A DNA stretch of 64,000 nt. It comes from an uncultured Ignavibacteria bacterium (GTDB lineage: Bacteria; Zixibacteria; MSB-5A5; SM1-73). The stretch spans positions 15,991-79,990 of the forward strand of contig CAZOJT010000009.1 of assembly GCA_964580215.1 (NCBI GenBank), given 5' to 3'. The position numbers and the translations under genes were made by a program. The notes under the pieces are model-generated. The model worked only from the letters and a program-made list of their open reading frames with translations. It was not told the origin of the DNA and ran no database searches. Positions 1-64,000 of the stretch are shown here, piece by piece. Position 1 is the first letter of the stretch. Each line of letters starts with the position of its first letter.

Positions 1-269
1 CCGGCGACCCTCCTTAGATTCGTCTCTATTTTCAGATATGACTGAGGTTATTCATTTCGTTCAAAGTTTGGTCTGTGTCTTTCTTGTGCGGTATCATCCC
101 TCTCATCCAGAACGGTTGAAAAGTCTTTTTGAGCTTTTCGATTCTTTGAGCAGTCACATGTGGATTGAAAGGGAGTTTACCTTTCAAACTTTGTTTTTTT
201 GGTTTTTCGTCGGTTAACCGCAGGAAGTTATCCATAATTGCTCCTTTGTGTATCACACACATACGGATT

Positions 270-2138
270 TTATTTCAAAAGAATCATCTTGTTGGTCTTC
301 TCAAAACCCTCAGTAGAAAGCTGGTAAAAGTAAATTCCGCTTGAAACAGGACTTCCCTGCTGATTGGTGCCGTCCCAAGTTATCGTATAAATTCCTCTTT
401 TTTGTTCTTGATCCACTAAGGTTTGAGTCTTTTGTCCTAAGACGTTAAAGATCTCCAGCTTGATGTGTCCATCCTGGGGAACAAAATATTCGATCTCAGT
501 TATGGGATTGAAGGGATTGGGATAGTTCTGTTTTAGCTCATAATTTGAAGGCAGATTTTCTGTCAATTCTTCTCCGACATCTGCCGGGCTGACAAAAAAG
601 TCGCAGGTCATGATAGGACCCGAATTAGAGATGTCCTCCACTGCTACATAGGTTTCCGTTTCCGCATAGCTGTGGCTGTTGGGAGTAGAGCTTCCGTTGA
701 ATATCCTCCGATCCAGACTTCCGGGATAAGGATCGTTCGAGTAATCTACATAGCCAAAGGGAACAGTCGATTCTAACTCCCATAATCCGTCAGATTGCTC
801 TAAAGCCACCTTATAGTGGCCTTGCGTAGTATGTCCCGGATACCATTCATCATCGTTTGCTCCATAATCACCGATGCTCTCATCCACATGCCAGATCAAA
901 AGCCCATGATAGGGGAGTGCCGAATCGTAGCCTGTCTTCTGTCTGTTTACTACAAGAAAGTATTCACTTAGTGGGGAACCAGAGGTCCAGAGCTTGTAGA
1001 CGACAGGAGAGTTCTCAATGGCTGGAATCTCTATTCCGCTGGTGTTGCTGGTAACCACGGTGGCAGACACGTATCCCAATCTGGTCATACACCAGGCATC
1101 CGGATGGGCAGGGGAGCTACCCAGATAACCGTTCCAGCTTCCCCCAGCCATCAGGCTCCATTGTCCTATTCCGTATGAACTGTAATCTGTGTCGTAAAGG
1201 TCGGGCAGTCCAAAAACATGACCTAACTCATGACAGTAAACTCCGCAGGTCATGTCATAATACGATAGCCAGTATTCCGGCTGCATGGTATATTCCCATA
1301 CCCTCACCCCATCCTTTAGGTTGGATGTGGACCAAGACCAGGTGACCCCCCATTTATGTGACCAGATGTGGTTGGGATTTTGGGTCAATTCCGCCCCCTG
1401 ACCCGCGTGGACCACGATCAGAGCATCCACGTATCCATCAAAATCGTTGTCGTATTGGGAGAAATCCACAACCGGGTCCACAAGATCCGCCAGATCCTCC
1501 ACCAGTTTTTGGCAATTTCGAGGATAGCTTCCCAGTCCGTGCTCTCCGTCAACGTAATATGCATACGTCTCCGGAGCAGTATTCCAACCGGTGGTAGAAG
1601 GTAGATTGACCGTAATAATATCCAGCGCTCCGTAAGAAACCTCTTGATAATAGTGGCGCACACACCCCTGTTGGTTTTCAAAGATCAAAGTGTCGAAAAA
1701 TGATCCATTGACTGAAGAAGAATTATCCGAAAATTCCACCAGGAGGACTAAAACTTTGTATTCTCCCACCGGACCAGTGCCGGCAGGATAGGTTTCGCTT
1801 ATAGGATGCAGGCTGGGTTGATCAATCCCGGTCTCCTGCATAAATTGGGGACTAAGAAGATGCTCTGGCACAGAAACCTCCCCCAATCTCATCTTATTTT
1901 CCAGATCCGGATGAGGTGGCATGGCAAAGGATTTAAAACTTGTCACAGCTAATAAGAACATAACCAAAAATATGCGTAATAGGAGATTCAAAGCAGGTTT
2001 GACGGTATCGATGCTGGAAGTGCGAAGCTTGAAACTAAAATGAGTAACTGTCGAGGTTCGAGATTCAAGTATCGAGCCTCCATACGAGTTTCGCCAACGA
2101 TAGCCGAGCTTCGAGCAAATTTCATCTTCATTTCTCAT
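270..2138 (-). CDS. M6-family (immune inhibitor A-like) zinc metalloprotease with T9SS (Por) C-terminal sorting domain
   Basis: HEXXH motif HELGHVFGLPDLYD. C-terminus KQNYPNPFNP...IYFYQL...KMILLK is a classic type-A Por_Secre_tail. A hydrophobic signal-like segment lies near residue 60, so the true start may be internal or non-ATG. Confidence 0.75.
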   Translation of the reverse strand: MRNEDEICSKLGYRWRNSYGGSILESRTSTVTHFSFKLRTSSIDTVKPALNLLLRIFLVMFLLAVTSFKSFAMPPHPDLENKMRLGEVSVPEHLLSPQFMQETGIDQPSLHPISETYPAGTGPVGEYKVLVLLVEFSDNSSSVNGSFFDTLIFENQQGCVRHYYQEVSYGALDIITVNLPSTTGWNTAPETYAYYVDGEHGLGSYPRNCQKLVEDLADLVDPVVDFSQYDNDFDGYVDALIVVHAGQGAELTQNPNHIWSHKWGVTWSWSTSNLKDGVRVWEYTMQPEYWLSYYDMTCGVYCHELGHVFGLPDLYDTDYSSYGIGQWSLMAGGSWNGYLGSSPAHPDAWCMTRLGYVSATVVTSNTSGIEIPAIENSPVVYKLWTSGSPLSEYFLVVNRQKTGYDSALPYHGLLIWHVDESIGDYGANDDEWYPGHTTQGHYKVALEQSDGLWELESTVPFGYVDYSNDPYPGSLDRRIFNGSSTPNSHSYAETETYVAVEDISNSGPIMTCDFFVSPADVGEELTENLPSNYELKQNYPNPFNPITEIEYFVPQDGHIKLEIFNVLGQKTQTLVDQEQKRGIYTITWDGTNQQGSPVSSGIYFYQLSTEGFEKTNKMILLK

Positions 2139-2387
2139 CTTTTCCTCCCCTTTTTCGATCCAAATATCTTAGAAACCATCAAAGACTTCAGCCAAATCAG
2201 CTAATTGCAGGAGCTATCCTCAGGTATTTTTAGGTGGTGTCCCGAACCGAATCGGGCTCGGGACGCCACCCGACCTGAGATCCGGAGAGTTATTTCTTAG
2301 TCTTTCTTCGGGTAGTCACTCTCTTTCTCCGGGTAGTGGTCTTGCGAGTGTTTCTGGTTTTCCGCATTCGTATCACCCCCTTTTTGT

Positions 2388-3635
2388 TTAGAAGTGGAAG
2401 CCATTGGAGATGGCTAAATTAATTCCCTTGCTTCTGGTGGGCCACAATCCTTTTTGAACAGCTATGCCAATGTCCAGATGATATGCACCTAGATTGAATC
2501 CCAGTCCATTGGCAACGGTCACACCTTCATTTCCTCCTATCGAGATGCCACCCCGCACATCCAACCAGTTCAAAAGTCCATATTCTGCTCCAAGAGAAAC
2601 TCTCAACTTTTTGGATACGCCCATCCCCTTTTTGAAACCCTGTTTTAGATCAAAAGCCCAAAGCGACCTTTTACCCTGATAGGCCACTCCCACATGTATG
2701 AGTGTGGGCATGTGGGTGATAAAGGGATCAATCTCTTCGGTATAAGAATGTTCCGTGACCAAGGAATCCACATCAAAGTTCTCCGCTAAAAGTGAGTCTA
2801 TTTGCACCTGATATCCTCTTTTTTCAGTCTTTTGATCCCATTTGATTCGGTTTATCAGATTGATAAATGACAAGCCGAAGATCCAGTTTTCCTTATATTT
2901 GAAAGCCAGCCCAAAGTCCAACCCATATCCCTTTCCACCTTCAGCCGACTGGAGGACGAAATCACCTTCCCCAGTTACTCCGGTCTCTAAAGCGAAGACT
3001 TCACCTTCTGCTTCTTTCACCTTTTGATAGATCAATCCTCGGATGTACCTTGTATTTATTCCACACAAAATTTCTTTTCCCTCTTTTTTCCAAAGGGATC
3101 TACCATAGGAAAGCCCCACATCCACCGAGGCGAAAGCTTCTCCATCCGAGCCGGAGAAAAGTATGGTATCGTTGATTTCATTTCCGAAAAAGAGAACATG
3201 AATTGGGTCTTTGGGAAGGAGAAGATCAGATGTCCCTCTTCCTGAAACGGTGAAAGCGAAATTCCCCCAAGAGATGCCCAGAGCTGAAACATCAACATTC
3301 AATGAAAGGTTTAACCCTTCTTCGGGGATCAAATTCAAAATGGTCTGCTTGTCCTCAGAAGTAAGAAACTCACCATTGTATTGGTTATACTGCTTAAGAT
3401 TGAAGCTATTGTTGTATACATTTATACTTAAAGAAAATAGCATGAGGTTTTTTTCTGAGCCTTTTGAAAATCCCAAGTTGGCAGGATTCCAGAAGACCGA
3501 CTCCACTCCCCGGGCGATCTGAGTATAAGCTCCCGCCATTCCCATACTTCTGCCCGAGGATAACCCGAAGGCGAAAAGCGGCTGACCGGTGAGCAAAGTT
3601 AAACTAAGTGTCAGAATAAATAATTTAAACCTCAT
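2388..3635 (-). CDS. outer-membrane beta-barrel protein, PorV/FadL-like
   Basis: Signal peptide. N-terminal motif GRSMGMAGAYTQIARGVESVFWNPANL is typical of PorV/FadL-like OMPs. Ends in an aromatic residue (…NGFHF). It sits between a large secreted protein and a T9SS cargo gene. Confidence 0.45.
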   Translation of the reverse strand: MRFKLFILTLSLTLLTGQPLFAFGLSSGRSMGMAGAYTQIARGVESVFWNPANLGFSKGSEKNLMLFSLSINVYNNSFNLKQYNQYNGEFLTSEDKQTILNLIPEEGLNLSLNVDVSALGISWGNFAFTVSGRGTSDLLLPKDPIHVLFFGNEINDTILFSGSDGEAFASVDVGLSYGRSLWKKEGKEILCGINTRYIRGLIYQKVKEAEGEVFALETGVTGEGDFVLQSAEGGKGYGLDFGLAFKYKENWIFGLSFINLINRIKWDQKTEKRGYQVQIDSLLAENFDVDSLVTEHSYTEEIDPFITHMPTLIHVGVAYQGKRSLWAFDLKQGFKKGMGVSKKLRVSLGAEYGLLNWLDVRGGISIGGNEGVTVANGLGFNLGAYHLDIGIAVQKGLWPTRSKGINLAISNGFHF

Positions 3636-3640
3636 CTTTT

Positions 3641-5686
3641 TTATTCCTTTTTGTTCTTCACATCCAACTCTAAATAAGAGGTTATCTTTATGAAGTCTGC
3701 CGCGGAAGCCTTAATCGTTTGTCCATTAGTCCCCGGAAAATCAATGTATCCCGCCATGTAAAATGGTAAACTCGTAAATACCTGAAGCTCCTGGTGAGTT
3801 ACATTTATCTCGGTTTGAGAGGAATTTGATTCCTTCACAGAACCATCATAGTTTAGCTCCCCTCCCGGAATATTCACCGGACCGATGACCACATCCGGAT
3901 TGGAAAAGAGATCTTCCCGGTTCCGGGAGAAAAATATCTTTGCTTCTGCCTCCAAGGGGAGGTGGCTTTCCATTTTTAAGATCACCTTGCCGAAGTTGAT
4001 CTGATCCTCGATCAATTCCTTCACATCATCGTCCACCTCATCGGAGTCTTTATCTATCTGCACCTGACAGGAGTCCAGAATCAACTCCCAAGGAGAGCTA
4101 ACTATTATTTTGCCAAAGAAGAAATCCTCCTCACCAACTATATCGAAAGATTGACCATCTCCGCAGATGATTTCTCCTGTAACGGTGAGGGTCTGAGGAA
4201 CCGGATTTAAGAGGGATTCCAACTGATCTTCGAAGATGGAGGTGACTGCGGTTCCAAAAGGACCGCTTGCTTCAATCTCTGCCTGAAGGCTAAGATTTTG
4301 TCCTTTCTCCCCAAGGATCGTCACAGACAAATTAGCTGGAAGATCGACACCGTTATGAATTTCCAGATTCAAGCTGGCATTGGTTAGATGTGCCGATTCA
4401 AAACCCGGAGGAATTTCGAGTTGACGGGTGATCTGCTCTATCTCCACCCGGGTCGACTCAATTATTCCGCAAACTTGGCTAAAGACTATCTCTGAAACAA
4501 TTATATCCACACTGACTGAATCTGAAGAGTTAAAGTCAATCAAACCCCCTTCTGATCCGGGCGACCAAACCTTCGTCTGGCCTCTAACCTGGTTCCCTTC
4601 CACCGGTCTGAAGGTGTATCCATCCAGAACCAGACTGATATCAAAATGGCCGGAAGCTGGCAGGTAGCGCACCACAGATAAGATCTGGTCATCCTTTTCT
4701 AATTCCGGAAAGTCTACTTGCACATCCGCCCCTAACTTGATGAAATTGTGCAGACTCAAAAGAACTTTTCCACTTTTGATCCGGGCACTGTCGATAATGC
4801 TATTGGTAGGAAGGGATATCGTTTCCTCTTTGGATAAATCAAAAGAAGGAACTTTAGCTGTTCCTTGGATAACTTTTAAACTATCCAGGCTGAAATCTAA
4901 AAGCAGATATTTGTCCTCCAGAGATTGAATTTCTCCACCAGGAGTGGATGCCTTAATTTGAAGTCCCAATCGGTTGGAGAATGTTTTGTCAATAAAGATT
5001 ACGTCTTGGGTATTTGAGTCACAATCATCGATCCCATGGGGGGAAGTTATGGTATGCAAAGTATCCTGGAAGCTTCGATCGATTATCTTGATCTGAACGA
5101 AATTAAGATCCAAGCCCAGTTGGTTTCTCACCGTTAAAGTGGCGAAAGCTTCTTTAACCATAACCTGCGAGAAGGTGGAGAAAGTATCAAGATCCTCTTC
5201 TATGGTGGCGCTACAAGGCGGTACGTAACCAGGTGGCCCATCGTAGAATTTCGTTACACAAAATTCCATCTTTCGGGATTCCGAAGTGTGAATGTTTATG
5301 ATTCCCAGCGTGTCCTTAAAGTTGACAGAAGTGGAATCACAGCGCAACTTGTCCACCAATTTGATTGTGTCCAACTCCTCCTCAAAATAGAAGACAGGAT
5401 TTCCCAGACTGTCGAGTTTAAGGTATGGTTCATCTATTTTATCTATTAAGGTTTCCATGTCGTAATACCTGTTTACCAGCGGCACACTTAACTTCACATT
5501 CCAGGTGGGGGCAGCGGGCTTGTTTATGGAACACTGGAGGATCAGAAAAGAGAAAAAAGCAATCAAAAGTAATGCCCGGAATGAAAACCGAAGTTTGATC
5601 CTTTTTCCAGGTTCTATGGGTCCTGCGATATGAACCGTATGGTTCACACCTGCGGACTTCTTATTAGAAATCATCCTGCTCCTCAA
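3641..5686 (-). CDS. large secreted/membrane-anchored hypothetical protein (681 aa)
   Basis: Long ORF with an N-terminal hydrophobic anchor (LLLIAFFSFLILQCS). Only 5 bp separate it from the downstream OMP gene. No recognisable catalytic motif. Confidence 0.5.
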   Translation of the reverse strand: MRSRMISNKKSAGVNHTVHIAGPIEPGKRIKLRFSFRALLLIAFFSFLILQCSINKPAAPTWNVKLSVPLVNRYYDMETLIDKIDEPYLKLDSLGNPVFYFEEELDTIKLVDKLRCDSTSVNFKDTLGIINIHTSESRKMEFCVTKFYDGPPGYVPPCSATIEEDLDTFSTFSQVMVKEAFATLTVRNQLGLDLNFVQIKIIDRSFQDTLHTITSPHGIDDCDSNTQDVIFIDKTFSNRLGLQIKASTPGGEIQSLEDKYLLLDFSLDSLKVIQGTAKVPSFDLSKEETISLPTNSIIDSARIKSGKVLLSLHNFIKLGADVQVDFPELEKDDQILSVVRYLPASGHFDISLVLDGYTFRPVEGNQVRGQTKVWSPGSEGGLIDFNSSDSVSVDIIVSEIVFSQVCGIIESTRVEIEQITRQLEIPPGFESAHLTNASLNLEIHNGVDLPANLSVTILGEKGQNLSLQAEIEASGPFGTAVTSIFEDQLESLLNPVPQTLTVTGEIICGDGQSFDIVGEEDFFFGKIIVSSPWELILDSCQVQIDKDSDEVDDDVKELIEDQINFGKVILKMESHLPLEAEAKIFFSRNREDLFSNPDVVIGPVNIPGGELNYDGSVKESNSSQTEINVTHQELQVFTSLPFYMAGYIDFPGTNGQTIKASAADFIKITSYLELDVKNKKE

Positions 5687-5766
5687 GTGTGAAATAATTA
5701 CCTATCTTTATGTCCAGTTAGAGTGAAAATTCATAGCTTGGTTTTGTTACCAAAAGTTTTTGAGAG

Positions 5767-5889
5767 CTCTGAAAAAGTTATTTTTGCGGGGTTGGGAGCC
5801 CCGCCTACGCGGGTCTAAGTCATTGTTATTTAATACCCAACCGCGTAGGGCGGGCTCTTAGCCCGCCGAACCCTGGCACTTTTTCAGAG
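5767..5889. repeat. MITE-like element copy A (CTCTGAAAAAG...CTTTTTCAGAG ends, internal CCCGCCTACGCGGG/CCGCGTAGGGCGGG hairpin)
   Basis: About 85% identical to the second copy at 34117-34234. Has terminal inverted repeats and internal long inverted repeats. Confidence 0.7.
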
Positions 5890-6740
5890 ACCTCTTTTTG
5901 GGAACGAATCCTGTAGGGGGCTTAAACAATCATAGGCAATTGGTGTGCCGAAGTGAGATAGAGCTTGAGAAATTGATTTAAGTGTTTCGGCTAACTCTTT
6001 TCCTGATTGTTGATTAGCAAAGACAACGTAAAGAGGAAGAAGGTTAAAGAAACTTTCAAAAATTAGGCGAACTTGTGGGATTTCTTCAACAACCTATGGG
6101 CGACAATCCAACTTTCTCGTTTTACCTAATTTAGGTTATAGACAGAGAGTCAAAAAGGGTTTAGGGGATTTATTAAGTTACTTGTTCCTATGTTTTGCTC
6201 TGGCGAGATAAGAGTTATTGCTCGAGGATAATTCTTCGATTTTATTAAAAGATTTCGCTTCAAACCAAAAATCCTGACGTTATTTTTTTATTTTTTTCTC
6301 TTGACAAGAGAGTAATTCGAGGTAAATTACTTTTGAATAACATACATAGTTGATGCTCTTTGAGGATTGGAATCTACTGCAAACCTATAATAAATAATGG
6401 GAATGCACAATTTGTTCGGTTGTTAGAGCCATTCATATTCTTAGCAGGGATTATATAGGAAAGCAAGTTTGTTTTAGAAGATCTGAGGCAGTATTATGTA
6501 GGGACAGGGCTTGTCCCTGTCCTAACTTTAAGAAGGACAGCCACAAGGGCTGTCCCTACGACAATCTTTTTCAGCGAAAATTAAAGTAATTGGTTTTACC
6601 CGTTTAGTTAAGTAAAAAGTTATTTTAAAAATGTTTAGTTATATAAGGGGTATATTGCGCCCTTTTCTCGTTCGTTTTAAGTTGTTGAAATTCAAGGAAT
6701 TAACTCGAACCCTTTATTCTTTCAAAGGAGGCGTAAAACA

Positions 6741-8480
6741 ATGAAATCAGCCAAACTATGTGTTTTGATGGTGGGGCTTTTTTTGCTTCTTGGCTCAACA
6801 TTTGGCGGGGTTGATCAAGCTTTTGCGCAACATGAATTCATTCGTGGGGATGCAGATGGTGATTGCCTGGTGGGCTTTAATGATATGGCTTACCTTGACG
6901 GGTATTTGTATCATGGCTGTCCGGACCCTCCGTGCATGGATGCTGGCGATGCTAATGACGATGGAGTCGTAGATTTAGGGGATATGCTCCACCTGATTAA
7001 TTACTTGTTTAAGGGTGGTTCTGAGCCCCCTCCGCCTTTTCCCGAACCAGGTACCGATCCGACCCCGGATGGCTTGGATTGTTTAGCAGAGTGCGTTCCA
7101 CTTCCCCCCGACCCTGTGGATTTTCTGATTGCAGGAGATGCATCAGTATGTGAAGAAACTGAGGTGGTTGTCTCCATAACTGCTGAGAATAGTGAAGCTT
7201 TGTATGGATATCAGATTTTTTTACAGTATGATGAAAATATCTTGGAGGCAACAGATGTGGAGATAAGCGGGACGCTGGATCCAGATGTATTTGAATACAT
7301 CATATATGTTGCTGGAGAGGTTGAAATTGTGTGTATAGTTGATTGCGACGAGGCGGAGAATATACCAGCGGGTACGAATGAATTGGTAGAGATCACATTT
7401 TCAGTAGATCCGGAGGCTCCCCCGGGAGCAACATCCCTGGATTTGAACAATGTGATAGCAGTACCTTTCAGAGGCAATCTTTTCACCTATGCCGGAGGTA
7501 AGGTTTATCCTAATTTGACTGACGGTAATTTTACTGTCGTACCTAACGTGTCCATCGCCTCAGTTACTGACGTAGGCAACGATCAGGGTAGACAAGTCAG
7601 AGTCAACTGGAATCGCTCTTGTTATGATCTTGTGGGTTCGCCGGTTACCATCACCGAATATGGCATCTGGAGAAGGATCGACGATGACAAAGCTCATGGT
7701 CAAAGCGAGGAAATTTTCCCATCTTATTCAGGAATGCTTGATGTGGGCCGGGATTATCCTCCGGGTGATTGGGATTTCATTAAGACCGTTCCGGCGCGGG
7801 GTGAGGAAACTTACAATACCGTATGTCCCACCTTAGGCGATTACACTGAAGAACAAGGCATCTACTGGTCGGTCTTTTTTGTCTCCGCCATGACCTCTGA
7901 TCCTTTAATCTACTATGACTCTAATCCAGAAAGCGGTTATTCCGAGGATAACATTCCGCCTCTGCCAATTCAGGATTTCAACCTCGATCCCAACTCCTGG
8001 TTTACCCTGGAATGGACTGTTCCGGGCGAATATGTGGGAGAGCAACCCATCGCCACCTATAATATTAGATATAGCACCACCCCGGTTGGTGCTGACACTC
8101 AGGCTTGGTGGGATGATGCAGAGGCTTGTGCTGGTGAAGGATTCTTCAATCTCATAGTAGGAGAGGAGGACAGCCTTCAGGTGTCAATGGAAAGTTCCTG
8201 TCATCCTGAGTGCTATTTTGCCATCAAAGGTTTGGACAGCCGACCAAATGTTTCGGGAATTTCCAACATCGTTCATTTCCTGTGTGGTGATGCTAAGAGC
8301 GATGGAGTGGTGGACCTTGGTGATGTGCTCCATGTGATCAATTACCTGTACAAAGGTGGACCTCCTCCTGAACCCATGTCAGCCGGAGACGCCACCTGCG
8401 ACGGGGTAATTGATTTAGGTGATCTGCTGCATCTAATCAATTATCTCTATAAAGGTGGGCCACCACCGTGTGGTTCATAA
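6741..8480 (+). CDS. secreted protein with N- and C-terminal dockerin-like Ca-binding repeat pairs and a central cohesin-like beta domain
   Basis: Signal peptide. Repeated D-x-D/N-x-D-G-x-V/I-D-L-G-D-x-L-H-x-I-N-Y-L-x-K-G-G segments occur at residues ~35-95 and ~515-575. An SD (aaggagg) precedes the ATG. Confidence 0.7.
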   Translation: MKSAKLCVLMVGLFLLLGSTFGGVDQAFAQHEFIRGDADGDCLVGFNDMAYLDGYLYHGCPDPPCMDAGDANDDGVVDLGDMLHLINYLFKGGSEPPPPFPEPGTDPTPDGLDCLAECVPLPPDPVDFLIAGDASVCEETEVVVSITAENSEALYGYQIFLQYDENILEATDVEISGTLDPDVFEYIIYVAGEVEIVCIVDCDEAENIPAGTNELVEITFSVDPEAPPGATSLDLNNVIAVPFRGNLFTYAGGKVYPNLTDGNFTVVPNVSIASVTDVGNDQGRQVRVNWNRSCYDLVGSPVTITEYGIWRRIDDDKAHGQSEEIFPSYSGMLDVGRDYPPGDWDFIKTVPARGEETYNTVCPTLGDYTEEQGIYWSVFFVSAMTSDPLIYYDSNPESGYSEDNIPPLPIQDFNLDPNSWFTLEWTVPGEYVGEQPIATYNIRYSTTPVGADTQAWWDDAEACAGEGFFNLIVGEEDSLQVSMESSCHPECYFAIKGLDSRPNVSGISNIVHFLCGDAKSDGVVDLGDVLHVINYLYKGGPPPEPMSAGDATCDGVIDLGDLLHLINYLYKGGPPPCGS

Positions 8481-8496
8481 GCATCTTAAACTCAGA

Positions 8497-8540
8497 AGAG
8501 GTGGGTTCCCGCCAATGTGGGACACCCACCTCTTTTTATT
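8497..8540 (+). terminator. rho-independent terminator after the dockerin gene
   Basis: agaggtgggt...acccacctct stem followed by TTTTTATT. Confidence 0.6.
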
Positions 8541-8852
8541 GTCTGTTTGTAGTTGCCCCATTCATGGGGCGTGTTTAGCTCAATAAATTGAGCAACTACA
8601 TTTACCCCCAGATCGGACAGGAATTGCACCTCTGTCCGCCCAGACGGGCGGTCGTCTGACCGGATAGAGGGGTGGGGGTACAACCCCCGCCCCAACAAGG
8701 GCTCAATAAATTGAGCAACGACATTTATCCGATTGTAATTACAAATTCCTTCAGATCATAACAACACTGTTTTCCGGATATAGGAGCTTACAATCCATTT
8801 CCATCTTTCTCTCTGAAGAAATAGTTTTCTAAAAAAAACAGAAAGAATTAAC

Positions 8853-8881
8853 TTGACAACCCTAGGTGAGCTTGTTATTTA
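8853..8881 (+). promoter_or_regulatory. candidate sigma70 promoter of the nuo operon
   Basis: TTGACA, 17-nt spacer, TATTTA, lying ~25 nt upstream of the nuoA start region. Confidence 0.35.
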
Positions 8882-9282
8882 TTTCACAAACTTTTGAAGG
8901 AATGGATATGTTTGAAGTCTATTTTCCAATTTTTGTTTTGATATTTGTGGTGACCGGGATGGCGCTTGTGATTTTGGCTTTTTCCTATTTGTTCGGAAGA
9001 AGGGTTCCCACCAAAGATAAGCTTTCCACCTATGAGTGTGGGAAACAACCCATCGAGGATGCCAGAGGAAGATTCTCGGTGAAATTTTATTTAATCGCAA
9101 TCCTCTTCATCATCTTTGATATAGAGGTGGTGTTTCTGTATCCCTGGGCGGTTATTTACAGAAAGCTTGGCCTTTTCGGCTTGATAGAGATGGGAATCTT
9201 TCTTTTGATCCTTCTGGTAGGATATTTTTACATAATCAAAAAGGGTGCGTTGAAATGGGAGGAGAGTGAAGAGGTTAGTTAA
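8866..9282 (+). CDS. nuoA: NADH-quinone oxidoreductase subunit A
   Basis: Three TM helices and conserved motifs YECG, FD(I/V)E, FLYPWA. The true start is probably at 8905 or 8911. Confidence 0.85.
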   Translation: MSLLFISQTFEGMDMFEVYFPIFVLIFVVTGMALVILAFSYLFGRRVPTKDKLSTYECGKQPIEDARGRFSVKFYLIAILFIIFDIEVVFLYPWAVIYRKLGLFGLIEMGIFLLILLVGYFYIIKKGALKWEESEEVS

Positions 9283-9480
9283 TACAAAAGCAAGGAATAA
9301 GTTTACTTACCCCTTATCCTCCCAGACGAGCAGTCGCTCCCGTCTGGGGGTCTCCGTAACTCTCTCCCGCAAGGGGAGAGGGGACTTCCCAGACGAGTCT
9401 CCGTCATAAATTTTCCCCTCCCTCGATGGAAGGGGGTGAGGGGAAGGGTGATTATGTCAGTTTATTTAATTGGTTCGTTA
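9283..9480. repeat. REP/MITE-like palindromic element (CCCCTCACC...CTCTCCCGCAAGGGGAGAGG...GGGGTGAGGGG family)
   Basis: Shares a ~150-bp consensus with 16397-16550. Contains nested palindromes (cccagacg…cgtctggg). The ORF track's N-terminal extension of nuoB is a translation of this repeat. Confidence 0.6.
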
Positions 9481-9497
9481 TCGTAAGGCAGAAAAAA

Positions 9498-9983
9498 ATG
9501 GGATTGGAAGAACATATACCAAGAGGTATTCTTTTGACCACCGTAGAAAAAGCGGTTAACTGGTCGAGAAAATCTTCTGTATGGCCACTGGGTTTCGGCT
9601 TAGCCTGCTGTGCCATAGAGATGATGGCAACTGCCGCCTCTCGTTTTGATATATCGCGTTTCGGAATGGAGGTCTTCAGATCCTCCCCCCGTCAAGCGGA
9701 TTTGATGATCGTGGCAGGTCGGGTTTCCAATAAGATGGCTCCCGTGGTTCGACTGCTTTATGAACAGATGTCTGAGCCCAAGTGGGTGATCGCCATGGGC
9801 GCTTGTGCATCCAGCGGAGGAGTGTTTAACAATTATGCTATCGTTCAAGGTGTAGACAAAATCATCCCGGTGGATATCTATATCCCCGGATGTCCTCCCA
9901 GGCCAGAACAGTTGTTAGAAGGGATCATGAAATTGCATAAGAAAATAGAGAAGGAGTCATTGAGAAAAAGGTCAACGGATTGA
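9498..9983 (+). CDS. nuoB: NADH-quinone oxidoreductase subunit B (20 kDa, Fe-S N2)
   Basis: CCxxE…GxCxxxGG…CPP cysteine motifs. The start has been moved to the internal Met past the repeat. Confidence 0.9.
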
Positions 9984-10082
9984 GCGGATGGGTCAACGGA
10001 TTAAACGGATTGAACGGATGAGGTCAACGGATCGAGCGGATGGAACGGATAAGTCAACGGATGAAACGGATTGAACGGATGT
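9970..10082. repeat. tandem array of GGTCAACGGAT/TRARCGGAT units
   Basis: About 10 imperfect units, directly visible. The array starts inside the last codons of nuoB. Confidence 0.8.
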
Positions 10083-10118
10083 GATGCGGGCTGTTAGAAA
10101 GTTACAGGGAGAGTTGAG

Positions 10119-10619
10119 TTGGAAAATCCAATATTGACAAAATTAAAGGAGAAATTTTCAGAGTCGATTCTGGAGGTTGCTGAATTTCGAGGGGAATTGA
10201 CTATTGTAGTGAGAAGAGAAGACATTGTTTCCCTCTGTACCTTCTTACGGGATGAGCCGGAGCTTGCCTTCAATTTTCTTTCTGATCTTTGTGGAGTTGA
10301 TCGTCTCGGAAGACAGCCAAGATTCGACGTAAACTATCACCTCTACTCCTTAGATAAGAATCATCGATTGAGATTGAAAGTAAAAGTGGAGGAAGGGGAA
10401 AGCGTGCCTTCAGTTACCTCTGTCTGGAGCACAGCAAACTGGCATGAAAGAGAGGTATTCGACCTTTTTGGAATAAGGTTCGACAATCATCCGGACTTAA
10501 GAAGAATAGTGATGCCCGAAGACTGGGAGGGTCACCCCTTAAGAAAGGATTTTCCTTTGACCAGAGAGGAAGTGATGTTCACTCATAACAAAATTCTTCC
10601 TCCGAAGATAATAAAATAA
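10119..10619 (+). CDS. nuoC: NADH-quinone oxidoreductase subunit C (30 kDa)
   Basis: NuoC motifs (ANWHEREVFDLFGI). Confidence 0.85.
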   Translation: MENPILTKLKEKFSESILEVAEFRGELTIVVRREDIVSLCTFLRDEPELAFNFLSDLCGVDRLGRQPRFDVNYHLYSLDKNHRLRLKVKVEEGESVPSVTSVWSTANWHEREVFDLFGIRFDNHPDLRRIVMPEDWEGHPLRKDFPLTREEVMFTHNKILPPKIIK

Positions 10620-10682
10620 GATATGGAAGTGGCTTTTGTTATACACGAGGGTTCTTAGAAGTGATTTTTTTGAGTTATTATT

Positions 10683-10800
10683 TTGGAGTGTCAAGCTTTA
10701 GCTTGACCTTTTAGGTTCCTGGAAAATAAATAGACTTTTCTTGGCCCCGCTAAAGCGGGACACTCCAATTTCCACTCTCTAAAAACTTTTTCAGGAACCT
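10683..10800. repeat. MITE-like element with GGAGTGTC...GACACTCC termini
   Basis: ttggagtgtcaagctttagcttgacc…ccccgctaaagcgggacactccaa, plus flanking aggttcctggaaaa/tttttcaggaacct inverted repeats. Family members are at 12585, 55397, 58464, 61666 and 63441. Confidence 0.6.
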
Positions 10801-10830
10801 CATACACCAATCTTTGATAAAGGATTAAAT

Positions 10831-12033
10831 TTGAAACCAGAGGCTTTGAACAGAATTGAAAAAATCGGCACCAACACCATGGTACTGAATATGGGTCCTC
10901 AGCATCCCGCCACTCACGGTGTCTTGAGGGTGATCCTGGAGTTGGATGGCGAAACCGTGATCAAAGCTACACCGGACATAGGCTATTTGCATACTGGCAT
11001 TGAGAAGACCATGGAAAACAAGACCTATGCTCAGGTGATTCCTCTCACAGACAGGATGGATTATGTGGCATCGCTTTCCAATAACTTGGCTTACCTTCTA
11101 TCTGTGGAAAAGCTTTTGGACATTCAAGTTCCCCCAAAAGCACAGTTCGTCAGGGTGCTTTTGACCGAGCTGACCCGAATTGCCAGCCATTTAGTCTGGG
11201 TCGGTTCTCATGCCCACGATATAGGCGCCATGAGTATGCTTCTGTATGCTTTCCGGGAGAGAGAAAAGCTTCTGGACATATTTGAACTTGTCTCCGGGCA
11301 GAGAATGATGACCTCCTATTTCAGAATCGGTGGGCTGGCTCAGGATGTCCCGGACGGATTTGAACCCAAAGTCAGGGAAGTTTTAGATACCTTTCCAGAC
11401 AGGATAAATGATTACGAAAATCTTTTGACTAAAAACCGCATCTGGCTTAATCGAACTGTGGGGGTAGGAAAGATCTCTGCAAATGATGCCATCAACTGTG
11501 GTGTTTCAGGTCCCATTTTGCGAGCCTGCGGAGTGAAGTGGGATATCAGAAAATCCAATCCCTATTCCGGTTATGACAGGTTCGAATTTGATATACCTGC
11601 CGGAAAAAATGGAGACGTTTATGATCGTTATTTAGTCCGGCTGGAGGAGATGAAGCAAAGCTTAAGAATAGTGGGACAGGCTTTGGATGGAATTCCAGAG
11701 GGAGATTTTGTTGCCCGGATTCCCGGAGTGGTGCTTCCTCCCAAGGAGGAGGTTCTCTCCAACATTGAAGCTTTGATATTTCAATTCAAATTGGTAGTGG
11801 AAGGATTTTGCCCACCGGTGGGGGAAGTTTATCACTCCATCGAATCTCCCAAGGGAGAGTTGGGCTACTATATCGTCTCAGACGGGTCAAACAAACCCTA
11901 TCGAGTTAGAGTGAGGCCTCCCTGTTTTGTCAACTTAAGTGCTCTCCCCAAAATGATCGAAGGAAGGCTGATTGCTGACGTGGTGGCGGTCATCGGAAGC
12001 ATTGATATTGTGTTGGGTGAAGTGGATAGGTAA
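10831..12033 (+). CDS. nuoD: NADH-quinone oxidoreductase subunit D (49 kDa)
   Basis: Motifs NMGPQHPATHGVLR and RIASHL; full length. Confidence 0.9.
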   Translation: MKPEALNRIEKIGTNTMVLNMGPQHPATHGVLRVILELDGETVIKATPDIGYLHTGIEKTMENKTYAQVIPLTDRMDYVASLSNNLAYLLSVEKLLDIQVPPKAQFVRVLLTELTRIASHLVWVGSHAHDIGAMSMLLYAFREREKLLDIFELVSGQRMMTSYFRIGGLAQDVPDGFEPKVREVLDTFPDRINDYENLLTKNRIWLNRTVGVGKISANDAINCGVSGPILRACGVKWDIRKSNPYSGYDRFEFDIPAGKNGDVYDRYLVRLEEMKQSLRIVGQALDGIPEGDFVARIPGVVLPPKEEVLSNIEALIFQFKLVVEGFCPPVGEVYHSIESPKGELGYYIVSDGSNKPYRVRVRPPCFVNLSALPKMIEGRLIADVVAVIGSIDIVLGEVDR

Positions 12034-12036
12034 AAA

Positions 12037-12074
12037 GGTTTACGGTTTGAGGTTCAAGGTTCAAGGTTTAAGGT
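12037..12074. repeat. GGTTYAAG heptamer/octamer tandem repeat
   Basis: ggtttacggtttgaggttcaaggttcaaggtttaagg lies immediately 5' of the nuoE start. Confidence 0.7.
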
Positions 12075-12082
12075 AAGATGAT

Positions 12083-12562
12083 ATGCTGAGTGAATCTGCT
12101 AAAAAGAGGATTGCTGAGTTAAAAGAGAAATTTCCGGAAAGAAAGTCTGCCATCCTTCCGGCCATGCACGTGGTGCTGGAGGAGATCGGTTTTTATAATC
12201 GAGATATTCTAAAACAGGTAGCAGGGCTTCTTGATCTAAGTGAGATGGAGGTGGCTGAGGTCGTTTCCTTTTATACCTATTTCCCCAAGCAGGGAGTGGG
12301 CAAATATCACATACAGGTGTGTTCAAATGTCTCATGCATGCTTTTGGGAGCAGAACAACTTTTGAGCTACCTGGAGGAGAAGCTAAAGATAAAAGTTGGG
12401 GAAACCACCCCGGATGGTCTTTTTACTTTGTCCGAAGTGGAATGTCTGGGCTCTTGTGGCACGGCTCCGGTGATGCAGATAAACCAGACCTATTATGAAA
12501 ATCTGACCAGAGTCAAGGTGGATAGAATAATTAAGGATTTGAGAAAACAGAAAGAAATATGA
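12083..12562 (+). CDS. nuoE: NADH-quinone oxidoreductase subunit E (24 kDa, 2Fe-2S)
   Basis: Thioredoxin-like fold with Cys motifs CxxxxC…CLGxC. Confidence 0.9.
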   Translation: MLSESAKKRIAELKEKFPERKSAILPAMHVVLEEIGFYNRDILKQVAGLLDLSEMEVAEVVSFYTYFPKQGVGKYHIQVCSNVSCMLLGAEQLLSYLEEKLKIKVGETTPDGLFTLSEVECLGSCGTAPVMQINQTYYENLTRVKVDRIIKDLRKQKEI

Positions 12563-12584
12563 GACAGATTTCAGCTTAGTTGTG

Positions 12585-12668
12585 CTGGAGTGTCCCGCTT
12601 TAGCGGGACCAACAAAATCTTGAAATACAAAAGACTCTTTTGAGTCCACCTAAAGGTGGACACTCCAG
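12585..12668. repeat. MITE-like element with GGAGTGTC...GACACTCC termini
   Basis: ctggagtgtcccgctttagcgggacc…ccacctaaaggtggacactccag. Confidence 0.6.
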
Positions 12669-12695
12669 TTTACCTTCTCTAAGGTTTTTTTAGGG

Positions 12696-13991
12696 ATGGG
12701 TGAGAAAATAATGGAAAAGATTTTGTTTAAATATATAGATGTTCCAGACCAATACAAGATCGACACCTACATCCGAAATGGTGGCTATCGGGCTCTGCCC
12801 AAAGCTTTGAAAGAACATACCCCAAATGAGTTGATTGAGATGGTAAAAAAATCAGGCTTGCGGGGAAGGGGAGGGGCTGGTTTTCCTGCTGGACTCAAAT
12901 GGAGCTTTGTTCCCAAAGACTCACCCAAGCCCAGGTTTTTGCTATGTAACGCAGATGAAGGGGAGCCGGGCACATTCAAAGACCGGGCTTTGATCGAAAA
13001 TGATCCTCACCAATTGTTGGAGGGGATCATCATCGCCTCTTACGCCATAGGAGCGCACCGGGCTTTCATTTACATCCGGGGAGAATTTTATTTCGGAGCC
13101 AAGAGATTAGAGAAGGCTATACGCGAGTGTTATCAAAAAGGATACCTGGGAAAAAACATTTTGGGAGCAGGCTTTGATCTGGATGTGGATGTATACAGAG
13201 GAGGAGGAGCATACATCTGCGGAGAAGAGACCTCTTTGATGGAATCGGTTGAGGGGGGAAGGGCAAATCCCCGACTGAAGCCACCTTTTCCCGCCTCGGT
13301 AGGACTTTACAGAAATCCTACGGTGATCAATAACGTGGAAACTCTGTCAAATGTTCCTCATATCGTGTTGAATGGAGCAGAATGGTTTGCAAATATCGGT
13401 GAACCCAAAAGCACCGGCACAAAGATATTTTCCCTTTCCGGTCACGTAAATAAACCTGGCAATTACGAACTTCCCATGGGTGTTACTTTAAGGGAGTTGA
13501 TTTTTGAGCATGGCGGAGGCATAAAAGATAATCGCCAACTGAAAGCTGTAATACCGGGCGGAGTATCCACCCCGGTTTTGACCGCTGACCTTCTGGATGT
13601 GAAGATGGATTTTGAATCCCTTTATGAAGCCGGGTCGCTTTTAGGATCCGGAGCCACCATTGTGATGGACGAGACTACCTGTATGGTAAAGGTGGCTTAT
13701 CGTATATCCAAATTCTTTGAGCATGAGTCTTGTGGCAAATGTGTTCCCTGCAGAGAGGGAACCAGGTGGATCAGACAGATCATGGAGAGGATTGAAAACG
13801 GAAAAGGGAGAGAACAGGATCTGGATCTTCTTCGAGACATCTGCGCCAATATAGCCGGGAATACGGTCTGCCCGATGGGTGATGCCGCGGTGGTTCCTGT
13901 CACCAGTACCATAGAGAAGTTCCGGGATGAGTATGAGTATCACATAAAGAACAAAAAATGTATGGTGGATTTGGGGGCAAGATTTGTATGA
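12696..13991 (+). CDS. nuoF: NADH-quinone oxidoreductase subunit F (51 kDa, FMN/NADH-binding)
   Basis: GRGGAGFP glycine-rich motif and 4Fe-4S motif ESCGKCVPCREG. Confidence 0.9.
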   Translation: MGEKIMEKILFKYIDVPDQYKIDTYIRNGGYRALPKALKEHTPNELIEMVKKSGLRGRGGAGFPAGLKWSFVPKDSPKPRFLLCNADEGEPGTFKDRALIENDPHQLLEGIIIASYAIGAHRAFIYIRGEFYFGAKRLEKAIRECYQKGYLGKNILGAGFDLDVDVYRGGGAYICGEETSLMESVEGGRANPRLKPPFPASVGLYRNPTVINNVETLSNVPHIVLNGAEWFANIGEPKSTGTKIFSLSGHVNKPGNYELPMGVTLRELIFEHGGGIKDNRQLKAVIPGGVSTPVLTADLLDVKMDFESLYEAGSLLGSGATIVMDETTCMVKVAYRISKFFEHESCGKCVPCREGTRWIRQIMERIENGKGREQDLDLLRDICANIAGNTVCPMGDAAVVPVTSTIEKFRDEYEYHIKNKKCMVDLGARFV

Positions 13992-13994
13992 AGA

Positions 13995-14087
13995 GGTCAA
14001 CGGATGGGTCAACGGATTAAACGGATTAAGCGGATGGGTCAGCGGATTGAACGGATGGGTCAACGGATGAAGCGGATTAAGCGGATG
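13995..14087. repeat. tandem array of GGTCAACGGAT/TRARCGGAT units
   Basis: About 8 units between nuoF and nuoG. Confidence 0.8.
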
Positions 14088-14103
14088 AAGTGATCAAGAT
14101 AAT

Positions 14104-16350
14104 ATGGTGACCTTAACCATAGATGGAAAAAAGGTAATAGTGGAGGAGGGGATCACTATCCTTAAGGCGGCGGGAAAACTGGGGATAGAGATTCCCACCT
14201 TCTGCTTTCACGATAAGCTGGAGCCGGTGGGCGCCTGTCGAATGTGTCTGGTGGAGGTGGAGGAGATGGGGAAACTTCAGGTTGCTTGTGCTACCCCAGT
14301 CTCTGAGGGAATGGTAGTAAAAACTGATACTCCCCAGGTGAGAGCCGCCAGAAAGGGTGTTTTGGAGTTTCTACTTATTAATCACCCATTGGATTGTCCT
14401 GTCTGTGATAAGGGGGGAGAATGTGAACTTCAAAATTTGGTGTTCAAATATGGCTCAGATAAAAGCAGATATGTAGAGGAAAAAAGAAGATTTTCGGTCG
14501 ATCCCAAATCCAAGTATGATGATCTACCTGTCGGATCGCAGATAATAAGAAATATGAATCGTTGCATCCTGTGCCGCAAGTGCGTTCGATTTATAACTGA
14601 GATCGCCGGGGAAACTGACCTGGGAACCTTTGGGCGAGGGTCAAGATCAGAGATAAACGTCTTACCGGATATTCCGGTTGACAATCCCTATTCGGGAAAT
14701 GTGGTGGAAATCTGTCCGGTGGGTGCTTTGACTTCAAAATCCTTCAGATATAAAGTGCGGGTTTGGCAGACTGAAGTCACGTCTTCAATCTGCCCTCTTT
14801 GTGGCGATGGTTGTAACATTAAGCTATGGACAAAGGATGATAAAATTTACCGCATCACTTCTCGAAGGAATGATTTGGTGGATGAGGGATTTTTATGCGA
14901 TAAGGGCAGATTCGGATTCGAGTTCGTCAATCATCCTGACAGGTTGAAGCATCCTTTAATAAAGAAAAATGGAAAACTTTCACCTGCGGATTGGGACGAG
15001 GCGATCGAATTGGTGGCTTTAAAGCTAAGAAACATAAAGGAGCAATCTGGTGCAGATTCTCTGGCTGGAGTGGGTTCATCAAAATTCACCAATGAGGAGA
15101 ACTACATCTTGCAGAAATTCTTCAGAGTGGTGCTGGGAACTAATAACATCGATCATCGAGTCAATTCAAAACGTCTTCTGCCCAGCCCTAATTTTAAAGC
15201 TAAAAATCAAATTTATAGCATGACCAATTCTATAAGTGAGATCGAGAAGGCGAAGCTGATTTTTGTCTTGGGCTGTGATCTACAAAAGGAACATCCTATA
15301 ATAACCCTGAGAGTGATAAAATCAGTCAGGAAAGGCAATGCTCTGATTTTGGCAAATTCAGAAAGCTCCCGCTTGAATAGATTCGCCCAGGATGAGCTAA
15401 TTTACAAGAAGGGAACCGAGTTGGATTTGTTAAATGGAGTAACAAGTGAGATCATAGAGGAAAAACTATTTGATGCTGATAAGATGGGTCTCTTTGAAAA
15501 CGAGATGCAGAAGCTACGAGAGAAAGTCCAGCCATTTGACAGCAAAAAAGTTTCGCAGACAACCGGGATTTCTTCAGACAAAATCAGAAGCTTGGCTCAT
15601 GCGCTAACAAGAGTTGAAAGCATCATGATTCTTTGTGGCAGAGAAATAATTACTCATCCGCAAAACGCTAAGATAATCGACTCTCTGTATGATCTTTTGC
15701 ATTTGACCGGACACCAGGATAAAGACGGTTGCGGGGTCAATCTACTGGGGGAGGATTGCAATTCCCAGGGAGCTTTGGATTGCGGGGTTTTGCCGGATAG
15801 GCTTCCGGGCTATATCGACGTTTCGGATGAAGCTTTGCGAAAAAAGGTTGAACAAATCTGGAATGCTGAAGTTCCAGATAAGCCGGGGCTTGATTTTAAT
15901 TCCATGTTGGAAGGAATTAATCAAGGGAGGATCAAGGCAATGTATATCGCAGGTGCAGACCCGGTGAGTGAATATCCGGACAGAGACTACGTAAAAGGTG
16001 CACTCAAAAGGCTTGATTTTCTGGTGGTTCAGGACATCTTCTTAACCGAGACTGCCAAGTTAGCCCATGCGGTTTTGCCCGGAGCCTCTTTTGCTGAAAA
16101 AGACGGGACCTTCACCAACGTGGAGAGAAGGGTTCAAAAACTCAAGAAAGCATTCAATCCTTTAGCAAATTGTAGGGCTGATTGGTATATCATCTGTATG
16201 TTAGCCCAAGCCATGGGATACGATTTTGATCACACCTCAGCCGGGCAAATTTTCGAAGAGTTAGTCAAGGTCTCGCCCATTTATTCAAAAATAGACTGGG
16301 AAGATTTAGGTGAATCGGGAAAACAATGGGAAATTGAGAAAGGTATATGA
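14104..16350 (+). CDS. nuoG: NADH-quinone oxidoreductase subunit G (75 kDa, molybdopterin-like)
   Basis: N-terminal 2Fe-2S and 4Fe-4S Cys clusters (CRMC, HPLDCPVCDKGGEC, CILCRKC), then a molybdopterin-oxidoreductase-like domain. Confidence 0.9.
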   Translation: MVTLTIDGKKVIVEEGITILKAAGKLGIEIPTFCFHDKLEPVGACRMCLVEVEEMGKLQVACATPVSEGMVVKTDTPQVRAARKGVLEFLLINHPLDCPVCDKGGECELQNLVFKYGSDKSRYVEEKRRFSVDPKSKYDDLPVGSQIIRNMNRCILCRKCVRFITEIAGETDLGTFGRGSRSEINVLPDIPVDNPYSGNVVEICPVGALTSKSFRYKVRVWQTEVTSSICPLCGDGCNIKLWTKDDKIYRITSRRNDLVDEGFLCDKGRFGFEFVNHPDRLKHPLIKKNGKLSPADWDEAIELVALKLRNIKEQSGADSLAGVGSSKFTNEENYILQKFFRVVLGTNNIDHRVNSKRLLPSPNFKAKNQIYSMTNSISEIEKAKLIFVLGCDLQKEHPIITLRVIKSVRKGNALILANSESSRLNRFAQDELIYKKGTELDLLNGVTSEIIEEKLFDADKMGLFENEMQKLREKVQPFDSKKVSQTTGISSDKIRSLAHALTRVESIMILCGREIITHPQNAKIIDSLYDLLHLTGHQDKDGCGVNLLGEDCNSQGALDCGVLPDRLPGYIDVSDEALRKKVEQIWNAEVPDKPGLDFNSMLEGINQGRIKAMYIAGADPVSEYPDRDYVKGALKRLDFLVVQDIFLTETAKLAHAVLPGASFAEKDGTFTNVERRVQKLKKAFNPLANCRADWYIICMLAQAMGYDFDHTSAGQIFEELVKVSPIYSKIDWEDLGESGKQWEIEKGI

Positions 16351-16396
16351 TTGAGATTATGAAAACTAAGATGGCTATCAACAATAAAAGAACCTT

Positions 16397-16550
16397 TTTA
16401 ATACAAAAGCAAGAAATAAATTTATATACCCCTCACCCTAACCCTCTCCCACAAGGGGAGAGGGAACTTCATAAATTTCCCCCTCCCTTGATGGGAGGGG
16501 GTGAGGGGGAGGGTGATTATGTCAATTTATTTAATTCGTTTACTATAGTT
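16397..16550. repeat. REP/MITE-like palindromic element (same family as 9283-9480) plus gtcgggattttgtaatcccgac hairpin
   Basis: Near-identical blocks atacaaaagcaag…cccctcaccc and …gggggtgagggg-agggtgattatgtca-tttatttaatt. Confidence 0.6.
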
Positions 16551-16649
16551 ATGTCGGGATTTTGTAATCCCGACACAAGCTTGGGCTTCGGGAATACAAA
16601 TTCCCGAAGCAACAAGGAGCCTGTGGTTTCATAGTGATTCGGGGAAAGC

Positions 16650-17633
16650 ATGTTAGCATTTATCATTATTACCTTGATTAAAGTCGCACTGGTTCTGGTT
16701 GTTTTTCTACTGTTGATTGCTTACCTGACCTGGCTGGAAAGGAAACTTTTGGGTCATTTTCAGGTGAGATTGGGTCCCATGCGGGTGGGACCTCATGGTC
16801 TTCTTCAGCCCATCGCAGACGGTGTAAAACTTCTTTTTAAAGAAGACATAGTTCCAGCGAATGTGCATAAATTCATCTATAATTTGGCTCCTGTTTTGAC
16901 CTTTATCCCTGCCTTGATAATTGTGGCAGTCATCCCCTTCGGATCTGGGATAAAACTTCTGGGATACGAAGTCGATATGGTGATCTCCAACTTCAATATG
17001 GGAATACTTTACGTACTTGCGGTCAGCTCTTTGGGGGTATACGGACTGGTTTTAGCTGGCTGGTCCTCCAACAACAAATATTCGCTTCTGGGAGGCTTGA
17101 GGTCTTCCGCCCAGATGATCAGCTATGAAGTATCCTTAGGTCTTTCCCTGATTGGGGTTTTGATGATTGCCGGTTCTTTAAGCTTGGTTGACATAGTGAA
17201 CGCACAGGATAAGTTTTTCAACTGGTTTATTTTCCGCCAACCGCTGGGATTTCTCCTGTATCTTATCTGTGCCATTGCCGAGACCAACCGTGCTCCTTTT
17301 GATCTCCCCGAGGCGGAAAATGAACTGGTGGCAGGATATATGACCGAGTATTCGTCCATGAAGTTCGCCATGTTCTTCTTAGGAGAGTATGGCAACATGA
17401 TAAATGTCTCTGCCTTGGCGACCACTCTGTTTTTGGGCGGGTGGCATGGTCCGTTTTTGCCGCCGGTGGTCTGGTTTCTGATAAAGATGGTTTTGTTTCT
17501 CTTTTTCTACATCTGGATAAGAGCCACACTGCCAAGATTCAGATATGATCAGTTGATGAATTTCGGATGGAAGGTATTGCTACCTCTGGCGCTCCTTAAT
17601 ATTTTCGTCACGGCGGTGATAATGATATTGTAA
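16650..17633 (+). CDS. nuoH: NADH-quinone oxidoreductase subunit H
   Basis: 8-TM protein with NuoH signature motifs ([11 protein letters not shown]). Confidence 0.9.
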
Positions 17634-17637
17634 AAAA

Positions 17638-17702
17638 AGTTCAAAAGTTCAAAGGTTAAAAAGTTCAAGCGTTTAATGGTTCAAAGGTTCAATGGTTCAA
17701 TT
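17638..17702. repeat. GGTTCAA-type heptamer tandem repeat
   Basis: gttcaaaagttcaaaggttaaaaagttcaagcgtttaatggttcaaaggttcaatggttcaa. It overlaps the annotated nuoI start. Confidence 0.7.
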
Positions 17703-18158
17703 ATGTTTGATGTTTTGAAAACCATATTCTGGGCGATTCCTAGAGGTTTGTCGGTCACTTTCAAATATCTGCTTTCCCGACCGACTACGGTAAGATATCC
17801 AGAGCAGAAGCTGACACTTTCTCCGCGGTATAGAGGTCTACACTATCTGGAAAGAAACGAGGATGGGTCGGAGAGGTGCGTCTGCTGTGGGCTCTGTGCC
17901 GCCACCTGTCCCTCCGGGTGCATATACATGGAGCCGGCAGAAAACGAATTTGGTGAAAGATATGCTAAAGTGTATGAGATAAATGAACTCAGATGTATAT
18001 TCTGCGGATATTGCCAGGAAGCCTGTCCCAAGGAGGCGATTTTCTTAGGAAAGGAATACGAATTCTCCAATGACAGACGGGAGAAGTTGATATACACCAA
18101 AGAAGATCTGTTGGTGCCTTTGGACAAAAAGGGTCAACGGATTGGTCAACGGATGTAA
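17676..18158 (+). CDS. nuoI: NADH-quinone oxidoreductase subunit I (2x4Fe-4S ferredoxin)
   Basis: Two CxxCxxCxxxCP motifs. The start may be at 17703. The 3' codons are encoded by the GGTCAACGGAT repeat. Confidence 0.9.
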   Translation: MVQRFNGSIMFDVLKTIFWAIPRGLSVTFKYLLSRPTTVRYPEQKLTLSPRYRGLHYLERNEDGSERCVCCGLCAATCPSGCIYMEPAENEFGERYAKVYEINELRCIFCGYCQEACPKEAIFLGKEYEFSNDRREKLIYTKEDLLVPLDKKGQRIGQRM

Positions 18159-18194
18159 CGGATTGGTCAACGGATGTAACGGATTAAACGGATA
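18132..18194. repeat. tandem array of GGTCAACGGAT units
   Basis: ggtcaacggattggtcaacggatgtaacggattggtcaacggatgtaacggattaaacggat. Confidence 0.8.
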
Positions 18195-18199
18195 GGAAG

Positions 18200-18706
18200 A
18201 TGGAGATTTTGATCTTTTCCATAGTGGCGGTGGTTGCGGTTGCCTGTTCTATTTTGGTGATTAGCCAGAGAAGCCCAGTGGCAAGCGCACTCTTTCTGAT
18301 AGCCACCATGGCAAGCTTAGCCATACTCTTTTTGTTATTGAACGCTCCGTTCTTGGCGGCAATCCAGATCATAGTTTATGCCGGTGCCATCATGGTCTTG
18401 TTCCTGTTTGTTATCATGCTTTTGAATCTGAGGAGGGACGAATTCGGTCCGGAGAAAAGAAAAGCTCAGCGATTTTTTGCTATTCTGTTCGTCTTTCTAC
18501 TTCTGATCGGAATGGCAACCGTTATTGAGGTGGGAGTTTTTGGTTCTAAATCAGCCGAAGATGTTTCCGAGTCTGCCATTCCCGCTGGGGTTGAGCCTTT
18601 GGCTCAACTTCTTTTCACCAAATATCTTTTTCCGTTTGAGTTGGCGTCGGTTTTGCTTTTGGTGGCAATTGTGGGTGCCATAGTTATGGCAAAAAGGAAA
18701 TTATGA
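18200..18706 (+). CDS. nuoJ: NADH-quinone oxidoreductase subunit J
   Basis: 5-TM small subunit lying in the J position. Confidence 0.85.
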   Translation: MEILIFSIVAVVAVACSILVISQRSPVASALFLIATMASLAILFLLLNAPFLAAIQIIVYAGAIMVLFLFVIMLLNLRRDEFGPEKRKAQRFFAILFVFLLLIGMATVIEVGVFGSKSAEDVSESAIPAGVEPLAQLLFTKYLFPFELASVLLLVAIVGAIVMAKRKL

Positions 18707-18807
18707 AAACTTAATCTGGGATAAATGGTTCATATACCGCAGAGCCGTGAAGGCTCTGCTACGCGATATTCGGTAAGAAAGAAAAGAATCAATTCAGGGT
18801 AAAAGCA

Positions 18808-19110
18808 ATGGTTTCTTCATCTCCATATTTAATACTGAGTGCGGTGATTTTCGCCATCGGCGTTCTGGGAGTTTTAGTCAGGCGAAACATTTTGATCATG
18901 TTTATGTCCATCGAGCTGATGCTGAATGCGGTTAATTTAGCATTTGTGGCCTTATCCAGACAGTTGGGTTCTCTGGATGGTCAGGTGGTTGTGTTTTTAG
19001 TGATGACCGTGGCGGCGGCAGAAGCCGCGGTGGGATTGGCAATAATCATATGTTTGTTTAGGAATAAAAAAAGCGTTAATGTTGATGACTTCAACTTGAT
19101 GAAATGGTAA
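18808..19110 (+). CDS. nuoK: NADH-quinone oxidoreductase subunit K
   Basis: 100 aa, 3 TM, conserved EAAVGLA motif. Confidence 0.9.
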
Positions 19111-19193
19111 GCTGTCCACAGTCCTCAGTCCACTGTCCATGGTTAAAAGCCTTAGCTGTGGACTGTCGACGGTGGGCTGTGGACGATTAAAAA

Positions 19194-21140
19194 ATGAACT
19201 ACGTTTATTTAGTTCCATTATTTCCTCTGATCGGTTTTTTGGTCAACGGAATTTTAGCCCTCACTTTGAAAGCTTTTCCTGAGGAGAAAAGTTCAGGCAA
19301 AAGCTTGGTGAGCTGGATAGGTTGCACCTCTGTGGGTTTGTCCTTTTTGACCTCCATGGTCATATTCTTTCAGCTTTCGGCTCTGCCAGCAGGGGAGAGG
19401 GTGGTGCAAAAGATTGCCTTCCCCTGGATTTTGTCCGGAAAGTTTCATATCGACGTTGGCTTTCTGCTTGATCCTCTCTCATCAGTTATGATCTTGGTGG
19501 TTTCCGGAGTGGGATTTTTCATTCATCTCTACTCCATCGGTTACATGGAAGAGGATAAAGGATATGCCCGGTATTTTTCATTTCTGAATCTTTTCACATT
19601 CTTCATGCTCACTCTGGTCCTATCCAACAATTTCCTCTTGCTTTATCTGGGATGGGAAGGGGTGGGCTTGTGCTCCTATCTTTTGATCGGCTTCTGGTAT
19701 GAGAAGAAGAGCGCCGCAGACGCAGGAAAGAAGGCTTTCATCGTCAACAGAATCGGAGACTTCGGTTTCGCACTGGGAGTGATGTTGGTTTTCTGGACTT
19801 TCGGAAGTTTGAATTTCACCGAAGTTTTTGAGAATGCACCGCACGTCTTGGCTCTTGGAGGAGGATTGGTCACCGCCATCACCTTACTTTTGTTCATGGG
19901 AGCCACCGGCAAATCCGCCCAGCTACCACTTTATGTATGGCTTCCTGACGCCATGGAGGGTCCTACTCCTGTCTCAGCGTTGATTCATGCTGCCACCATG
20001 GTAACAGCGGGAGTATATATGGTGGCAAGGTGCCATGCGCTCTTTCTTCTGGCTCCGATCTCCATGGGAGTGGTGGCTGTAATCGGGGCGGCAACCGCCA
20101 TATATGCCGCATCCATCGGTCTGGTGCAAAATGATATTAAAAGAGTATTAGCATATTCCACCATCAGCCAGTTAGGATATATGTTTTTAGCTTGCGGAGT
20201 GGGAGCCTTCGCTTCTGGGATATTCCATCTCATGACCCATGCATTCTTTAAAGCTTTGCTGTTTCTGTCCGCTGGCGCGGTTATGCATGCCTTGGCCGGC
20301 GAGTTAAATATGCAGAAGATGGGCGGCTTGAAGAAATATATACCCATCACCTTCTGGTGTTTTCTTGCCGGAACTTTGGCTATCTCCGGGATTCCTCTGT
20401 TCTCCGGATTCTTCAGCAAAGATGAAATTCTGTGGAAAGCATTCTCCAGCCCTCACGGTCATTTCCTGCTCTGGCTGGTGGGGGTGATCACTGCGGGACT
20501 GACCGCATTCTACATGTTCAGATTGGTCTTTTTGACCTTTTTGGGAAAATCCAGAGTGGATCCAGAAGTCCAGGCTCATATTCACGAAGCTCCGAAATCC
20601 ATGACCATCTCTCTGGTGGTCTTAGCCGTGCTTTCGGTTATCGGAGGCTATGTGGGAATTCCTCATTCCTTAGGAGGATCGAACAGATTCGAAGGATTTT
20701 TGTCCTCCGTATTTGAGCAAAGTCATTCTACTACTCACCCTACCACTCACACGATGTCTACTGAGTATCTTTTGATGATTATCTCCATAGTGGTGGTGAT
20801 AATTGGCATTCTTGTTGCCCATCGATTTTACATCCAGAATGTGAAGATTCCAAAAAAACTGGCGGAAAAATACAAAACCCCCTATCGGATTTTGTTCAAC
20901 AAATATTATGTGGATGAACTCTATGCTAAAGTTTTTGTAAATCCTCTTTTGAGTCTGGCTTTGTTGTTGTGGAAGCAATTTGATGTTTTGGTGATAGATG
21001 GTATAGCCAATGGGATTGCCTCTGTGGTCAAGGGATTAGGCACGGTTATAAGAAAAACCCAGACCGGCTATCTGCGCAATTACGGTCTCTCCTTGCTTTT
21101 GGGAACAATTTTGATCTTGTTCTATTTTATCTTTCGGTGA
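19194..21140 (+). CDS. nuoL: NADH-quinone oxidoreductase subunit L
   Basis: 648-aa antiporter-like subunit with a long C-terminal amphipathic arm. Confidence 0.9.
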
Positions 21141-21144
21141 GATA

Positions 21145-22707
21145 ATGATGGATACCTGGATTTTAACCATACTTACGTTTTTCCCGCTTCTGGGAGTTTT
21201 GATATTACTTCTTATCGATAGAAGCAGGCACGGTGCCATTAAAATAGTTGCCTTTATCCTCTCTTTGTTGAATGCCATATTCTCCCTTTATATTTATTTC
21301 AATTTCGCCCCTGAATCGTCAGCTATGCAATTCTCAGTTAACAAGGCATGGATTGAGAGTCTGGGGATAAACTATCATCTGGGAATTGACGGAATCAGCC
21401 TGTTTTTAGTTCTCCTGACCACGCTCCTTACTCCTTTAGCTATTCTTTCATCCTGGTCTGCCATCACCGAGAAGGTAAAGGGTTACTACATTTCCATGCT
21501 GTTTCTGGAAACCGGAATGATCGGGGTTTTCGTCTCTTTGGATCTGTTCTTATTCTACGTTTTCTGGGAACTCATGCTTATCCCCATGTATTTTCTGATA
21601 GGTGTCTGGGGCGGGCCCAGAAGAATATATGCCACCATCAAATTTGTCCTCTTCACCATGACCGGTTCCCTTTTGATGCTGGTGGCGATTTTAGTCTTGT
21701 ATTTCATGAACCATAGTTTCACCGGCACGTATACCTTTAACCTCCTGGAGATAAATAATCTTCCTATTCCCTTGGGAGCACAATTCTGGTTGTTTTTTGC
21801 CTTTGCCTTAGCTTTCGCCATAAAGGTTCCCATGTTTCCGTTTCACACCTGGCTTCCTGATGCACACGTGGAGGCTCCCACTGCTGGCTCGGTTATCTTA
21901 GCCGGGGTTTTGCTTAAGATGGGAACGTATGGTTTCCTGAGGTTCTGTCTCCCCCTGTTTCCTAATATGTTTATAGATTATGTCCCGCTTTTCTCCATTT
22001 TGGCGATAATTGGCATCATCTACGGTGCTCTGGTCTGTATAAGACAGGAGGATGTGAAGAGCCTGATAGCGTTCTCATCAGTCAGCCATCTGGGCTTTGT
22101 GATGCTGGGACTTTTTGCCCTCAATATTCAAGGAATGGAAGGGGGCATACTTCAGATGATCAATCACGGCATCTCCACCGGAGCATTGTTCTTGATCGTG
22201 GGGATGATATATGAGCGAAGACACACCCGGCTGATTTCCGATTTTGGGGGTGTGTCGAAGAAAATGCCTGTCTTTGCCGCTTTCTTTATGATAGTTACCC
22301 TTTCCTCCATCGGGCTTCCCGGAACCAATGGCTTCGTGGGAGAATTTACCATTCTTCTGGGAACGTTTAAATCCAACGTGGTTTATGCAGTGTTAGGGGC
22401 GGTTGGGATCATCTTAGCCGCAATATACATGCTATGGATGTATCAACGCGTCATGTTCGGAAAAATCACCAAGCCGGAAAATGAGAAATTGAAGGATTTG
22501 AACTTAAGAGAAAAGATAGTTTTAATACCGTTGATTCTGGCAATTTTCTGGATCGGCATTTATCCCAATCCGTTCTTTAACAAAATAGAACCCTCAGTCA
22601 AAACTCTTATAGAGAATGCAAAGATAAAATACGAGAAAAATCAGCTTTTTGAGGAAAGCTTGACTATAGATTCCCAACAGATGAAGCGGATGAAACAGAT
22701 GGAGTGA
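21145..22707 (+). CDS. nuoM: NADH-quinone oxidoreductase subunit M
   Basis: Antiporter-like subunit ([11 protein letters not shown] motif). Confidence 0.9.
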
Positions 22708-22811
22708 AGAAAGTCAGGAGTAAGAATTAAGACGGAAAAGTAATGAGAGACCAAATGATCATCTATGTCAGTAAAAATCTGGAAGCCGAAGATAGATTGG
22801 GAGAGATTTAG

Positions 22812-24266
22812 ATGGATTGGATCATGCCAGCAGTTAATTTCAAATTGATTTTGCCAGAGATCATTCTCTGTGTCTTTGCTATTTTCATACTGGTTCTGGA
22901 TCCCTTTCTTTCCAGAGATAGAAAGATTTTAACTGCTCATCTGGCTTGGATAGCCATCGTGTTATCCTTTCTGGCGAACTTGAGTCTCTGGGATTTTCAA
23001 GATACAACTTTCAGCCAAATGTTTTTGGTGGACAATTACGCCACCTTCTTTAAATTCATCTTCCTTACCGGATCGTTTCTGATCATCTTTGCCTCCATGA
23101 ATTATCTTAAAAGGGAAGAGATTTTACATGGAGAATACTTCAGTTTGATTTTGTTCTCCACCTTGGGCATGATGCTTTTAGCATCCGGCTTTGATCTGAT
23201 TGTAATCTTCTTAGGACTGGAGATCATGTCGATTTCCCTTTACGTGTTGGCTGGGTTCAAAAGAAGCGATCTAAACTCCAACGAAGCTTCCTTGAAATAC
23301 TTCTTGATGGGGGCATTTGCCACCGGCTTTTTGCTTTATGGAATTGTCATGATTTACGGAAGCGTGGGAAGCACTAACTTGGAACAGATAATCAAAAGCA
23401 TCGCCTTTGGTGAAGCCGGTCCAAATCTTTTAATCTGGGCTGGTGCGGGATTGCTATTGGTGGGCTTCGGATTCAAGATAGCTTCAGTTCCTTTTCACAT
23501 GTGGGTGCCGGACGTGTATCAGGGAGCTCCCACTCCGGTGACCGCCTTTATCTCCGCCGGTCCCAAGGCGGCTGGATTTGCGGCACTCTTGAGAGTATTT
23601 CTCTTTTCCTTCGTTACCATAAAGCTGGATTGGACCGTGATCGTCTGGATCATGGCGGCTTTGACCATGACCGTGGGCAACATCATTGCCATTGCCCAGT
23701 CTGATATAAAAAGAATGCTGGCATATTCATCTATCGCTCATGCCGGATACGTGCTTGTGGCGTTGGTGGCTGGTGGGGAGACTGGAATCTCCAGCGCGCT
23801 GTTTTATCTCTTAGCTTACACCTTTATGAACATCGGAGCTTTCACCGTGGTGATTGCGCTGGGAAAGAAGGGTCAGGAGAACACCGGTTTGGACGATTAT
23901 TCTGGATTGGGCACCAGATCTCCTCTTTTGGCTGTTCTGATGACGGTCTTTATGTTTTCCCTGGCAGGATTCCCTCCCACCGCTGGATTCATGGGAAAAT
24001 TCTATGTTTTCAGCGCGGCAGTGAAATCAGGATTTGTGGGATTGGTTATAATCGGAGTGCTGAACAGTCTGATCTCGGTTTATTACTACTTGAGAGTGGT
24101 GGTCATCATGTTCATGCACCCACCACAGCCTGAGGCGCAAAGAGTACCATTAGCTTTTGGCGCCGCTCTGGTTTTGTTGATCTCCATCTGGGGGGTTCTA
24201 CAGATGGGCATATTCCCCGACAGCCTACTTAGCCTGGCTCAAGCCTCGGTTTCATCCATATTTTAG
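22812..24266 (+). CDS. nuoN: NADH-quinone oxidoreductase subunit N
   Basis: Antiporter-like subunit in the last operon position. Confidence 0.85.
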   Translation: MDWIMPAVNFKLILPEIILCVFAIFILVLDPFLSRDRKILTAHLAWIAIVLSFLANLSLWDFQDTTFSQMFLVDNYATFFKFIFLTGSFLIIFASMNYLKREEILHGEYFSLILFSTLGMMLLASGFDLIVIFLGLEIMSISLYVLAGFKRSDLNSNEASLKYFLMGAFATGFLLYGIVMIYGSVGSTNLEQIIKSIAFGEAGPNLLIWAGAGLLLVGFGFKIASVPFHMWVPDVYQGAPTPVTAFISAGPKAAGFAALLRVFLFSFVTIKLDWTVIVWIMAALTMTVGNIIAIAQSDIKRMLAYSSIAHAGYVLVALVAGGETGISSALFYLLAYTFMNIGAFTVVIALGKKGQENTGLDDYSGLGTRSPLLAVLMTVFMFSLAGFPPTAGFMGKFYVFSAAVKSGFVGLVIIGVLNSLISVYYYLRVVVIMFMHPPQPEAQRVPLAFGAALVLLISIWGVLQMGIFPDSLLSLAQASVSSIF

Positions 24267-24382
24267 TTCTCAATCTCTCACAGCTGATTAACTGGATTAA
24301 GCTGATCAGTTATTATGAATATCTGTTTAATCCGATCAATCTGCTGTGAATTTTCTTTGCCGAGCAAAACTGTCTATTGTCA

Positions 24383-24609
24383 CCCTCTCCTTACCCCTCC
24401 CATCAAGGGATGAGGCTGTGTGTTTCCCTCTCCCCTGCGGGGAGAGGGATAAAGGGTGAGGGGGAAAGGAAGGAAAAAGAACAAGGAAAAAATGAATAAA
24501 CCCCTCACCTCAGTCCTGCGAAGCATGCATATGCATCTCCCCAGAGGGGAGAGGAAGAGGAAATTCCCTCTCCTCTGGGGAGAGAGAGACAAAGGGTGAG
24601 GGGGGAGAT
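24383..24609. repeat. cluster of CCCCTCACC/GGAGAGG REP-like palindromes plus gcgaagcatgcatatgcatc palindrome
   Basis: Several nested G/C-rich inverted repeats in the convergent nuoN/activase intergenic region. The overlapping ORF 24380..24694 is a translation artefact. Confidence 0.6.
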
Positions 24610-24688
24610 TTAAGACCAGACAAATAAAACGGACAGCCACGAGGGCTGTCCCTATGCTAGTGATTGAGTCCGAGCACCAAAGCAGACC

Positions 24689-24717
24689 GGTCAACGGATT
24701 AAGCGGATTGAACGGAT
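24689..24717. repeat. short GGTCAACGGAT-type tandem array
   Basis: ggtcaacggattaagcggattgaacggat. Confidence 0.6.
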
Positions 24718-24759
24718 AAAAGAAAATAATCTATTGTATCCGTTTCATCCGATGACGGT

Positions 24760-27700
24760 TTAAGATTTTCTTCTCTGGAAATCTCTGGCTTGATGCATGA
24801 AAGCTTCCAGGCGGGTGATCTCGTTGGCATCCTCCTGCCCTTCGTAGACTAAGTTGAGCCAGGGGAAGTTGCCAAAGTCCTCCCTGAGTTTCTTTGACAT
24901 GGCAGTGACAACGGTTCCGGGCATACAGGTGAAGGGCATAGTGTTCACTACTCCGGAAAGATCCTGGTTTATGTAGTCGATGGCTTTTCCAATGGATAAT
25001 ATGGCTTCTCCTCCAAATGACTCATGCAGATAAGGACTGGCAAGCTTCAGCACATCTTCGGTTTTAGGTTCGTGACATTCCAGAATGGAACCTTCCAACC
25101 GTTTCTCCAATTGGTGCTCTTTTCTTCTCTGTACCCAGTAAGTGAGCCATCCCTTCACGTACTCTTTGTATCTTCTCTCCAAGAGACTCTGTCTTTTGTA
25201 CATGTAACTGGTGTAGTTGATCCATTCACCCATGCCTGTCACCCAAGCTTCCCCTCCCAAAGTCTCGATCTTTCTCACCAGGTTGTTGTTGGAAAATCTG
25301 TTCGACCGTATATAAATCTCACCCACAACCCCAATGATGGGTTTTCTTTGTTCGCCATTTTTTTTGATTTTGGCGAACATATCCCTTGCCCAGGTGAGTA
25401 TTTCCTCGATGTCTCCTTTGGAAGCTGTGGTCTTGGATAACTGCTCTAAACACAACTGGTAAACCCGATCAGTTTCCCCTTTGTTCTTTTCGTAAGGTCT
25501 GGTCTGATGCAGAAGCTTTATCAGAAGATCTGTTGTTACCATGCTCTTCCAGGCTAATTTGCGGAAGTCACCATCAAGATTTGAGACGGTGGAGTAGCCA
25601 TCCTCGGAATCGGGGGAGATGATGGGAACGTTCGAATATCCCAACTCATCTAAGATCACACGCTGTAGGTTATGATATTCACCGAACCGACAGGGTCCAT
25701 GTGCCTGGGGCATAAAAAAGGCAATCCTTTCAGGTTTTATTCCCGGTTTTCTTAGGAGTTTCAAAAGATCGCCAGTGGTCAGAATGAAGGGATAGCACTC
25801 CTTTCCAGAGGTGAATTTTCTCCCCAGTGTGAGAGTGTCTTCATCCGACCGATCCATAACATAAGCCTCCAGCCCACAGGCGTTCAAGGCGGCTTTAAAG
25901 GCATAAGCGTGATCACACATATTGGGGATATATAAAGTTCTATGGTTCTCAGAAGCGGTGAATTTGTATCTGGGAAGCTCTAATTTTTTCTTTCTTGGCG
26001 GTTGGTATTTCTTCAAGCTGTCTAAGAATGCCTCACATCGGGTGATAACTCCTGCATCGGCTGAGTGTTCATCCAACTCGATCAATAAGAAAGGTTTTCC
26101 AGATAGATTCTTTTTAAAGAAGTGAGTGATAAAAGAATCGGGACCACAGCCGAAATTAGATATATATAAACCAAAAAGTTTTTTGTGATCTCTTAGGATC
26201 TCCGATGCGGCTAAGATATTCTGTCCATATTTCCAGTATATATTGGGGAGATGATCCTTTTTGATTTGGGGATCATGGCAAAAGAAATCCATGGGGATGG
26301 CTAACATCCCTAAATCTGCAAGTTTTTTGGGGATATTTAAGCTAATCCCGGGATCACAGGTATTGTAAGGCCTTCCCACAATTACCAGAGCCTTTTGATC
26401 TTCTTTTAGGCTCTGCAAGACTTCCTTTCCTTTCAAAGTAAGTCTTCTGTAAAACTCCTCCTGACATCTTTCCGCCTTCAGCATGGCCTTCTTTATCTGG
26501 CTCTTTCTTCTCTTCAATTCTTTTCCCAGTTTAGTGAGCGTTCTTAGAAGAATGTTTCTATCCAATTGAAAGTAGACCGGGAAAGAAAGCAGTCGGGTGG
26601 GATAGTCGTCTAAATTTATGGCGGCTTTAATCAGGTAGGGCAAAGACTGAACATAGGGACAGGCATAATTTTCCTTGTTGTGGTTATCCTCCTTTTTCAT
26701 GTCTATCAAGCTGGGGAGAAAAATGTAGTCTAACTTTTTCTTTAGAAGATTTAGAACATGACCATGCGCTACCTTGACCGGAAAACAGGTGTCTGAGAGA
26801 ACCTGTTCTGTACCCTGGCGAATTATCTGTTTGTTGGTGGGATCGGAGAGCACCACCTCAAAACCCAACTCCTCAAAGAAGGTCGCCCAGTAGGGAAAGA
26901 ACTCATGGAAGAAAAGACATAGAGGAATGCCGACCTTTTTTTTCTCTCCCTGGTTTGAATCTGAATTAGAATGTGAAGTTACAAATTCCTTATGAATGTG
27001 GAAAAGTATTCTCTCCCTTTCTTTGAAAAGATCGGGGAGGGTTGATTTTTTTGATTTTCTTTTGGTGTCATATTTTTCGCAACGGCTCCCGTAGAAAAGA
27101 GACGGCTCACCTTCCACCCTTACTTCTTTTATCTCACAGTGATTGGGGCAATCTGGACATATAAAGGTGGAAATAGAGTACTGTTTTTCAGAAAGATCGA
27201 ATCCCTTAAACTTGCTTTTGCCACCTTTATATTCCTCCATAGCCAAAATAGCGGCGCCTATGGCTCCAGTTACATCATGATGAGGAGGAACTGTAATCTT
27301 TTTTCCGGTTACCATCTCGAAAGCCGCCACCACTGCTTTGTTCCATGCCACCCCACCCTGGAAAAAGATATAGTTGCCCACCCTTTTATCACCCATCACC
27401 TTGTTCAGATAGTTATAAACGATGGAATAAGCCAGCCCTGCCACCAGATCCTCTTTAGGCACGCCGGATTGCTGATGCGCCACCAGATCCGATTCCATAA
27501 AGACGGTACAGCGTTCCCCGCAGTTGACCGGGCGTTTCGATTTAAGCGCCAGATCTCCGAATTCTTCCTCGATATTGATGTTAAGCTTTTCTGCCTGCTC
27601 CTGCAAGAAAGACCCGGTTCCAGCCGCACACACCTTGTTCATTTCAAAATCTATAACCGCTCCATCCTGCAGGCTGATGTATTTTGAATCCTGTCCTCCG

Positions 27701-28977
27701 ATCTCAAATATGGTATCCACCTTCGGATCGATGCTAACTGCGGCGACAGCCTGAGCGGTGATCTCGTTATGCACCACGTCTGCCCCCACAAAATCTCCGG
27801 TTAGGTATCTTCCTGATCCAGTGGTTCCCGTACCCAGAATATTTACCTTATCTTTAATCTGGTCGCCCACTATCTTCAGCCCACGCTTCACTGCCTCGAT
27901 GGGACGTCCCTCGGTCATAAGATAAATTCGAGAGATCACATTTTTGTCCTTATCTATTGCCACCACATTGGTGGATAAAGAACCTACATCAATTCCCAGG
28001 AAAGCATCGATTTTATCTTCATGTGGCACGTGATGATTTTTGGTGATCTCATAATATTTATTCTCTGGGAAAGCAAACACTAAAGGCTCTTTCCCCTTGT
28101 GTTCTATCCGGGGAGAAGCTAAGTATTCATTCAGCCTCTCTAAGCCCAGAAAAGGAATATCCGCCTTCTCTGTTCCCATGATGGTCAAACCTGCCCCAAC
28201 AGCTCCCATCTCCTTAAAGAATTGTGGAATTAACAACTCTCCTTCGGAGAGTCCAAATACGCTTTCAAAAGCCCTTCTTACCCCTAAGTTAGCGGCAACT
28301 CCACCCTGAAAAGAGATGGGCTTTTGGATCTTTTTCCCCTTGACGATGGAGCCTTTGAAGTTTCGTGCCATGGCAAAACATAATCCGGCAACGATATCAT
28401 AGTCCGGGGTGGCAATCTGCTGAAGGTGAATCATGTCCGATTTGGCAAAGACGCTGCATCTTCCGGCAATGCGAGGGGGATTCTTTGATTTCAGTGCCAA
28501 CTTTCCAAATTCATCCTCGATGGAGATCTTCAGCCGTTTGGCTTGCTGATCCAAAAATGATCCGGTGCCGGCGGCACAGAGCGTATTCATGGAGAAATCC
28601 TCCAGCACCGGAGCTTTGGAGCCGTCATCCTGACGCAACAGAATCAGCTTGGAGTCCTCTCCCCCCATCTCAATTATGGTTCGCACCTCCGGAGTTAAAA
28701 AGCCGGTGGCTTTTGCCTGGGCGATCACCTCGTTTACGAAGCTTCCCCCTAAGATGGAATTTATCAACTTTCCGCCGGTGCCAGTGGCGGCTAAAGATTT
28801 TATATCATCCGGATTGAATTTTTCAAAAAGATCCTCTAAGATGCCTTTTAAAGTAGGAAGTGGTTGCCCTGTAGATCTCTGGTAATAAGATCGAAGTATC
28901 TCCCTCTCAGATGAGAGAAGCACCACCTTCACGCTGACTGATCCTATATCAATGCCCAAATAGAGATTCTTATTCAT
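24760..28977 (-). CDS. fusion protein with two BadF/BadG/BcrA/BcrD-type CoA-substrate-specific enzyme activase ATPase domains and a 2-hydroxyacyl-CoA dehydratase (HgdB/D-like) C-terminal region, 1405 aa
   Basis: N-terminus LYLGIDIGSVSVKVVLL and a second copy FLGIDVGSLSTNVVAID with AAGTGSFL motifs. The C-terminal half is dehydratase-like. Confidence 0.8.
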   Translation of the reverse strand: MNKNLYLGIDIGSVSVKVVLLSSEREILRSYYQRSTGQPLPTLKGILEDLFEKFNPDDIKSLAATGTGGKLINSILGGSFVNEVIAQAKATGFLTPEVRTIIEMGGEDSKLILLRQDDGSKAPVLEDFSMNTLCAAGTGSFLDQQAKRLKISIEDEFGKLALKSKNPPRIAGRCSVFAKSDMIHLQQIATPDYDIVAGLCFAMARNFKGSIVKGKKIQKPISFQGGVAANLGVRRAFESVFGLSEGELLIPQFFKEMGAVGAGLTIMGTEKADIPFLGLERLNEYLASPRIEHKGKEPLVFAFPENKYYEITKNHHVPHEDKIDAFLGIDVGSLSTNVVAIDKDKNVISRIYLMTEGRPIEAVKRGLKIVGDQIKDKVNILGTGTTGSGRYLTGDFVGADVVHNEITAQAVAAVSIDPKVDTIFEIGGQDSKYISLQDGAVIDFEMNKVCAAGTGSFLQEQAEKLNINIEEEFGDLALKSKRPVNCGERCTVFMESDLVAHQQSGVPKEDLVAGLAYSIVYNYLNKVMGDKRVGNYIFFQGGVAWNKAVVAAFEMVTGKKITVPPHHDVTGAIGAAILAMEEYKGGKSKFKGFDLSEKQYSISTFICPDCPNHCEIKEVRVEGEPSLFYGSRCEKYDTKRKSKKSTLPDLFKERERILFHIHKEFVTSHSNSDSNQGEKKKVGIPLCLFFHEFFPYWATFFEELGFEVVLSDPTNKQIIRQGTEQVLSDTCFPVKVAHGHVLNLLKKKLDYIFLPSLIDMKKEDNHNKENYACPYVQSLPYLIKAAINLDDYPTRLLSFPVYFQLDRNILLRTLTKLGKELKRRKSQIKKAMLKAERCQEEFYRRLTLKGKEVLQSLKEDQKALVIVGRPYNTCDPGISLNIPKKLADLGMLAIPMDFFCHDPQIKKDHLPNIYWKYGQNILAASEILRDHKKLFGLYISNFGCGPDSFITHFFKKNLSGKPFLLIELDEHSADAGVITRCEAFLDSLKKYQPPRKKKLELPRYKFTASENHRTLYIPNMCDHAYAFKAALNACGLEAYVMDRSDEDTLTLGRKFTSGKECYPFILTTGDLLKLLRKPGIKPERIAFFMPQAHGPCRFGEYHNLQRVILDELGYSNVPIISPDSEDGYSTVSNLDGDFRKLAWKSMVTTDLLIKLLHQTRPYEKNKGETDRVYQLCLEQLSKTTASKGDIEEILTWARDMFAKIKKNGEQRKPIIGVVGEIYIRSNRFSNNNLVRKIETLGGEAWVTGMGEWINYTSYMYKRQSLLERRYKEYVKGWLTYWVQRRKEHQLEKRLEGSILECHEPKTEDVLKLASPYLHESFGGEAILSIGKAIDYINQDLSGVVNTMPFTCMPGTVVTAMSKKLREDFGNFPWLNLVYEGQEDANEITRLEAFMHQARDFQRRKS

Positions 28978-29249
28978 TTTTTTGAAGAGTATGAGTCGGG
29001 TTTTCAGTCCATTGAAAATTTGATTTCGGGCATTCTCCTCTCCCTATCAAAAATTTGACATATTATATAGTTTAAAATTCAAATTGTAAAGGATTATTTT
29101 TAGAAAGAATTCAAAAGAAGTTTGGTCAACGGATGAAACGGAAGACATGGATTTTCATCTTTTCATCTGTTCAATCTGTTAGCGCCGTCTCATATTTGTT
29201 AGTTTCATAACTTTGGCAGATAAAATTAATTGGGAGGACAGCGCCAAAG

Positions 29250-29880
29250 AAGAGAAGTGACCCCTGCAGATGGAAATAATGGTTTCCATGCGAAGCATTC
29301 ATACGAATCTCTGCCAGAGTTATTATATCAGGAGAATAATTCCCTTTCCCCTGAGGGGAGATGCGTATGCATGTGCGTATGCACTCATACGAGCTTCGCA
29401 GGGAAAGGTTGAAAATCCCGCCAGAGGTGTGAACCGTATGGTTCACTCCAGAGGCGGGGGTGAGGGGGAAAGAAGATAAACAGAAGGGGGAAAGCCAATG
29501 CCCCCTCACCTTAGTCCTCTCCCCCAAGGGGAGAGGATGTTGCCCCGACGGGCACCCGTCCGGGTGGAACCAACGTATGGGAATAAAAAATGGATGTAGA
29601 ATCCGTCTGTATATGTTATTAAGGAGAGCATATAATTGTTTACATCCCCCCTTTAGAAAGGGGGGGGGATTTGAAACTTGAAAAATTCCCCTAAATCCCC
29701 CTTTGCTAAAGGGGGATGCGTATGCATTCATACGAATTTCAAGTCAAGCCCAAAACAGGTGGGGGAGAAAAAATCAATGCGAAGCTCGTATGAGTGCATA
29801 CGCACATTCATACGAATAATAAGGTGTAAACTGTTTCCTGCTCCCCTTAGTAACTTCAAAACCATAAAGACCAACTAACA
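29250..29880. repeat. non-coding repeat island
   Basis: Contains four or more copies of the TGCGTATGCATTCATACGAAT-type palindrome (29290, 29363, 29716, 29778), a TGAACCGTATGGTTCA palindrome, CCCCTCACC/GGAGAGG elements and CCCCCTTT...AAAGGGGG hairpins. The ORFs called here are artefacts. Confidence 0.6.
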
Positions 29881-29981
29881 ATTATGGGACACCTCCCATC
29901 TGTTTAATCTGTTGGGATATTTATTTTCAATTCAAAAAATATTTGCCAAAAGATTTTTAAATTGTATCTTATCTAATAAAG

Positions 29982-30914
29982 TTGGGGCAGGGGTTTGGCC
30001 CCTGCCCCAACTTGAGGATACCTCGTATGCCCCTTAAAGCGCTTCTGCTTATTTTGGTCTCAGCCCTACTTCAAGCCTCCTTGAATCTTTTGATAAAGGG
30101 AAGCGAAAGAAAAGTCGCCTTTGTTGCCGGGGCATCTTTAATCAGTTTCATCCTCTACTTCCCGCTTTTTATGTGGGGACGAAGCTTCTTAGGGGAATCC
30201 AGCTACCCGGCAAGTCTCTGGTCGTGGATTGGTATTTTAGCCTGCGGAGGGACAGGTGCGGTCTACTACATATTCATAGGAAAAGCTTATGACAAAGTAG
30301 ACCTCTCTGTGGTCTTTCCGGTAACTCGTAGCTTTGGACCAATATTCATCTTGATCTTCGCTTTAATCCTGTTGAATGAAAAGGTGTCCTATCTGGGGTT
30401 TTTAGGTATTTTGATTACCGTCTTCGGCTCTTATGTGATTCATCTTCCTTCTTTTAAGCTTTCCCATCTTTCATTACCTTTCAAAGCATTCAAAAGCAAG
30501 CCTTTTCTCTTCTCAATGGCGGCGGGAGCGTGCACTGCCACGTATTCGCTGATAAACAAAAAGAACCTGGAGACAGTGGAGCCATTCATCTTGTATTATC
30601 TAATAATTGGCTTCATGACTTTGTTTTTGGTGATCTCTCTTCTGTTAAAAAAGAAAGGGAAACAAATCAGAGAGGAATTTAAGCACAACATAAAAGGTCT
30701 TTTCCTGATGGGACTTTTTGGCTTCATCAGCGCCGCTCTGTTTCTCTATGCTTTGCAGATGAGCAAGGTCAGCTATCTGGGGGCGGCAAGAAATATAAGC
30801 ATAGTTTTCGGAGTGATTCTGGGAAACTTCTTTCTCCAAGAAGGATATGGAAAGATGAGATTTTTTGCCTCCCTTTTGATCTTTACTGGAATATTTCTGC
30901 TTTCTGTGAGTTAA
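29982..30914 (+). CDS. EamA/DMT-family 10-TM transporter
   Basis: Two similar 5-TM halves. The start is probably at ~30027 (MPLKALLL), after the GGGGCAGGGGTTTGGCCCCTGCCCC hairpin. Confidence 0.7.
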   Translation: MGQGFGPCPNLRIPRMPLKALLLILVSALLQASLNLLIKGSERKVAFVAGASLISFILYFPLFMWGRSFLGESSYPASLWSWIGILACGGTGAVYYIFIGKAYDKVDLSVVFPVTRSFGPIFILIFALILLNEKVSYLGFLGILITVFGSYVIHLPSFKLSHLSLPFKAFKSKPFLFSMAAGACTATYSLINKKNLETVEPFILYYLIIGFMTLFLVISLLLKKKGKQIREEFKHNIKGLFLMGLFGFISAALFLYALQMSKVSYLGAARNISIVFGVILGNFFLQEGYGKMRFFASLLIFTGIFLLSVS

Positions 30915-30926
30915 ATTTAGGTGGAA

Positions 30927-30956
30927 GCCAGAACCTAACTTAAGGTAGGTTCTGGC
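30927..30956 (+). terminator. hairpin gccagaacctaacttaaggtaggttctggc (weak U-tract)
   Basis: 11-bp stem. Near-identical hairpin occurs again at 34996. Confidence 0.4.
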
Positions 30957-31222
30957 TTTAGACGCCTTTGGGGTTTCCCAAGACCGAAAAAGTATTATAC
31001 TTCTATTATCTTCTGCACAATTTTCTTTTCCATCCGAACAAATTTTGTGCGAAACAAAAAACAAAAGAAAAATTGGTTTACTATGGCGAATATTCTAATC
31101 GTTTGATATTTGGTTAGTTAGAACATCCAGTTAACCTTAAACATTAAGTCATCGAGTTTGGCACAAAGCTTGCTTTGATAATGGAAAGGATTATTAGGAA
31201 AGTTAGTTAGAAATATGGAGGT

Positions 31223-32050
31223 GTGAAAATGAAAAAAGTTTTTTTAATTTTGATCTTTCTATTTGGGTCGGTTTTCATTTTCGGCGGTTGTGAAGAGGAG
31301 GTCTATATAGTTCGATCGGATTGTACCCCTCCTTCGATGCCGAAAGGAGTTTATAGTATCACCGCGGATGAGGCGGTCTGGTTGTTCTGGGAAGCGAACG
31401 ATGAGAAAGATTTGGCCGGATACAGAATTTACAGGAAGACAAATCCAAACTCAAACAAATATTACCACCTTGCCACGGTAGACACTTCAGCCTATATTGA
31501 CTACAATGTAAAAAATGGAAACACTTATTACTATGGAGTAACTGCCTTCGACTATGATAGAAATGAGAGCGATTTTTCAGATGTGGCTTTTGACACCCCC
31601 AGACCGGAGGGATTCGATTGGAGGCTATATGATCATTTTTATAAACCCTCTCTTTCCGGTTTTGATTTCTCTGAAGAAGAGGTCCTGCACTGGCTGGATT
31701 CTGACGCAGATGTTTACTTGGAATACGATGATTATCTGGAAACTTTCTTTTTGTGCGTGGCGGACAGCATCACGGACATTCAGGATTTCGGTTACACAGA
31801 TCACTTAGATGATGTGGACTGGTCACCATCAGATGGGTGGTCTAAGGTTGGCTGGGTAGAGGTGGTAGAGGGACATTCCTACATAGTCTGGACTGCGGAT
31901 GATCATTATGCTAAACTCAGGGTAGGAGAAATTATTGGCAACACCAAGATATATTTTGACTGGGCGTATCAAATAGATGGGGGAAATCAGGAGCTTGCTC
32001 CCAGACCACCTCATAGAGAGAATTATCTGAGGGTGGCTGTGAAAAGATAG
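31223..32050 (+). CDS. lipoprotein with N-terminal fibronectin type III-like domain
   Basis: Lipobox (FGGC). YRIYRK…YYYGVTAFD is an FN3-like pattern. An SD (ggagg) precedes the start. Confidence 0.6.
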   Translation: MKMKKVFLILIFLFGSVFIFGGCEEEVYIVRSDCTPPSMPKGVYSITADEAVWLFWEANDEKDLAGYRIYRKTNPNSNKYYHLATVDTSAYIDYNVKNGNTYYYGVTAFDYDRNESDFSDVAFDTPRPEGFDWRLYDHFYKPSLSGFDFSEEEVLHWLDSDADVYLEYDDYLETFFLCVADSITDIQDFGYTDHLDDVDWSPSDGWSKVGWVEVVEGHSYIVWTADDHYAKLRVGEIIGNTKIYFDWAYQIDGGNQELAPRPPHRENYLRVAVKR

Positions 32051-32087
32051 AGTCAAGGGTCAAGAGTCAAGGGTCAAGGGTCAAGGG
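32050..32087. repeat. GGGTCAAG octamer tandem repeat
   Basis: gagtcaagggtcaagagtcaagggtcaagggtcaaggg. Confidence 0.7.
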
Positions 32088-32208
32088 AAAGAGATACATG
32101 AGAAAAAAGAGACTTAGAGTTAAATCAAATGAATGACGGATTGATCGGGTGAGAATATCAATCAAAAAGATAACCGCCCATCTGGGCGACAAAAAGGGAG
32201 TGAGTAAG

Positions 32209-33660
32209 ATGTTGAAAATAACCAGATTGATAAGGCTTGTTTTAATTTTCAGTTTATGTTTTTCCGCAAGCTTATTTTGGGGGATAAGAAGCTTTGCCGA
32301 AGTAACCGGAGGCATGGTCCATGATTATGATGACTCTTACGGGGTGAAACATCGGGTCATCTCCGATCCCTATTTGGATGTGGAGGTTTGGGTGGATAAG
32401 GGGGAGGGAGCCACTTACTATCCGGGTGAGGATATAAAAATCTATTTCCAAGCTTCGCGCGACTGCTACTTGGTGATCTATAACATAGATGCCAGAGGAT
32501 ATGTCCATCTACTCTACCCGTATGATTCAGCAGACGATTATTATGTTGAGGGTGGAAGGGTCTATAGAATCCCGGATAGGTTTGATGATTACGATCTGAC
32601 CGTAAACGGACCCAGCGGAGTGGAATATATCCAGGCAGTGGCAAGCTTGGAGCCTTTAGTTCTTCCCAACTTCCCTGGTGAATATTCGTATGAGGGTGAA
32701 ATATACGCATACCAACTGGATGGAGAGGATCCATTTGAATTCATGGCGGAGATAAATGCTGAAATCGCACCTTATGATTATGCCTCCGATGTCTGTATAT
32801 TTAGCGTAGACTACCAATACCCTAAGTGGTATTACTGGCCCCGGGTGGTATACGTGGATCGGCCGGTTGACATATATTGGGGGGGCGTTTATTTCGATTA
32901 TCCCTGGGGCGTGGAGGTATGGATTGACGGAGTCTTCTATGGAATCACCCCTATAACCATTCCGGCACTGGTGGTGGGAAGGCATTACGTAAGCTTCTGG
33001 TTTCATGGATGCTGGATCTGGAGAGACTGGTTTCGGGTGAGACGAGATTGCACCATAAGAGTATGGGCTGACTGTCACGATAGATACAGATATGTGAAGG
33101 AGAGGTTTGTAGAAAAAAGCTACCGGGCGGAGAAAGCTAAAAGAAGAAGGGGAGCTGGGGATATGGGTGGATTGGTGAAACCGGTTCGACATGTGGAGAA
33201 GGGAAGAAAAGCTTTAGCTGAGGTTTCACGTATCAAGAAAGAAAAGGAATTCAGAAAGGAACCGTCGGTAAAGCGAAGGGGACTTAAGGATCGTCCTGCT
33301 CCCTCACGCATAACCGCTAAACCAAAACCGAGCAAGATAGATAAAATCACCAGGGCTAAAAGCATCCGGAGGTCTTCGCCTTCCGAAAAAGCTACTTCCA
33401 TGGATAAAAGAAAGGCAAGAGCAAAGAAAATAATATCAATGGGTAAAACGTCAAAAAAGATAGTGAGAGATAATAAGCTTAACCGCCCAAATCAGCCATC
33501 AAAGGTAACGCAGAAGATGCGGAAAAGCGAAAGCTCAAAACCAAAGATTAGTAAGGCAAAAATAAGCAACAGAGAAAAAAGAGTGTCAAAATCAGCTGGC
33601 GTCAGGAAAACGCATGTCAAGGAGACAAGGGATAGCAAGCCGGGGAAGAGAAGAAGATAA
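32209..33660 (+). CDS. secreted DUF4384-like + PEGA-like domain protein with ~200-aa K/R/S-rich basic C-terminal tail
   Basis: The start was chosen at MLKITRLIRLV (signal peptide, SD agggag). YYPGEDIKIYFQASRDCYLVIYNIDARGYVHLLYP resembles DUF4384. The tail is extremely basic and of low complexity. Confidence 0.6.
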   Translation: MLKITRLIRLVLIFSLCFSASLFWGIRSFAEVTGGMVHDYDDSYGVKHRVISDPYLDVEVWVDKGEGATYYPGEDIKIYFQASRDCYLVIYNIDARGYVHLLYPYDSADDYYVEGGRVYRIPDRFDDYDLTVNGPSGVEYIQAVASLEPLVLPNFPGEYSYEGEIYAYQLDGEDPFEFMAEINAEIAPYDYASDVCIFSVDYQYPKWYYWPRVVYVDRPVDIYWGGVYFDYPWGVEVWIDGVFYGITPITIPALVVGRHYVSFWFHGCWIWRDWFRVRRDCTIRVWADCHDRYRYVKERFVEKSYRAEKAKRRRGAGDMGGLVKPVRHVEKGRKALAEVSRIKKEKEFRKEPSVKRRGLKDRPAPSRITAKPKPSKIDKITRAKSIRRSSPSEKATSMDKRKARAKKIISMGKTSKKIVRDNKLNRPNQPSKVTQKMRKSESSKPKISKAKISNREKRVSKSAGVRKTHVKETRDSKPGKRRR

Positions 33661-33941
33661 TGATTCCCTTGCTTTCCGGTGGTGTTCTTCACCAGGGAGA
33701 CAAACGGCGGGTGAGGAACACCCGCCTGAACAGGGGAGGGATAAGCAAACTTTTTACCATTTGTTGTTGCCCAATTTATTCGCAGTATCTTGAGATTGGG
33801 CTTTTCACAGGCTGGATCACCCTACCTTTGGCAGGGGATTTTCAATAAATCGAGCAACTACGGAGAAAAGGGATTCTTAAAAAAAGCTCAATATCAGTTT
33901 GAACATCACCAAAATTAAAAAAATGGAGTCTTGCTGGAAAT

Positions 33942-33968
33942 TTGACAATATGATGAGTGACATATAAT
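33942..33968 (+). promoter_or_regulatory. sigma70-like promoter (TTGACA-15nt-TATAAT)
   Basis: Consensus hexamers with a short spacer; no obvious CDS immediately downstream. Confidence 0.4.
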
Positions 33969-34116
33969 AGAATTTTTCACAACGGAAGGAAAGGGGTAGC
34001 CGCAGATCAATTGACTTCCTATGGATCCATATGGACAAATGAGCTTTAGTCTGCGAGGAAGGGATGCAATGTTTAGGAAATTCTCCAAGAGGGTGTGTCA
34101 AGTAAATTGTGTGAGA

Positions 34117-34234
34117 GTTCTGAAAAAGTCATTTTTGCGGGGCTGGGAGCCCCGCCTACGCGGGACTAAGTTATTTAATACCCAACCGCGTAGGACCCGC
34201 CTCGGGCAGGCCAAACCCTGGCATTTCTTCAGAG
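34117..34234. repeat. MITE-like element copy B (CTCTGAAAAAG...CTTTTTCAGAG family)
   Basis: About 85% identical to 5767-5889. Confidence 0.7.
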
Positions 34235-34272
34235 ATATCTGTGTAAATTTGTTTTTTTGAATGAGTAAACTG

Positions 34273-34300
34273 TTGACAAGTGGCGCAGTTAGGCTATATT
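34273..34300 (+). promoter_or_regulatory. sigma70-like promoter (TTGACA-16nt-TATATT) for the K-rich protein gene
   Basis: Hexamers lie ~85 nt upstream of the start. Confidence 0.4.
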
Positions 34301-34385
34301 AAATTAGCCATTCTAAATTATGGCTTAAGGTTTTCGGTTAACCGTGATATTGCTCAAAAAATATTACTGATGAGAGGTGAGAGAG

Positions 34386-34937
34386 ATGAAGAAGATTTTT
34401 GTCGTTTTTGTGTGTATCCTGACCACCGTGGCTTTTCTTTCTTCGGCTTCTGCCATCGACCGAAGTTCCAAAAGCAACAGTTCAGATACGAAAGAGAAGC
34501 CAACCAAGATTAAAGAGATCAAAGAAAAAAAGACCACCAAGGAAAAGGCTGGAACGGTTACCTCCTCAAAGGAGGGTGTCCAGAAAAGGGAAGACAAAGA
34601 CGCGGTTGCGCCCAAAGAATCATCAAAGAAAATCAAGGGGTGGTTTAAGACAAAAAAGAGCAAGGAGAAATATGATTATTTCATAGATAGAAACAATAAT
34701 GGCATTGATGATCGGTTAGAAAGGGACGTAAAGGCAAGAAGCATAAAAAAGCAAGAACCTCTTAAGAAGCAAGAGACCATTAAGAAGCGGCCTTCTGTCC
34801 CTGCAGAAAAAGCGCCGGCAAAAGTGAGCCCCTCCATCAAAACGCCGAAAAAAGTAAAGGAAACAAAGGTAAGCGAACAGAAAAAAGAGACAAAAGTAAA
34901 GAAGACTGAGAAGAAGAGAGAAGGAGACAAAAGATAA
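34386..34937 (+). CDS. secreted lysine/glutamate-rich low-complexity protein
   Basis: Signal peptide, then K/E/T-rich sequence. One EF-hand-like loop (DRNNNGIDDRLE). Confidence 0.55.
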   Translation: MKKIFVVFVCILTTVAFLSSASAIDRSSKSNSSDTKEKPTKIKEIKEKKTTKEKAGTVTSSKEGVQKREDKDAVAPKESSKKIKGWFKTKKSKEKYDYFIDRNNNGIDDRLERDVKARSIKKQEPLKKQETIKKRPSVPAEKAPAKVSPSIKTPKKVKETKVSEQKKETKVKKTEKKREGDKR

Positions 34938-34995
34938 TTTCTGGTTTATAAGACCTTAGCCAACATATCATCCAAATTGGTTAATAGAAGCAAAA

Positions 34996-35032
34996 GCCAG
35001 AACCTAACTTAAGTTAGGCTCTGGCTTTTTTT
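34996..35032 (+). terminator. rho-independent terminator
   Basis: gccagaacctaacttaagttaggctctggc stem followed by TTTTTTT. Confidence 0.65.
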
Positions 35033-35244
35033 GATGTGCTTTTCTGAAAAAACATGTTTTTAATCACTGCTTGGTGAGATATTATCATCCCCAGCCTTTC
35101 GGAACCCAAAAACAGACGAAATCTTTTGCCAGCAAAGGTTAAGAATCATAAATTTTCTCCCGATTAGTATTTTATGGATGAAAGTATGTGCATTAAGGGA
35201 GAGGTCTGTGTTTAGGGATTTAACCCTCAAGTTCATTTCTGAGC

Positions 35245-36447
35245 ATGAACGTTAAAACTAAAGAAGTGGGGCTTACCGGAAATCTGCGGACGGTTTCTTT
35301 ATCCGACCTGCTACAGTTGATCAGTGCGGCTGGAAAGACGGGAATGCTTCTGATCTCCCGGGATGACCAGAAAAGAGAGATATATTTCATGAAGGGAAAT
35401 ATCATCTACGCCTCCTCCTCGGGAAACGAAGATGAGCTTTTAGGAAATCTTGTTCTAAGGAGGAGGAAGATTCTCGAGCCAGATCTTAAGAGAGCTTTAA
35501 GCCTTCAGAAGCTGACCCGGAAAAGATTGGGCGCCATCCTCCTGGAGATGGGGGTTTTAACCAAAGAGGAGTTGATAGAATGCTTACAATATCAGATAGA
35601 GGAGATAATTTATAACCTGTTTGGCTGGAATTCAGGCGAGTTCATCTTTTACGAGGGGAGGTTGCCACCGGCAGACCAAATCACCACCCAGCTCAATACC
35701 ATGAACGTGATCATGGAGGGATCAAGGAGGATCGATGAATGGATACAAATCCAAAAAATTCTTCCGCCTGATGACGTGAAACTTCAGATGGTAAAAAATC
35801 CCAGGATAAAGTCGAGCACAGTGACCATGCCTGTAAATGACATACAGCTACTTCCCTTCATCGATGGAGAGAGAACCATCTCCGAGCTTTTGCAGGTAAG
35901 CCCTTTGAGCGAATTTTACACACGCAAGGCGTTATATAACCTGATCACTTCTGGCTTGGTTGAGGCAGGGGAGAAAAAAAAGATAAGAAAACAAGAGACG
36001 AACGGAGAGAAGCTCCTTTTGTATGTGATGATCAAACTATACTCTCAGTCCTATCAGACCATTGAGAAAATGGCCTCCCAAAAGTTGGGAGAGGGAGCCA
36101 AGAGGATTTTAAAGAGATGTTTTGACGCTCAAAAGTCTTTAAACCCTCTCTTGAGTAAACTGGAAAGCTCTGAGAATTTCTTAGACTTTCGCCATCTGGA
36201 AAACTCGGTAAATAAAATCCGTCAGCCCATCCGATTTCACAAGCTGATGGATGGATTAAATGATCTGCTTTTAGAATTCTTGAGATCTATCTCCAGAAGT
36301 TTGGGAAGAAACTTAACCAGGCAGGTTATCTCTCAGATCAAGAAGGAGACAGCCCAGGTGGTAGCTGAGCAGAGATGGATTGCAAAAGAGTATGAGTTGG
36401 AAGAAGAGCTTTTGAAAACTCTAAAGAAAAGCCAGCGATGTTTATAG
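35245..36447 (+). CDS. DUF4388 (PatA-N-like) domain protein with T2SSE_N/GspII-like helical repeat
   Basis: N-terminus LSDLLQLISAAGKTGMLLISRDDQKREIYFMKGNIIYASS resembles DUF4388. KRLGAILLEMGVLTKEELIECLQ resembles the PilB/GspE N-terminal domain motif. Confidence 0.65.
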   Translation: MNVKTKEVGLTGNLRTVSLSDLLQLISAAGKTGMLLISRDDQKREIYFMKGNIIYASSSGNEDELLGNLVLRRRKILEPDLKRALSLQKLTRKRLGAILLEMGVLTKEELIECLQYQIEEIIYNLFGWNSGEFIFYEGRLPPADQITTQLNTMNVIMEGSRRIDEWIQIQKILPPDDVKLQMVKNPRIKSSTVTMPVNDIQLLPFIDGERTISELLQVSPLSEFYTRKALYNLITSGLVEAGEKKKIRKQETNGEKLLLYVMIKLYSQSYQTIEKMASQKLGEGAKRILKRCFDAQKSLNPLLSKLESSENFLDFRHLENSVNKIRQPIRFHKLMDGLNDLLLEFLRSISRSLGRNLTRQVISQIKKETAQVVAEQRWIAKEYELEEELLKTLKKSQRCL

Positions 36448-36878
36448 AAAAACTTCATAAGTTCTTGAAAGGAAATATAAGTAGAAAACTAACCTGTGTT
36501 ATCAGCTTCTGGTTGGTATTTTTTTCTGCACAGGTCTCCTTCGCCTATGAAAGTGCCGATATTTTCCGGGCGGAGATTCGAGGCTCCGGCTCTTTATCGG
36601 TTCTTTCAGCACTTTTTGATATTTTGCTTCTGGTGGGGGCGTTTGCCTGTTTTCTTATCTCGGTGAGAGTTAAATCATTCTTAAAAGATGGGGAGCTGGC
36701 TTCCGGATGGACTCTTTTTTCGCTCTCCTTTGTCCTTTTGTTTGTGGCTCAGCTTCTTAGCTTTTCTTTAAGCGTTGGTCTTCTGAATATCTCCCCCAAC
36801 ATAATCTCCTCACTTCGTGTTTTGTTTATCCTTTTTTTAGCTTCTGGTATTTACTTTATGAAAAAAGTCCTGAGTTGA
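36438..36878 (+). CDS. small 4-TM membrane protein
   Basis: Overlaps the upstream stop by 10 nt (translational coupling); hydrophobic segments. Confidence 0.5.
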   Translation: MFIEKLHKFLKGNISRKLTCVISFWLVFFSAQVSFAYESADIFRAEIRGSGSLSVLSALFDILLLVGAFACFLISVRVKSFLKDGELASGWTLFSLSFVLLFVAQLLSFSLSVGLLNISPNIISSLRVLFILFLASGIYFMKKVLS

Positions 36879-37138
36879 TCTGACACCTTTAAGTTTATCA
36901 GTCTTATGAACTTTCGGATTTCTCTCAAGCCCAGAAAGTAAGGGGACTTAGCCCCATTTTTTCAACCACCAAAGTTAAGTAACCGAATTTGACTGTCGAT
37001 AAACCTATTAGTTAAATCTTAAGGGTCTTCGGATTTGTCTTAAAACATCTATCCCGGGGAATCGCATCTTTGTCGGAGGTGAATTTTTGTAGCATCTGTG
37101 GTTTAGGGGGGGAAGTGTAGCTTAAGCTGAGAGGATTT

Positions 37139-37987
37139 ATGCAGCCAACTGTACAGTTGGATGAAAGAATCTCCAAATGTGAGGAGATTTTAGCTCACAA
37201 TCCCGAATCCATGATTTTTGCGGCCCTATCGGATGCCTATCGTAAGAAGGGAGATTTGGCTAAAGCGTTTCATGCCTGCACTCGAGGTTTAAAGCTTCAT
37301 CCCGATTACGGTCCCGGACATCTGGTGATGGCAAAGATCAACATGGAAAGAGGAATGTATTCCGAGGCGGAAAAGGAGCTTGCTCTGGCGGTTCAGGCAG
37401 ATGGCAAAACCAGAGCCACCGAGCTTCTTCTGGCTCAGATTCTCATGAAGAAAGATCAAATAAAAGATGCCAAAAAGATCTTAGAAAAGCTCAAAGCCAC
37501 TGATCCGGAAAATGAGGTGGTGGGCGAGCTTCTGAAGTCTATAAAGCAAAAAGCGGATTTCGGCAGGATCCATGGGACCGACAAGCCGGGCTACGATGTG
37601 ATGACGGTGCAGGAACGCTGGCATATAGAGAAGGTGGTGGATCTTAAAGACGGGGTGCATTATTTGAAATCCCTGCCGGACGTATTGGGGGCGTTGGTGG
37701 TAGGAGAGGATGGATTGGTGCTGGAGAGCAGGCTAAACCCCAATTTTAAAAAAGAGCGAATCGGGGCAATCGCCACTTGCATCACCCAATGTGTGAAAGA
37801 TGGGGTAGGTGGGATAGGGTTTGGAGAATATGAACAGGTCTTGATAGAGACGGAAAACCTTGAGTTTTGGATAATGAAATTCAACAACCAAGCTTTTGTA
37901 TTGTGTTGTGCCCCAGAAGCCAATCTGGGAGCTTTAAAGATAAGAGTGGGTGAGCTTCTGGAACACCTCTCCAGAAACCTTGAATAA
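37139..37987 (+). CDS. TPR repeat + Roadblock/LC7 domain fusion protein
   Basis: N-terminal TPR-like helices. C-terminal LGALVVGEDGLVLESRL…FWIMKFNNQAFVLCCAPEANLGALKIRV is the Roadblock/LC7 pattern. Confidence 0.7.
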   Translation: MQPTVQLDERISKCEEILAHNPESMIFAALSDAYRKKGDLAKAFHACTRGLKLHPDYGPGHLVMAKINMERGMYSEAEKELALAVQADGKTRATELLLAQILMKKDQIKDAKKILEKLKATDPENEVVGELLKSIKQKADFGRIHGTDKPGYDVMTVQERWHIEKVVDLKDGVHYLKSLPDVLGALVVGEDGLVLESRLNPNFKKERIGAIATCITQCVKDGVGGIGFGEYEQVLIETENLEFWIMKFNNQAFVLCCAPEANLGALKIRVGELLEHLSRNLE

Positions 37988-37999
37988 GAGGGAGGTAAG

Positions 38000-38929
38000 G
38001 TGAATTCTGATTACAGAGGGGAGTTGAGAGGAGTTCTTTTGGTCTCCTTTTTTATCATGGTGGTTCCACTGATATTCTTCCCCAGGGATTTCGGGCTGAA
38101 ATTGGATTGGTCGCTCTTTTTGCTTTTCGCTTTTGAGTTGGGCTGGTATATGCTGATCCTGTTTGTCATGTTTTCCAAAGCATCAGCTCCAAAGGTGTTT
38201 CTATTTGGCCTGTTGACTCTGGGCTATCGAATTGGCTTGGGCATTGGATTTGGTATACTTCTTCTGGTTATGTTTCCTTTGTCTTTATCCTCCTCGCTTC
38301 AGTTGGGAATCTGTCAATATATGCCGGCTTTTCTTCTTCAAGCTTTGATGTCTCCATTTGTGCTCAAATCACTTTTTGAATCCTCTATGGGGAAAACAAA
38401 AAAAGCTGAAGAGACGCCAATGGAGTTTGAGCGAAGGGTTGCAGAACCCCTTCCTTCTTCTTTTACTCCTGAAATATCAAAAGAGAGGTTAGATGGCAGA
38501 AGATCAATTCCCTCACAAAAGGAGATTAAGGTGGCAGGAGAAGACAAATTAGAAAACATTTTGCACTACCTGAGAGAGTATGCCGGAGTGAAGGCGGCTA
38601 TTCTGGTGGATCAAGAGGGTTTGGTGGTGGCGAAAGATTCTTTATCCGATTATGATCCGGAGAAGGTTGCCTCCTTCGCTCGGTGCTTGAAGGAGACGAA
38701 TGACCAAATACTTCACAAGATGGGAGAGAAGACCTCGGAACGAATTGGAATTTATACCCCGGATATGTGGATATGCTTAAATCAGATAGAAGGCTTCACA
38801 TTGGTGGTGGTGTCCGATCGCCGCACGGATGAGTTGCTTTCGGTTCGAATATTACAGTCCACCGGAATGATAAAGAAAATTCTTTCCGAGAGGTACCAGC
38901 AAAATATCCTAAAAGTTGTGGAGGCATGA
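38000..38929 (+). CDS. membrane-anchored (4-TM) Roadblock/LC7 domain protein
   Basis: N-terminal TM helices. C-terminal AAILVDQEGLVVAKDS…FTLVVVSDRRTDELLSVRI is a Roadblock fold. Confidence 0.65.
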   Translation: MNSDYRGELRGVLLVSFFIMVVPLIFFPRDFGLKLDWSLFLLFAFELGWYMLILFVMFSKASAPKVFLFGLLTLGYRIGLGIGFGILLLVMFPLSLSSSLQLGICQYMPAFLLQALMSPFVLKSLFESSMGKTKKAEETPMEFERRVAEPLPSSFTPEISKERLDGRRSIPSQKEIKVAGEDKLENILHYLREYAGVKAAILVDQEGLVVAKDSLSDYDPEKVASFARCLKETNDQILHKMGEKTSERIGIYTPDMWICLNQIEGFTLVVVSDRRTDELLSVRILQSTGMIKKILSERYQQNILKVVEA

Positions 38930-39281
38930 TATGTATAAAATATTGGAAGAGCTGAACAAAACTACCGGGATCAACGGCAGCATGGTAGTAGGAGAGGACG
39001 GCATCGTGATCGCCGCTGATTTAAATACCCAGCTTCAAGACGAGGCAGTGGGGGCTTTGGCGGCTTCCATCGTCAGCACGGTCAAGAAGTCGATGGAACG
39101 CCTTTCCAATGAGGATTTAAAACAGATAACCGTGGAGGCCGGCAAAGGCAAGTTATTTTTTACCGAAGTGGGGATAGGCATCCTGGCGGTCACCACGGAT
39201 TCTCAGGTAAATGTGGGGCTGGTTCGGCTGGAGATAAAAAATGCGGCGGAAAAAATAAAGCTTGCCCGAAAGTCCGCCTGA
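38916..39281 (+). CDS. Roadblock/LC7 domain protein (MglB paralogue, MglC-like)
   Basis: 121 aa: INGSMVVGEDGIVIAADL…ILAVTTDSQVNVGLVRLEI. Overlaps the upstream gene by 14 nt. Confidence 0.7.
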   Translation: MWRHDMYKILEELNKTTGINGSMVVGEDGIVIAADLNTQLQDEAVGALAASIVSTVKKSMERLSNEDLKQITVEAGKGKLFFTEVGIGILAVTTDSQVNVGLVRLEIKNAAEKIKLARKSA

Positions 39282-39313
39282 GACAGTCTGAAGTTGCCAA
39301 ATGGAGACAAAAG

Positions 39314-40300
39314 ATGGCATCTATAAATTATGCCTTCAAGGAGATCTCGTGTAAGATAGTTTTCTACGGTCCCGGACTTTCCGGAAAAACCACCAACCTC
39401 CAATACGTTCATCAAAAGATCCCGCCTCAGACCAGAGGGAACTTGATCTCTTTAGCCACTGATCAGGACAGAACCCTTTATTTTGATTTTCTTCCAGTGG
39501 ACATCGGCAAGATACATGGGTTTTCCACCAAGTTTCAGCTTTACACCGTCCCCGGGCAGGTGTATTACAATGCTACCAGAAAGCTGGTCTTAAGAGGTGT
39601 GGATGGTTTGGTCTTCGTGGCAGACTCCCAAAAATCCAAAATGGATGAGAACATGGAAAGCTTTCAGAATCTGGTGGAAAATCTGTCAGAATACGGATAC
39701 GACATAGACAAGATTCCTTTAGTGTTTCAATATAACAAAAGAGACTTTCCTGACATCAGCTCGTTGGAGGAACTAGGGAAAGCATTAAACCCTGAGGGGC
39801 TTCCCTACTTTGAAGCGGTTGCCACCAAAGGGATAGGTGTATTTGATGTCCTGAAGTGTATCAGCAAATTGGTCTTGGATCAAGCCAAACGTAGACAACT
39901 CTTTCCGGAAAGGGAGATTGAAACCGAGGAGGTTGAAAAAGCGCCGGCTTTGCTGAGTCTCTCCCAGATGCCGCAAACTGAGCAAATGGCAGAAGCTTTG
40001 AACTCCTCAACCCCTGTTGAGAACTTGACCCAAGAGGCGGTAACCACCATCACCCAAAAGAAACCTGAGCCTCCAGCAGAGGAGATAACCCCAAAGCCAC
40101 AAGATACCCACAAAGAAACAAAACCCGAAATCGAGTTGGATATAGGAGAAATCGCCGAGAAAGAAAAGGTGAAGATGGATCAGATTCCCTCCAGGGAGAG
40201 CCCCACCATAATAAGCTGGTCAGCCGGAAAATCCGGCAAAAAGACCAAATCGAAAGGATTCTTTTTATGGCGCTTTGTGAATAAACTTTTCAATAGATAG
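39314..40300 (+). CDS. mglA: MglA-family Ras-like GTPase with ~130-aa C-terminal extension
   Basis: Residues 1-195 align to Myxococcus MglA at roughly 60-65% identity: P-loop GPGLSGKTT, switch I DRTLYFDF (Arg finger), TVPGQ (catalytic Gln), NKRD. The extension is an acidic/Pro-rich linker ending in the basic amphipathic tail KSGKKTKSKGFFLWRFVNKLFNR. Confidence 0.85.
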   Translation: MASINYAFKEISCKIVFYGPGLSGKTTNLQYVHQKIPPQTRGNLISLATDQDRTLYFDFLPVDIGKIHGFSTKFQLYTVPGQVYYNATRKLVLRGVDGLVFVADSQKSKMDENMESFQNLVENLSEYGYDIDKIPLVFQYNKRDFPDISSLEELGKALNPEGLPYFEAVATKGIGVFDVLKCISKLVLDQAKRRQLFPEREIETEEVEKAPALLSLSQMPQTEQMAEALNSSTPVENLTQEAVTTITQKKPEPPAEEITPKPQDTHKETKPEIELDIGEIAEKEKVKMDQIPSRESPTIISWSAGKSGKKTKSKGFFLWRFVNKLFNR

Positions 40301-40309
40301 AGCGGAGGT

Positions 40310-40822
40310 GTGAAATTGAGACAGGAGGATCTGGTAATCTATGAGGAGCAGATCGAAAAGATAGAGAAAGCTCTGAGCAGGTTAATCGAGGATGCACAAG
40401 CCAAGTGTGTGCTCCTGGTGGACAAGGATGGCCATTTGATCACTCGTCAGGGTTTCACTCAATCTTTGGATACCACTGCCCTGGCGGCGCTTTTAGCTGG
40501 AAGCTTTGCCTCCACCCGAGAGATTGCCCGTCTGGTGGGAGAGCCGGAGTTTTCCGTTCTTTTCCATCAGGGCAAGAAGGATCATATTCATATCACTCTG
40601 GTGGGGGAAAGGACCATTCTGGCGGTCGTCTTTGATGATCGAACCACCATCGGCATGGTTCGGCTTTATGCTAAAGAGGCTACTGAAAATCTGGGAAAGG
40701 TTTTCTCTTCTGCCAACCGTCAGGACCGCCAAACTGAAGAGGAGAAGAAAACCGACTTAGATTCAGAGTTTTCGACTTCTTTAGAAAACAGGCTGGATGA
40801 TATCTTTTCTGAGCAATCCTGA
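40310..40822 (+). CDS. mglB: MglB (Roadblock/LC7 GAP of MglA)
   Basis: Aligns along its full length with M. xanthus MglB (VLLVDKDGHLI…DTTALAAL…GMVRLYAKEA…DDIFSE). Confidence 0.8.
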   Translation: MKLRQEDLVIYEEQIEKIEKALSRLIEDAQAKCVLLVDKDGHLITRQGFTQSLDTTALAALLAGSFASTREIARLVGEPEFSVLFHQGKKDHIHITLVGERTILAVVFDDRTTIGMVRLYAKEATENLGKVFSSANRQDRQTEEEKKTDLDSEFSTSLENRLDDIFSEQS

Positions 40823-40969
40823 TGGAGGATATCTCAAAAGTCCGAGAAAGGGAAGTTTTCAAAAGTGTATCATCGGGTTGAGCAGAGAAAGTGTGAACAC
40901 ATCTGAGAAACAACAAAATGAGCAGTCTCATCATATAGAGTGACCTTAAGTGAGATTCTGAGTTTTTAG

Positions 40970-42670
40970 GTGAAAGTTATGTCAAGCGAATTAGGAGAAA
41001 TGCTGGTTAAGGCAGGCAAGATATCGGGGGAACAGCTTACCCAGGCTTTGGACTTACAAAAAACCAACAAGGAGAAGTTAGGGGATATTCTGATTAAGAC
41101 GGGAGCCCTCTCCAGTGAGGAGGATCTCTCAGAATTTATCGGTAGGCAGTTAAATATTGGCGCTTTGAGGCTATCTGATATCGAGTTGAATCCAGAGGTG
41201 GTGAAGATGATTCCCCCAGACATTGCCAGAAAGTTCAACGTCATGGCCGTCGGCAAGCTGGGCAAGACTTTGATAGTAGCTATTTCGGATCCTAATAACA
41301 TTTACGTTTTAGACGCCATAAAGTTTATCACTGGATGCGCGGTTCAGCCGGTTATCAGCCCGGAGAAAGCCATCCAGAAGGCGATAGATACCTATTATCG
41401 GGATGCCGCAGGAATCGACCAGATACTTAAGGGACTGAAAGAAGGGGACCTGGAGGTGATTGAGGAGAGCGATGAGGTTCCCACCGAGCAGGACCTAATA
41501 TCCCAGGTGCAGGATAAACCTTTAGTCAAGCTGGTGGATTCCATCATCGGCGATGCCATCCGAAGAGGTTGTTCGGACATTCACATAGAAACCTATGAAA
41601 AAAGAATAAGGGTCAGATCCAGATTGGATGGAAATTTGCAAGAGATGTCTCCCCTACCTTTCAAATATCGTGCCGCTATCGTTTCCAGGATAAAGATAAT
41701 GGCGGATTTAGACATCTCTGAGAGAAGATTGCCTCAGGATGGCAGGATAAAGGTGAAGTTCGGTGATCGGGCAGTGGATCTAAGAGTATCCGTTCTTCCC
41801 ACCATATTTGGGGAGAAGGTGGTGATGCGAATTCTGGATCCGGGGAGCGTTAACGTCGATTTAACAAAATTAGGTTTCCCGCAACACTCTCTTAAGAAGT
41901 TCGAAAAAACCATCCACCTTCCCTACGGCATGATCCTGGTGACTGGTCCCACCGGAAGTGGGAAAACCACCACCCTCTATTCTGCCTTAAAACAGATTAA
42001 CACCACGGATATCAATATAATGACCGCCGAAGATCCGGTGGAGTTCAATTTCGAGGGAATAAATCAGGTGGCGGTGAAAAGCGAGATCGGACTGACCTTT
42101 GCCGCTTCTTTAAGGTCGTTTTTGAGGCAGGACCCGGACGTAATCATGGTAGGAGAGATCAGGGATACCGAGACCGCAGAGATCGCGGTGAGAGCCGCCT
42201 TAACCGGACATTTGGTCTTCTCCACCCTGCATACCAACGATGCTCCCAGCACCATCGACCGGTTGATCGATATGGACATTCCCAACTACCTGGTGGCTTC
42301 CTGTGTCAGGTTGATCATGGCTCAAAGGATGGTGCGCAAGATCTGCCCTAATTGTAAACACCAGGTTCAAATTCCCTCAGAGACCCTCCAGATGCTGGGA
42401 CTTGTTGACAACGAAATCAAAGGTCTCAAAGTTTATGAAGGGAAGGGTTGTTCGGAATGCAATAATACCGGCTATTCAGGAAGAACCGGTATTTTTGAGG
42501 TGATGCCCATGACTCCTGCAATTGAAAGGATGATAGTTTCCAGAGCCTCCAGCGCGGAGATAAGGCAACAGGCTATAACCGAGGGCATGCTCACTTTAAG
42601 AGTTGCCGCTTTGGATAAGTTAAAGCAAGGCGTTACCACTGTAGAAGAGGTTTTAGCAGTAACTGCTTGA
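40970..42670 (+). CDS. pilB: type IV pilus assembly ATPase PilB
   Basis: T2SSE_N domain, Walker A GPTGSGKTT, Asp box, tetracysteine motif CPNC…CSEC. Confidence 0.9.
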   Translation: MKVMSSELGEMLVKAGKISGEQLTQALDLQKTNKEKLGDILIKTGALSSEEDLSEFIGRQLNIGALRLSDIELNPEVVKMIPPDIARKFNVMAVGKLGKTLIVAISDPNNIYVLDAIKFITGCAVQPVISPEKAIQKAIDTYYRDAAGIDQILKGLKEGDLEVIEESDEVPTEQDLISQVQDKPLVKLVDSIIGDAIRRGCSDIHIETYEKRIRVRSRLDGNLQEMSPLPFKYRAAIVSRIKIMADLDISERRLPQDGRIKVKFGDRAVDLRVSVLPTIFGEKVVMRILDPGSVNVDLTKLGFPQHSLKKFEKTIHLPYGMILVTGPTGSGKTTTLYSALKQINTTDINIMTAEDPVEFNFEGINQVAVKSEIGLTFAASLRSFLRQDPDVIMVGEIRDTETAEIAVRAALTGHLVFSTLHTNDAPSTIDRLIDMDIPNYLVASCVRLIMAQRMVRKICPNCKHQVQIPSETLQMLGLVDNEIKGLKVYEGKGCSECNNTGYSGRTGIFEVMPMTPAIERMIVSRASSAEIRQQAITEGMLTLRVAALDKLKQGVTTVEEVLAVTA

Positions 42671-42801
42671 CCATATCAAAAGAGTTAAAAGGACATGGAG
42701 GGAAACAAAAGGCCGGTTTAAGAATCAAATTCCCAAGTCGATAATATATAAGGGAACTTTTTACCTTAAGATCTGGGATAAAGAAAAAACAGGAGCAAAA
42801 G

Positions 42802-43896
42802 ATGGTCACCTTACGGGAACTCTTGGAATTAATCGTGAAGAAGAATGCCTCCGACCTTCATTTAACTGTGGGTTCGCCACCCCGGTTGAGAATAGATGGA
42901 AAGCTGGTCAAAACCGATTTTGATATTTTAACCGCAGAGGGGACCAAAAAGCTGGCTTACAGCATAATGAATGAGAAGCAGAGGCAGAAATTTGAGGAGA
43001 AAAGCGAACTTGACCTTTCCTTTGGGATTGAAAACTTGAGCAGATTCAGGTGTAACGTTTTTATGCAGAGGGGGAATGTGGCGGTAGCTATAAGACAGAT
43101 CCCTTTCCGCATCCCCAGTTTCGAGGAGTTAGGCATACCCAAGGTGGTAGCCGAGTTGGCTGAGTTGCCCCGGGGTTTGGTGCTGATAACCGGACCCACC
43201 GGAAGCGGAAAATCCACCAGCTTAGCCGCCCTGATCAATAAGGTAAACCAGGAAAGATACTGTCACATCCTGACGGTGGAGGATCCCATCGAGTATCTTC
43301 ATCGGCACAATTGTTCACTGATCAACCAGAGGGAGGTTTATGCCGATACCCAGTCCTTTGCCAGTGCTTTAAAATACGCCCTAAGAGAGGATCCGGATGT
43401 GGTTTTAGTGGGAGAGATGAGAGATTTAGAAACCATGGAAGCCACCTTAAACATCTCCGAGACCGGACATTTAGCCTTTGCCACACTGCATACCAACTCC
43501 TGTGCCGAGTCGATTAACAGAATCATCGACGTGTTTCCCAGCAATCAGCAGGAGCAGGTTCGGGTTACCGTCTCCTTCGTTTTGCAGGCGGTGATAAGCC
43601 AGCAGTTGATCCCCCAAATAGGAGGAGGGAGGGTGTTGGCTTTGGAGATCATGATCTGCACACCGGCCATCAGGGCATTAATCCGGGATGATAAGATTCA
43701 TCAGATCTATAGCCTGATGCAGGCGGGACAGAAGTATGGCATGAGGACTATGAATCAATCTTTAGCCGAGCTTTATCTGAAACATAAAATCACCCTGGGT
43801 GACGCTATGGGAAGAAGCTCAAATGTGCAGGAGCTGAATGAGCTTTTAGCTAGAAAATCTGAGATAAGCCGGCAACGGCGTACAGCTGGAGTATAA
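42802..43896 (+). CDS. pilT: twitching motility retraction ATPase PilT
   Basis: N-terminal ASDLHLTVGSPPRLRIDG, Walker A GPTGSGKST, AIRALIRD motif. Confidence 0.9.
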   Translation: MVTLRELLELIVKKNASDLHLTVGSPPRLRIDGKLVKTDFDILTAEGTKKLAYSIMNEKQRQKFEEKSELDLSFGIENLSRFRCNVFMQRGNVAVAIRQIPFRIPSFEELGIPKVVAELAELPRGLVLITGPTGSGKSTSLAALINKVNQERYCHILTVEDPIEYLHRHNCSLINQREVYADTQSFASALKYALREDPDVVLVGEMRDLETMEATLNISETGHLAFATLHTNSCAESINRIIDVFPSNQQEQVRVTVSFVLQAVISQQLIPQIGGGRVLALEIMICTPAIRALIRDDKIHQIYSLMQAGQKYGMRTMNQSLAELYLKHKITLGDAMGRSSNVQELNELLARKSEISRQRRTAGV

Positions 43897-44040
43897 TTCG
43901 CAGGAGTGAAATTAAGGAAAACTCAAAACAAAAGCATAACTTTTCAGATAGCGCAGACATTTACTCTAAGAAGCCTGATTAGGCTCTTGTGGAGAGAATC
44001 GGGCTTTAGGGGTGACAGTTTCTGAGGGAAGGAGGTTAAA

Positions 44041-45240
44041 TTGCCAGTTTTCACCTATAAGGGAAGGACATTAGGGGGAACTCAAGTTACAGGTGAGTTG
44101 AAGGTAAAAAACCGGGCTGAGTTGGAAAGGATCCTGCGGAGCAAAAAGGTTTTAGTGTCTCAGGTCTCCACCAAGCCTTCTCAGATAAGCATAAGAATCG
44201 GCACCGGAATAAAGAAGGTGCATATCTCCCGATTCACCCGGCAATTCGCCACCATGATCGGAGCCGGACTCCCCATGGTCCAATGTCTGGAGATATTATC
44301 CCAGCAGATGGAATCAGCAGAACTGAGAAGGGTCGTCGGCGAGATAAAGGAAAGCGTGCAGGCAGGTACCACCTTGTCAGAAGCCTTAGCCCGACACAAA
44401 AAGGTCTTTGATGATCTTTATGTTAATATGGTGGACGCGGGTGAGATCGGAGGAGCTTTAGACACCATTCTGGTTCGACTGGCCATTTACCGGGAAAAGG
44501 CAGATGCTCTGGTGCGTAAGGTAAAAGGAGCCTTAATCTATCCGGCGGTGGTGATGACCGTAGCTATCGGAGTCACCTTCATCATGTTGACTTACATAGT
44601 TCCCGTCTTTGCCAAGATGTTTTCCGGTCTGGGCGCGGAGTTACCTGCCCCCACTCAGTTCATTCTGTCTTTGAGTGCATTCATCCGAGGCAATATCTTA
44701 ACCGGAGTAGTTCTGTTGGTCCTTTTGATCATCGCATATAAATTTTATTCAAGGACCGATAAAGGCAGATACAATATTGATTACCTGAAGTTGCGAATTC
44801 CGCTTATTGGGGATTTGATAAGGAAGAGTTCCATCGCAAGATTTTCGCGCACACTGGGAACCTTGATCTCCTCAGGAGTTTCCATTCTGGATGCGCTGGA
44901 CATCACCGCCCGCGCATCGGGCAATCGGGTGATACATGATGCCATAAAAAAATCGGTTCTCTCCATCGCAGAAGGAGAAACCATAACCCAGCCTTTGAAG
45001 CAGTGTGGAGTCTTTCCTCCCATGGTTACCCAGATGATCTCAGTGGGAGAAAAAACCGGAGGGCTGGATGAGATGCTTTCCAAGATTGCCGACTTCTATG
45101 ATGAGGAGGTGGACGCCGCCGTGGCGGCTTTAACCTCCGTCATTGAGCCGGTGATCATAGTTTTCATGGGAGTGGTGATCGGAGGAATCTTGATAGCCAT
45201 GTACCTCCCTATGTTCGATATTATTGGAAAGATAAGCTAA
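44041..45240 (+). CDS. pilC: type IV pilus platform protein PilC (GspF family)
   Basis: Two T2SF repeats; 3 TM. Confidence 0.85.
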   Translation: MPVFTYKGRTLGGTQVTGELKVKNRAELERILRSKKVLVSQVSTKPSQISIRIGTGIKKVHISRFTRQFATMIGAGLPMVQCLEILSQQMESAELRRVVGEIKESVQAGTTLSEALARHKKVFDDLYVNMVDAGEIGGALDTILVRLAIYREKADALVRKVKGALIYPAVVMTVAIGVTFIMLTYIVPVFAKMFSGLGAELPAPTQFILSLSAFIRGNILTGVVLLVLLIIAYKFYSRTDKGRYNIDYLKLRIPLIGDLIRKSSIARFSRTLGTLISSGVSILDALDITARASGNRVIHDAIKKSVLSIAEGETITQPLKQCGVFPPMVTQMISVGEKTGGLDEMLSKIADFYDEEVDAAVAALTSVIEPVIIVFMGVVIGGILIAMYLPMFDIIGKIS

Positions 45241-45296
45241 ATTATATCCAACAAGTTTGACTGAAGCGGAGAGATAAGATTTAGAATTGTTCATGC

Positions 45297-45331
45297 ACCA
45301 CTGTGCTTTTTGGCAGTGGTGTAAATTTTTA
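45297..45331 (+). terminator. hairpin caccactg…cagtggtg followed by T-rich tract
   Basis: 8-bp stem downstream of pilC. Confidence 0.45.
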
Positions 45332-45727
45332 AGCCTTTCCTTGGTTTTAAAATCTAAGATTATAGAGCTTACAACTTTTATTGAGTTACGCGTGAGCAAT
45401 GGAAAATCTTTCTTTTCTCCTTTAATCCCCCTTTGGTATGAACCATATGGTTCATACCTTTGTCCCCCTTTATAAAAGGGGGATTGAGGGGGATTATAAA
45501 AAAGAGGAGATTGTGGTCGATGAAAAATTTTTCCGTTACTTATACGGAGATCAGTAATTACAAAGTCAAGTGAGCTTAATAAGGCAATCGATCAGAACCG
45601 TACGTTACTGCCATTTCGTCCATGAAAAGAAAAAGTAAGGCGAAAAAAACATTACAGTTTTGCTTTCTGATAAGACGCAACCTTATGAGTGAGTCGGTAT
45701 TTTAAAGAAAAGCCCAAATCAGGTTAG

Positions 45728-47497
45728 ATGCAGATGGATGTGAACAAATCAGAACTCTCTTATTCTAAAATCCCCTGGCTTCTTTTGTCACGCCTCTCCA
45801 TATTTATTCTGTTGTTGATAATTGTGGTTCTCTTTTTCCATGTGCCGGATTTTCTGGTGCTGCCCTTCACCATTTACTCTTTTGTAACCCTATCTCTTCT
45901 TTTGCTCATTGCGTTCGACCAGAGACGAACTCAAAAGCTACTATTTAATGCCGTAGTGATTTTGCAACTCATCTTGGAGATTGTAGTCGAGACCGGGGTG
46001 GTTTATCATACCGGTGGCATAGACAGTCCCTTCGCCATTCTTTTTATTTTGACCATCCTCTCCGCCAGCCTGATTTATCGATTGATCGGAAGTGTGCTTT
46101 TGGCTGGTTTATCCAGCCTGGCTTATGTTTCTATTCTCTGGTTTGAGGGAGGATTGGAATTTTCCTTCAAAAGCCTACTTTTGATTAGCGATGCCTCATT
46201 TTATGAGGCTTTTCTTTACATCTGCACCTTCTTTCTGGTGGCTTTTATAAGTGGCTATCTATCGGAAAAATTGAAAGTGAAAAGGGAAGAGTTGTGGAGT
46301 GCTTCTCTGGAGTTAAGCAAGATTAAAACGGATACGGACGATATACTAAGGCATCTGAAAAGCGGTCTGATAACCGTCGACACCTGGGGAAGAATCGTTT
46401 ATTTTAACCGGGCGGCAGAGGAGATACTGGGATATTCTGAAGTGGAGGTGAAAGGGAAAGATTGCCGGGACGTGTTCAAGCAAAGAATGCCCCAACTGGC
46501 GGAAAAAATATTTCAACCGATAAAATTCAACCAGGAGGATTCGAGGGGTCTCCTGCATATCGAAGGTAAAAACAACCGAAAGATTCCCATCGGGATAAGC
46601 ACATCCATTCTGAGAGATAGAGAAAAGGGAGCGAGGGGAGTGATCGCCATATTTCAAGATATCACCGAGGTGATGAAATTGGAGGAAAGACTCAGGATGG
46701 CCGACAGATTGGCCGCAGTGGGTGAACTCTCAGCCGGGATCGCTCATGAGATACGGAATCCTTTAGCCTCCATCTCCGGGTCGGTGGAAGTTTTAAAGGG
46801 GGAGCTTTCCTTGGCCGAGGAGGATCGAAGACTTTTGGATTTGATTATCAAAGAGAGCGGAAGGCTGAATCGGATTCTGACAGATTTCTTAGAATATGCT
46901 CGTATCGGTCCTTCGATGTTGAGCAAGGTGGAGTTAGTCCGTATTTTAGATGATGTTATAGAGATCGCTAAGAAGCATCCGTCTTTTGAAGAAAATATCT
47001 CAATAAAGAAAATCTTCTCTTCAGATGTCCGATATGTTTTAGGTGAAGAGAATCAGATAAAGCAGATATTTCTAAACCTTTTAGTAAATGCCATGGAATC
47101 AATGGAAGTCAGGTGGGGAGAGATATTGATAACTGACCGGACCTTAAATCAATTAGATCAATTTTACTTTACCCAGGAGGAGCCGGAGGAATCGGAATGG
47201 ATTGCTGTTGCCATCGCTGATCAAGGAAAAGGAATGACCGAGGAACAGAAGGAAAAAGTTTTTTCGCCATTTTATTCCACCAAAAAGAATGGCACCGGTC
47301 TGGGACTGTCGATAGTGCAGAGATTGATAAACAATCTGGGTGGAAGAATAGAATTTCGCAGTCAGCCGGGCAAAGGCTCTGTATTTGTACTTTATCTACA
47401 GAAATATGTGAAAAGGAAAGCCAGGTTATCTCAAACGGTTCACATCGCAAATTTAGCAGACTTAGATGTTTGCACTCCAGAACTTCGGCAAACATAA
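45728..47497 (+). CDS. membrane sensor histidine kinase (PilS/NtrB-like; 6-TM, PAS, HisKA, HATPase_c)
   Basis: H-box AGIAHEIRNPLASI; G boxes GTGLGLSIV and GKGSVF; PAS-like segment. Confidence 0.8.
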   Translation: MQMDVNKSELSYSKIPWLLLSRLSIFILLLIIVVLFFHVPDFLVLPFTIYSFVTLSLLLLIAFDQRRTQKLLFNAVVILQLILEIVVETGVVYHTGGIDSPFAILFILTILSASLIYRLIGSVLLAGLSSLAYVSILWFEGGLEFSFKSLLLISDASFYEAFLYICTFFLVAFISGYLSEKLKVKREELWSASLELSKIKTDTDDILRHLKSGLITVDTWGRIVYFNRAAEEILGYSEVEVKGKDCRDVFKQRMPQLAEKIFQPIKFNQEDSRGLLHIEGKNNRKIPIGISTSILRDREKGARGVIAIFQDITEVMKLEERLRMADRLAAVGELSAGIAHEIRNPLASISGSVEVLKGELSLAEEDRRLLDLIIKESGRLNRILTDFLEYARIGPSMLSKVELVRILDDVIEIAKKHPSFEENISIKKIFSSDVRYVLGEENQIKQIFLNLLVNAMESMEVRWGEILITDRTLNQLDQFYFTQEEPEESEWIAVAIADQGKGMTEEQKEKVFSPFYSTKKNGTGLGLSIVQRLINNLGGRIEFRSQPGKGSVFVLYLQKYVKRKARLSQTVHIANLADLDVCTPELRQT

Positions 47498-47615
47498 ATG
47501 CCTGCACTTCAAATTTCTTAGAAAACTACTTTTTGAAAGACGATGTAAATCCAGTTTGACAAAGAAACAATGGTGGTCCTCCGCCTGCTGCGATCCCAGA
47601 TGATCGAAACTCATA

Positions 47616-47645
47616 GCCGCCCACTTCAGGGCGGTTATTTTTTTC
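47616..47645 (+). terminator. rho-independent terminator
   Basis: gccgccc…gggcggt stem followed by TATTTTTTT. Confidence 0.5.
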
Positions 47646-47756
47646 AGATTCTGCTTGGAAATTGGCAAAATCCGGTTATATTAAATTAGAGAACACGGAA
47701 AACTCTAAATATAACTCAGGCGTTTTATGGCAATTCCGATTTTTGGGAAAATAACC

Positions 47757-48698
47757 ATGAAAAAGTTTTTGATTCTCTGCTCATTGATTTTTACCCTGTT
47801 TATCTCAAATCCCCTACAAGCAAGAATCATCCACGTGCCTGCTGATTTCTCCACCATTCAGGCGGGCATCAACGGTGCAGTCGATGGCGATACGGTCTTG
47901 GTGGCAAGAGGACATTACTACGAAAGGATAAATTTTGCCGGTACTGCCATCTTAGTTGCCAGCAATTTTATTTTTGATAATGACACAACCACCATCGATT
48001 CCACTGTCATTGACGGTGAAAATACTGGTACTGTAGTCGTATTTCCGGGATCAGCCTCAACTCTTCAAGGATTCACTATCACTAACGGATATTCAACGGA
48101 GGGTGAAAGAACCTACGGCTGGTCTGGTAAGTCTATAATTACCAACAATATCATGACTGGCGACTATGCCAATTACGCGGATGCCGAAATTCACCGTGAG
48201 GATGGCCCACCTGTGATAACGAACAATATTATCATTGGTAACGATGGTGATGGAATCTACTGTAAAGGTTACGTGCCGAAAATCACCAAGAATACCACAT
48301 CAAACAACTTCACTGCCCCTGGCGGAGGAATCTCCTGCTGGTCCGTTACCCCCACAATCAAACATAATGTCGTAACAAATAACTCTGGTAATGGTATCTA
48401 CTGCGAAACATCTTCACCTACAATTGACAGCAACAATGTAATTAACAATGGTGGTAGTGGAATCCGTTGCGAGGAGTTCTCCTCGCCCACCATCGGTAGT
48501 AATGCTATTCTCAGCAACTCATTTGGTGGGATCTATTGCAGGGAATATTCGTCGCCTACCATCATCAACAATACTATAATCGATAACTCTACCGAAATTG
48601 AGCGTGGTGGAATCTTCTGCCAGTGGGGTTCCTCTTTAAAGACACTTAGTCATTTATTTTGGACCATTTGTGTCTGTCATTTAAATATAACAAATTAA
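47757..48698 (+). pseudogene. right-handed parallel beta-helix (PbH1) repeat protein, apparently 3'-truncated
   Basis: Signal peptide, then ~6 PbH1 repeats (NNIIIGNDGDGIYC, NNSGNGIYCE, NNGGSGIRCE). The ORF ends in non-homologous residues and is followed by ~430 bp of repeat-rich non-coding DNA. No C-terminal sorting domain is present. Confidence 0.45.
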
Positions 48699-49074
48699 TA
48701 AAATCCAATCAAGAAATTTATCACATTTGTAGAGACCAAATACAAATCATACACTTTTTGAGAAAAAGATTAGGCAACACCCAAGAGAGAAGATATGCGT
48801 ATGCATTCATACGAATCTTTCCCTCCTCTGGAGTCTCTTTTTTCTCAATTAGATTAAACTCCTCCGGGGGGAGATGTCCATTGTTTTTTTATCTCATCCC
48901 GCCAAAGGCGGGACTCCTCTGCCCTCAATCTTTGACCTCCATCTTTTCCACCCCGCCTGTCAATCTTGGCGGACAGGCAATCCGCTACCTCCTTTTTTCC
49001 ATTTCTTCCATAAACCAACAGGTCAGTTGACTCAAATGAGGGGATACCATCTCCCTTCCTTTTCCCACAAATTC

Positions 49075-49159
49075 CCACCTTTTTGCTTGACTTTTTTGTA
49101 CCTTGGGGTTAATTTATATGGAGCGATTGGTTTAAGTAATTAAATAGGAGGATTCCAAA
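49075..49159 (+). promoter_or_regulatory. duplicated promoter/5' UTR of the BNR genes (second copy at 51075-51158)
   Basis: Near-identical 85-nt blocks containing TTGACT and an AGGAGG SD precede both genes. Confidence 0.4.
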
Positions 49160-51031
49160 ATGTTAAACAAAGGGCTTGGTTTGATCCTGATGGTATTAAT
49201 GATGGCTGGGTTTGTATTTATCAGTTGTAGCAAAAAATCGACCAAACATGAACCACCCCCAAACCATGCCCCGCAAGGCTGGTTCTGGCAAAATCCTCTG
49301 CCTCAGGGAAATGACCTTAGAAGTGTTTGTTTTACAGACGCCAATACCGGCTGGGCAGTAGGAGCTGATGGCACAATCCTACACACCACCAATGGTGGAA
49401 GCAATTGGAATGGACAGAATTCTGGAACTTCGAATTGGCTTGAGAGTGTCTATTTTACAGATGCCAATACTGGGTGGGCAGTAGGAGAGGCTGGCACAAT
49501 CTTACACACCACCGACGGAGGAAGTAGCTGGAATCGTCAGAGTTCTGGAACTTCAAATGTTCTTTATAGTGTCTATTTTACAGATGCCAATACCGGCTGG
49601 GCAGTAGGATACCCTGGCACAATCTTACACACCACCGATGGTGGAAGCGATTGGAATGCTCAGAATTCTGGAACTTCAAATTGGTTTTATAGTGTCTATT
49701 TTACAGATGCCAATACTGGCTGGGCAGTAGGATACTCTGGTACAATCGTACACACCACCGATGGTGGAAGCAATTGGAATTCTCAAACCTCTGGAACTTC
49801 ACATTACCTTGAAAGTGTCTATTTTGCGGATGCCAATACTGGCTGGGCAGTAGGAGATGATGGCACAATCTCACACACCACCAATGGAGGAAACAGCTGG
49901 TATGCTCAGAGTTCTGGAACCTCACACGGGCTTCTTAGTGTCTGTTTCACAGATGCCAATACCGGCTGGGCAGTAGGATGGGATGGCACAATCTTACACA
50001 CCACCGATGGTGGAAGCAACTGGAATGCTCAAACCTCTGGAACTACTTCAGATTACCTTGCAGGTGTCTATTTTACAGATGCCAACACTGGCTGGGCAGT
50101 AGGAATGCGTGGCACAATGTTACACACCACCGATGGAGGAAGCAGTTGGAATACTCAGAGTTCTGGAACTTTTAAATCCCTTGAAAGTGTCCATTTTACA
50201 GACGCCAATACCGGCTGGGCAGTAGGATGGGATGGCACAATCTTACACACCACCGATGGAGGAAGCAACTGGAATCTTCAAAGTTGTGGAACCACATCGG
50301 ATCTTAGTAGTGTGTATTTCACAGATGGCAATACTGGCTGGGCAGTAGGAGGTTGGGGCGGGATCGGCACAATCCGACACACCACCGATGGAGGAAGCAA
50401 CTGGAATGCTCAAACCTCTGGAGCTTCACATTACCTTGCAAGTGTCTATTTTACGGATGCCAATACCGGCTGGGTAGTAGGATCTGGTGGCACAATCTTA
50501 CACACCACCGATGGAGGAAGCAACTGGAATGCTCAAGCCTCTGGAACTTCACATTACCTTGAAAGTGTCTATTTTGCGGATGCCAATAACGGCTGGGTAG
50601 TAGGATGGGATGGCACAATCTTGCATACCACCGATGGAGGAAGCAAGTGGAATCCTCAACCTTCTGGAACTTCACGGGACCTTCATAGTGTCTATTTTAC
50701 AGATCCCGATACCGGCTGGGCAGTAGGGGATGGTGGCACAATCTTACGCGCCACTCGTGGTGGTGGAAGCAATTGGCATGCTCAGGATTCTAAAACCACC
50801 AGTCGCCTTAACAGCGTGCATTTCACAGATGCCAATACTGGCTGGGTAGTAGCTGAGGATGGACAAATCGTACACACCACCTCTGGTGGATACAACTGGA
50901 GTCACCAGAATTCTAAAACCGGTTGGGACCTTTACAGCTTGCATTTCACAGATGCCAATACCGGCTGGGCAGTAGGAAGGTATGGGACAATCTTGCACAC
51001 TACAACAGGAGGCGAAACTTCTGGGGAATAA
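49160..51031 (+). CDS. BNR/Ycf48-like lipoprotein, ~15 tandem ~38-aa propeller blades (double beta-propeller), paralogue A
   Basis: Lipoprotein signal (FISC). Repeats follow FTDANTGWAVG..GTILHTTDGGSNWN.Q.SGTS..L.SVY, with BNR/Asp-box TDGGSNW. Confidence 0.8.
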   Translation: MLNKGLGLILMVLMMAGFVFISCSKKSTKHEPPPNHAPQGWFWQNPLPQGNDLRSVCFTDANTGWAVGADGTILHTTNGGSNWNGQNSGTSNWLESVYFTDANTGWAVGEAGTILHTTDGGSSWNRQSSGTSNVLYSVYFTDANTGWAVGYPGTILHTTDGGSDWNAQNSGTSNWFYSVYFTDANTGWAVGYSGTIVHTTDGGSNWNSQTSGTSHYLESVYFADANTGWAVGDDGTISHTTNGGNSWYAQSSGTSHGLLSVCFTDANTGWAVGWDGTILHTTDGGSNWNAQTSGTTSDYLAGVYFTDANTGWAVGMRGTMLHTTDGGSSWNTQSSGTFKSLESVHFTDANTGWAVGWDGTILHTTDGGSNWNLQSCGTTSDLSSVYFTDGNTGWAVGGWGGIGTIRHTTDGGSNWNAQTSGASHYLASVYFTDANTGWVVGSGGTILHTTDGGSNWNAQASGTSHYLESVYFADANNGWVVGWDGTILHTTDGGSKWNPQPSGTSRDLHSVYFTDPDTGWAVGDGGTILRATRGGGSNWHAQDSKTTSRLNSVHFTDANTGWVVAEDGQIVHTTSGGYNWSHQNSKTGWDLYSLHFTDANTGWAVGRYGTILHTTTGGETSGE

Positions 51032-51158
51032 GAGCATGATAGCCATTTTTCGGTTTGCTCGCTTGGAGGATTCCCACCTTATTGCTTGACTTTTTTGTAT
51101 CTTGGGGTTAATTTATATGGAGCGATTGGTTTAAGTAATTAAATAGGAGGATTCCAAA

Positions 51159-53033
51159 ATGTTAAACAAAGGGCTTGGTTTGATCCTGATGGTATTAATG
51201 ATGGCTGGGTTTGTATTTATCAGTTGCAGCAAAAAATCGACCAAACATGAACCACCCCCAAACCCTGCCCCGCAAGGCTGGTTCTGGCAAAATCCTCTGC
51301 CTCAGGGAAATACCCTTAGAAGTGTCTGTTTTACAGACGCTAATACTGGCTGGGCAGTAGGAAGTAGTGGCACAATCTTACACACCACCGATGGAGGAAG
51401 CAACTGGAATGCTCAAACCTCTGGAAATGGGGATTACCTTTATAGTGTCTATTTTACAGATGCCAATACCGGCTGGGCAGTAGGGGGGGAGGAGGCGGAT
51501 GAGGAGTATGGCACAATCTTACACACCACCGATGGTGGAAGCAGCTGGAATGCTCAAACTTCTGGAACCTCATATGACCTTCTTAGTGTCTATTTTACAG
51601 ATGCCAATACCGGCTGGGCAGTAGGAGACTATGGTACAATCTTACACACCACCGATGGAGGAAACAACTGGAATCCTCAACCTTCTGGAACTTCATGTAA
51701 CCTTAACAGTGTGTATTTTACAGATGCCAATACCGGCTGGGCAGTAGGATGGGATGGCAAAATCTTACACACCACCGATGGAGGAAGCAACTGGAATCCT
51801 CAAACCTCTGGAACCTCACACGACCTTTTAAGTGTCTATTTTACAGATGCCAATACCGGCTGGGCAGTAGGATGGGATGGCACAATCTTACACACCACCG
51901 ATGGGGGAAGCAACTGGAATCTTCAAAGTTCTGGAACTGGAGAGCGGCTTCAGAGTGTGTATTTCACAGATGCCAATACTGGCTGGGCAGTAGGAGTGCG
52001 TGGCACAATCTTACACACCACCGATGGAGGAAGCAACTGGAATCCTCAAACCTCTGGAACCTCACACGACCTTTTAAGTGTCTATTTTACAGATGCCAAT
52101 ACCGGCTGGGCAGTAGGATGGGCTGGCACAATCTTACACACCACCGATGGAGGAAGCAACTGGAATGCTCAGAGTTCTGGAACTTCAAAGGGGCTTTATA
52201 GTGTCTATTTTACACATGCCAATACCGGCTGGGCAGTAGGATACTCTGGCACAATCTTACACACCACCGATGGAGGAAGCAACTGGAACACTCAAAGTTC
52301 TGGAACTTCAACTTACCTTTATAGTGTCTATTTTACAGATGCCAATGCCGGCTGGGCAGTAGGATACTCTGGCACAATCTTACACACCACCGCTGGAGGA
52401 AGCAACTGGAATGCTCAAACTTCTGGAACTTCAAAGAGGCTTTTAAGTGTCTATTTTACAGATGTCAATACCGGCTGGGCAGTAGGATACTCTGGTACAA
52501 TCTTACACACCACCAATGGAGGAAACAGCTGGTATGCTCAGAGTTCTGGAACCTCACCCGGGCTTCTTAGTGTCTGTTTTACAGATGCCAATACCGGCTG
52601 GGCAGTAGGATGGGATGGCACAATCTTGCATACCACCGATGGAGGAAGCAACTGGAATCCTCAAACTTCAGGAACTTCATATGGCCTTTATAGTGTCTAT
52701 TTTACAGATGCCAATACCGGCTGGGCAGTAGGAGGGGGTGGCACAATCTTACACACTCACGATGGTGGAAGCAACTGGAATGCTCAACCTTCTGGAACCT
52801 CAGATGACCTTAACAGTGTCTATTTTACAGATGCCAATACCGGCTGGGCAGTAGGAGATGATGGCACAATCTCACACACCACCAATGGAGGAAACAGCTG
52901 GTATGCTCAGAGTTCTGGAACCTCACACGGGCTTCTTAGTGTCTGTTTTACAGATGCCAATACCGGCTGGGCAGTAGGAAGTGGTGGCACAATCTTGCAT
53001 ACCACAACTGGAGGCAAAACTTCTGGGGACTAA
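51159..53033 (+). CDS. BNR/Ycf48-like lipoprotein, paralogue B (tandem duplicate)
   Basis: The first ~280 nt, including the signal peptide, are near-identical to paralogue A. After that the two diverge at variable blade positions. Confidence 0.8.
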   Translation: MLNKGLGLILMVLMMAGFVFISCSKKSTKHEPPPNPAPQGWFWQNPLPQGNTLRSVCFTDANTGWAVGSSGTILHTTDGGSNWNAQTSGNGDYLYSVYFTDANTGWAVGGEEADEEYGTILHTTDGGSSWNAQTSGTSYDLLSVYFTDANTGWAVGDYGTILHTTDGGNNWNPQPSGTSCNLNSVYFTDANTGWAVGWDGKILHTTDGGSNWNPQTSGTSHDLLSVYFTDANTGWAVGWDGTILHTTDGGSNWNLQSSGTGERLQSVYFTDANTGWAVGVRGTILHTTDGGSNWNPQTSGTSHDLLSVYFTDANTGWAVGWAGTILHTTDGGSNWNAQSSGTSKGLYSVYFTHANTGWAVGYSGTILHTTDGGSNWNTQSSGTSTYLYSVYFTDANAGWAVGYSGTILHTTAGGSNWNAQTSGTSKRLLSVYFTDVNTGWAVGYSGTILHTTNGGNSWYAQSSGTSPGLLSVCFTDANTGWAVGWDGTILHTTDGGSNWNPQTSGTSYGLYSVYFTDANTGWAVGGGGTILHTHDGGSNWNAQPSGTSDDLNSVYFTDANTGWAVGDDGTISHTTNGGNSWYAQSSGTSHGLLSVCFTDANTGWAVGSGGTILHTTTGGKTSGD

Positions 53034-53067
53034 GACCAGGACTACTCAATCATCCAGGAATTTCAGC

Positions 53068-53202
53068 CTGTCTGAGAACTACCCTGATCCATTCAATCCT
53101 CAGACAGCCATCCAGTGCACTTTAGCTAAACGAAGCAAAGTCACCCTCAAGGTTTATGATTTATTGGGTCAGGAAATCAGGCTGTGTTTCAGGTTGGGAT
53201 AA
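53068..53202 (+). pseudogene. orphan, out-of-frame and 3'-truncated T9SS C-terminal sorting domain remnant
   Basis: Encodes LSENYPDPFNPQTAIQCTLAKRSKVTLKVYDLLGQEIR, then terminates early. It is in the +1 frame relative to BNR-B and lies after that gene's stop codon. Confidence 0.6.
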
Positions 53203-53227
53203 CAATATGCCAACACAACAAATCACA

Positions 53228-53257
53228 AAAAAATCAGGGTGGAGTTGAAGCTCCACC
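53228..53257 (-). terminator. rho-independent terminator of atpC (minus strand)
   Basis: gggtggag…ctccaccc stem; the minus strand reads hairpin + TTTTTTT. Confidence 0.5.
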
Positions 53258-53291
53258 CCTACAATCTTTAATTCGCACCAAGAATTTCTGT

Positions 53292-53708
53292 TTATTCCTG
53301 TTGACCCATTTGGATAGCTTCACAAAGACGGCATCTGTTCTCTGCTCGATGCAAAGCCGTCAGAGCACGGGGAATGTCGATTTCCTTCTCCTTTGATCTC
53401 AACCTTTGCCTGGCTCGCTCCAAAGCTTTCTTGGCTCTTTCGTAATCTATGTCATCAACGAATTCAATGGAATGTGCTAAAATAGTTACCTGGTTCTTAA
53501 ACACCTCCATGAAGCCACCACCGATGGCAAAGAACAACTCCTGATTTTTGTCATCTTTTACCGTGAGCTTGCCCGGAACCAAAGCGGTGATCAAAGGAGC
53601 ATGATCGGTTAGAACCCCCAGGTATCCTTCAGAGCCGGGAGCGATGAGGGAGACCACGTCATCTTCATAAAATATTTTCTCTGGCGTTACGATAGTCAGC
53701 AGATACAT
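53292..53708 (-). CDS. atpC: F1 ATP synthase epsilon subunit
   Basis: 138 aa with a beta-sandwich N-terminus and helical C-terminus pattern, in the last position of the atp operon. Confidence 0.85.
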   Translation of the reverse strand: MYLLTIVTPEKIFYEDDVVSLIAPGSEGYLGVLTDHAPLITALVPGKLTVKDDKNQELFFAIGGGFMEVFKNQVTILAHSIEFVDDIDYERAKKALERARQRLRSKEKEIDIPRALTALHRAENRCRLCEAIQMGQQE

Positions 53709-53915
53709 GTTATTTGACTTTCTTTCGCCCCGCCAAAGGCGGGACAGCTACCATTTTTGCCGCGTGGTGAAAATCAGTTTATAGGGCGGGATGAATTCCC
53801 GCCCCTATGGGGGGTATTCGTTTATCATCTCCTACGTATCCTGCGGACATAGGGCAGGGCATTCAGCCCTGCCAATAAGATATTTAACCGGTCCCTGAAA
53901 GTTTACAAACCAATT

Positions 53916-55355
<1,440 letters not shown>

Positions 55356-55396
55356 TCAAGTTACGTCTTTTGAAAAAATACCTGGGAAAAAAGAAT

Positions 55397-55745
55397 CTGG
55401 AGTGTTCACCTTTAGGTGAACTATGTTTAGGTGAACCCATGCAAAAGTTCGTTATCTTCAAGCGGTTTTCCACAGGATCCATAGAGCAAGTTAAGCTAAA
55501 GGGATTGGTGAAAGAGTGCCTTACACGCTTTAATCGGCGAGAAGTGATCGTAGGGACAGCCCTTGCTTCGCACTGAGTGCGCTCAGCACGTAGTGTGGCT
55601 GTCCTCCTTAGAGTTAGGACAGGGACAAGCCCTGTCCCTACGTAAGAACTTCTCCACAAAATCGCTTTTTCAACAACCCCTAAAGATTGACACTCCAGCA
55701 AACCTCTCCACATCTGACTTTTTCAGAACTCTTTAAGTGATCTTT
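55397..55745. repeat. composite repeat block between atpD and atpG
   Basis: GGAGTGTTCACCTTTAGGTGAAC … GACACTCCAGC ends enclose a nested GTAGGGACAG…CTGTCCCTAC palindrome family. Ends with a CTTTTTCAGA motif. Confidence 0.5.
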
Positions 55746-55775
55746 CCTGAAATTTATCCTTTATTTCTATTCTAT

Positions 55776-56639
55776 CTATCCTTTCAAAGCTTCCGCTCCT
55801 GTGGTGATCTCCAGCATCTCCTTGGTGATGGATGCCTGTCTCAGTTTGTTCATGACCAGGGTGAGATGCTCCATCATCTCCTCAGCATTTTGGGTTGCCG
55901 CACCCATGGAGATCATGCGAGAACTATGCTCTGAGGCAAAAGACTCCGCTACAGCCATCTGAACCCGGGTCATACAATAGTTGGGTAGGAGGCTTGAAAA
56001 AATCTTTTGCGGATCAGGCTCGAAAATATAATCCACGAAACCTTCCTTACCTTCATCCTTGACGTGACTTTCTATGTTAAGAAACTTCACGGTAGTAACC
56101 TTATAAGTAACCGCGGAGAGGAATCTGGTGTAGATAAAATGGATCCCGTCTACCTCTTTCGAAAGGAAGAGGTTGACTAAATCATTGGTGATATTCTTGA
56201 CCTGTGCCAGATTCAAGTCCCCTCCCAGACCCAGATATTTCAGTCTGATCTCCCAGGGTTTTTTCAAATAATAAGTATATCCCTTCCTACCGATGATCGT
56301 TAAAACCACCTTGTCTTTTTCGAATTCTTTTAAAAATTTGTCTGCTTCATGTATGACGTTGTGATTATAAGACCCGCATAATCCCCGATCTGAGGTGACT
56401 ACTACCAATCCCACCTTCTTCACCTCCCTTTTCTCGAAGAGAGGATGAGTAAGTGTAGCGGTTGCTTGAGTCAGATTATCCAGCATGGCGTGCATCTTGG
56501 AAGCATAGGGACGGGATGATTCCACCCTGGTTTGAGCCTTTCTCAACTTTGCCGCCGCCACCATCTCCATGGCTTTGGTGATCTGCTGAGTTCCCTGAAC
56601 GCTTCTTATTCTTCTTCTTAAATCTCTTAGGGTTGCCAT
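55776..56639 (-). CDS. atpG: F1 ATP synthase gamma subunit
   Basis: N-terminus MATLRDLRRRIRSVQGTQQITKAMEMVAAAKLRKAQ. Confidence 0.9.
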   Translation of the reverse strand: MATLRDLRRRIRSVQGTQQITKAMEMVAAAKLRKAQTRVESSRPYASKMHAMLDNLTQATATLTHPLFEKREVKKVGLVVVTSDRGLCGSYNHNVIHEADKFLKEFEKDKVVLTIIGRKGYTYYLKKPWEIRLKYLGLGGDLNLAQVKNITNDLVNLFLSKEVDGIHFIYTRFLSAVTYKVTTVKFLNIESHVKDEGKEGFVDYIFEPDPQKIFSSLLPNYCMTRVQMAVAESFASEHSSRMISMGAATQNAEEMMEHLTLVMNKLRQASITKEMLEITTGAEALKG

Positions 56640-56827
56640 GTTGTTATTACCCCCTCACCCTTTCCCTCTCCCCCAGGGGAGAGGGGATAGCTTCATAGAG
56701 GATGCGGCTACCTCTTTACCTTGTCGTTTAATGAGCGCATTTTGGTAGCCGCAGGTCATTTGACTCAAATGAGCTTCAGCCTGCGTTTTGGGTTTTTAAT
56801 CCATACGAGGATTCTAAATTTCGACCG

Positions 56828-58363
56828 TCAAGCCTTTGACTCATTATGTCCGAGCTTGGCTTTAAATCCTTCTTTAAATTTTTTTATAGCTTCGTTTAAT
56901 TTTTTCTCTGTGTTCTCATCTAAATTTTTGCTGGTGGCGATGGTGTGCCCCACGTCCGGATACTCTTTTTCCATGAAGGGATAAAATTCCTCTTCAAATT
57001 TCTTTACCGCTTCTACGGGAAGATCATCCAGATAACCATGCGTGGCGACGTAAATTATCATCACCTGTTTTTCCACCGACATGGGCACATATTGTCCCTG
57101 TTTTAAAATCTCCACGGTCCTTTCGCCACGGACAAGATAAGCTTTAGTAGCTTTATCCAACTCTGTTCCAAACTGAGTGAAGGCGGCCAGCTCACGATAT
57201 TGCGCCAGATCAAGCCGGAGCCTTCCTGCCACCTTTCTCATAGCCTTCACCTGAGCTTTTCCTCCAACCCGTGACACAGATATGCCCACGTTGATGGCTG
57301 GTCTCACCCCGGCGTAAAATAGGTCTGTTTCCAGATAAATCTGTCCATCGGTGATAGAGATAACATTGGTGGGGATGTAAGCGGTTACGTCTCCAGCTTG
57401 GATTTCAACAATCGGTATGGCAGTGAGGGAACCGCTTCCCAGCTCGTCACACAATTTCGCCGCCCTCTCCAAAAGTCGGGAGTGGAGGTAAAAAATATCA
57501 CCCGGAAAAGCTTCTCTTCCCGGTGGACGTCTTAAAAGCAGGGACATCTGGCGATAGGCTTGGGCATGTTTGGTTAAATCATCGTAGAATACCACCACAT
57601 GCTTTCCATTATACAAAAATTCTTCCCCCATAGCACAACCGGCATAGGGAGCGATATATTGAAGAGGTGCAGGTTCGTCAGCGGTAGCTACAACCACAGT
57701 GGTATACTCCATAGCTTGATGATCTTCAAGCGTCTTTATCAGTTGAGCCACAGTGGAGGCTTTTTGTCCTATAGCGACATATATGCAATAAAGATCAGTA
57801 TCCTTCTGGTTGAGTATTGTATCCACCATCAAAGCGGTCTTTCCGGTCTGTCGATCTCCGATTATGAGTTCTCTCTGTCCTCTGCCTATGGGTATCATGG
57901 AATCGATGGCTTTAAGTCCGGTCTGAACTGGCTCATTTACCGGTCTCCGCTGAACCACATTGGGTGCCCTCCCCTCAATGGGGCGGAACTTTTTGGCGAC
58001 GATGGGACCTTTTCCATCCAGAGGCTGACCCAGAGCATTCACCACCCTCCCTATCAGGGCCTCTCCCACCGGCACCGAGGCAATCTTTCCCGTTCGGGTG
58101 ACCCGGTCTCCTTCCTTGATCTCATCATACGGACCCAGGATGGCGGCGCCAACATTGTCCTCCTCCAAATTGAGTATCATCCCGGTCACATCGTTGGGGA
58201 ATTTGATCAATTCGCTCATCATAGCATCTTCCAAACCCCAGATGCGGGCAATCCCATCCCCCACCTGCAGCACCGTCCCCACACTCTCCATCTTCAGTTT
58301 GGTCTCGTATTTCTCGATCTCCTTCTGGATAATTGAGCTTACCTCTTCCGGATTCAAAGGCAT
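56828..58363 (-). CDS. atpA: F1 ATP synthase alpha subunit
   Basis: P-loop GDRQTGKT; 511 aa. Confidence 0.95.
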
Positions 58364-58463
58364 AAAGAAGCTCCCTCCGTTGTTTTTTATATTATTTCTT
58401 TTTCAAAAATCCTGGTTTCCTACTGTTTAAGAGGTCTCAGAAAAACCGCAAGGATAAAAGAAT

Positions 58464-58830
58464 TTGGAGTGTCCCGCTTCCTTCGACAAGCTCAGGACGG
58501 TGAGCAAAGTCGAACCGTTAGCGGGACCATGTAAAAGTTCGTTGTCTTTTCCCCGCCAAAGGCGGGGATCCTGAGGACAGGAGGTTTTCCGCAGGTCAGT
58601 TGTTCATTTGAGTCCATAGGAACTCAAATGAGGTCCATAGGACAGGTCAAGCTAAAGGAACTGTTGAAAAACCTTATTGGCAGGGCTAAATGCCCTGCCC
58701 TATGGATGATAGGTTATTGTCGCTCATAGAGGCGGGAATTTATCCCGCCTCAAAGTTTGGCTTTTTCAACAAGCCCTAAAGTTTGACACTCCAGCAAAAC
58801 CTCTCCCCATTTGACTTTTTCAGAGCTCTC
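58464..58830. repeat. composite repeat block between atpA and atpH
   Basis: GGAGTGTCCCGC… and …GACACTCCAGCAAAACCTCTCC…CTTTTTCAGAGCTC ends enclose the CCCCGCCAAAGGCGGGG hairpin, a CCGCAGGTCAGTTG…CTCAAATGAG element and a GGCAGGGC…GCCCTGCC palindrome. Confidence 0.5.
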
Positions 58831-58882
58831 TTTAAAAAATGTTGACATAACTTTTTGTTTTATTATGAGGATGATTGACCCA

Positions 58883-59431
58883 CTAATATACCCGTAGTGT
58901 TGTCATTTGTTCCTTCAGTTGATTTAATTGATACCGGATGCTTCTGTCTATTATCTTATCACCCAGGATAACCACGATGCCACCTAACAGATGGGGATCT
59001 ATCTCAAGCTTTATCTCCACCTTTTTGCCTGTGTTTTTTTCCAACTCCTGCCTGATCTGATCCACCAGAGCTTGGTCTACACCGCGGGCGGTGATCAGGC
59101 GAGCTTCAACTATGCCTTGATCCTCCTTGAGCAGTCGCTGAAACTCCTCCGCCATGGACAGAAAATATTGGATTCTGTGCTTGCTTACCACCAGCATTAA
59201 AAATGATAACAAAGCCTCCGAAACCTGTGGCTTGAAGGTAGAGTTGAGAAGTTCTTTTTTGTCTTTCTCCAGCACCTGGGGAGACTCAAGGAAGTTTTTA
59301 AGAAGTGGATTTTTCCTCAGAAGATTGGAGAGTGCTTCCAGATCGTGGGAAATGCTTTCTATCTGATTGGTCCTCTTGGCGGTGCGGAAAAGGGCGGTGG
59401 CATATTTTATGGCGACTTTTGACTCTATCAT
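58883..59431 (-). CDS. atpH: F1 ATP synthase delta subunit (OSCP)
   Basis: 182-aa helical protein between atpF and atpA; overlaps the atpF stop. Confidence 0.8.
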   Translation of the reverse strand: MIESKVAIKYATALFRTAKRTNQIESISHDLEALSNLLRKNPLLKNFLESPQVLEKDKKELLNSTFKPQVSEALLSFLMLVVSKHRIQYFLSMAEEFQRLLKEDQGIVEARLITARGVDQALVDQIRQELEKNTGKKVEIKLEIDPHLLGGIVVILGDKIIDRSIRYQLNQLKEQMTTLRVY

Positions 59432-59928
59432 TTAAAGCCTTCAACCTTTCCCTTCTTCATTTCATCCACAAACTGAGCGACCAGCCGTCGATCCTTTTCT
59501 TGATCCAGTTTCTCCTGAATGAGCTTTTCTGCCAGATGCAGGGTCATGTTGACCACATCGTCTCGCAGTTGAACCTTGGCTTTATCTAAATCCCTTTGGA
59601 TATCCTCCCTGGTTCTGGTGACGATCTGTTTGGCTTCCCCTCTGGCGTTCTCTTTTATTTCATTTGCCAGCTTCTGTCCATCTCTGGCCGCCTCCTGGAT
59701 TTTCGCCCGGGCAAGAGAGTCGATCTCCTTAAGCTTGGTCTGATAATCGGAGTAAAGCTTCTCCGTTTTTTTTCTCTCTTTCTCGATGCTGTCAAATTCC
59801 CCTTTTATCTTACTTCTTCTCTCCTCAAGCATGGAGAGAAGCGGTTTCCAGGCAAACTTTTTCAGGATTATGACAGCTATCACAAATCCAATAATGTGGG
59901 TGATAATCTGACCGAATTCAAGACCCAT
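59428..59928 (-). CDS. atpF: Fo ATP synthase b subunit
   Basis: Single N-terminal TM helix followed by a long charged coiled coil. Confidence 0.85.
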   Translation of the reverse strand: MGLEFGQIITHIIGFVIAVIILKKFAWKPLLSMLEERRSKIKGEFDSIEKERKKTEKLYSDYQTKLKEIDSLARAKIQEAARDGQKLANEIKENARGEAKQIVTRTREDIQRDLDKAKVQLRDDVVNMTLHLAEKLIQEKLDQEKDRRLVAQFVDEMKKGKVEGFK

Positions 59929-60003
59929 AGAGAAACCTCTGTCCGCGGTCCGCCATCCACAGACCGCCGACTAAGAAAGTGATATGTTTCTCGATCTTCC
60001 CTC

Positions 60004-60237
60004 TTAAGAGATCTTGCCCTGCAATACAAACACGGTGACAAGAGCATAGATGGTGAGCGCCTCGATCAGAGCACACCCGATTATCATTCCCAACTGAATC
60101 TTTGCCGCCGCCTCCGGCTGTCGTCCCATAGCCTCCATGGCAGCAGAGACTGCCCGACCCAGCCCAAAGGCAGACCCTATGGCGGCGATGGCTAAGCCCA
60201 AGGGAAGAAATATAGCTAAAGCAGTTTGGTAAGTCAT
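60004..60237 (-). CDS. atpE: Fo ATP synthase c subunit
   Basis: 77-aa hairpin of two TM helices with a conserved carboxylate (…CALIEAL…). An SD (gaaggagg) precedes the start. Confidence 0.9.
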   Translation of the reverse strand: MTYQTALAIFLPLGLAIAAIGSAFGLGRAVSAAMEAMGRQPEAAAKIQLGMIIGCALIEALTIYALVTVFVLQGKIS

Positions 60238-60254
60238 CTAACCTCCTTCATAAA

Positions 60255-60296
60255 AGGTTCAAAGGTTCAAAAGTTCAAGAGTTCAATGTTCCTCGT
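60255..60296. repeat. GGTTCAA heptamer tandem repeat (atpB-atpE spacer)
   Basis: aggttcaaaggttcaaaagttcaagagttcaatgttcc. Confidence 0.7.
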
Positions 60297-61092
60297 GTGG
60301 CAACATTAGAGAAAAATATATGGTTGAAAGCAAAGTGAAAACCAAAGCCTGAATGGCTCCGGTTAACAAAGCCAAAAATAAAAAAGGTAACTGAAAAGGT
60401 ATGCCCACAGGCAGATGGATAAAGCCTAAAGCGCTCACCCCTAATCCCACAAACACGGTGATCAAAACGTCCTCACCGGTGATGTTGCCGAAAAGTCGAA
60501 GAGACAGGCTCAACGGCTTTGCCAGCTCCTCTATTATGTGAATGGGTATGTTGATGGGGACCAAAAGCCAGGTGACCACATCCTGGGGGTCACCCGCCAT
60601 ATGTCTGAGATAGCCTACAAGTCCCAGGTTTCTTATGCCAGTATACTGCACATAGAAAAACACGCAAAGCGCCAAAGAGACAGTGGTATTGAGATTAGAG
60701 GTGGGCGATTTCATCCCGGGAATCAACCCGAAAAAGTTCATGCAAAGAATGTATATAAAAAGTGTTCCCAAAAAGGGGGTGAATCTTCTGCCCTGAGGTC
60801 CCAAGATCCCGCATACGAAATTGTCCAGCGCCTCCACCACCATCTCAACTAAATTTTGTAATCTCCCCGGCAGGATGGATCTTTTCCGATAAACCAGATA
60901 CGCCACCAGACACAGCATGATCACAACCATCCAGGAGAAGATCACATTCTCCCAGTGATGCAGAAATCCGACGAAAGCTACCTCCCCAAACTTATGATAA
61001 AGAAAGGTGATAAAATTTGGAAGTTCCGGTGCGCCCTCCCGGGCTTTCTCCGCTGCGTGTTTGGCTAATTCTTCAGTTAACATTAAGTTCAA
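60283..61092 (-). CDS. atpB: Fo ATP synthase a subunit
   Basis: Multi-TM protein with the conserved Arg-containing helix (LSLRLFGNI). Confidence 0.9.
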   Translation of the reverse strand: MNLMLTEELAKHAAEKAREGAPELPNFITFLYHKFGEVAFVGFLHHWENVIFSWMVVIMLCLVAYLVYRKRSILPGRLQNLVEMVVEALDNFVCGILGPQGRRFTPFLGTLFIYILCMNFFGLIPGMKSPTSNLNTTVSLALCVFFYVQYTGIRNLGLVGYLRHMAGDPQDVVTWLLVPINIPIHIIEELAKPLSLSLRLFGNITGEDVLITVFVGLGVSALGFIHLPVGIPFQLPFLFLALLTGAIQALVFTLLSTIYFSLMLPHEEH

Positions 61093-61149
61093 AGGTAACC
61101 ATTCCCTTTCTAAAAGATTGCTTTCCGCTCCTTAGCGAGCGGATTAAGA

Positions 61150-61182
61150 TTTAACCTTAAACCTTAGACCTTAAACCTTAAC
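61150..61182. repeat. AACCTTA/GGTTTAA heptamer tandem repeat (atpI-atpB spacer)
   Basis: tttaaccttaaaccttagaccttaaaccttaac. Confidence 0.6.
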
Positions 61183-61609
61183 TCCCTCCCGTCTTTTGAT
61201 CCCTGACCTGATTGGTTGAAGCCGTTTTCTTCTTCTCGTTTGAATCCAATGAGAGAACCCATCTTCCCAGAGCTTTCAAGAACATCACCACAAATAAGAG
61301 AGTGAATCCTGAAAGCAAACTAATGGCGGGGAAATAATTTATTCTTAACAGAAGATAGCCAGCCGCATACAGCAAGGGGAATTTAACCAGAGCTATTGCG
61401 ATGATTTTGCCTTTCCTGATCTCTTTGCCGGGCGAGAAGACTTCGGTGATCAGGTGGGTCAAGAACAGAAGATTTAAACATCCCCAAACAGTTCCCGCCA
61501 GAATACCCGCTCCAAATTGGAAACGATAATAAACGGTGACGAAAAGAAAACCCAAAACTGCTAACACCAGCGAGGTTTTTATCACTCTGTGAATAAATTC
61601 TACACCCAT
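61178..61609 (-). CDS. atpI: ATP synthase protein I (AtpI-like, 4 TM)
   Basis: Small hydrophobic protein immediately upstream of atpB. The start was placed at the internal ATG, because the annotated TTG-initiated N-terminus runs into a repeat. Confidence 0.55.
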   Translation of the reverse strand: MGVEFIHRVIKTSLVLAVLGFLFVTVYYRFQFGAGILAGTVWGCLNLLFLTHLITEVFSPGKEIRKGKIIAIALVKFPLLYAAGYLLLRINYFPAISLLSGFTLLFVVMFLKALGRWVLSLDSNEKKKTASTNQVRDQKTGGS

Positions 61610-61665
61610 AGTCAAAAATCCGGTTTTCTTAAAGGTCTGTAAAAAGCCACTGTAAAAGGGCAAAT

Positions 61666-61755
61666 TGGAGTGTTCACCTTTAGGTGAACCAGGTCAAGCT
61701 AAAGCTTGACACTCCAGCAAGGCCTTTTCAATTTGTTTTTTTTCAGAGCTCTTTA
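61666..61755. repeat. MITE-like element (GGAGTGTTCACCTTTAGGTGAACC…TCAAGCTAAAGCTTGACACTCCAGC…TTTTTTCAGAGCTC)
   Basis: Three consecutive hairpins flanked by GGAGTGT/ACACTCC. Confidence 0.6.
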
Positions 61756-61986
61756 TTATTTTGTTTGACTTGCCTTTTTGATTAGATTGTAAACTCCTTT
61801 TCCCGCCGCTGCTAATCCCAAGCATGTGAAAACGATCATCAGGTATGGGTCTGTACCCAGCTTCTTATCCAGGAATTTTCCGATCAACACTCCCAATATA
61901 GCTGCCACCATCATTAGTATAGGGATAGTGGTCAAAATCCCCATCTGACGGTAAGTCGAATACTTATCATCCTTTTTTTTGTTCAC
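61756..61986 (-). CDS. atpZ: AtpZ/AtpR-like small membrane protein (putative F-ATPase-associated subunit)
   Basis: 76 aa, 2 TM, in the first position of the atp operon. Confidence 0.55.
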   Translation of the reverse strand: MNKKKDDKYSTYRQMGILTTIPILMMVAAILGVLIGKFLDKKLGTDPYLMIVFTCLGLAAAGKGVYNLIKKASQTK

Positions 61987-62226
61987 GCTGTGAGAGTGCT
62001 CATTTTTTCTTCATTCGCCCAGCTTTTTGTCAAACAGAGCTTGCTCCTAAAGGTTTTTTATTATAATACCTCATATAAATCAAGTCAAGCATTTTTAGAA
62101 ACGCTTTTCTCCATAAACTGTGGTTTTCGAGGAATAAGGAGGTGAGGTGTTAATATCGCTTGTATTCTGCGAACTTACGAAAAACTTCGTCAATAGATAA
62201 ACAAACCCAATTGACAGTTAAGCGTT

Positions 62227-63312
62227 TTAAGAACGAGGTTTTTGGCGCTTGAAACCTTCTCGATCGAAGCGCTCGGCTGTTGCTTTTATCAATATGGGCC
62301 AGGCAATGGTGGCATCACAGAGCACCTCTGCCCACATTCCCCCCTCTTTTTTGGGGAGAAATTTTCCCCAGGAGACACCTTCGCTATAGGTGCATCCGGA
62401 AAGTCCACCCCAGTGCACAGGCTCCGGGCAGATTCTAACTCCGTATTTGAAACGATTCAATTCAGTTCCCTCACCGAACCTGCGATAGATAGCCTCCAGA
62501 TAAGGGGCCACCTGTTGGCTCCAATTTCTGGGAACCCCTCCCCCGATGGTGAAAATTCCGGTGTGCTTTGCCTGTTTGATTCTTCTGGCATAATCCTCTA
62601 AGTCAAGGAAGGGATCAAAACGAAGGGGAACTTTCCCTTGTTTTTGCCTTATCCGATTATAGATGGCGAAATCCAAGCCGAGCTCTGAGTCGGTGAAAGC
62701 GGGAATGTAGACCGGCACCCCTTTCTCCCAAGCACTCTTAAGAATTCCTTGCCCTTTCTCGTTTTTGGAGAGATACTCTCCCACTTTCTCTAAAAGTTGA
62801 AAACTTGAACAAGGAACCTGAGGATCTATTTCCTCCCAAATTTTGTCCAGAATCAGCCCGGTGTCAGTAAGATTTCTCTCAGCCTCGATGGTGTCGTAAA
62901 CCCGATTGTATCCATGTTTGAAAAGCTGGGTATCATTCCAGTTTCCCTCATATTTAAAGTGAGCGGCGCCCACATTTTCCACCAGACCGTGCATAACCAA
63001 GGCTCCGGTGGAAACCACGGCATCCAAAAAACCCCGATCGATCATCTCACATAAAACCAATCCCATCTTAGCCATGGTCATGGCTCCCGAGAAGGTGCCC
63101 ACGATGAAACATTCGGGATCTTTTAACATGGAGGTATACACTTCTAAAGCCTCACCCAAGTTTCTTGCCCCAAAAGCGGTATCCGCCATCTGAACCAGCA
63201 ATTCTTCGAAGCTAGTTACCTGTGAGAGATCCAGAGCCCGCAGAGGCTTGAGCCCATGAGTAAAGCCGTCCCCAAAATCATCAAGTTTTCTTATTTTCTC
63301 ATTCTCACTCAT
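62227..63312 (-). CDS. deoxyhypusine synthase-like (homospermidine synthase family) protein
   Basis: Full-length DHS-family protein (~360 aa) with a typical N-terminal region and glycine-rich NAD-binding segments. Confidence 0.75.
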   Translation of the reverse strand: MSENEKIRKLDDFGDGFTHGLKPLRALDLSQVTSFEELLVQMADTAFGARNLGEALEVYTSMLKDPECFIVGTFSGAMTMAKMGLVLCEMIDRGFLDAVVSTGALVMHGLVENVGAAHFKYEGNWNDTQLFKHGYNRVYDTIEAERNLTDTGLILDKIWEEIDPQVPCSSFQLLEKVGEYLSKNEKGQGILKSAWEKGVPVYIPAFTDSELGLDFAIYNRIRQKQGKVPLRFDPFLDLEDYARRIKQAKHTGIFTIGGGVPRNWSQQVAPYLEAIYRRFGEGTELNRFKYGVRICPEPVHWGGLSGCTYSEGVSWGKFLPKKEGGMWAEVLCDATIAWPILIKATAERFDREGFKRQKPRS

Positions 63313-63440
63313 TGCTATCGGGAATCACTTTTTAGTTTATTGGATATTGATTTTTTGCACCGTCCGAAAAATCTTTTCTATTATAGCCCACCTCATTTGT
63401 TAAGTCAAGATATTTCTGTGAGGTCTCTGAAGAACTACTT

Positions 63441-63478
63441 TAAAGGGCAAATTGGAGTGTTCACCTTTAGGTGGACCA
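63441..63478. repeat. partial copy (5' half) of the GGAGTGTTCACCTTTAGGTG MITE
   Basis: aaagggcaaattggagtgttcacctttaggtggacc is almost identical to 61651-61690. Confidence 0.4.
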
Positions 63479-64000
63479 GTAGAAATCTAATGTAGCGGGA
63501 ACCTTTAGGTCCCCATCATGGAAGGTCGAAATTCTTCTGAGGTAGAAGTGCATAATATGAGGTCAATCAAAATTAGAAATGAAGTTGAAGATAGGGGAGA
63601 GGTTTAAATCGATTACGATTGAAATATTATTGCTTCTTGTATTTTCAATGGAACGAATTCTGTGCCCGCCAGGTCCCCTGACCTGGCGGGAGCTGTCTGT
63701 CGGGTCGGGGACCCGGCAGGCACAGGGAAACGAAGAGGGAAGAATGTTTCATTTTTTATGCAAAATTCAATAATTCTCGAGGTTGAGAAGAAACTAAAAA
63801 AGAGGATAGTCAGTTGAGCAGTAAAAGCGAGGAACTCTCTTACTCAACTTGCTATCCTCGGAAGGATGGTTAAAAATTTCCTGCCCTGATTTTTTTATCG
63901 GCAATCTGTGCAATTTCTTAACAACTGAAATCTGTCTGCCTTCACCCCCCCCAAGGTCTTTATCCTTCTATCAATTTTACTAAGACCTTCCGACTGCGTG

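Follow-up and report, generated by a model that had tools for sequence, protein, structure and literature searches.

Gene content of the locus

The analyzed stretch of DNA (the window) spans 64 kb and contains a cluster of genes for Roadblock proteins, a small GTPase, and a type IV pilus (T4P) motor (Table 1). The conserved order of this cluster is PATAN, TPR-Roadblock, TM-Roadblock, Roadblock, MglA, MglB, PilB, PilT, and PilC. For the PATAN protein, an MshE-like c-di-GMP–binding motif is predicted (NF053729, 43.6 bits at a cut-off of 38). The TM-Roadblock protein possesses about four N-terminal hydrophobic segments within residues 9–104 (Kyte–Doolittle), with the Roadblock domain located C-terminally. 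The genes of the TPR-Roadblock, TM-Roadblock, and small Roadblock proteins are co-conserved with the tail of MglA described below in at least 13 loci of Zixibacteria and Ignavibacteria, and pilB, pilT, and pilC are likewise syntenic in at least 13 loci. Among the matches listed, the small Roadblock gene recurs ahead of extended MglAs, also of those from Planctomycetota that end in a transmembrane (TM) segment. MglB matches MglB of Myxococcus xanthus (6izw_B) with an E-value of 9e-38, and this match includes the C-terminal FSE region. The order of the two genes is inverted here (mglA–mglB) relative to the canonical mglBA. Current database labels for these proteins read "SRP receptor subunit beta," "GTPase," or "hypothetical."

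The preliminary description of this DNA had proposed that the tail of MglA replaces separate polar landmark proteins of the RomR/RomX type, which is not supported. A scan of all ORFs of 110 aa or more within the 64-kb window gave no receiver-domain protein. In M. xanthus, too, romR and romX are not known to lie next to mglBA; hence, in a window of only this size, the lack of a receiver gene carries no weight on RomR/RomX. The locus is in fact richer, not poorer, in candidate landmark or regulator proteins, namely, three extra Roadblock proteins, of which one is integral to the membrane and one is fused to a TPR domain, and the PATAN protein.

Table 1. Genes of the mglA cluster and segments of the extended MglA, with positions in the window.
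Feature	Position	Strand	Basis and remarks
PATAN (DUF4388) protein	35245..36447	+	PF14332 1e-34; upstream of extended MglAs in three phyla (among the matches listed)
TPR-Roadblock fusion, 282 aa	37139..37987	+	TPR_19 5e-13, Robl_LC7 8.5e-7; conserved in at least 13 loci
Integral-membrane Roadblock protein (TM-Roadblock)	38000..38929	+	PF03259 at residues 185–271; conserved in at least 12 related loci
Small Roadblock/LC7 protein (Robl121), 121 aa	38916..39281	+	PF03259 2.7e-14; PDB Roadblock matches; directly upstream of mglA-ext
mglA-ext, complete CDS	39314..40300	+	328 aa plus stop; ORF list and sequence; identical protein on 5–6 public contigs
MglA G domain, residues 1–193	39314..39892	+	End-to-end alignment to MglA structures; key residues invariant in 117 homologues
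Acidic Glu/Pro/Thr/Lys-rich linker, residues 194–296	39893..40201	+	Net charge −11; predicted disordered
Motif P-T-I-I-S-W-S-A-G, residues 297–305	40202..40228	+	Hydrophobic and Ser positions alternate; top-residue frequency 0.75–0.92 at 298–304
Polybasic run K-S-G-K-K-T-K-S-K, residues 306–314	40229..40255	+	Charge +5; last 25 residues median +7 across 116 homologues
C-terminal amphipathic helix G-F-F-L-W-R-F-V-N-K-L-F-N-R, residues 315–328	40256..40297	+	Putative membrane-targeting sequence; μH, periodicity, conservation, AF2, tails of relatives
mglB, 170-aa Roadblock GAP with C-terminal helix	40310..40822	+	9 nt 3′ of mglA-ext; NF052242 1e-26
Type IV pilus motor genes: pilB 40970–42670, pilT 42802–43896, pilC 44041–45240	40970..45240	+	T2SSE/MshEN, T2SSE, and T2SSF matches

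Reading frame and G domain of MglA

The gene mglA-ext is a reading frame without interruption, with a GGAGA ribosome-binding site 9 nt 5′ of its start. Its 328-aa product is found in identical form on five to six independent public contigs. Residues 1–193 align end to end with residues 1–193 of M. xanthus MglA (6h17/5ymx) with an E-value of 6e-79 and match MglA of Thermus thermophilus (3t12) with an E-value of 1.5e-71; the identity to these proteins is ~61% over the whole domain. All catalytic elements are present and invariant in 117 homologues: the P-loop G19-P-G-L-S-G-K25-T26 (GxxxxGK[ST]), the intrinsic arginine finger D52-R53-T54, and the G4 motif NKxD in the form N141-K-R-D144. In the G3 motif, L-Y-T78-V-P-G-Q82, a threonine replaces the usual aspartate, and both T78 and the catalytic Q82 are invariant in the same set. 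Thr78 in place of the conserved aspartate of a TxxGQ-type G3 motif is also described for M. xanthus MglA (PMC3000849). Judged by its sequence, the protein is a member of the MglA family, group 1, i.e., a Ras-superfamily polarity GTPase with intact catalytic residues.

What sets it apart is its length. The MglA family is characterized by a single domain of ~195 aa, and the canonical MglAs of at least 43 other genomes comprise 191–212 aa among the matches listed. Herein, the G domain is followed by a C-terminal extension of 135 aa (residues 194–328, nt 39893–40297), which makes the protein an architectural variant of MglA and not a nonmember.

Architecture of the C-terminal extension

The extension is dominated by five residue types (E 20, K 15, P 12, T 12, and S 10), and residues 194–328 have no family match in Pfam, NCBIfam, or PDB sequence searches. 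Going from the G domain to the C terminus, it consists of an acidic linker, a short hydrophobic motif, a polybasic run, and a terminal helix.

The Uversky plot places the linker among disordered sequences, and 76% of the linker residues are disorder promoting. Its length varies between 95 and 186 aa within the Zixibacteria clade, and its conservation is confined to the first ~8 residues (K/R-Q-L-F-P-E-R-E). In the homologue alignment, its column entropy amounts to 2.71 bits as opposed to 1.27 bits for the TIISWSAG island and 1.18 bits for the terminal helix. An AF2 model of the full-length protein (117 homologues), which is poor overall (mean pLDDT 50.9; G domain 35–93), assigns pLDDT values of 24–32 to the linker and leaves the tail unstructured (37–42), which at this quality weighs neither for nor against a helical or docked tail.

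The TIISWSAG island matches the helix in conservation and shows a β-strand–like alternation, and it is unstructured in the AF2 model of the isolated tail. In other clades, the same relative position is occupied by ILAVSV, PxMAPS, or FFTSVN. The conserved TIISWSAG is not accounted for by simple lipid binding, which hints at an additional protein partner.

The helix occupies the extreme C terminus, i.e., the last 14 residues, after ~100 aa of disorder-type composition, and the last 32 residues carry a net charge of +8. The segment LWRFVNKLFNR (318–328) has the highest moment of all 11-mers of the protein (μH 0.78, ⟨H⟩ 0.57). Over all 14 residues, μH is 0.45 and ⟨H⟩ is 0.70, compared with 0.41 and 0.27 for the membrane-targeting sequence (MTS) of Escherichia coli MinD and 0.61 and 0.41 for that of FtsA. 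This 14-mer moment is not exceptional, since 18% of shuffles of the same residues reach it, owing to the high overall hydrophobicity of the segment. Over 117 homologues, the mean moment peaks at 90 to 100° (0.75/0.67) and amounts to 0.15–0.29 at 130 to 180°, so that the amphipathic helical periodicity of the last 12 residues is conserved. F316 and L318 are each conserved at 97%. When the tail is modeled alone, AF2 predicts a helix at residues 311–326 with a pLDDT of 75–84. Lipidation of the tail was considered and is ruled out, as neither a cysteine nor a CAAX box is located near the C terminus.

The preliminary description had seen an MglA with a disordered extension of ~130 aa that ends in a basic amphipathic helix of the MinD/FtsA type. 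This picture agrees with the alignment to M. xanthus MglA, the actual coordinates and 135 aa of the extension, the composition, variable length, and pLDDT below 50 of the linker, and the moment, periodicity, and predicted helix of the tail; the C terminus reads ...KSGKKTKSKGFFLWRFVNKLFNR, exactly as given there. Two outcomes it had named as counterevidence were a tail that is neither helical nor amphipathic and an extension absent from sister genomes. The tail is predicted to be both helical and amphipathic, and all close relatives carry the extension.

Conservation and distribution of the putative C-terminal anchors

At least 116 homologue clusters of Zixibacteria stay in frame across the variable linker and lead into two conserved islands, first TIISWSAG and then the polybasic run with GFFLWRFLxKLFNR. 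The same tail is found in 120 of the 120 best homologue clusters (51–92% identity). The extension exceeds chance and represents a widespread architecture instead of a peculiarity of one gene, which the preliminary description had not recognized. A 35-position profile of the tail, searched against 1.84 billion representatives, yields 12 matches; apart from a spurious repeat protein (P0130), these are pieces of MglAs from this very clade. Among these representatives, no other protein family carries the tail, so it is not a mobile protein-binding module, and the search gives no independent clue to a partner.

The scan of GTDB genomes comprises the best 600 stretches by similarity to the query, with relatives of >70% identity not among them, so the prevalence figures that follow are biased. 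Among at least 80 MglA loci from GTDB species (matches listed), at least 17 extended MglAs exhibit a polybasic run with a tail of the GFF(K/L)RLFG type; they belong to Zixibacteria, Ignavibacteria, and Fibrobacterota/Chitinivibrionia. Tail classes were assigned with an automatic cut-off of μH > 0.5, which missed GFFKRLFG tails, and nine loci were therefore assigned by eye; the NJ tree carries no support values. In other extended MglAs of Zixibacteria, Ignavibacteria, and Fibrobacterota, the typical ending among the matches listed is KKK-GFFKRLFG-K. One extended MglA (locus L009) ends in KPGFLKRLFGNK, with the core GFLKRLFG, and thereby matches KGFLKRLFGG, the sequence that PMC5471200 gives for the MTS of E. 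coli MinD.

A different terminus is found in at least eight MglAs of Planctomycetota, where a similar low-complexity linker is followed by basic residues and a hydrophobic segment of 20–23 aa, i.e., a tail anchor. This segment is a predicted transmembrane anchor. That anchors of two distinct chemical kinds occupy one and the same position speaks for selection on attachment to the membrane. The extended classes also share their surroundings: among the matches listed, the order (Roadblock)–mglA–mglB and an upstream PATAN gene are common to all of them. In all of the at least 40 short-MglA loci where mglB was found, it lies upstream of mglA (mglB–mglA). The 2014 survey of the MglA family mentions PATAN neighbors only as occasional (PMC4316618), and a literature search on MglA membrane anchors, amphipathic helices, tail anchors, Zixibacteria/Planctomycetes, or PATAN found no description of an anchored MglA.

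A probable membrane-anchored polarity GTPase

The best reading of the architecture is membrane tethering: mglA-ext encodes an MglA polarity GTPase with a full set of catalytic residues that probably brings along a membrane anchor of its own. We infer lipid binding by the tail, a function of the spacer, and a link to T4P polarity as follows. The G domain (1–193) would be connected by an acidic, disordered spacer of ~100 aa to a C-terminal MTS, in which a polybasic run (+5) precedes an amphipathic helix of 14 residues, many of them Phe, Trp, or Leu. The basic residues of the tail may bind anionic phospholipid head groups, while the aromatic face of the helix would insert into the cytoplasmic leaflet of the inner membrane, thereby confining MglA to the membrane surface. 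The acidic linker would be repelled by the membrane, allowing the G domain to reach partners several nanometers away. At the membrane, MglA could cycle with the co-encoded GAP MglB and the three additional Roadblock proteins, including the one predicted to be integral to the membrane, and together these proteins may control the adjacent motor PilB/PilT/PilC. In that case, the regulators, and not the recruitment of a soluble MglA, would confer polar specificity. Canonical M. xanthus MglA, a soluble protein, shows no binding to lipid interfaces by itself (PMC13408092); thus, the tail would add a property that the core lacks.

Alternatively, the tail may be a protein-docking peptide instead of a lipid anchor, the helix and/or the TIISWSAG strand binding a co-encoded partner. 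PilB/PilT, a Roadblock dimer, or the TPR-Roadblock protein come into question; in the latter, the TPR domain would be the binding site, as such domains frequently hold the C-terminal ends of other proteins. Candidate partners are at hand, as the three Roadblock genes are co-conserved with the tail, and TIISWSAG equals the helix in conservation and alternates like a β-strand. Furthermore, TPR proteins occur among MglA effectors or partners elsewhere, as in the case of SgmX (PMC13408092) and in a study of Bdellovibrio MglA (PMC3983030). However, Fibrobacterota/Chitinivibrionia keep the polybasic and amphipathic tail without a TPR-Roadblock or TM-Roadblock gene nearby (among the matches listed), and Planctomycetota swap the tail for a transmembrane segment, which a peptide-docking role does not predict. 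The tail also closely resembles a proven lipid-binding MTS, and docking is unlikely.

A nucleotide-coupled switch similar to Arf/Sar1, with regulated instead of constitutive membrane binding, is very unlikely. Herein, the helix or TIISWSAG would dock on the G domain of MglA-GDP, e.g., at the β2 edge ("β-screw"), and only the GTP form would release it for insertion into the membrane. The β2 shift of MglA resembles the interswitch toggle of Arf, which expels the amphipathic helix of Arf. PMC3199381 describes this shift as a two-residue change in register of strand β2 upon GTP binding. A switch would also give a role to TIISWSAG, the second conserved island, to which none is assigned, and it would suit the MinD-type tails of the Ignavibacteria class, which are weak anchors with four to five hydrophobic residues, a kind that usually needs regulation or cooperativity. 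On the other hand, in the full-length AF2 model, poor as it is (mean pLDDT 50.9), the tail is not docked to the G domain, a variable linker of 100–340 aa is an odd way of coupling a tail to a specific surface, and the Planctomycetota versions are permanently anchored via a TM helix.

The probability that the extension is an artefact, i.e., a missed stop or frameshift that fuses mglA to noncoding or other coding sequence, is close to nil: its one point is the unusual length compared with the canonical 195 aa, and it is rejected by the continuous ORF with the same 328-aa product on independent assemblies, the tail and conserved islands in all close homologue clusters, the at least 116 clusters in which the frame stays open across a divergent linker up to the conserved motif at the C terminus, and the start of mglB 9 nt past the mglA stop.

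Possible implications of a self-anchored MglA

Nearly all eukaryotic Ras-superfamily switches are membrane anchored. The well-studied prokaryotic small GTPases, e.g., M. xanthus MglA, act in soluble form and reach their site through protein partners. With a built-in anchor, the normally soluble MglA is probably membrane tethered here, as are the eukaryotic Ras and Rab proteins, and such an anchor in a large number of MglA orthologues, so far overlooked, would alter the picture of a soluble GTPase. Models of polarity outside Myxococcus would need a two-dimensional, membrane-confined GTPase cycle in which specificity resides in the regulators. The occurrence of an amphipathic helix or a TM anchor on the same switch would constitute a natural experiment, and the conserved T4P polarity cluster of 10 genes, from the PATAN protein with its c-di-GMP motif to PilBTC, could become a compact model of GTPase-controlled twitching motility in bacteria of the FCB group.

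More speculative, and doubtful at present, is the notion that membrane-anchored MglAs form an old and distinct branch. This branch would be defined by the succession of G domain, disordered linker, polybasic run, and anchor, by the order Roadblock–mglA–mglB, and by the upstream PATAN gene, with the anchor exchanged between a MinD-like helix (Zixibacteria, Ignavibacteria, and Fibrobacterota) and a TM tail anchor (Planctomycetota). If true, the "eukaryotic" principle of a C-terminal hypervariable region (HVR) plus anchor in Ras-superfamily switches would have been in place in bacteria already, soluble MglA as in M. xanthus could be the derived state, and membrane binding could also be nucleotide gated through the conserved TIISWSAG. 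A self-anchored MglA would also bear on the origin of the G domain–HVR–anchor design.

Comparison with known systems

Of the known systems, M. xanthus and T. thermophilus MglA share with the protein described here the P-loop, R53, Gln82, a G3 motif of the Thr78 type, NKxD, and ~61% identity, as well as a cognate MglB Roadblock GAP and the linkage to T4P motility genes. They comprise ~195 aa, whereas the present MglA extends to 328 aa by a disordered linker and a basic amphipathic helix. Their gene order is mglB–mglA, in contrast to mglA–mglB here, where three further Roadblock genes and one for a PATAN protein surround the pair. The soluble M. xanthus MglA, without lipid binding by itself (PMC13408092), also differs from the anchor-bearing MglA proposed here.

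With the MTSs of MinD and FtsA, the tail has in common its position at the extreme C terminus, the preceding flexible linker, and a short amphipathic helix flanked by Lys/Arg. The MinD MTS (KGFLKRLFGG in E. coli) is nearly identical to the ends of sister MglAs, GFLKRLFG or GFFKRLFG. These MTSs sit on a ParA/MinD ATPase or an actin homologue, the tail on a Ras-like GTPase, and the similarity is probably convergent, denoting a functional class and not a homology family. The tail is also longer and far more hydrophobic, with eight large hydrophobic residues including a Trp and four Phe. MinD needs ATP-driven dimerization for membrane binding. Unlike MinD, the present MglA could bind as a monomer because of its more hydrophobic tail.

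Ras, Rho, and Rab proteins, e.g., K-Ras4B, likewise combine a G domain with a variable disordered region, a polybasic run, and a hydrophobic C-terminal anchor. Their anchor is a prenyl group, whereas here it would be a peptide helix (a TM helix in Planctomycetota) without CAAX box or Cys. The linker is acidic and 5 to 10 times longer than the HVR of Ras, Rho, and Rab, and no homology of the tails is implied. Arf and Sar1 are small GTPases that bind the membrane via their own amphipathic helix, as is putatively the case here. However, in Arf and Sar1, the helix is placed at the N terminus, in direct contact with the G domain, and is nucleotide coupled, as opposed to a C-terminal helix ~100 disordered residues away.

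Finally, the Rag GTPase–Ragulator system also brings a small GTPase together with several Roadblock proteins at a membrane, one Roadblock partner being membrane bound (here TM-Roadblock). The similarity of Robl121 to LAMTOR2 is weak (E 0.1). The anchor of Ragulator is the lipidated LAMTOR1. In Ragulator, the anchor is thus located on the scaffold, whereas here it would be located on the GTPase, and the resemblance is organizational only.

Architecture of the extended MglA

The open reading frame of the extended MglA is uninterrupted and encodes 328 residues. The MglA proteins of M. xanthus and T. thermophilus whose crystal structures are known align end to end with residues 1–193 (E values of 6e-79 and 1.5e-71, respectively). 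Conservation was determined from an alignment of 117 of the best 120 homologue clusters, in which the G domain shows a mean top-residue frequency of 0.88 and an entropy of 0.53 bits. The catalytic residues, namely the P-loop G19–T26, the intrinsic arginine finger R53, T54, Gln82, and NKRD 141–144, are invariant herein, as is an unusual Thr78 in the G3 motif. Database names of the homologues are "signal recognition particle receptor subunit beta", "GTPase", or "hypothetical protein".

Residues 194–328 are rich in Glu, Lys, Pro, Thr, and Ser and gave no match in Pfam, NCBIfam, and PDB sequence searches. The first 103 of them carry a net charge of −11 and are classed as disordered by the charge-hydropathy plot, in line with the disordered linker of the preliminary description; the last 32 residues carry a charge of +8 and end in KSGKKTKSKGFFLWRFVNKLFNR. 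The coordinates, extension, and C-terminal sequence given in that description agree with the reading frame, alignments, and composition. All of the best 120 homologue clusters (51–92% identity, 313–404 aa; the named ones are labelled Zixibacteria) reach the last query residue with the same kind of tail. The linker (194–293) drifts in sequence (0.37, 2.71 bits) and varies in length from 95 to 186 aa within this clade. Two islands follow, which are conserved to an equal degree: TIISWSAG (294–306 block; 0.67, 1.27 bits; 0.75–0.92 at positions 298–304) and GFFLWR..KL (315–328 block; 0.70, 1.18 bits; 0.97 at F316 and L318). Homologues stay in frame across a spacer that drifts and arrive at a terminus that is conserved; it follows that translation runs through the extension and that its terminus is functional. 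A frameshift artefact is refuted by the continuous reading frame, the identical protein on five or six independent public contigs, and the frame kept across homologues.

The predicted terminal helix

The highest 11-residue helical hydrophobic moment (μH) of the protein, 0.78, belongs to LWRFVNKLFNR (residues 318–328). The terminal 14-mer combines a μH of 0.45 with a mean hydrophobicity of 0.70; the same computation yields 0.41 and 0.27 for the membrane-targeting sequence (MTS) of E. coli MinD and 0.61 and 0.41 for that of FtsA. Because the segment is very hydrophobic, 18% of shuffles of the same 14 residues attain the observed moment. In the 117 homologues, the terminal 12 residues have on average their largest moment at 90–100° (0.75/0.67), against 0.15–0.29 at 130–180°; hence, the helical amphipathic pattern itself is conserved, beyond the residues alone. 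The full-length AF2 model is poor (mean pLDDT 50.9), and its residues 199–328 lie below 50 with no secondary structure, which is weak evidence for disorder. Given only the 38-residue tail and an alignment of it, AF2 predicts a helix at residues 311–326 (pLDDT 75–84) and leaves TIISWSAG unstructured. The amphipathic helix that had been proposed for the tail is thus borne out by moment, periodicity, and predicted structure.

When 1.84 billion representative proteins were searched with a profile built from the last ~35 residues, 12 matches were obtained, all fragments of the same MglA clade except for one spurious repeat protein; the tail is not a module common to other protein families.

Gene cluster

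Positions of features in the window and in scanned MglA loci
Feature	Position	Description
Extended MglA	39314–40300 (+)	
Extension	39893–40297	residues 194–328
P-TIISWSA-G motif	40202–40228	residues 297–305; alternating hydrophobic/Ser residues
Conserved 10-gene cluster	35245–45240	same strand; PATAN, orf146, TPR-Roadblock, TM-Roadblock, Roadblock, extended MglA, MglB, PilB, PilT, PilC
PATAN/DUF4388 protein	35245–36447	MshE-related c-di-GMP-binding motif NF053729 at residues 66–117 (43.6 bits, cut-off 38)
TM-Roadblock protein	38000–38929	about four N-terminal transmembrane segments (residues 9–104), Roadblock domain; conserved in related clusters
Tandem paralogues	49160–53033	two, ~623 aa, rich in YCF48/BNR (PSII_BNR) repeats; follow closely on the pilus and PilS-like kinase genes
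Complex I (nuo) and F-type ATP synthase operons	8866–24266 and 53292–61092 (−)	flank the motility cluster
M6 peptidase	270–2138 (−)	T9SS sorting domain
Cohesin/dockerin protein	6741–8480	
Unannotated ORF	24760–28977 (−)	1405 aa
Zixibacteria MglA, locus L009	5558–6643	361 aa; C terminus ...KPGFLKRLFGNK
Planctomycetota MglAs with hydrophobic end, loci L029, L037, L044, L045, L053, L056, L078, L083	match start ~10001 in most	311–400 aa

The tight same-strand cluster contains, after PilC, a PilS-like kinase gene as a further member. The Roadblock protein just before the extended MglA has 121 aa, the ORF after the PATAN gene 146 aa, and the MglB that follows MglA matches M. xanthus MglB with an E value of 9e-38. 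Judged by its sequence, the TM-Roadblock protein would be membrane-integral and MglB-like. The MshE-like motif of the PATAN protein, together with the MshEN domain of the PilB next to MglB, suggests a c-di-GMP input to the module. It had been suggested that the tail might replace RomR/RomX-type polar landmark proteins; no receiver-domain protein was found among the scanned ORFs of at least 110 aa within the 64-kb window, a small part of the genome, and the cluster holds extra candidate landmark proteins.

Extended MglAs in other phyla

One genome per GTDB species was scanned and each match extended to its stop codon, which gave at least 80 MglA loci; nine tails were assigned to their class by eye. 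Short MglAs of 191–212 aa account for at least 43 loci (Myxococcota, Acidobacteriota, Gemmatimonadota, and others). Extensions with a polybasic run and a short amphipathic tail occur in at least 17 loci of Zixibacteria, Ignavibacteria, and Fibrobacterota/Chitinivibrionia (e.g., KKKRGFFKRLFGIK, KKKKKGFFLFRLFGKK, QQKGFIKKLFNKDNTQ). At least eight, all from Planctomycetota among the matches listed, have an Ala/Pro/Arg-rich linker and basic residues before a C-terminal hydrophobic segment of 20–23 aa (e.g., ...RLVLMIAVGAVIVGTIGFLVLNYL), by which they appear to be tail-anchored in the membrane. The C terminus is of another kind or unclassified in at least nine extended loci (e.g., Fibrobacter, Sumerlaeota, Latescibacterota, Holophagae), and at least three (L022, L036, L077) run off the contig end and are unclassified. 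The Zixibacteria MglA of locus L009 contains GFLKRLFG, the eight-residue core of the E. coli MinD MTS, KGFLKRLFGG (PMC5471200).

Further architectures are found in L074 (Holophagae, 767 aa), L068 (Latescibacterota, 360 aa), L025/L027 (Fibrobacter, 313–316 aa), and L049 (Chlorobiales, 235 aa); they comprise fusions to larger C-terminal regions, extensions whose end is not hydrophobic, and a short extension of 40 aa with DFFKNLQNKMK at its C terminus, possibly a weak amphipathic helix.

In a midpoint-rooted neighbour-joining tree of G domains, calculated without support values, the three anchored groups each form a clade of their own, outside the large clade of short MglAs. The MglA closest to the window's in this tree, among the matches listed, is that of L005 (DATKKH010000158.1), a contig labelled Terriglobales (Acidobacteriota) on which the complete cluster of the Zixibacteria type is found; the contig may have been mis-binned or reflect a horizontal transfer.

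Gene order was compared by tblastn of the window's cluster proteins against these loci. The whole order is kept in at least 13 Zixibacteria/Ignavibacteria species loci (L004–L015, L041). Among the matches listed, mglB lies downstream of mglA in all extended loci where it was found, whereas it lies upstream (mglBA) in all short loci with a detectable mglB. Each extended class has a PATAN gene within ~5 kb and, usually, a small Roadblock gene upstream, as in six of the eight Planctomycetota loci. Hence, operon design, besides architecture, sets the anchored MglAs apart from the canonical ones.

Proposed function and comparison with known systems

The tail is probably a membrane anchor by which a fully functional MglA switch is kept at the membrane surface, with the acidic linker as a spacer. 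Selection for attachment to the membrane best accounts for two chemically different anchors at the same position in orthologues. Binding to the cytoplasmic leaflet would be through the polybasic run together with the helix face of Phe, Trp, and Leu, and the disordered linker would act as a flexible tether, holding the switch beside the membrane-integral Roadblock partner and the type IV pilus motor, whose polarity is presumably under its control. The helix has approximately eight large hydrophobic residues where MinD-like tails in sister clades have four or five, so it may bind in monomeric form and in a largely constitutive manner.

Anchoring leaves the TIISWSAG island unexplained. A partner protein might recognise this island as a short linear motif; its place, by distance from the tail, is taken in other clades by ILAVSV, PxMAPSxR, or FFTSVN...RPVNP. 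The island favours a docking role of the tail, with the TPR domain encoded in the cluster as one conceivable partner. However, Fibrobacterota keep such a tail in loci that lack the TPR-Roadblock and TM-Roadblock genes, and a transmembrane segment replaces it in Planctomycetota, which makes docking unlikely. Arf-like gating of membrane binding by the nucleotide state, compatible with the anchor and attractive given the β2 register shift of MglA (PMC3199381), is more doubtful still.

The 2014 survey of the MglA family notes only occasional PATAN neighbours (PMC4316618), and full-text literature searches turned up no account of an MglA with a membrane anchor or a C-terminal extension. MglA switch, MinD-type MTS, and tail anchor are each already known; the combination of switch and anchor, its breadth, and the separate operon design appear undescribed. 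Canonical M. xanthus MglA alone does not bind lipid interfaces in vitro (PMC13408092), and hence, the tail would give the extended MglA a new property.

Follow-up and report, generated by a model that had tools for sequence, protein, structure and literature searches.

A tandem pair of predicted double-propeller lipoproteins in a Zixibacterium, with exchanged blades and seven variable top-face positions

Genes A and B form a same-strand tandem pair at an offset of 1999 nt in a 64-kb stretch of DNA (the window), and both encode bladed repeat proteins (Table 1). The locus raises the question of whether the two genes are simple duplicates, how their blades are kept alike, and what the residues that still vary among the blades may do. 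A sequence-only reading had described tandem duplicated lipoprotein genes, promoter included, with a few residues per blade varying in the pattern expected for a ligand-binding face.

Table 1. Coordinates of the features of the A/B locus in the window
Feature	Coordinates	Strand	Remarks
Right-handed beta-helix (NosD-like) gene	47727..48698	+	Pfam Beta_helix 1.6e-17
Gene A upstream segment, copy 1	49071..49159	+	Presumed promoter and RBS AGGAGG
Gene A	49160..51031	+	ORF, 623 aa, predicted 14-blade lipoprotein, double seven-bladed Asp-box/Ycf48-like propeller
Lipoprotein signal peptide of gene A	49160..49228	+	MLNKGLGLILMVLMMAGFVFIS then C (Cys23), read from sequence
Blade array of gene A, A1-A14	49322..51028	+	Mean pairwise blade identity 0.71
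107-nt exact repeat, blade A5 copy	49841..49947	+	Identical to 52842-52948
Gene B upstream segment, copy 2	51070..51158	+	87/89 identical to gene A copy
Gene B	51159..53033	+	ORF, 624 aa, 14-blade paralog of gene A
116-nt exact repeat, blade B4/B5 copy	51761..51876	+	Identical to 52007-52122
116-nt exact repeat, blade B6/B7 copy	52007..52122	+	Identical to B4/B5 copy
107-nt exact repeat, blade B13 copy	52842..52948	+	Identical to A5 copy
T9SS C-terminal sorting domain remnant	53059..53181	+	NFSLSENYPDPFNPQTAIQCTLAKRSKVTLKVYDLLGQEIR; decayed, out of frame

Tandem Repeats Finder reports a single array at 49322-53005 with a period of 123 nt, 29.6 copies and 75% matches. When the proteins are parsed, each gene has 14 blades rather than the 15 counted earlier, made up of 13 full 41-aa units and one 32-aa C-terminal unit, which is completed by the N-terminal strand GWFWQN. 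Pfam PSII_BNR matches gene A at 9.7e-78 and gene B at 1.9e-111. An AlphaFold2 (AF2) model built with an alignment (pLDDT 93.9, pTM 0.89) has four strands per 41-aa unit and predicts two seven-bladed Asp-box/Ycf48-like propellers per protein, in agreement with the double propeller proposed from the sequence. The top Foldseek match is 2ymu, and Ycf48 aligns with the single propellers at TMt 0.73-0.76. Two blades carry insertions (B2 +6 aa, A9 +3 aa), both in loop 2-3. The scaffold dN/dS is 0.29; therefore, purifying selection appears to act on A and B, and neither is a pseudogene.

The proteins are 76% identical in amino acid sequence. At the 1999-nt offset the two copies mismatch at 2/89 positions from -89 to -1 and at 2/152 positions from +1 to +152, and the upstream similarity ends abruptly at -90. 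Identity beyond +152 is ~75-90% per 20-nt window, to ~+330. The 5’ 241 nt are 98.3% identical, vs ~82% for the gene body. The shared upstream bases support a tandem duplication that included the upstream region, and the near-identical segment of ~85 nt described there stands; the first ~280 nt of coding sequence, described as near-identical too, reduce to 152 nt with a decaying shoulder. Since a sigma-70 consensus scan found no match, the promoter function of the shared 89-nt segment is only presumed. The interval between the two genes yielded no terminator-like site. The lipoprotein signal noted earlier is present in both genes as the lipobox VFISC with Cys23. The signal of A, which we take to fit the PROSITE-style lipobox rule, precedes a 17-aa linker (SKKSTKHEPPPNHAPQ). 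Both proteins are predicted to be lipidated, and they are probably extracytoplasmic.

The blades of A and B do not behave as those of simple recent duplicates. In the blade identity matrix, corresponding blades (A_i/B_i, 69-89% nucleotide identity) are no closer than non-corresponding pairs, and they have 1.46/7 hypervariable residues in common vs 1.21/7 for non-corresponding pairs. At synonymous scaffold sites, A_i and B_i differ by 0.21. The earlier view that the genes diverge at specific blade positions is not upheld; only the 5’ 241 nt are near-identical. The two exact repeats lie at offsets of 3001 (107 nt) and 246 (116 nt), both non-homologous, and exceed 400/400 null simulations (null maximum 101). 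Exact tracts at non-homologous offsets indicate ectopic gene conversion, and the ongoing conversion suggested before is supported. On the 123-nt blade alignment, the PHI test for recombination gives a weak signal (p = 0.43, 0.12 and 0.017 by window). The blade comparisons indicate that the locus is a mosaic of 28 blade cassettes kept up by concerted evolution. The cassettes and the two 5’ ends would be kept alike by ongoing ectopic gene conversion or unequal recombination, acting both within and between genes A and B.

Within this mosaic, positions 15, 16, 31, 33, 38, 39 and 41 of the 41-residue register (starting SVYF) hold 64% of the non-consensus residues, vs 29% on average and at most 37% under a uniform null (20,000 draws). 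The variable residues are thus not scattered uniformly, and the proposal of an invariant scaffold with few variable residues per blade is confirmed. The top seven positions are identical when each gene is analysed alone. The seven-residue signatures, of which 25 are distinct among 26 blades, are rich in Asp, Ser, Tyr, Trp, Gly and Asn. The positions fall in the turn between strands 2 and 3, at the end of strand 4, in the loop from strand 4 to strand 1 and at the residue that opens strand 1. In Asp-box propellers the structural bottom face carries the Asp-box, which lies in loop 3-4, and the top face, to which loop 2-3 belongs, is variable and functional (PMC2716378). DSSP of the AF2 model and the rule of Quistgaard & Thirup 2009 assign all seven positions to the top face, on the basis of strand topology and not of geometric measurement, as expected if the variable residues share one propeller face.

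With the positions chosen in one gene and the rates taken in the other, pN at the seven positions is 0.55-0.59 and overall pS is 0.19-0.32, a ratio of 1.9-2.9. This suggests that the selection regime may be diversifying, as had been supposed; however, the excess pN also fits selective retention of old differences against homogenisation, and the two cannot be separated. The homologs are most variable at the same blade positions; therefore, the pattern is partly family-wide.

The homologs are mostly YCF48-related/COG4447-type PSII_BNR cargo of the type IX secretion system (T9SS) in the FCB group, such as the Zixibacteria SM1_73 tandem pair (LJVD01000005.1). They have the Pfam domain, the 14 blades, the 41-aa period and the N-terminal closing strand GWFWQNPLPQGN in common with A and B, at 56-63% identity. 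Like A and B, they often form tandem pairs or trios with homogenised ends: tandem members occur at 9/80 genome loci, and several tandem loci have ends 85-100% identical around bodies 50-65% identical. The homologs are ~700 aa long, with a T9SS C-terminal sorting domain (CTD) and a signal of the signal-peptidase-I (SPI) type that ends ..AQ directly before GWFWQNPLPQGN. In contrast, A and B have no T9SS CTD, and the lipobox and 17-aa linker replace the SPI signal. This CTD-less lipoprotein appearance is seen in ~6/120 homologs, which makes it uncommon but not unique to A and B. The mean blade identity of gene B, the more homogenised copy of the pair, is 0.80 and is the highest among the 113 family members scored, vs 0.71 for A and a family median of 0.49.

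A remnant of the CTD is found downstream of gene B, in a different frame and cut by a stop, with only its first 41 residues surviving. It is 71% identical (tblastn, E 1.4e-17) to the CTD of a Zixibacteria homolog (L002a), and scores 17.4 bits against Pfam Por_Secre_tail, under the cutoff of 27. An M6 peptidase in the window carries an intact T9SS CTD, which shows that T9SS is still in use in the organism. AtpD places the host in Zixibacteria. In relatives with 92-94% AtpD identity, atpC directly adjoins the kinase gene, and neither the A/B locus nor the beta-helix gene is in the syntenic slot of L093 and L095. The beta-helix gene belongs to the same lineage-specific segment, which lies between the PilS-like kinase gene and atpC. 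The ancestor may have been one of the T9SS-secreted members of this very large, mainly FCB-group family, and may have inserted in the slot between these two genes. It would then have lost its sorting domain, leaving the visible remnant, and acquired the lipobox signal and linker, with a later tandem duplication as a 1999-bp unit that included the upstream region.

The reading that we favour, with moderate confidence, is that A and B are two paralogous extracytoplasmic lipoproteins of T9SS descent whose conversion-homogenised double propellers may use seven variable top-face positions for ligand binding. Their most likely role would be to bind extracytoplasmic ligands (glycans or proteins) without catalysis, with each protein offering a differently patterned double-propeller surface. 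The top-face variability resembles a binding-surface repertoire, and the evolutionary pattern is a variation on one already known. The Asp-box/PSII-like lineage is among the families with highly repetitive propellers (Pereira & Lupas 2022, PMC9218822). Such propellers (2ymu, Nostoc punctiforme) have blade identity >60% and a 14-blade double propeller, like A and B; however, 2ymu is a WD40 protein and A and B have Asp-box blades, together with direct evidence of adjacent-gene exchange and defined hypervariable top-face positions. In the het-d/het-e/nwd genes of Podospora anserina, propeller repeats also evolve in concert, both inside a locus and across paralogous loci (Paoletti, Saupe & Clave 2007; Chevanne et al. 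2010), with few hypervariable positions per repeat on the interaction face and repeat instability, likewise seen in A and B. Their products are cytosolic NACHT-WD40 NLR proteins in which four positions are selected and the number of repeats varies, whereas A and B are predicted bacterial extracytoplasmic lipoproteins from the Asp-box superfamily that have seven variable positions, a fixed 14 blades and no signalling domain, and selection in them is only suggested from pN/pS.

Other functions or mechanisms fit less well. GH74 xyloglucanases, which also pair two seven-bladed Asp-box propellers in tandem, come next after 2ymu as full-length structural matches (E ~1e-18, TMq 0.60-0.65), and A and B could be glycoside hydrolases of this kind, cleaving a beta-glucan such as xyloglucan in a two-propeller cleft. 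This is very improbable, as the alignments have only 13-16% identity with an rmsd of ~7 Angstrom and a PDB sequence search gives Ycf48 proteins only and no GH74. The blades of A and B are a minimal 41 aa without the much longer loops that form the GH74 catalytic cleft (700-780 aa chains for 14 blades). No invariant two-blade acidic pair is evident, and the conserved Asp is in every blade as scaffold/Asp-box. Each half of A and B falls in the same Pfam family as Ycf48/HCF136 (2xbg, 5oj5, 8am5; TMt ~0.75, 22-25% identity). The strongest named matches are Pfam PF14870 and NCBIfam NF010237, PDB sequence matches to 2xbg and 5oj5 reach 3e-25, and Ycf48 of cyanobacteria is also a lipoprotein (PMC8038367). 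However, the chance that A and B are genuine photosystem II assembly factors is close to nil. Ycf48 is a single propeller of ~330 aa from oxygenic phototrophs with a conserved Arg patch binding D1, whereas A and B have 14 blades, not 7, and score 283 and 301, under the curated NCBIfam equivalog cutoff of 326. Ignavibacteria, Bacteroidota, KSB1 and Zixibacteria have their close homologs as T9SS cargo, and AtpD makes the host a member of Zixibacteria, a phylum not known to carry out oxygenic photosynthesis. The earlier label Ycf48-like is thus kept for the Pfam domain and dropped for the function. Targeted hypermutation of the blades by a diversity-generating retroelement would account for variability limited to few codons in a near-identical scaffold, but it is hardly credible. 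The differences within the near-identical B4/B6 tract pair include T/G, G/T and G/C pairs without adenine on either side and are therefore incompatible with adenine-specific mutagenesis. A reverse transcriptase was found in 0/13 window ORFs scanned against Pfam, and the flanking genes are the beta-helix protein, the kinase and atpC.

It is also possible, although unlikely, that the blades are neutral and recently amplified, with one blade amplified, the gene duplicated and the variable loop residues drifting freely. Highly repetitive propellers keep emerging in every lineage, Asp-box/PSII-like included (PMC9218822), and the variable positions, which vary in the homologs too, are loop or edge positions where relaxed constraint also predicts variability. 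When the synonymous sites of the same codons serve as reference, dN/dS at the seven positions is only 1.1-1.8. However, free drift cannot exceed the synonymous rate and pN is well above the overall pS and near saturation. The long exact tracts at non-homologous offsets point to continuing exchange, not a single amplification, and 25/26 signatures have stayed distinct in spite of it. Another rival is an assembly artefact, in which short reads assembled through the 123-nt repeats gave a chimeric expansion that produced the tandem pair or altered the number of blades in gene B; the true locus would then have one gene or another arrangement. Most short-read assemblies break at the repeats of this locus (contig ends at 49926 and 51859, and on the other side at 51739 and 52873-52993); no contig of the public collection has a complete gene B. 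The exact gene A protein is found on JGI contig Ga0315549_1001779, which stops at 51859, inside the 116-nt B4/B5 repeat. A 30-kb contig, Ga0315544_1000682, is continuous through a 290-aa hybrid gene with exactly 3001 bp missing, and in L086 the A context switches to the B context inside the 107-nt A5/B13 repeat. This artefact is nonetheless improbable. One JGI contig covers A1-A14, the intergenic upstream copy and B1-B4, and another runs from B4 through B14 to atpC; the two match the window at 100% identity and overlap by 121 nt, starting with a 22-mer unique in the window, and the continuity of the window through blade B4 depends on this overlap. Each ORF is intact and has the 14 blades that are usual for the family in 80 genomes, and with unique signatures in 25/26 blades the sequence cannot have arisen by copying. 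The breaks on both sides of the A5/B13 repeat in several samples indicate two contexts and thus the presence of both genes. The 3001-bp variant appears to be a collapse or deletion with the A5 repeat as the crossover site, and together with the breaks at repeats it fits the recombination-prone locus foreseen from the sequence.

The propeller locus contains two genes in tandem, A and B, and each product parses into a lipoprotein-type signal (…VFIS-C23), a 17-residue linker, a closing strand (GWFWQN) and 14 blades. A blade has 41 residues, and the final blade of each gene is a 32-residue unit. The sequence-only reading had counted 15 blades per gene, a number that the parsed proteins correct to 14. 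Tandem Repeats Finder reports a single array with a period of 123 nt spanning both genes. When the genes are compared at an offset of 1999 nt, there are 2 mismatches between -89 and -1 and 2 more between +1 and +152. Similarity is lost beyond -89; after +152, identity declines and from about +330 is no higher than in the gene body. The window holds no further copy of the propeller gene or of the shared 5' segment. The duplication had been described as including the promoter. The 89-nt upstream segment is indeed duplicated, but a sigma-70 promoter scan of it returned no site, so its promoter function is suggested by position only. The N-terminus of both proteins, MLNK-GLGLILMVLMMAGFVFIS-C23, combines a basic residue, a hydrophobic core and a lipobox [LVI..][..][AGS]C, and by this pattern judgement only A and B are predicted to be bacterial lipoproteins. 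In the structural model of gene A the signal region forms a helix (3-22) followed by a disordered stretch (22-34).

Features of the propeller locus, an M6 metallopeptidase gene in the same window, and tandem arrays at other genome loci (array coordinates are those of the respective locus)
Feature	Position	Strand	Description
Gene A	49160-51031	+	ORF, 623 aa
Gene B	51159-53033	+	ORF, 624 aa, same strand as gene A
Decayed T9SS C-terminal sorting domain (CTD) remnant	53059-53181	+	NFSLSENYPDPFNPQTAIQCTLAKRSKVTLKVYDLLGQEIR; directly after the gene B stop, in a frame that differs from gene B
M6 (immune inhibitor A-like) metallopeptidase	273-2138	-	FlgD-Ig domain and intact T9SS CTD (…KMILLK)
Tandem array, L023	5609-12121		Ignavibacteriaceae trio, homogenised ends
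Tandem array, L012	9995-14361		Zixibacteria, homogenised ends
Tandem array, L002	281-4539		Zixibacteria, homogenised ends
Tandem array, L009	8450-12818		Zixibacteria, homogenised ends
Tandem array, L005	7857-12142		Ignavibacteria, homogenised ends

Both products match the Pfam family PSII_BNR (PF14870, cutoff 27 bits), A with 261.9 bits over 8 matched stretches and B with 372.6 bits over 12. The NCBIfam Ycf48 equivalog (NF010237) scores 283 and 301 bits, which is below its curated cutoff of 326, and proteins of 14 blades and 623 or 624 aa are not the single seven-bladed propeller of about 330 aa; a bona fide Ycf48/HCF136 photosystem II assembly factor was therefore rejected. No photosystem II genes were found among the 13 window ORFs scanned against Pfam. 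AtpD places the host in Zixibacteria, being 92-94% identical to Zixibacteria proteins, with every named match coming from that phylum. In a homolog search of 5.8 billion proteins 8,000 candidates were scored, and more than 7,800 of them matched at E <= 1e-10, with a best identity of 62%. Most homologs are 700-1090 aa long and carry a T9SS sorting domain. Its members come chiefly from Bacteroidota, Ignavibacteria, Zixibacteria, KSB1 and related phyla, and the usual number of blades across the 80 genome loci compared is 14. Where members have a name, it is 'YCF48-related protein' or 'photosystem II stability/assembly factor-like'. This very large family of double propellers is routinely mislabelled as photosystem II assembly factors. 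Nothing relevant came out of literature searches on Ycf48 in connection with type IX secretion or in non-photosynthetic bacteria, and a search for the function of the double-propeller family found nothing.

The variation among blades is concentrated at a few positions. In the 41-residue register SVYFTDANTGWAVGxxGTILHTTDGGSNWNxQxSGTSxxLx, 10 positions are invariant and most of the remaining ones nearly so, while positions 15, 16, 31, 33, 38, 39 and 41 each have an entropy above 2 bits. These seven hold 64% of the non-consensus residues, compared with a null maximum of 37%, which bears out the proposal that variable residues recur at particular blade positions and are not scattered uniformly. 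The same seven rank as the most variable when each gene is analysed by itself. Their residues form signatures that are distinct in 25 of the 26 full blades, and corresponding blades of A and B share 1.46 of the 7 signature residues compared with 1.21 in non-corresponding pairs. Sub-signatures such as WD or YS (15-16) and HYE or HDL (38, 39, 41) recombine variously among blades, a pattern that fits short-tract mosaicism. The remaining 34 scaffold codons have a dN/dS of 0.29; therefore, both genes are under purifying selection.

An alignment-based AlphaFold2 model of gene A (52-sequence alignment) has a pLDDT of 93.9 and a pTM of 0.89. A single-sequence model of gene B was discarded, since its pLDDT was 68 and its Foldseek matches, to beta-helix structures, were meaningless. 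In the gene A model each blade has four strands, which DSSP places at positions 40-41 and 1-4 (strand 1), 10-14 (strand 2), 19-22 (strand 3) and 30-32 (strand 4), connected by a tight turn (15-17), an Asp-box hairpin (23-29) and a loop (33-39). The Asp-box motif is defined by a hairpin S/T-x-D-x-G-x-x-W between strands 3 and 4 (PMC2716378, PMC9218822), and it is present as TTDGGSNW in 26 of the 28 blades. Foldseek against the PDB gave 2ymu, a 'highly repetitive propeller' of 14 WD40 blades (E 1.5e-19), and, among single propellers, Ycf48 (TMt 0.73-0.76, 22-25% identity). The motif, the four-stranded blades and the Ycf48 match together support assignment to the seven-bladed Asp-box propellers. 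A PDB sequence search returned only Ycf48 proteins. GH74 xyloglucanases were also structural matches (TMq 0.60-0.65); a GH74 glycoside hydrolase was rejected since these alignments have 13-16% identity at an rmsd of about 7 Angstrom and no GH74 appears among the PDB sequence matches at E <= 1e-3.

In known Asp-box propellers the Asp-boxes sit in loop 3-4, which together with loop 1-2 makes up the conserved bottom face (Quistgaard & Thirup, PMC2716378). The variable top face, which is the functional one, is made up of loop 2-3 together with the N-terminal ends of inner strands (PMC2716378). By strand topology the seven hypervariable positions would all lie on the top face, as would a 6-residue insertion in blade B2 and a 3-residue insertion in blade A9, both in the strand 2-3 loop. 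The bottom face would carry the invariant TDANT and DGG loops. The earlier suggestion that variable residues cluster on one face thus gains support from the strand topology of the gene A model read with this face rule. The B2 insertion is acidic (GEEADEEY) and accounts for a second period of 141 nt that Tandem Repeats Finder reports at 51363-51625.

The blades of A and B do not show positional orthology. In a codon alignment the 28 blades have 62-98% nt identity, and the range for corresponding A and B blades (69-89%) equals that of non-corresponding pairs. The nearest pairs are A5/B13 (97.6%), B4/B6 (94%) and B10/B13 (93.5%). The longest exact match between the genes at a non-homologous offset is 107 nt (49841 = 52842, offset 3001), and the longest inside gene B is 116 nt (51761 = 52007, offset 246). 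In a null of 400 simulations that kept column-specific match probabilities, the 95th percentile was 66 nt and the maximum 101 nt. Both tracts exceed this maximum; therefore, these two at least are traces of a recent ectopic conversion or duplication event. For the 123-nt blade alignment a PHI test was weak (p = 0.43, 0.12 and 0.017 by window), with high incompatibility at every distance, and it is given no weight here. The lack of positional orthology and the exact tracts show that repeat units have been exchanged inside gene B and between the two genes. The near-identical 241 nt at the 5' end may reflect a recent duplication whose blade region was later scrambled by ectopic conversion or, alternatively, a recent 5' conversion between older paralogs.

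Two lesser rival explanations are that the variable positions are neutral drift in loops and that the tandem pair is an assembly artefact. With regard to drift, the seven positions have a pN of 0.55-0.59 where the overall pS is 0.19-0.32 (ratio 1.9-2.9), as measured by cross-validation in whichever gene was not used to choose the positions, but the excess over the dS of their own codons is only 1.1-1.8 times. A target of a diversity-generating retroelement was rejected, as differences in the near-identical tracts include T/G, G/T and G/C and so are not limited to template adenines, and no reverse transcriptase is present among the neighbouring genes (13 window ORFs scanned against Pfam).

With regard to assembly, contigs from at least 9 samples or runs match the window at 100% identity, and none of them traverses the entire locus. 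Contigs from the left end at 48755 (four Logan contigs), 49182, 49664, 49926 (in the A5/B13 repeat) and 51859 (in the B4/B6 repeat), and those from the right end at 51739, 52873 and 52950-52993. In sample 3300031654 one contig carries gene A, the intergenic region and B1-B4 and another carries B4-B14 and the atp genes; they overlap by 121 nt, and the overlap begins with a 22-mer that is unique in the window. A 30-kb contig from JGI sample 3300031554 (Ga0315544_1000682, loci L086/L100) is identical to the window up to 49947 and from 52842 on. Exactly 3001 bp are missing across the 107-nt A5/B13 repeat, and what is left codes for an A/B hybrid of 290 aa and six blades. Either the assembly collapsed at this repeat, or the variant is a genuine recombinant (deletion) allele. 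The two-gene structure is well supported, and exact continuity through blade B4 is less strongly supported. Short-read metagenome assemblies systematically break or collapse loci of this kind; therefore, their copy number in metagenome-assembled genomes is unreliable. The four Logan contigs (SRR9705733, SRR9700624, SRR9707989, SRR9700625) end exactly at 48755, just past the beta-helix gene, and this common end suggests another repeated or polymorphic element in 48756-49070. The same interval also holds two terminator-like hairpins (48967-48987 and 49040-49054).

Tandem members of the family are present at 9 of the 80 genome loci, in twos or threes, and three of these are Zixibacteria loci. In the five arrays in the table the upstream/signal-peptide end and the CTD end are 85-100% identical in nucleotides, compared with only 50-65% for the propeller bodies; homogenised ends with a diversified body therefore recur in the family. 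The pair in the window differs from these arrays in that its bodies are highly repetitive. The mean pairwise blade identity is 0.71 in A and 0.80 in B, whereas the family median is 0.49; values of 0.72-0.78 are reached by a few other members. Highly repetitive beta-propellers have been defined by a median internal blade identity above about 60% and are recorded also for the Asp-box/PSII-like lineage (Pereira & Lupas, PMC9218822). Both genes exceed that value, although the mean was used here and the median in PMC9218822. The WD40 repeats of the fungal het-e/nwd genes undergo concerted evolution and have a hypervariable face (PMC1805685), and the reading of A and B favoured here matches this regime. 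Unlike those genes, A and B contain only PSII_BNR/BNR domains and do not have the NLR architecture (N-terminal effector plus NACHT/NB-ARC). The pair differs from both highly repetitive propellers and het-e/nwd in propeller superfamily, predicted cellular compartment and the apparent export-route switch.

The locus lies in a slot between convergent operons. In relatives with 92-94% AtpD identity (L093, L095), atpC directly adjoins the convergent gene for a PilS-like kinase, with no beta-helix or propeller gene, and in a relative with 90% AtpD identity (L097) a BNR_2-dockerin gene occupies the slot between the atp operon and the PilS-like kinase. The region at 47.5-53.3 kb (47497-53292) is therefore a lineage-specific insertion at a variable slot, and this comparison indicates that the slot is a variable site for genes of secreted or surface proteins. 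The window's neighbouring genes were found at none of the 80 homolog loci, so the homologs elsewhere are not at orthologous loci.

The nearest relatives, in Zixibacteria SM1_73 (59-63% identity), have a signal of the signal peptidase I type that ends right before GWFWQNPLPQGN, and their CTD is intact. The decayed remnant following gene B matches the opening 41 residues of the SM1_73 (L002a) CTD at 71% identity (E 1.4e-17). It is truncated by a stop, lacks the C-terminal half and scores 17.4 bits for Por_Secre_tail (PF18962) against a cutoff of 27. No such remnant follows gene A, and none was detected after the beta-helix gene (48.7-49.07 kb). Genes A and B end at an equivalent codon (..TTGGETSGE and ..TTGGKTSGD), and neither has an in-frame CTD; present T9SS cargo was therefore rejected as a description of A and B. 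The intact CTD on the M6 metallopeptidase shows that T9SS is still in use in this organism. About 6 of 120 homologs resemble lipoproteins without a CTD, which makes this form uncommon though not unique. The remnant and the lipobox appear to record a change of export route, in which a T9SS cargo protein became a lipoprotein. In the simplest history, a T9SS cargo gene would have been acquired and lost its CTD, then gained the lipobox and linker, and finally been duplicated in tandem as a 1999-bp unit.

On the best-supported reading, A and B would be a pair of extracytoplasmic, non-catalytic binding proteins, a function that we infer, and they are probably membrane-anchored. Blade scaffolds would evolve in concert while the top-face residues stay diverse. 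The locus is an unusually clean case, since scaffold and variable positions are sharply separate and blade exchange can be seen under way both inside the genes and from one to the other, and it also keeps a visible remnant of the apparent export switch. If ligand specificity depends on the variable top face, the family would offer a binding scaffold that is natural and evolvable, and its tandem arrays would be repertoires for recognising polymers or partners in sediments. A wider reading, which we consider unlikely, is that YCF48-related double propellers of FCB-group bacteria form an extracytoplasmic recognition repertoire made by gene conversion, cassette shuffling and selection. Gene conversion would homogenise export signals and blade scaffolds across tandem arrays, and shuffling of blade cassettes with selection at seven top-face positions per blade would give new binding surfaces. 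If true, prokaryotes would have at their cell surface a counterpart to the WD40 system of fungal NLRs or to cassette-built receptors, and the 3001-bp A5/B13 variant would have arisen by genuine recombination and would be segregating in the population.

Three other regions of the window are also of note. A 579-aa protein (6741-8480, + strand) has cohesin and type I dockerin domains, and a dockerin is also present on the BNR_2 protein of L097. The occurrence of cohesin and dockerin in one protein is unusual outside cellulosome-producing Firmicutes. Genes for Roadblock/LC7 (MglB-like) proteins and small Ras/Arf-like GTPases cluster at 37139-45240 (+ strand), adjoining type IV pilus genes (PilB/PilT-like T2SSE and PilC-like T2SSF) and the PilS-like kinase gene. 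The synteny of this cluster is kept across Zixibacteria relatives, and it may be a polarity or motility module. The region at 24760-28977 (- strand) encodes a 1405-aa fusion of BadF/BcrA-type ATPase domains with a CoA-enzyme activase (DUF2229) domain.
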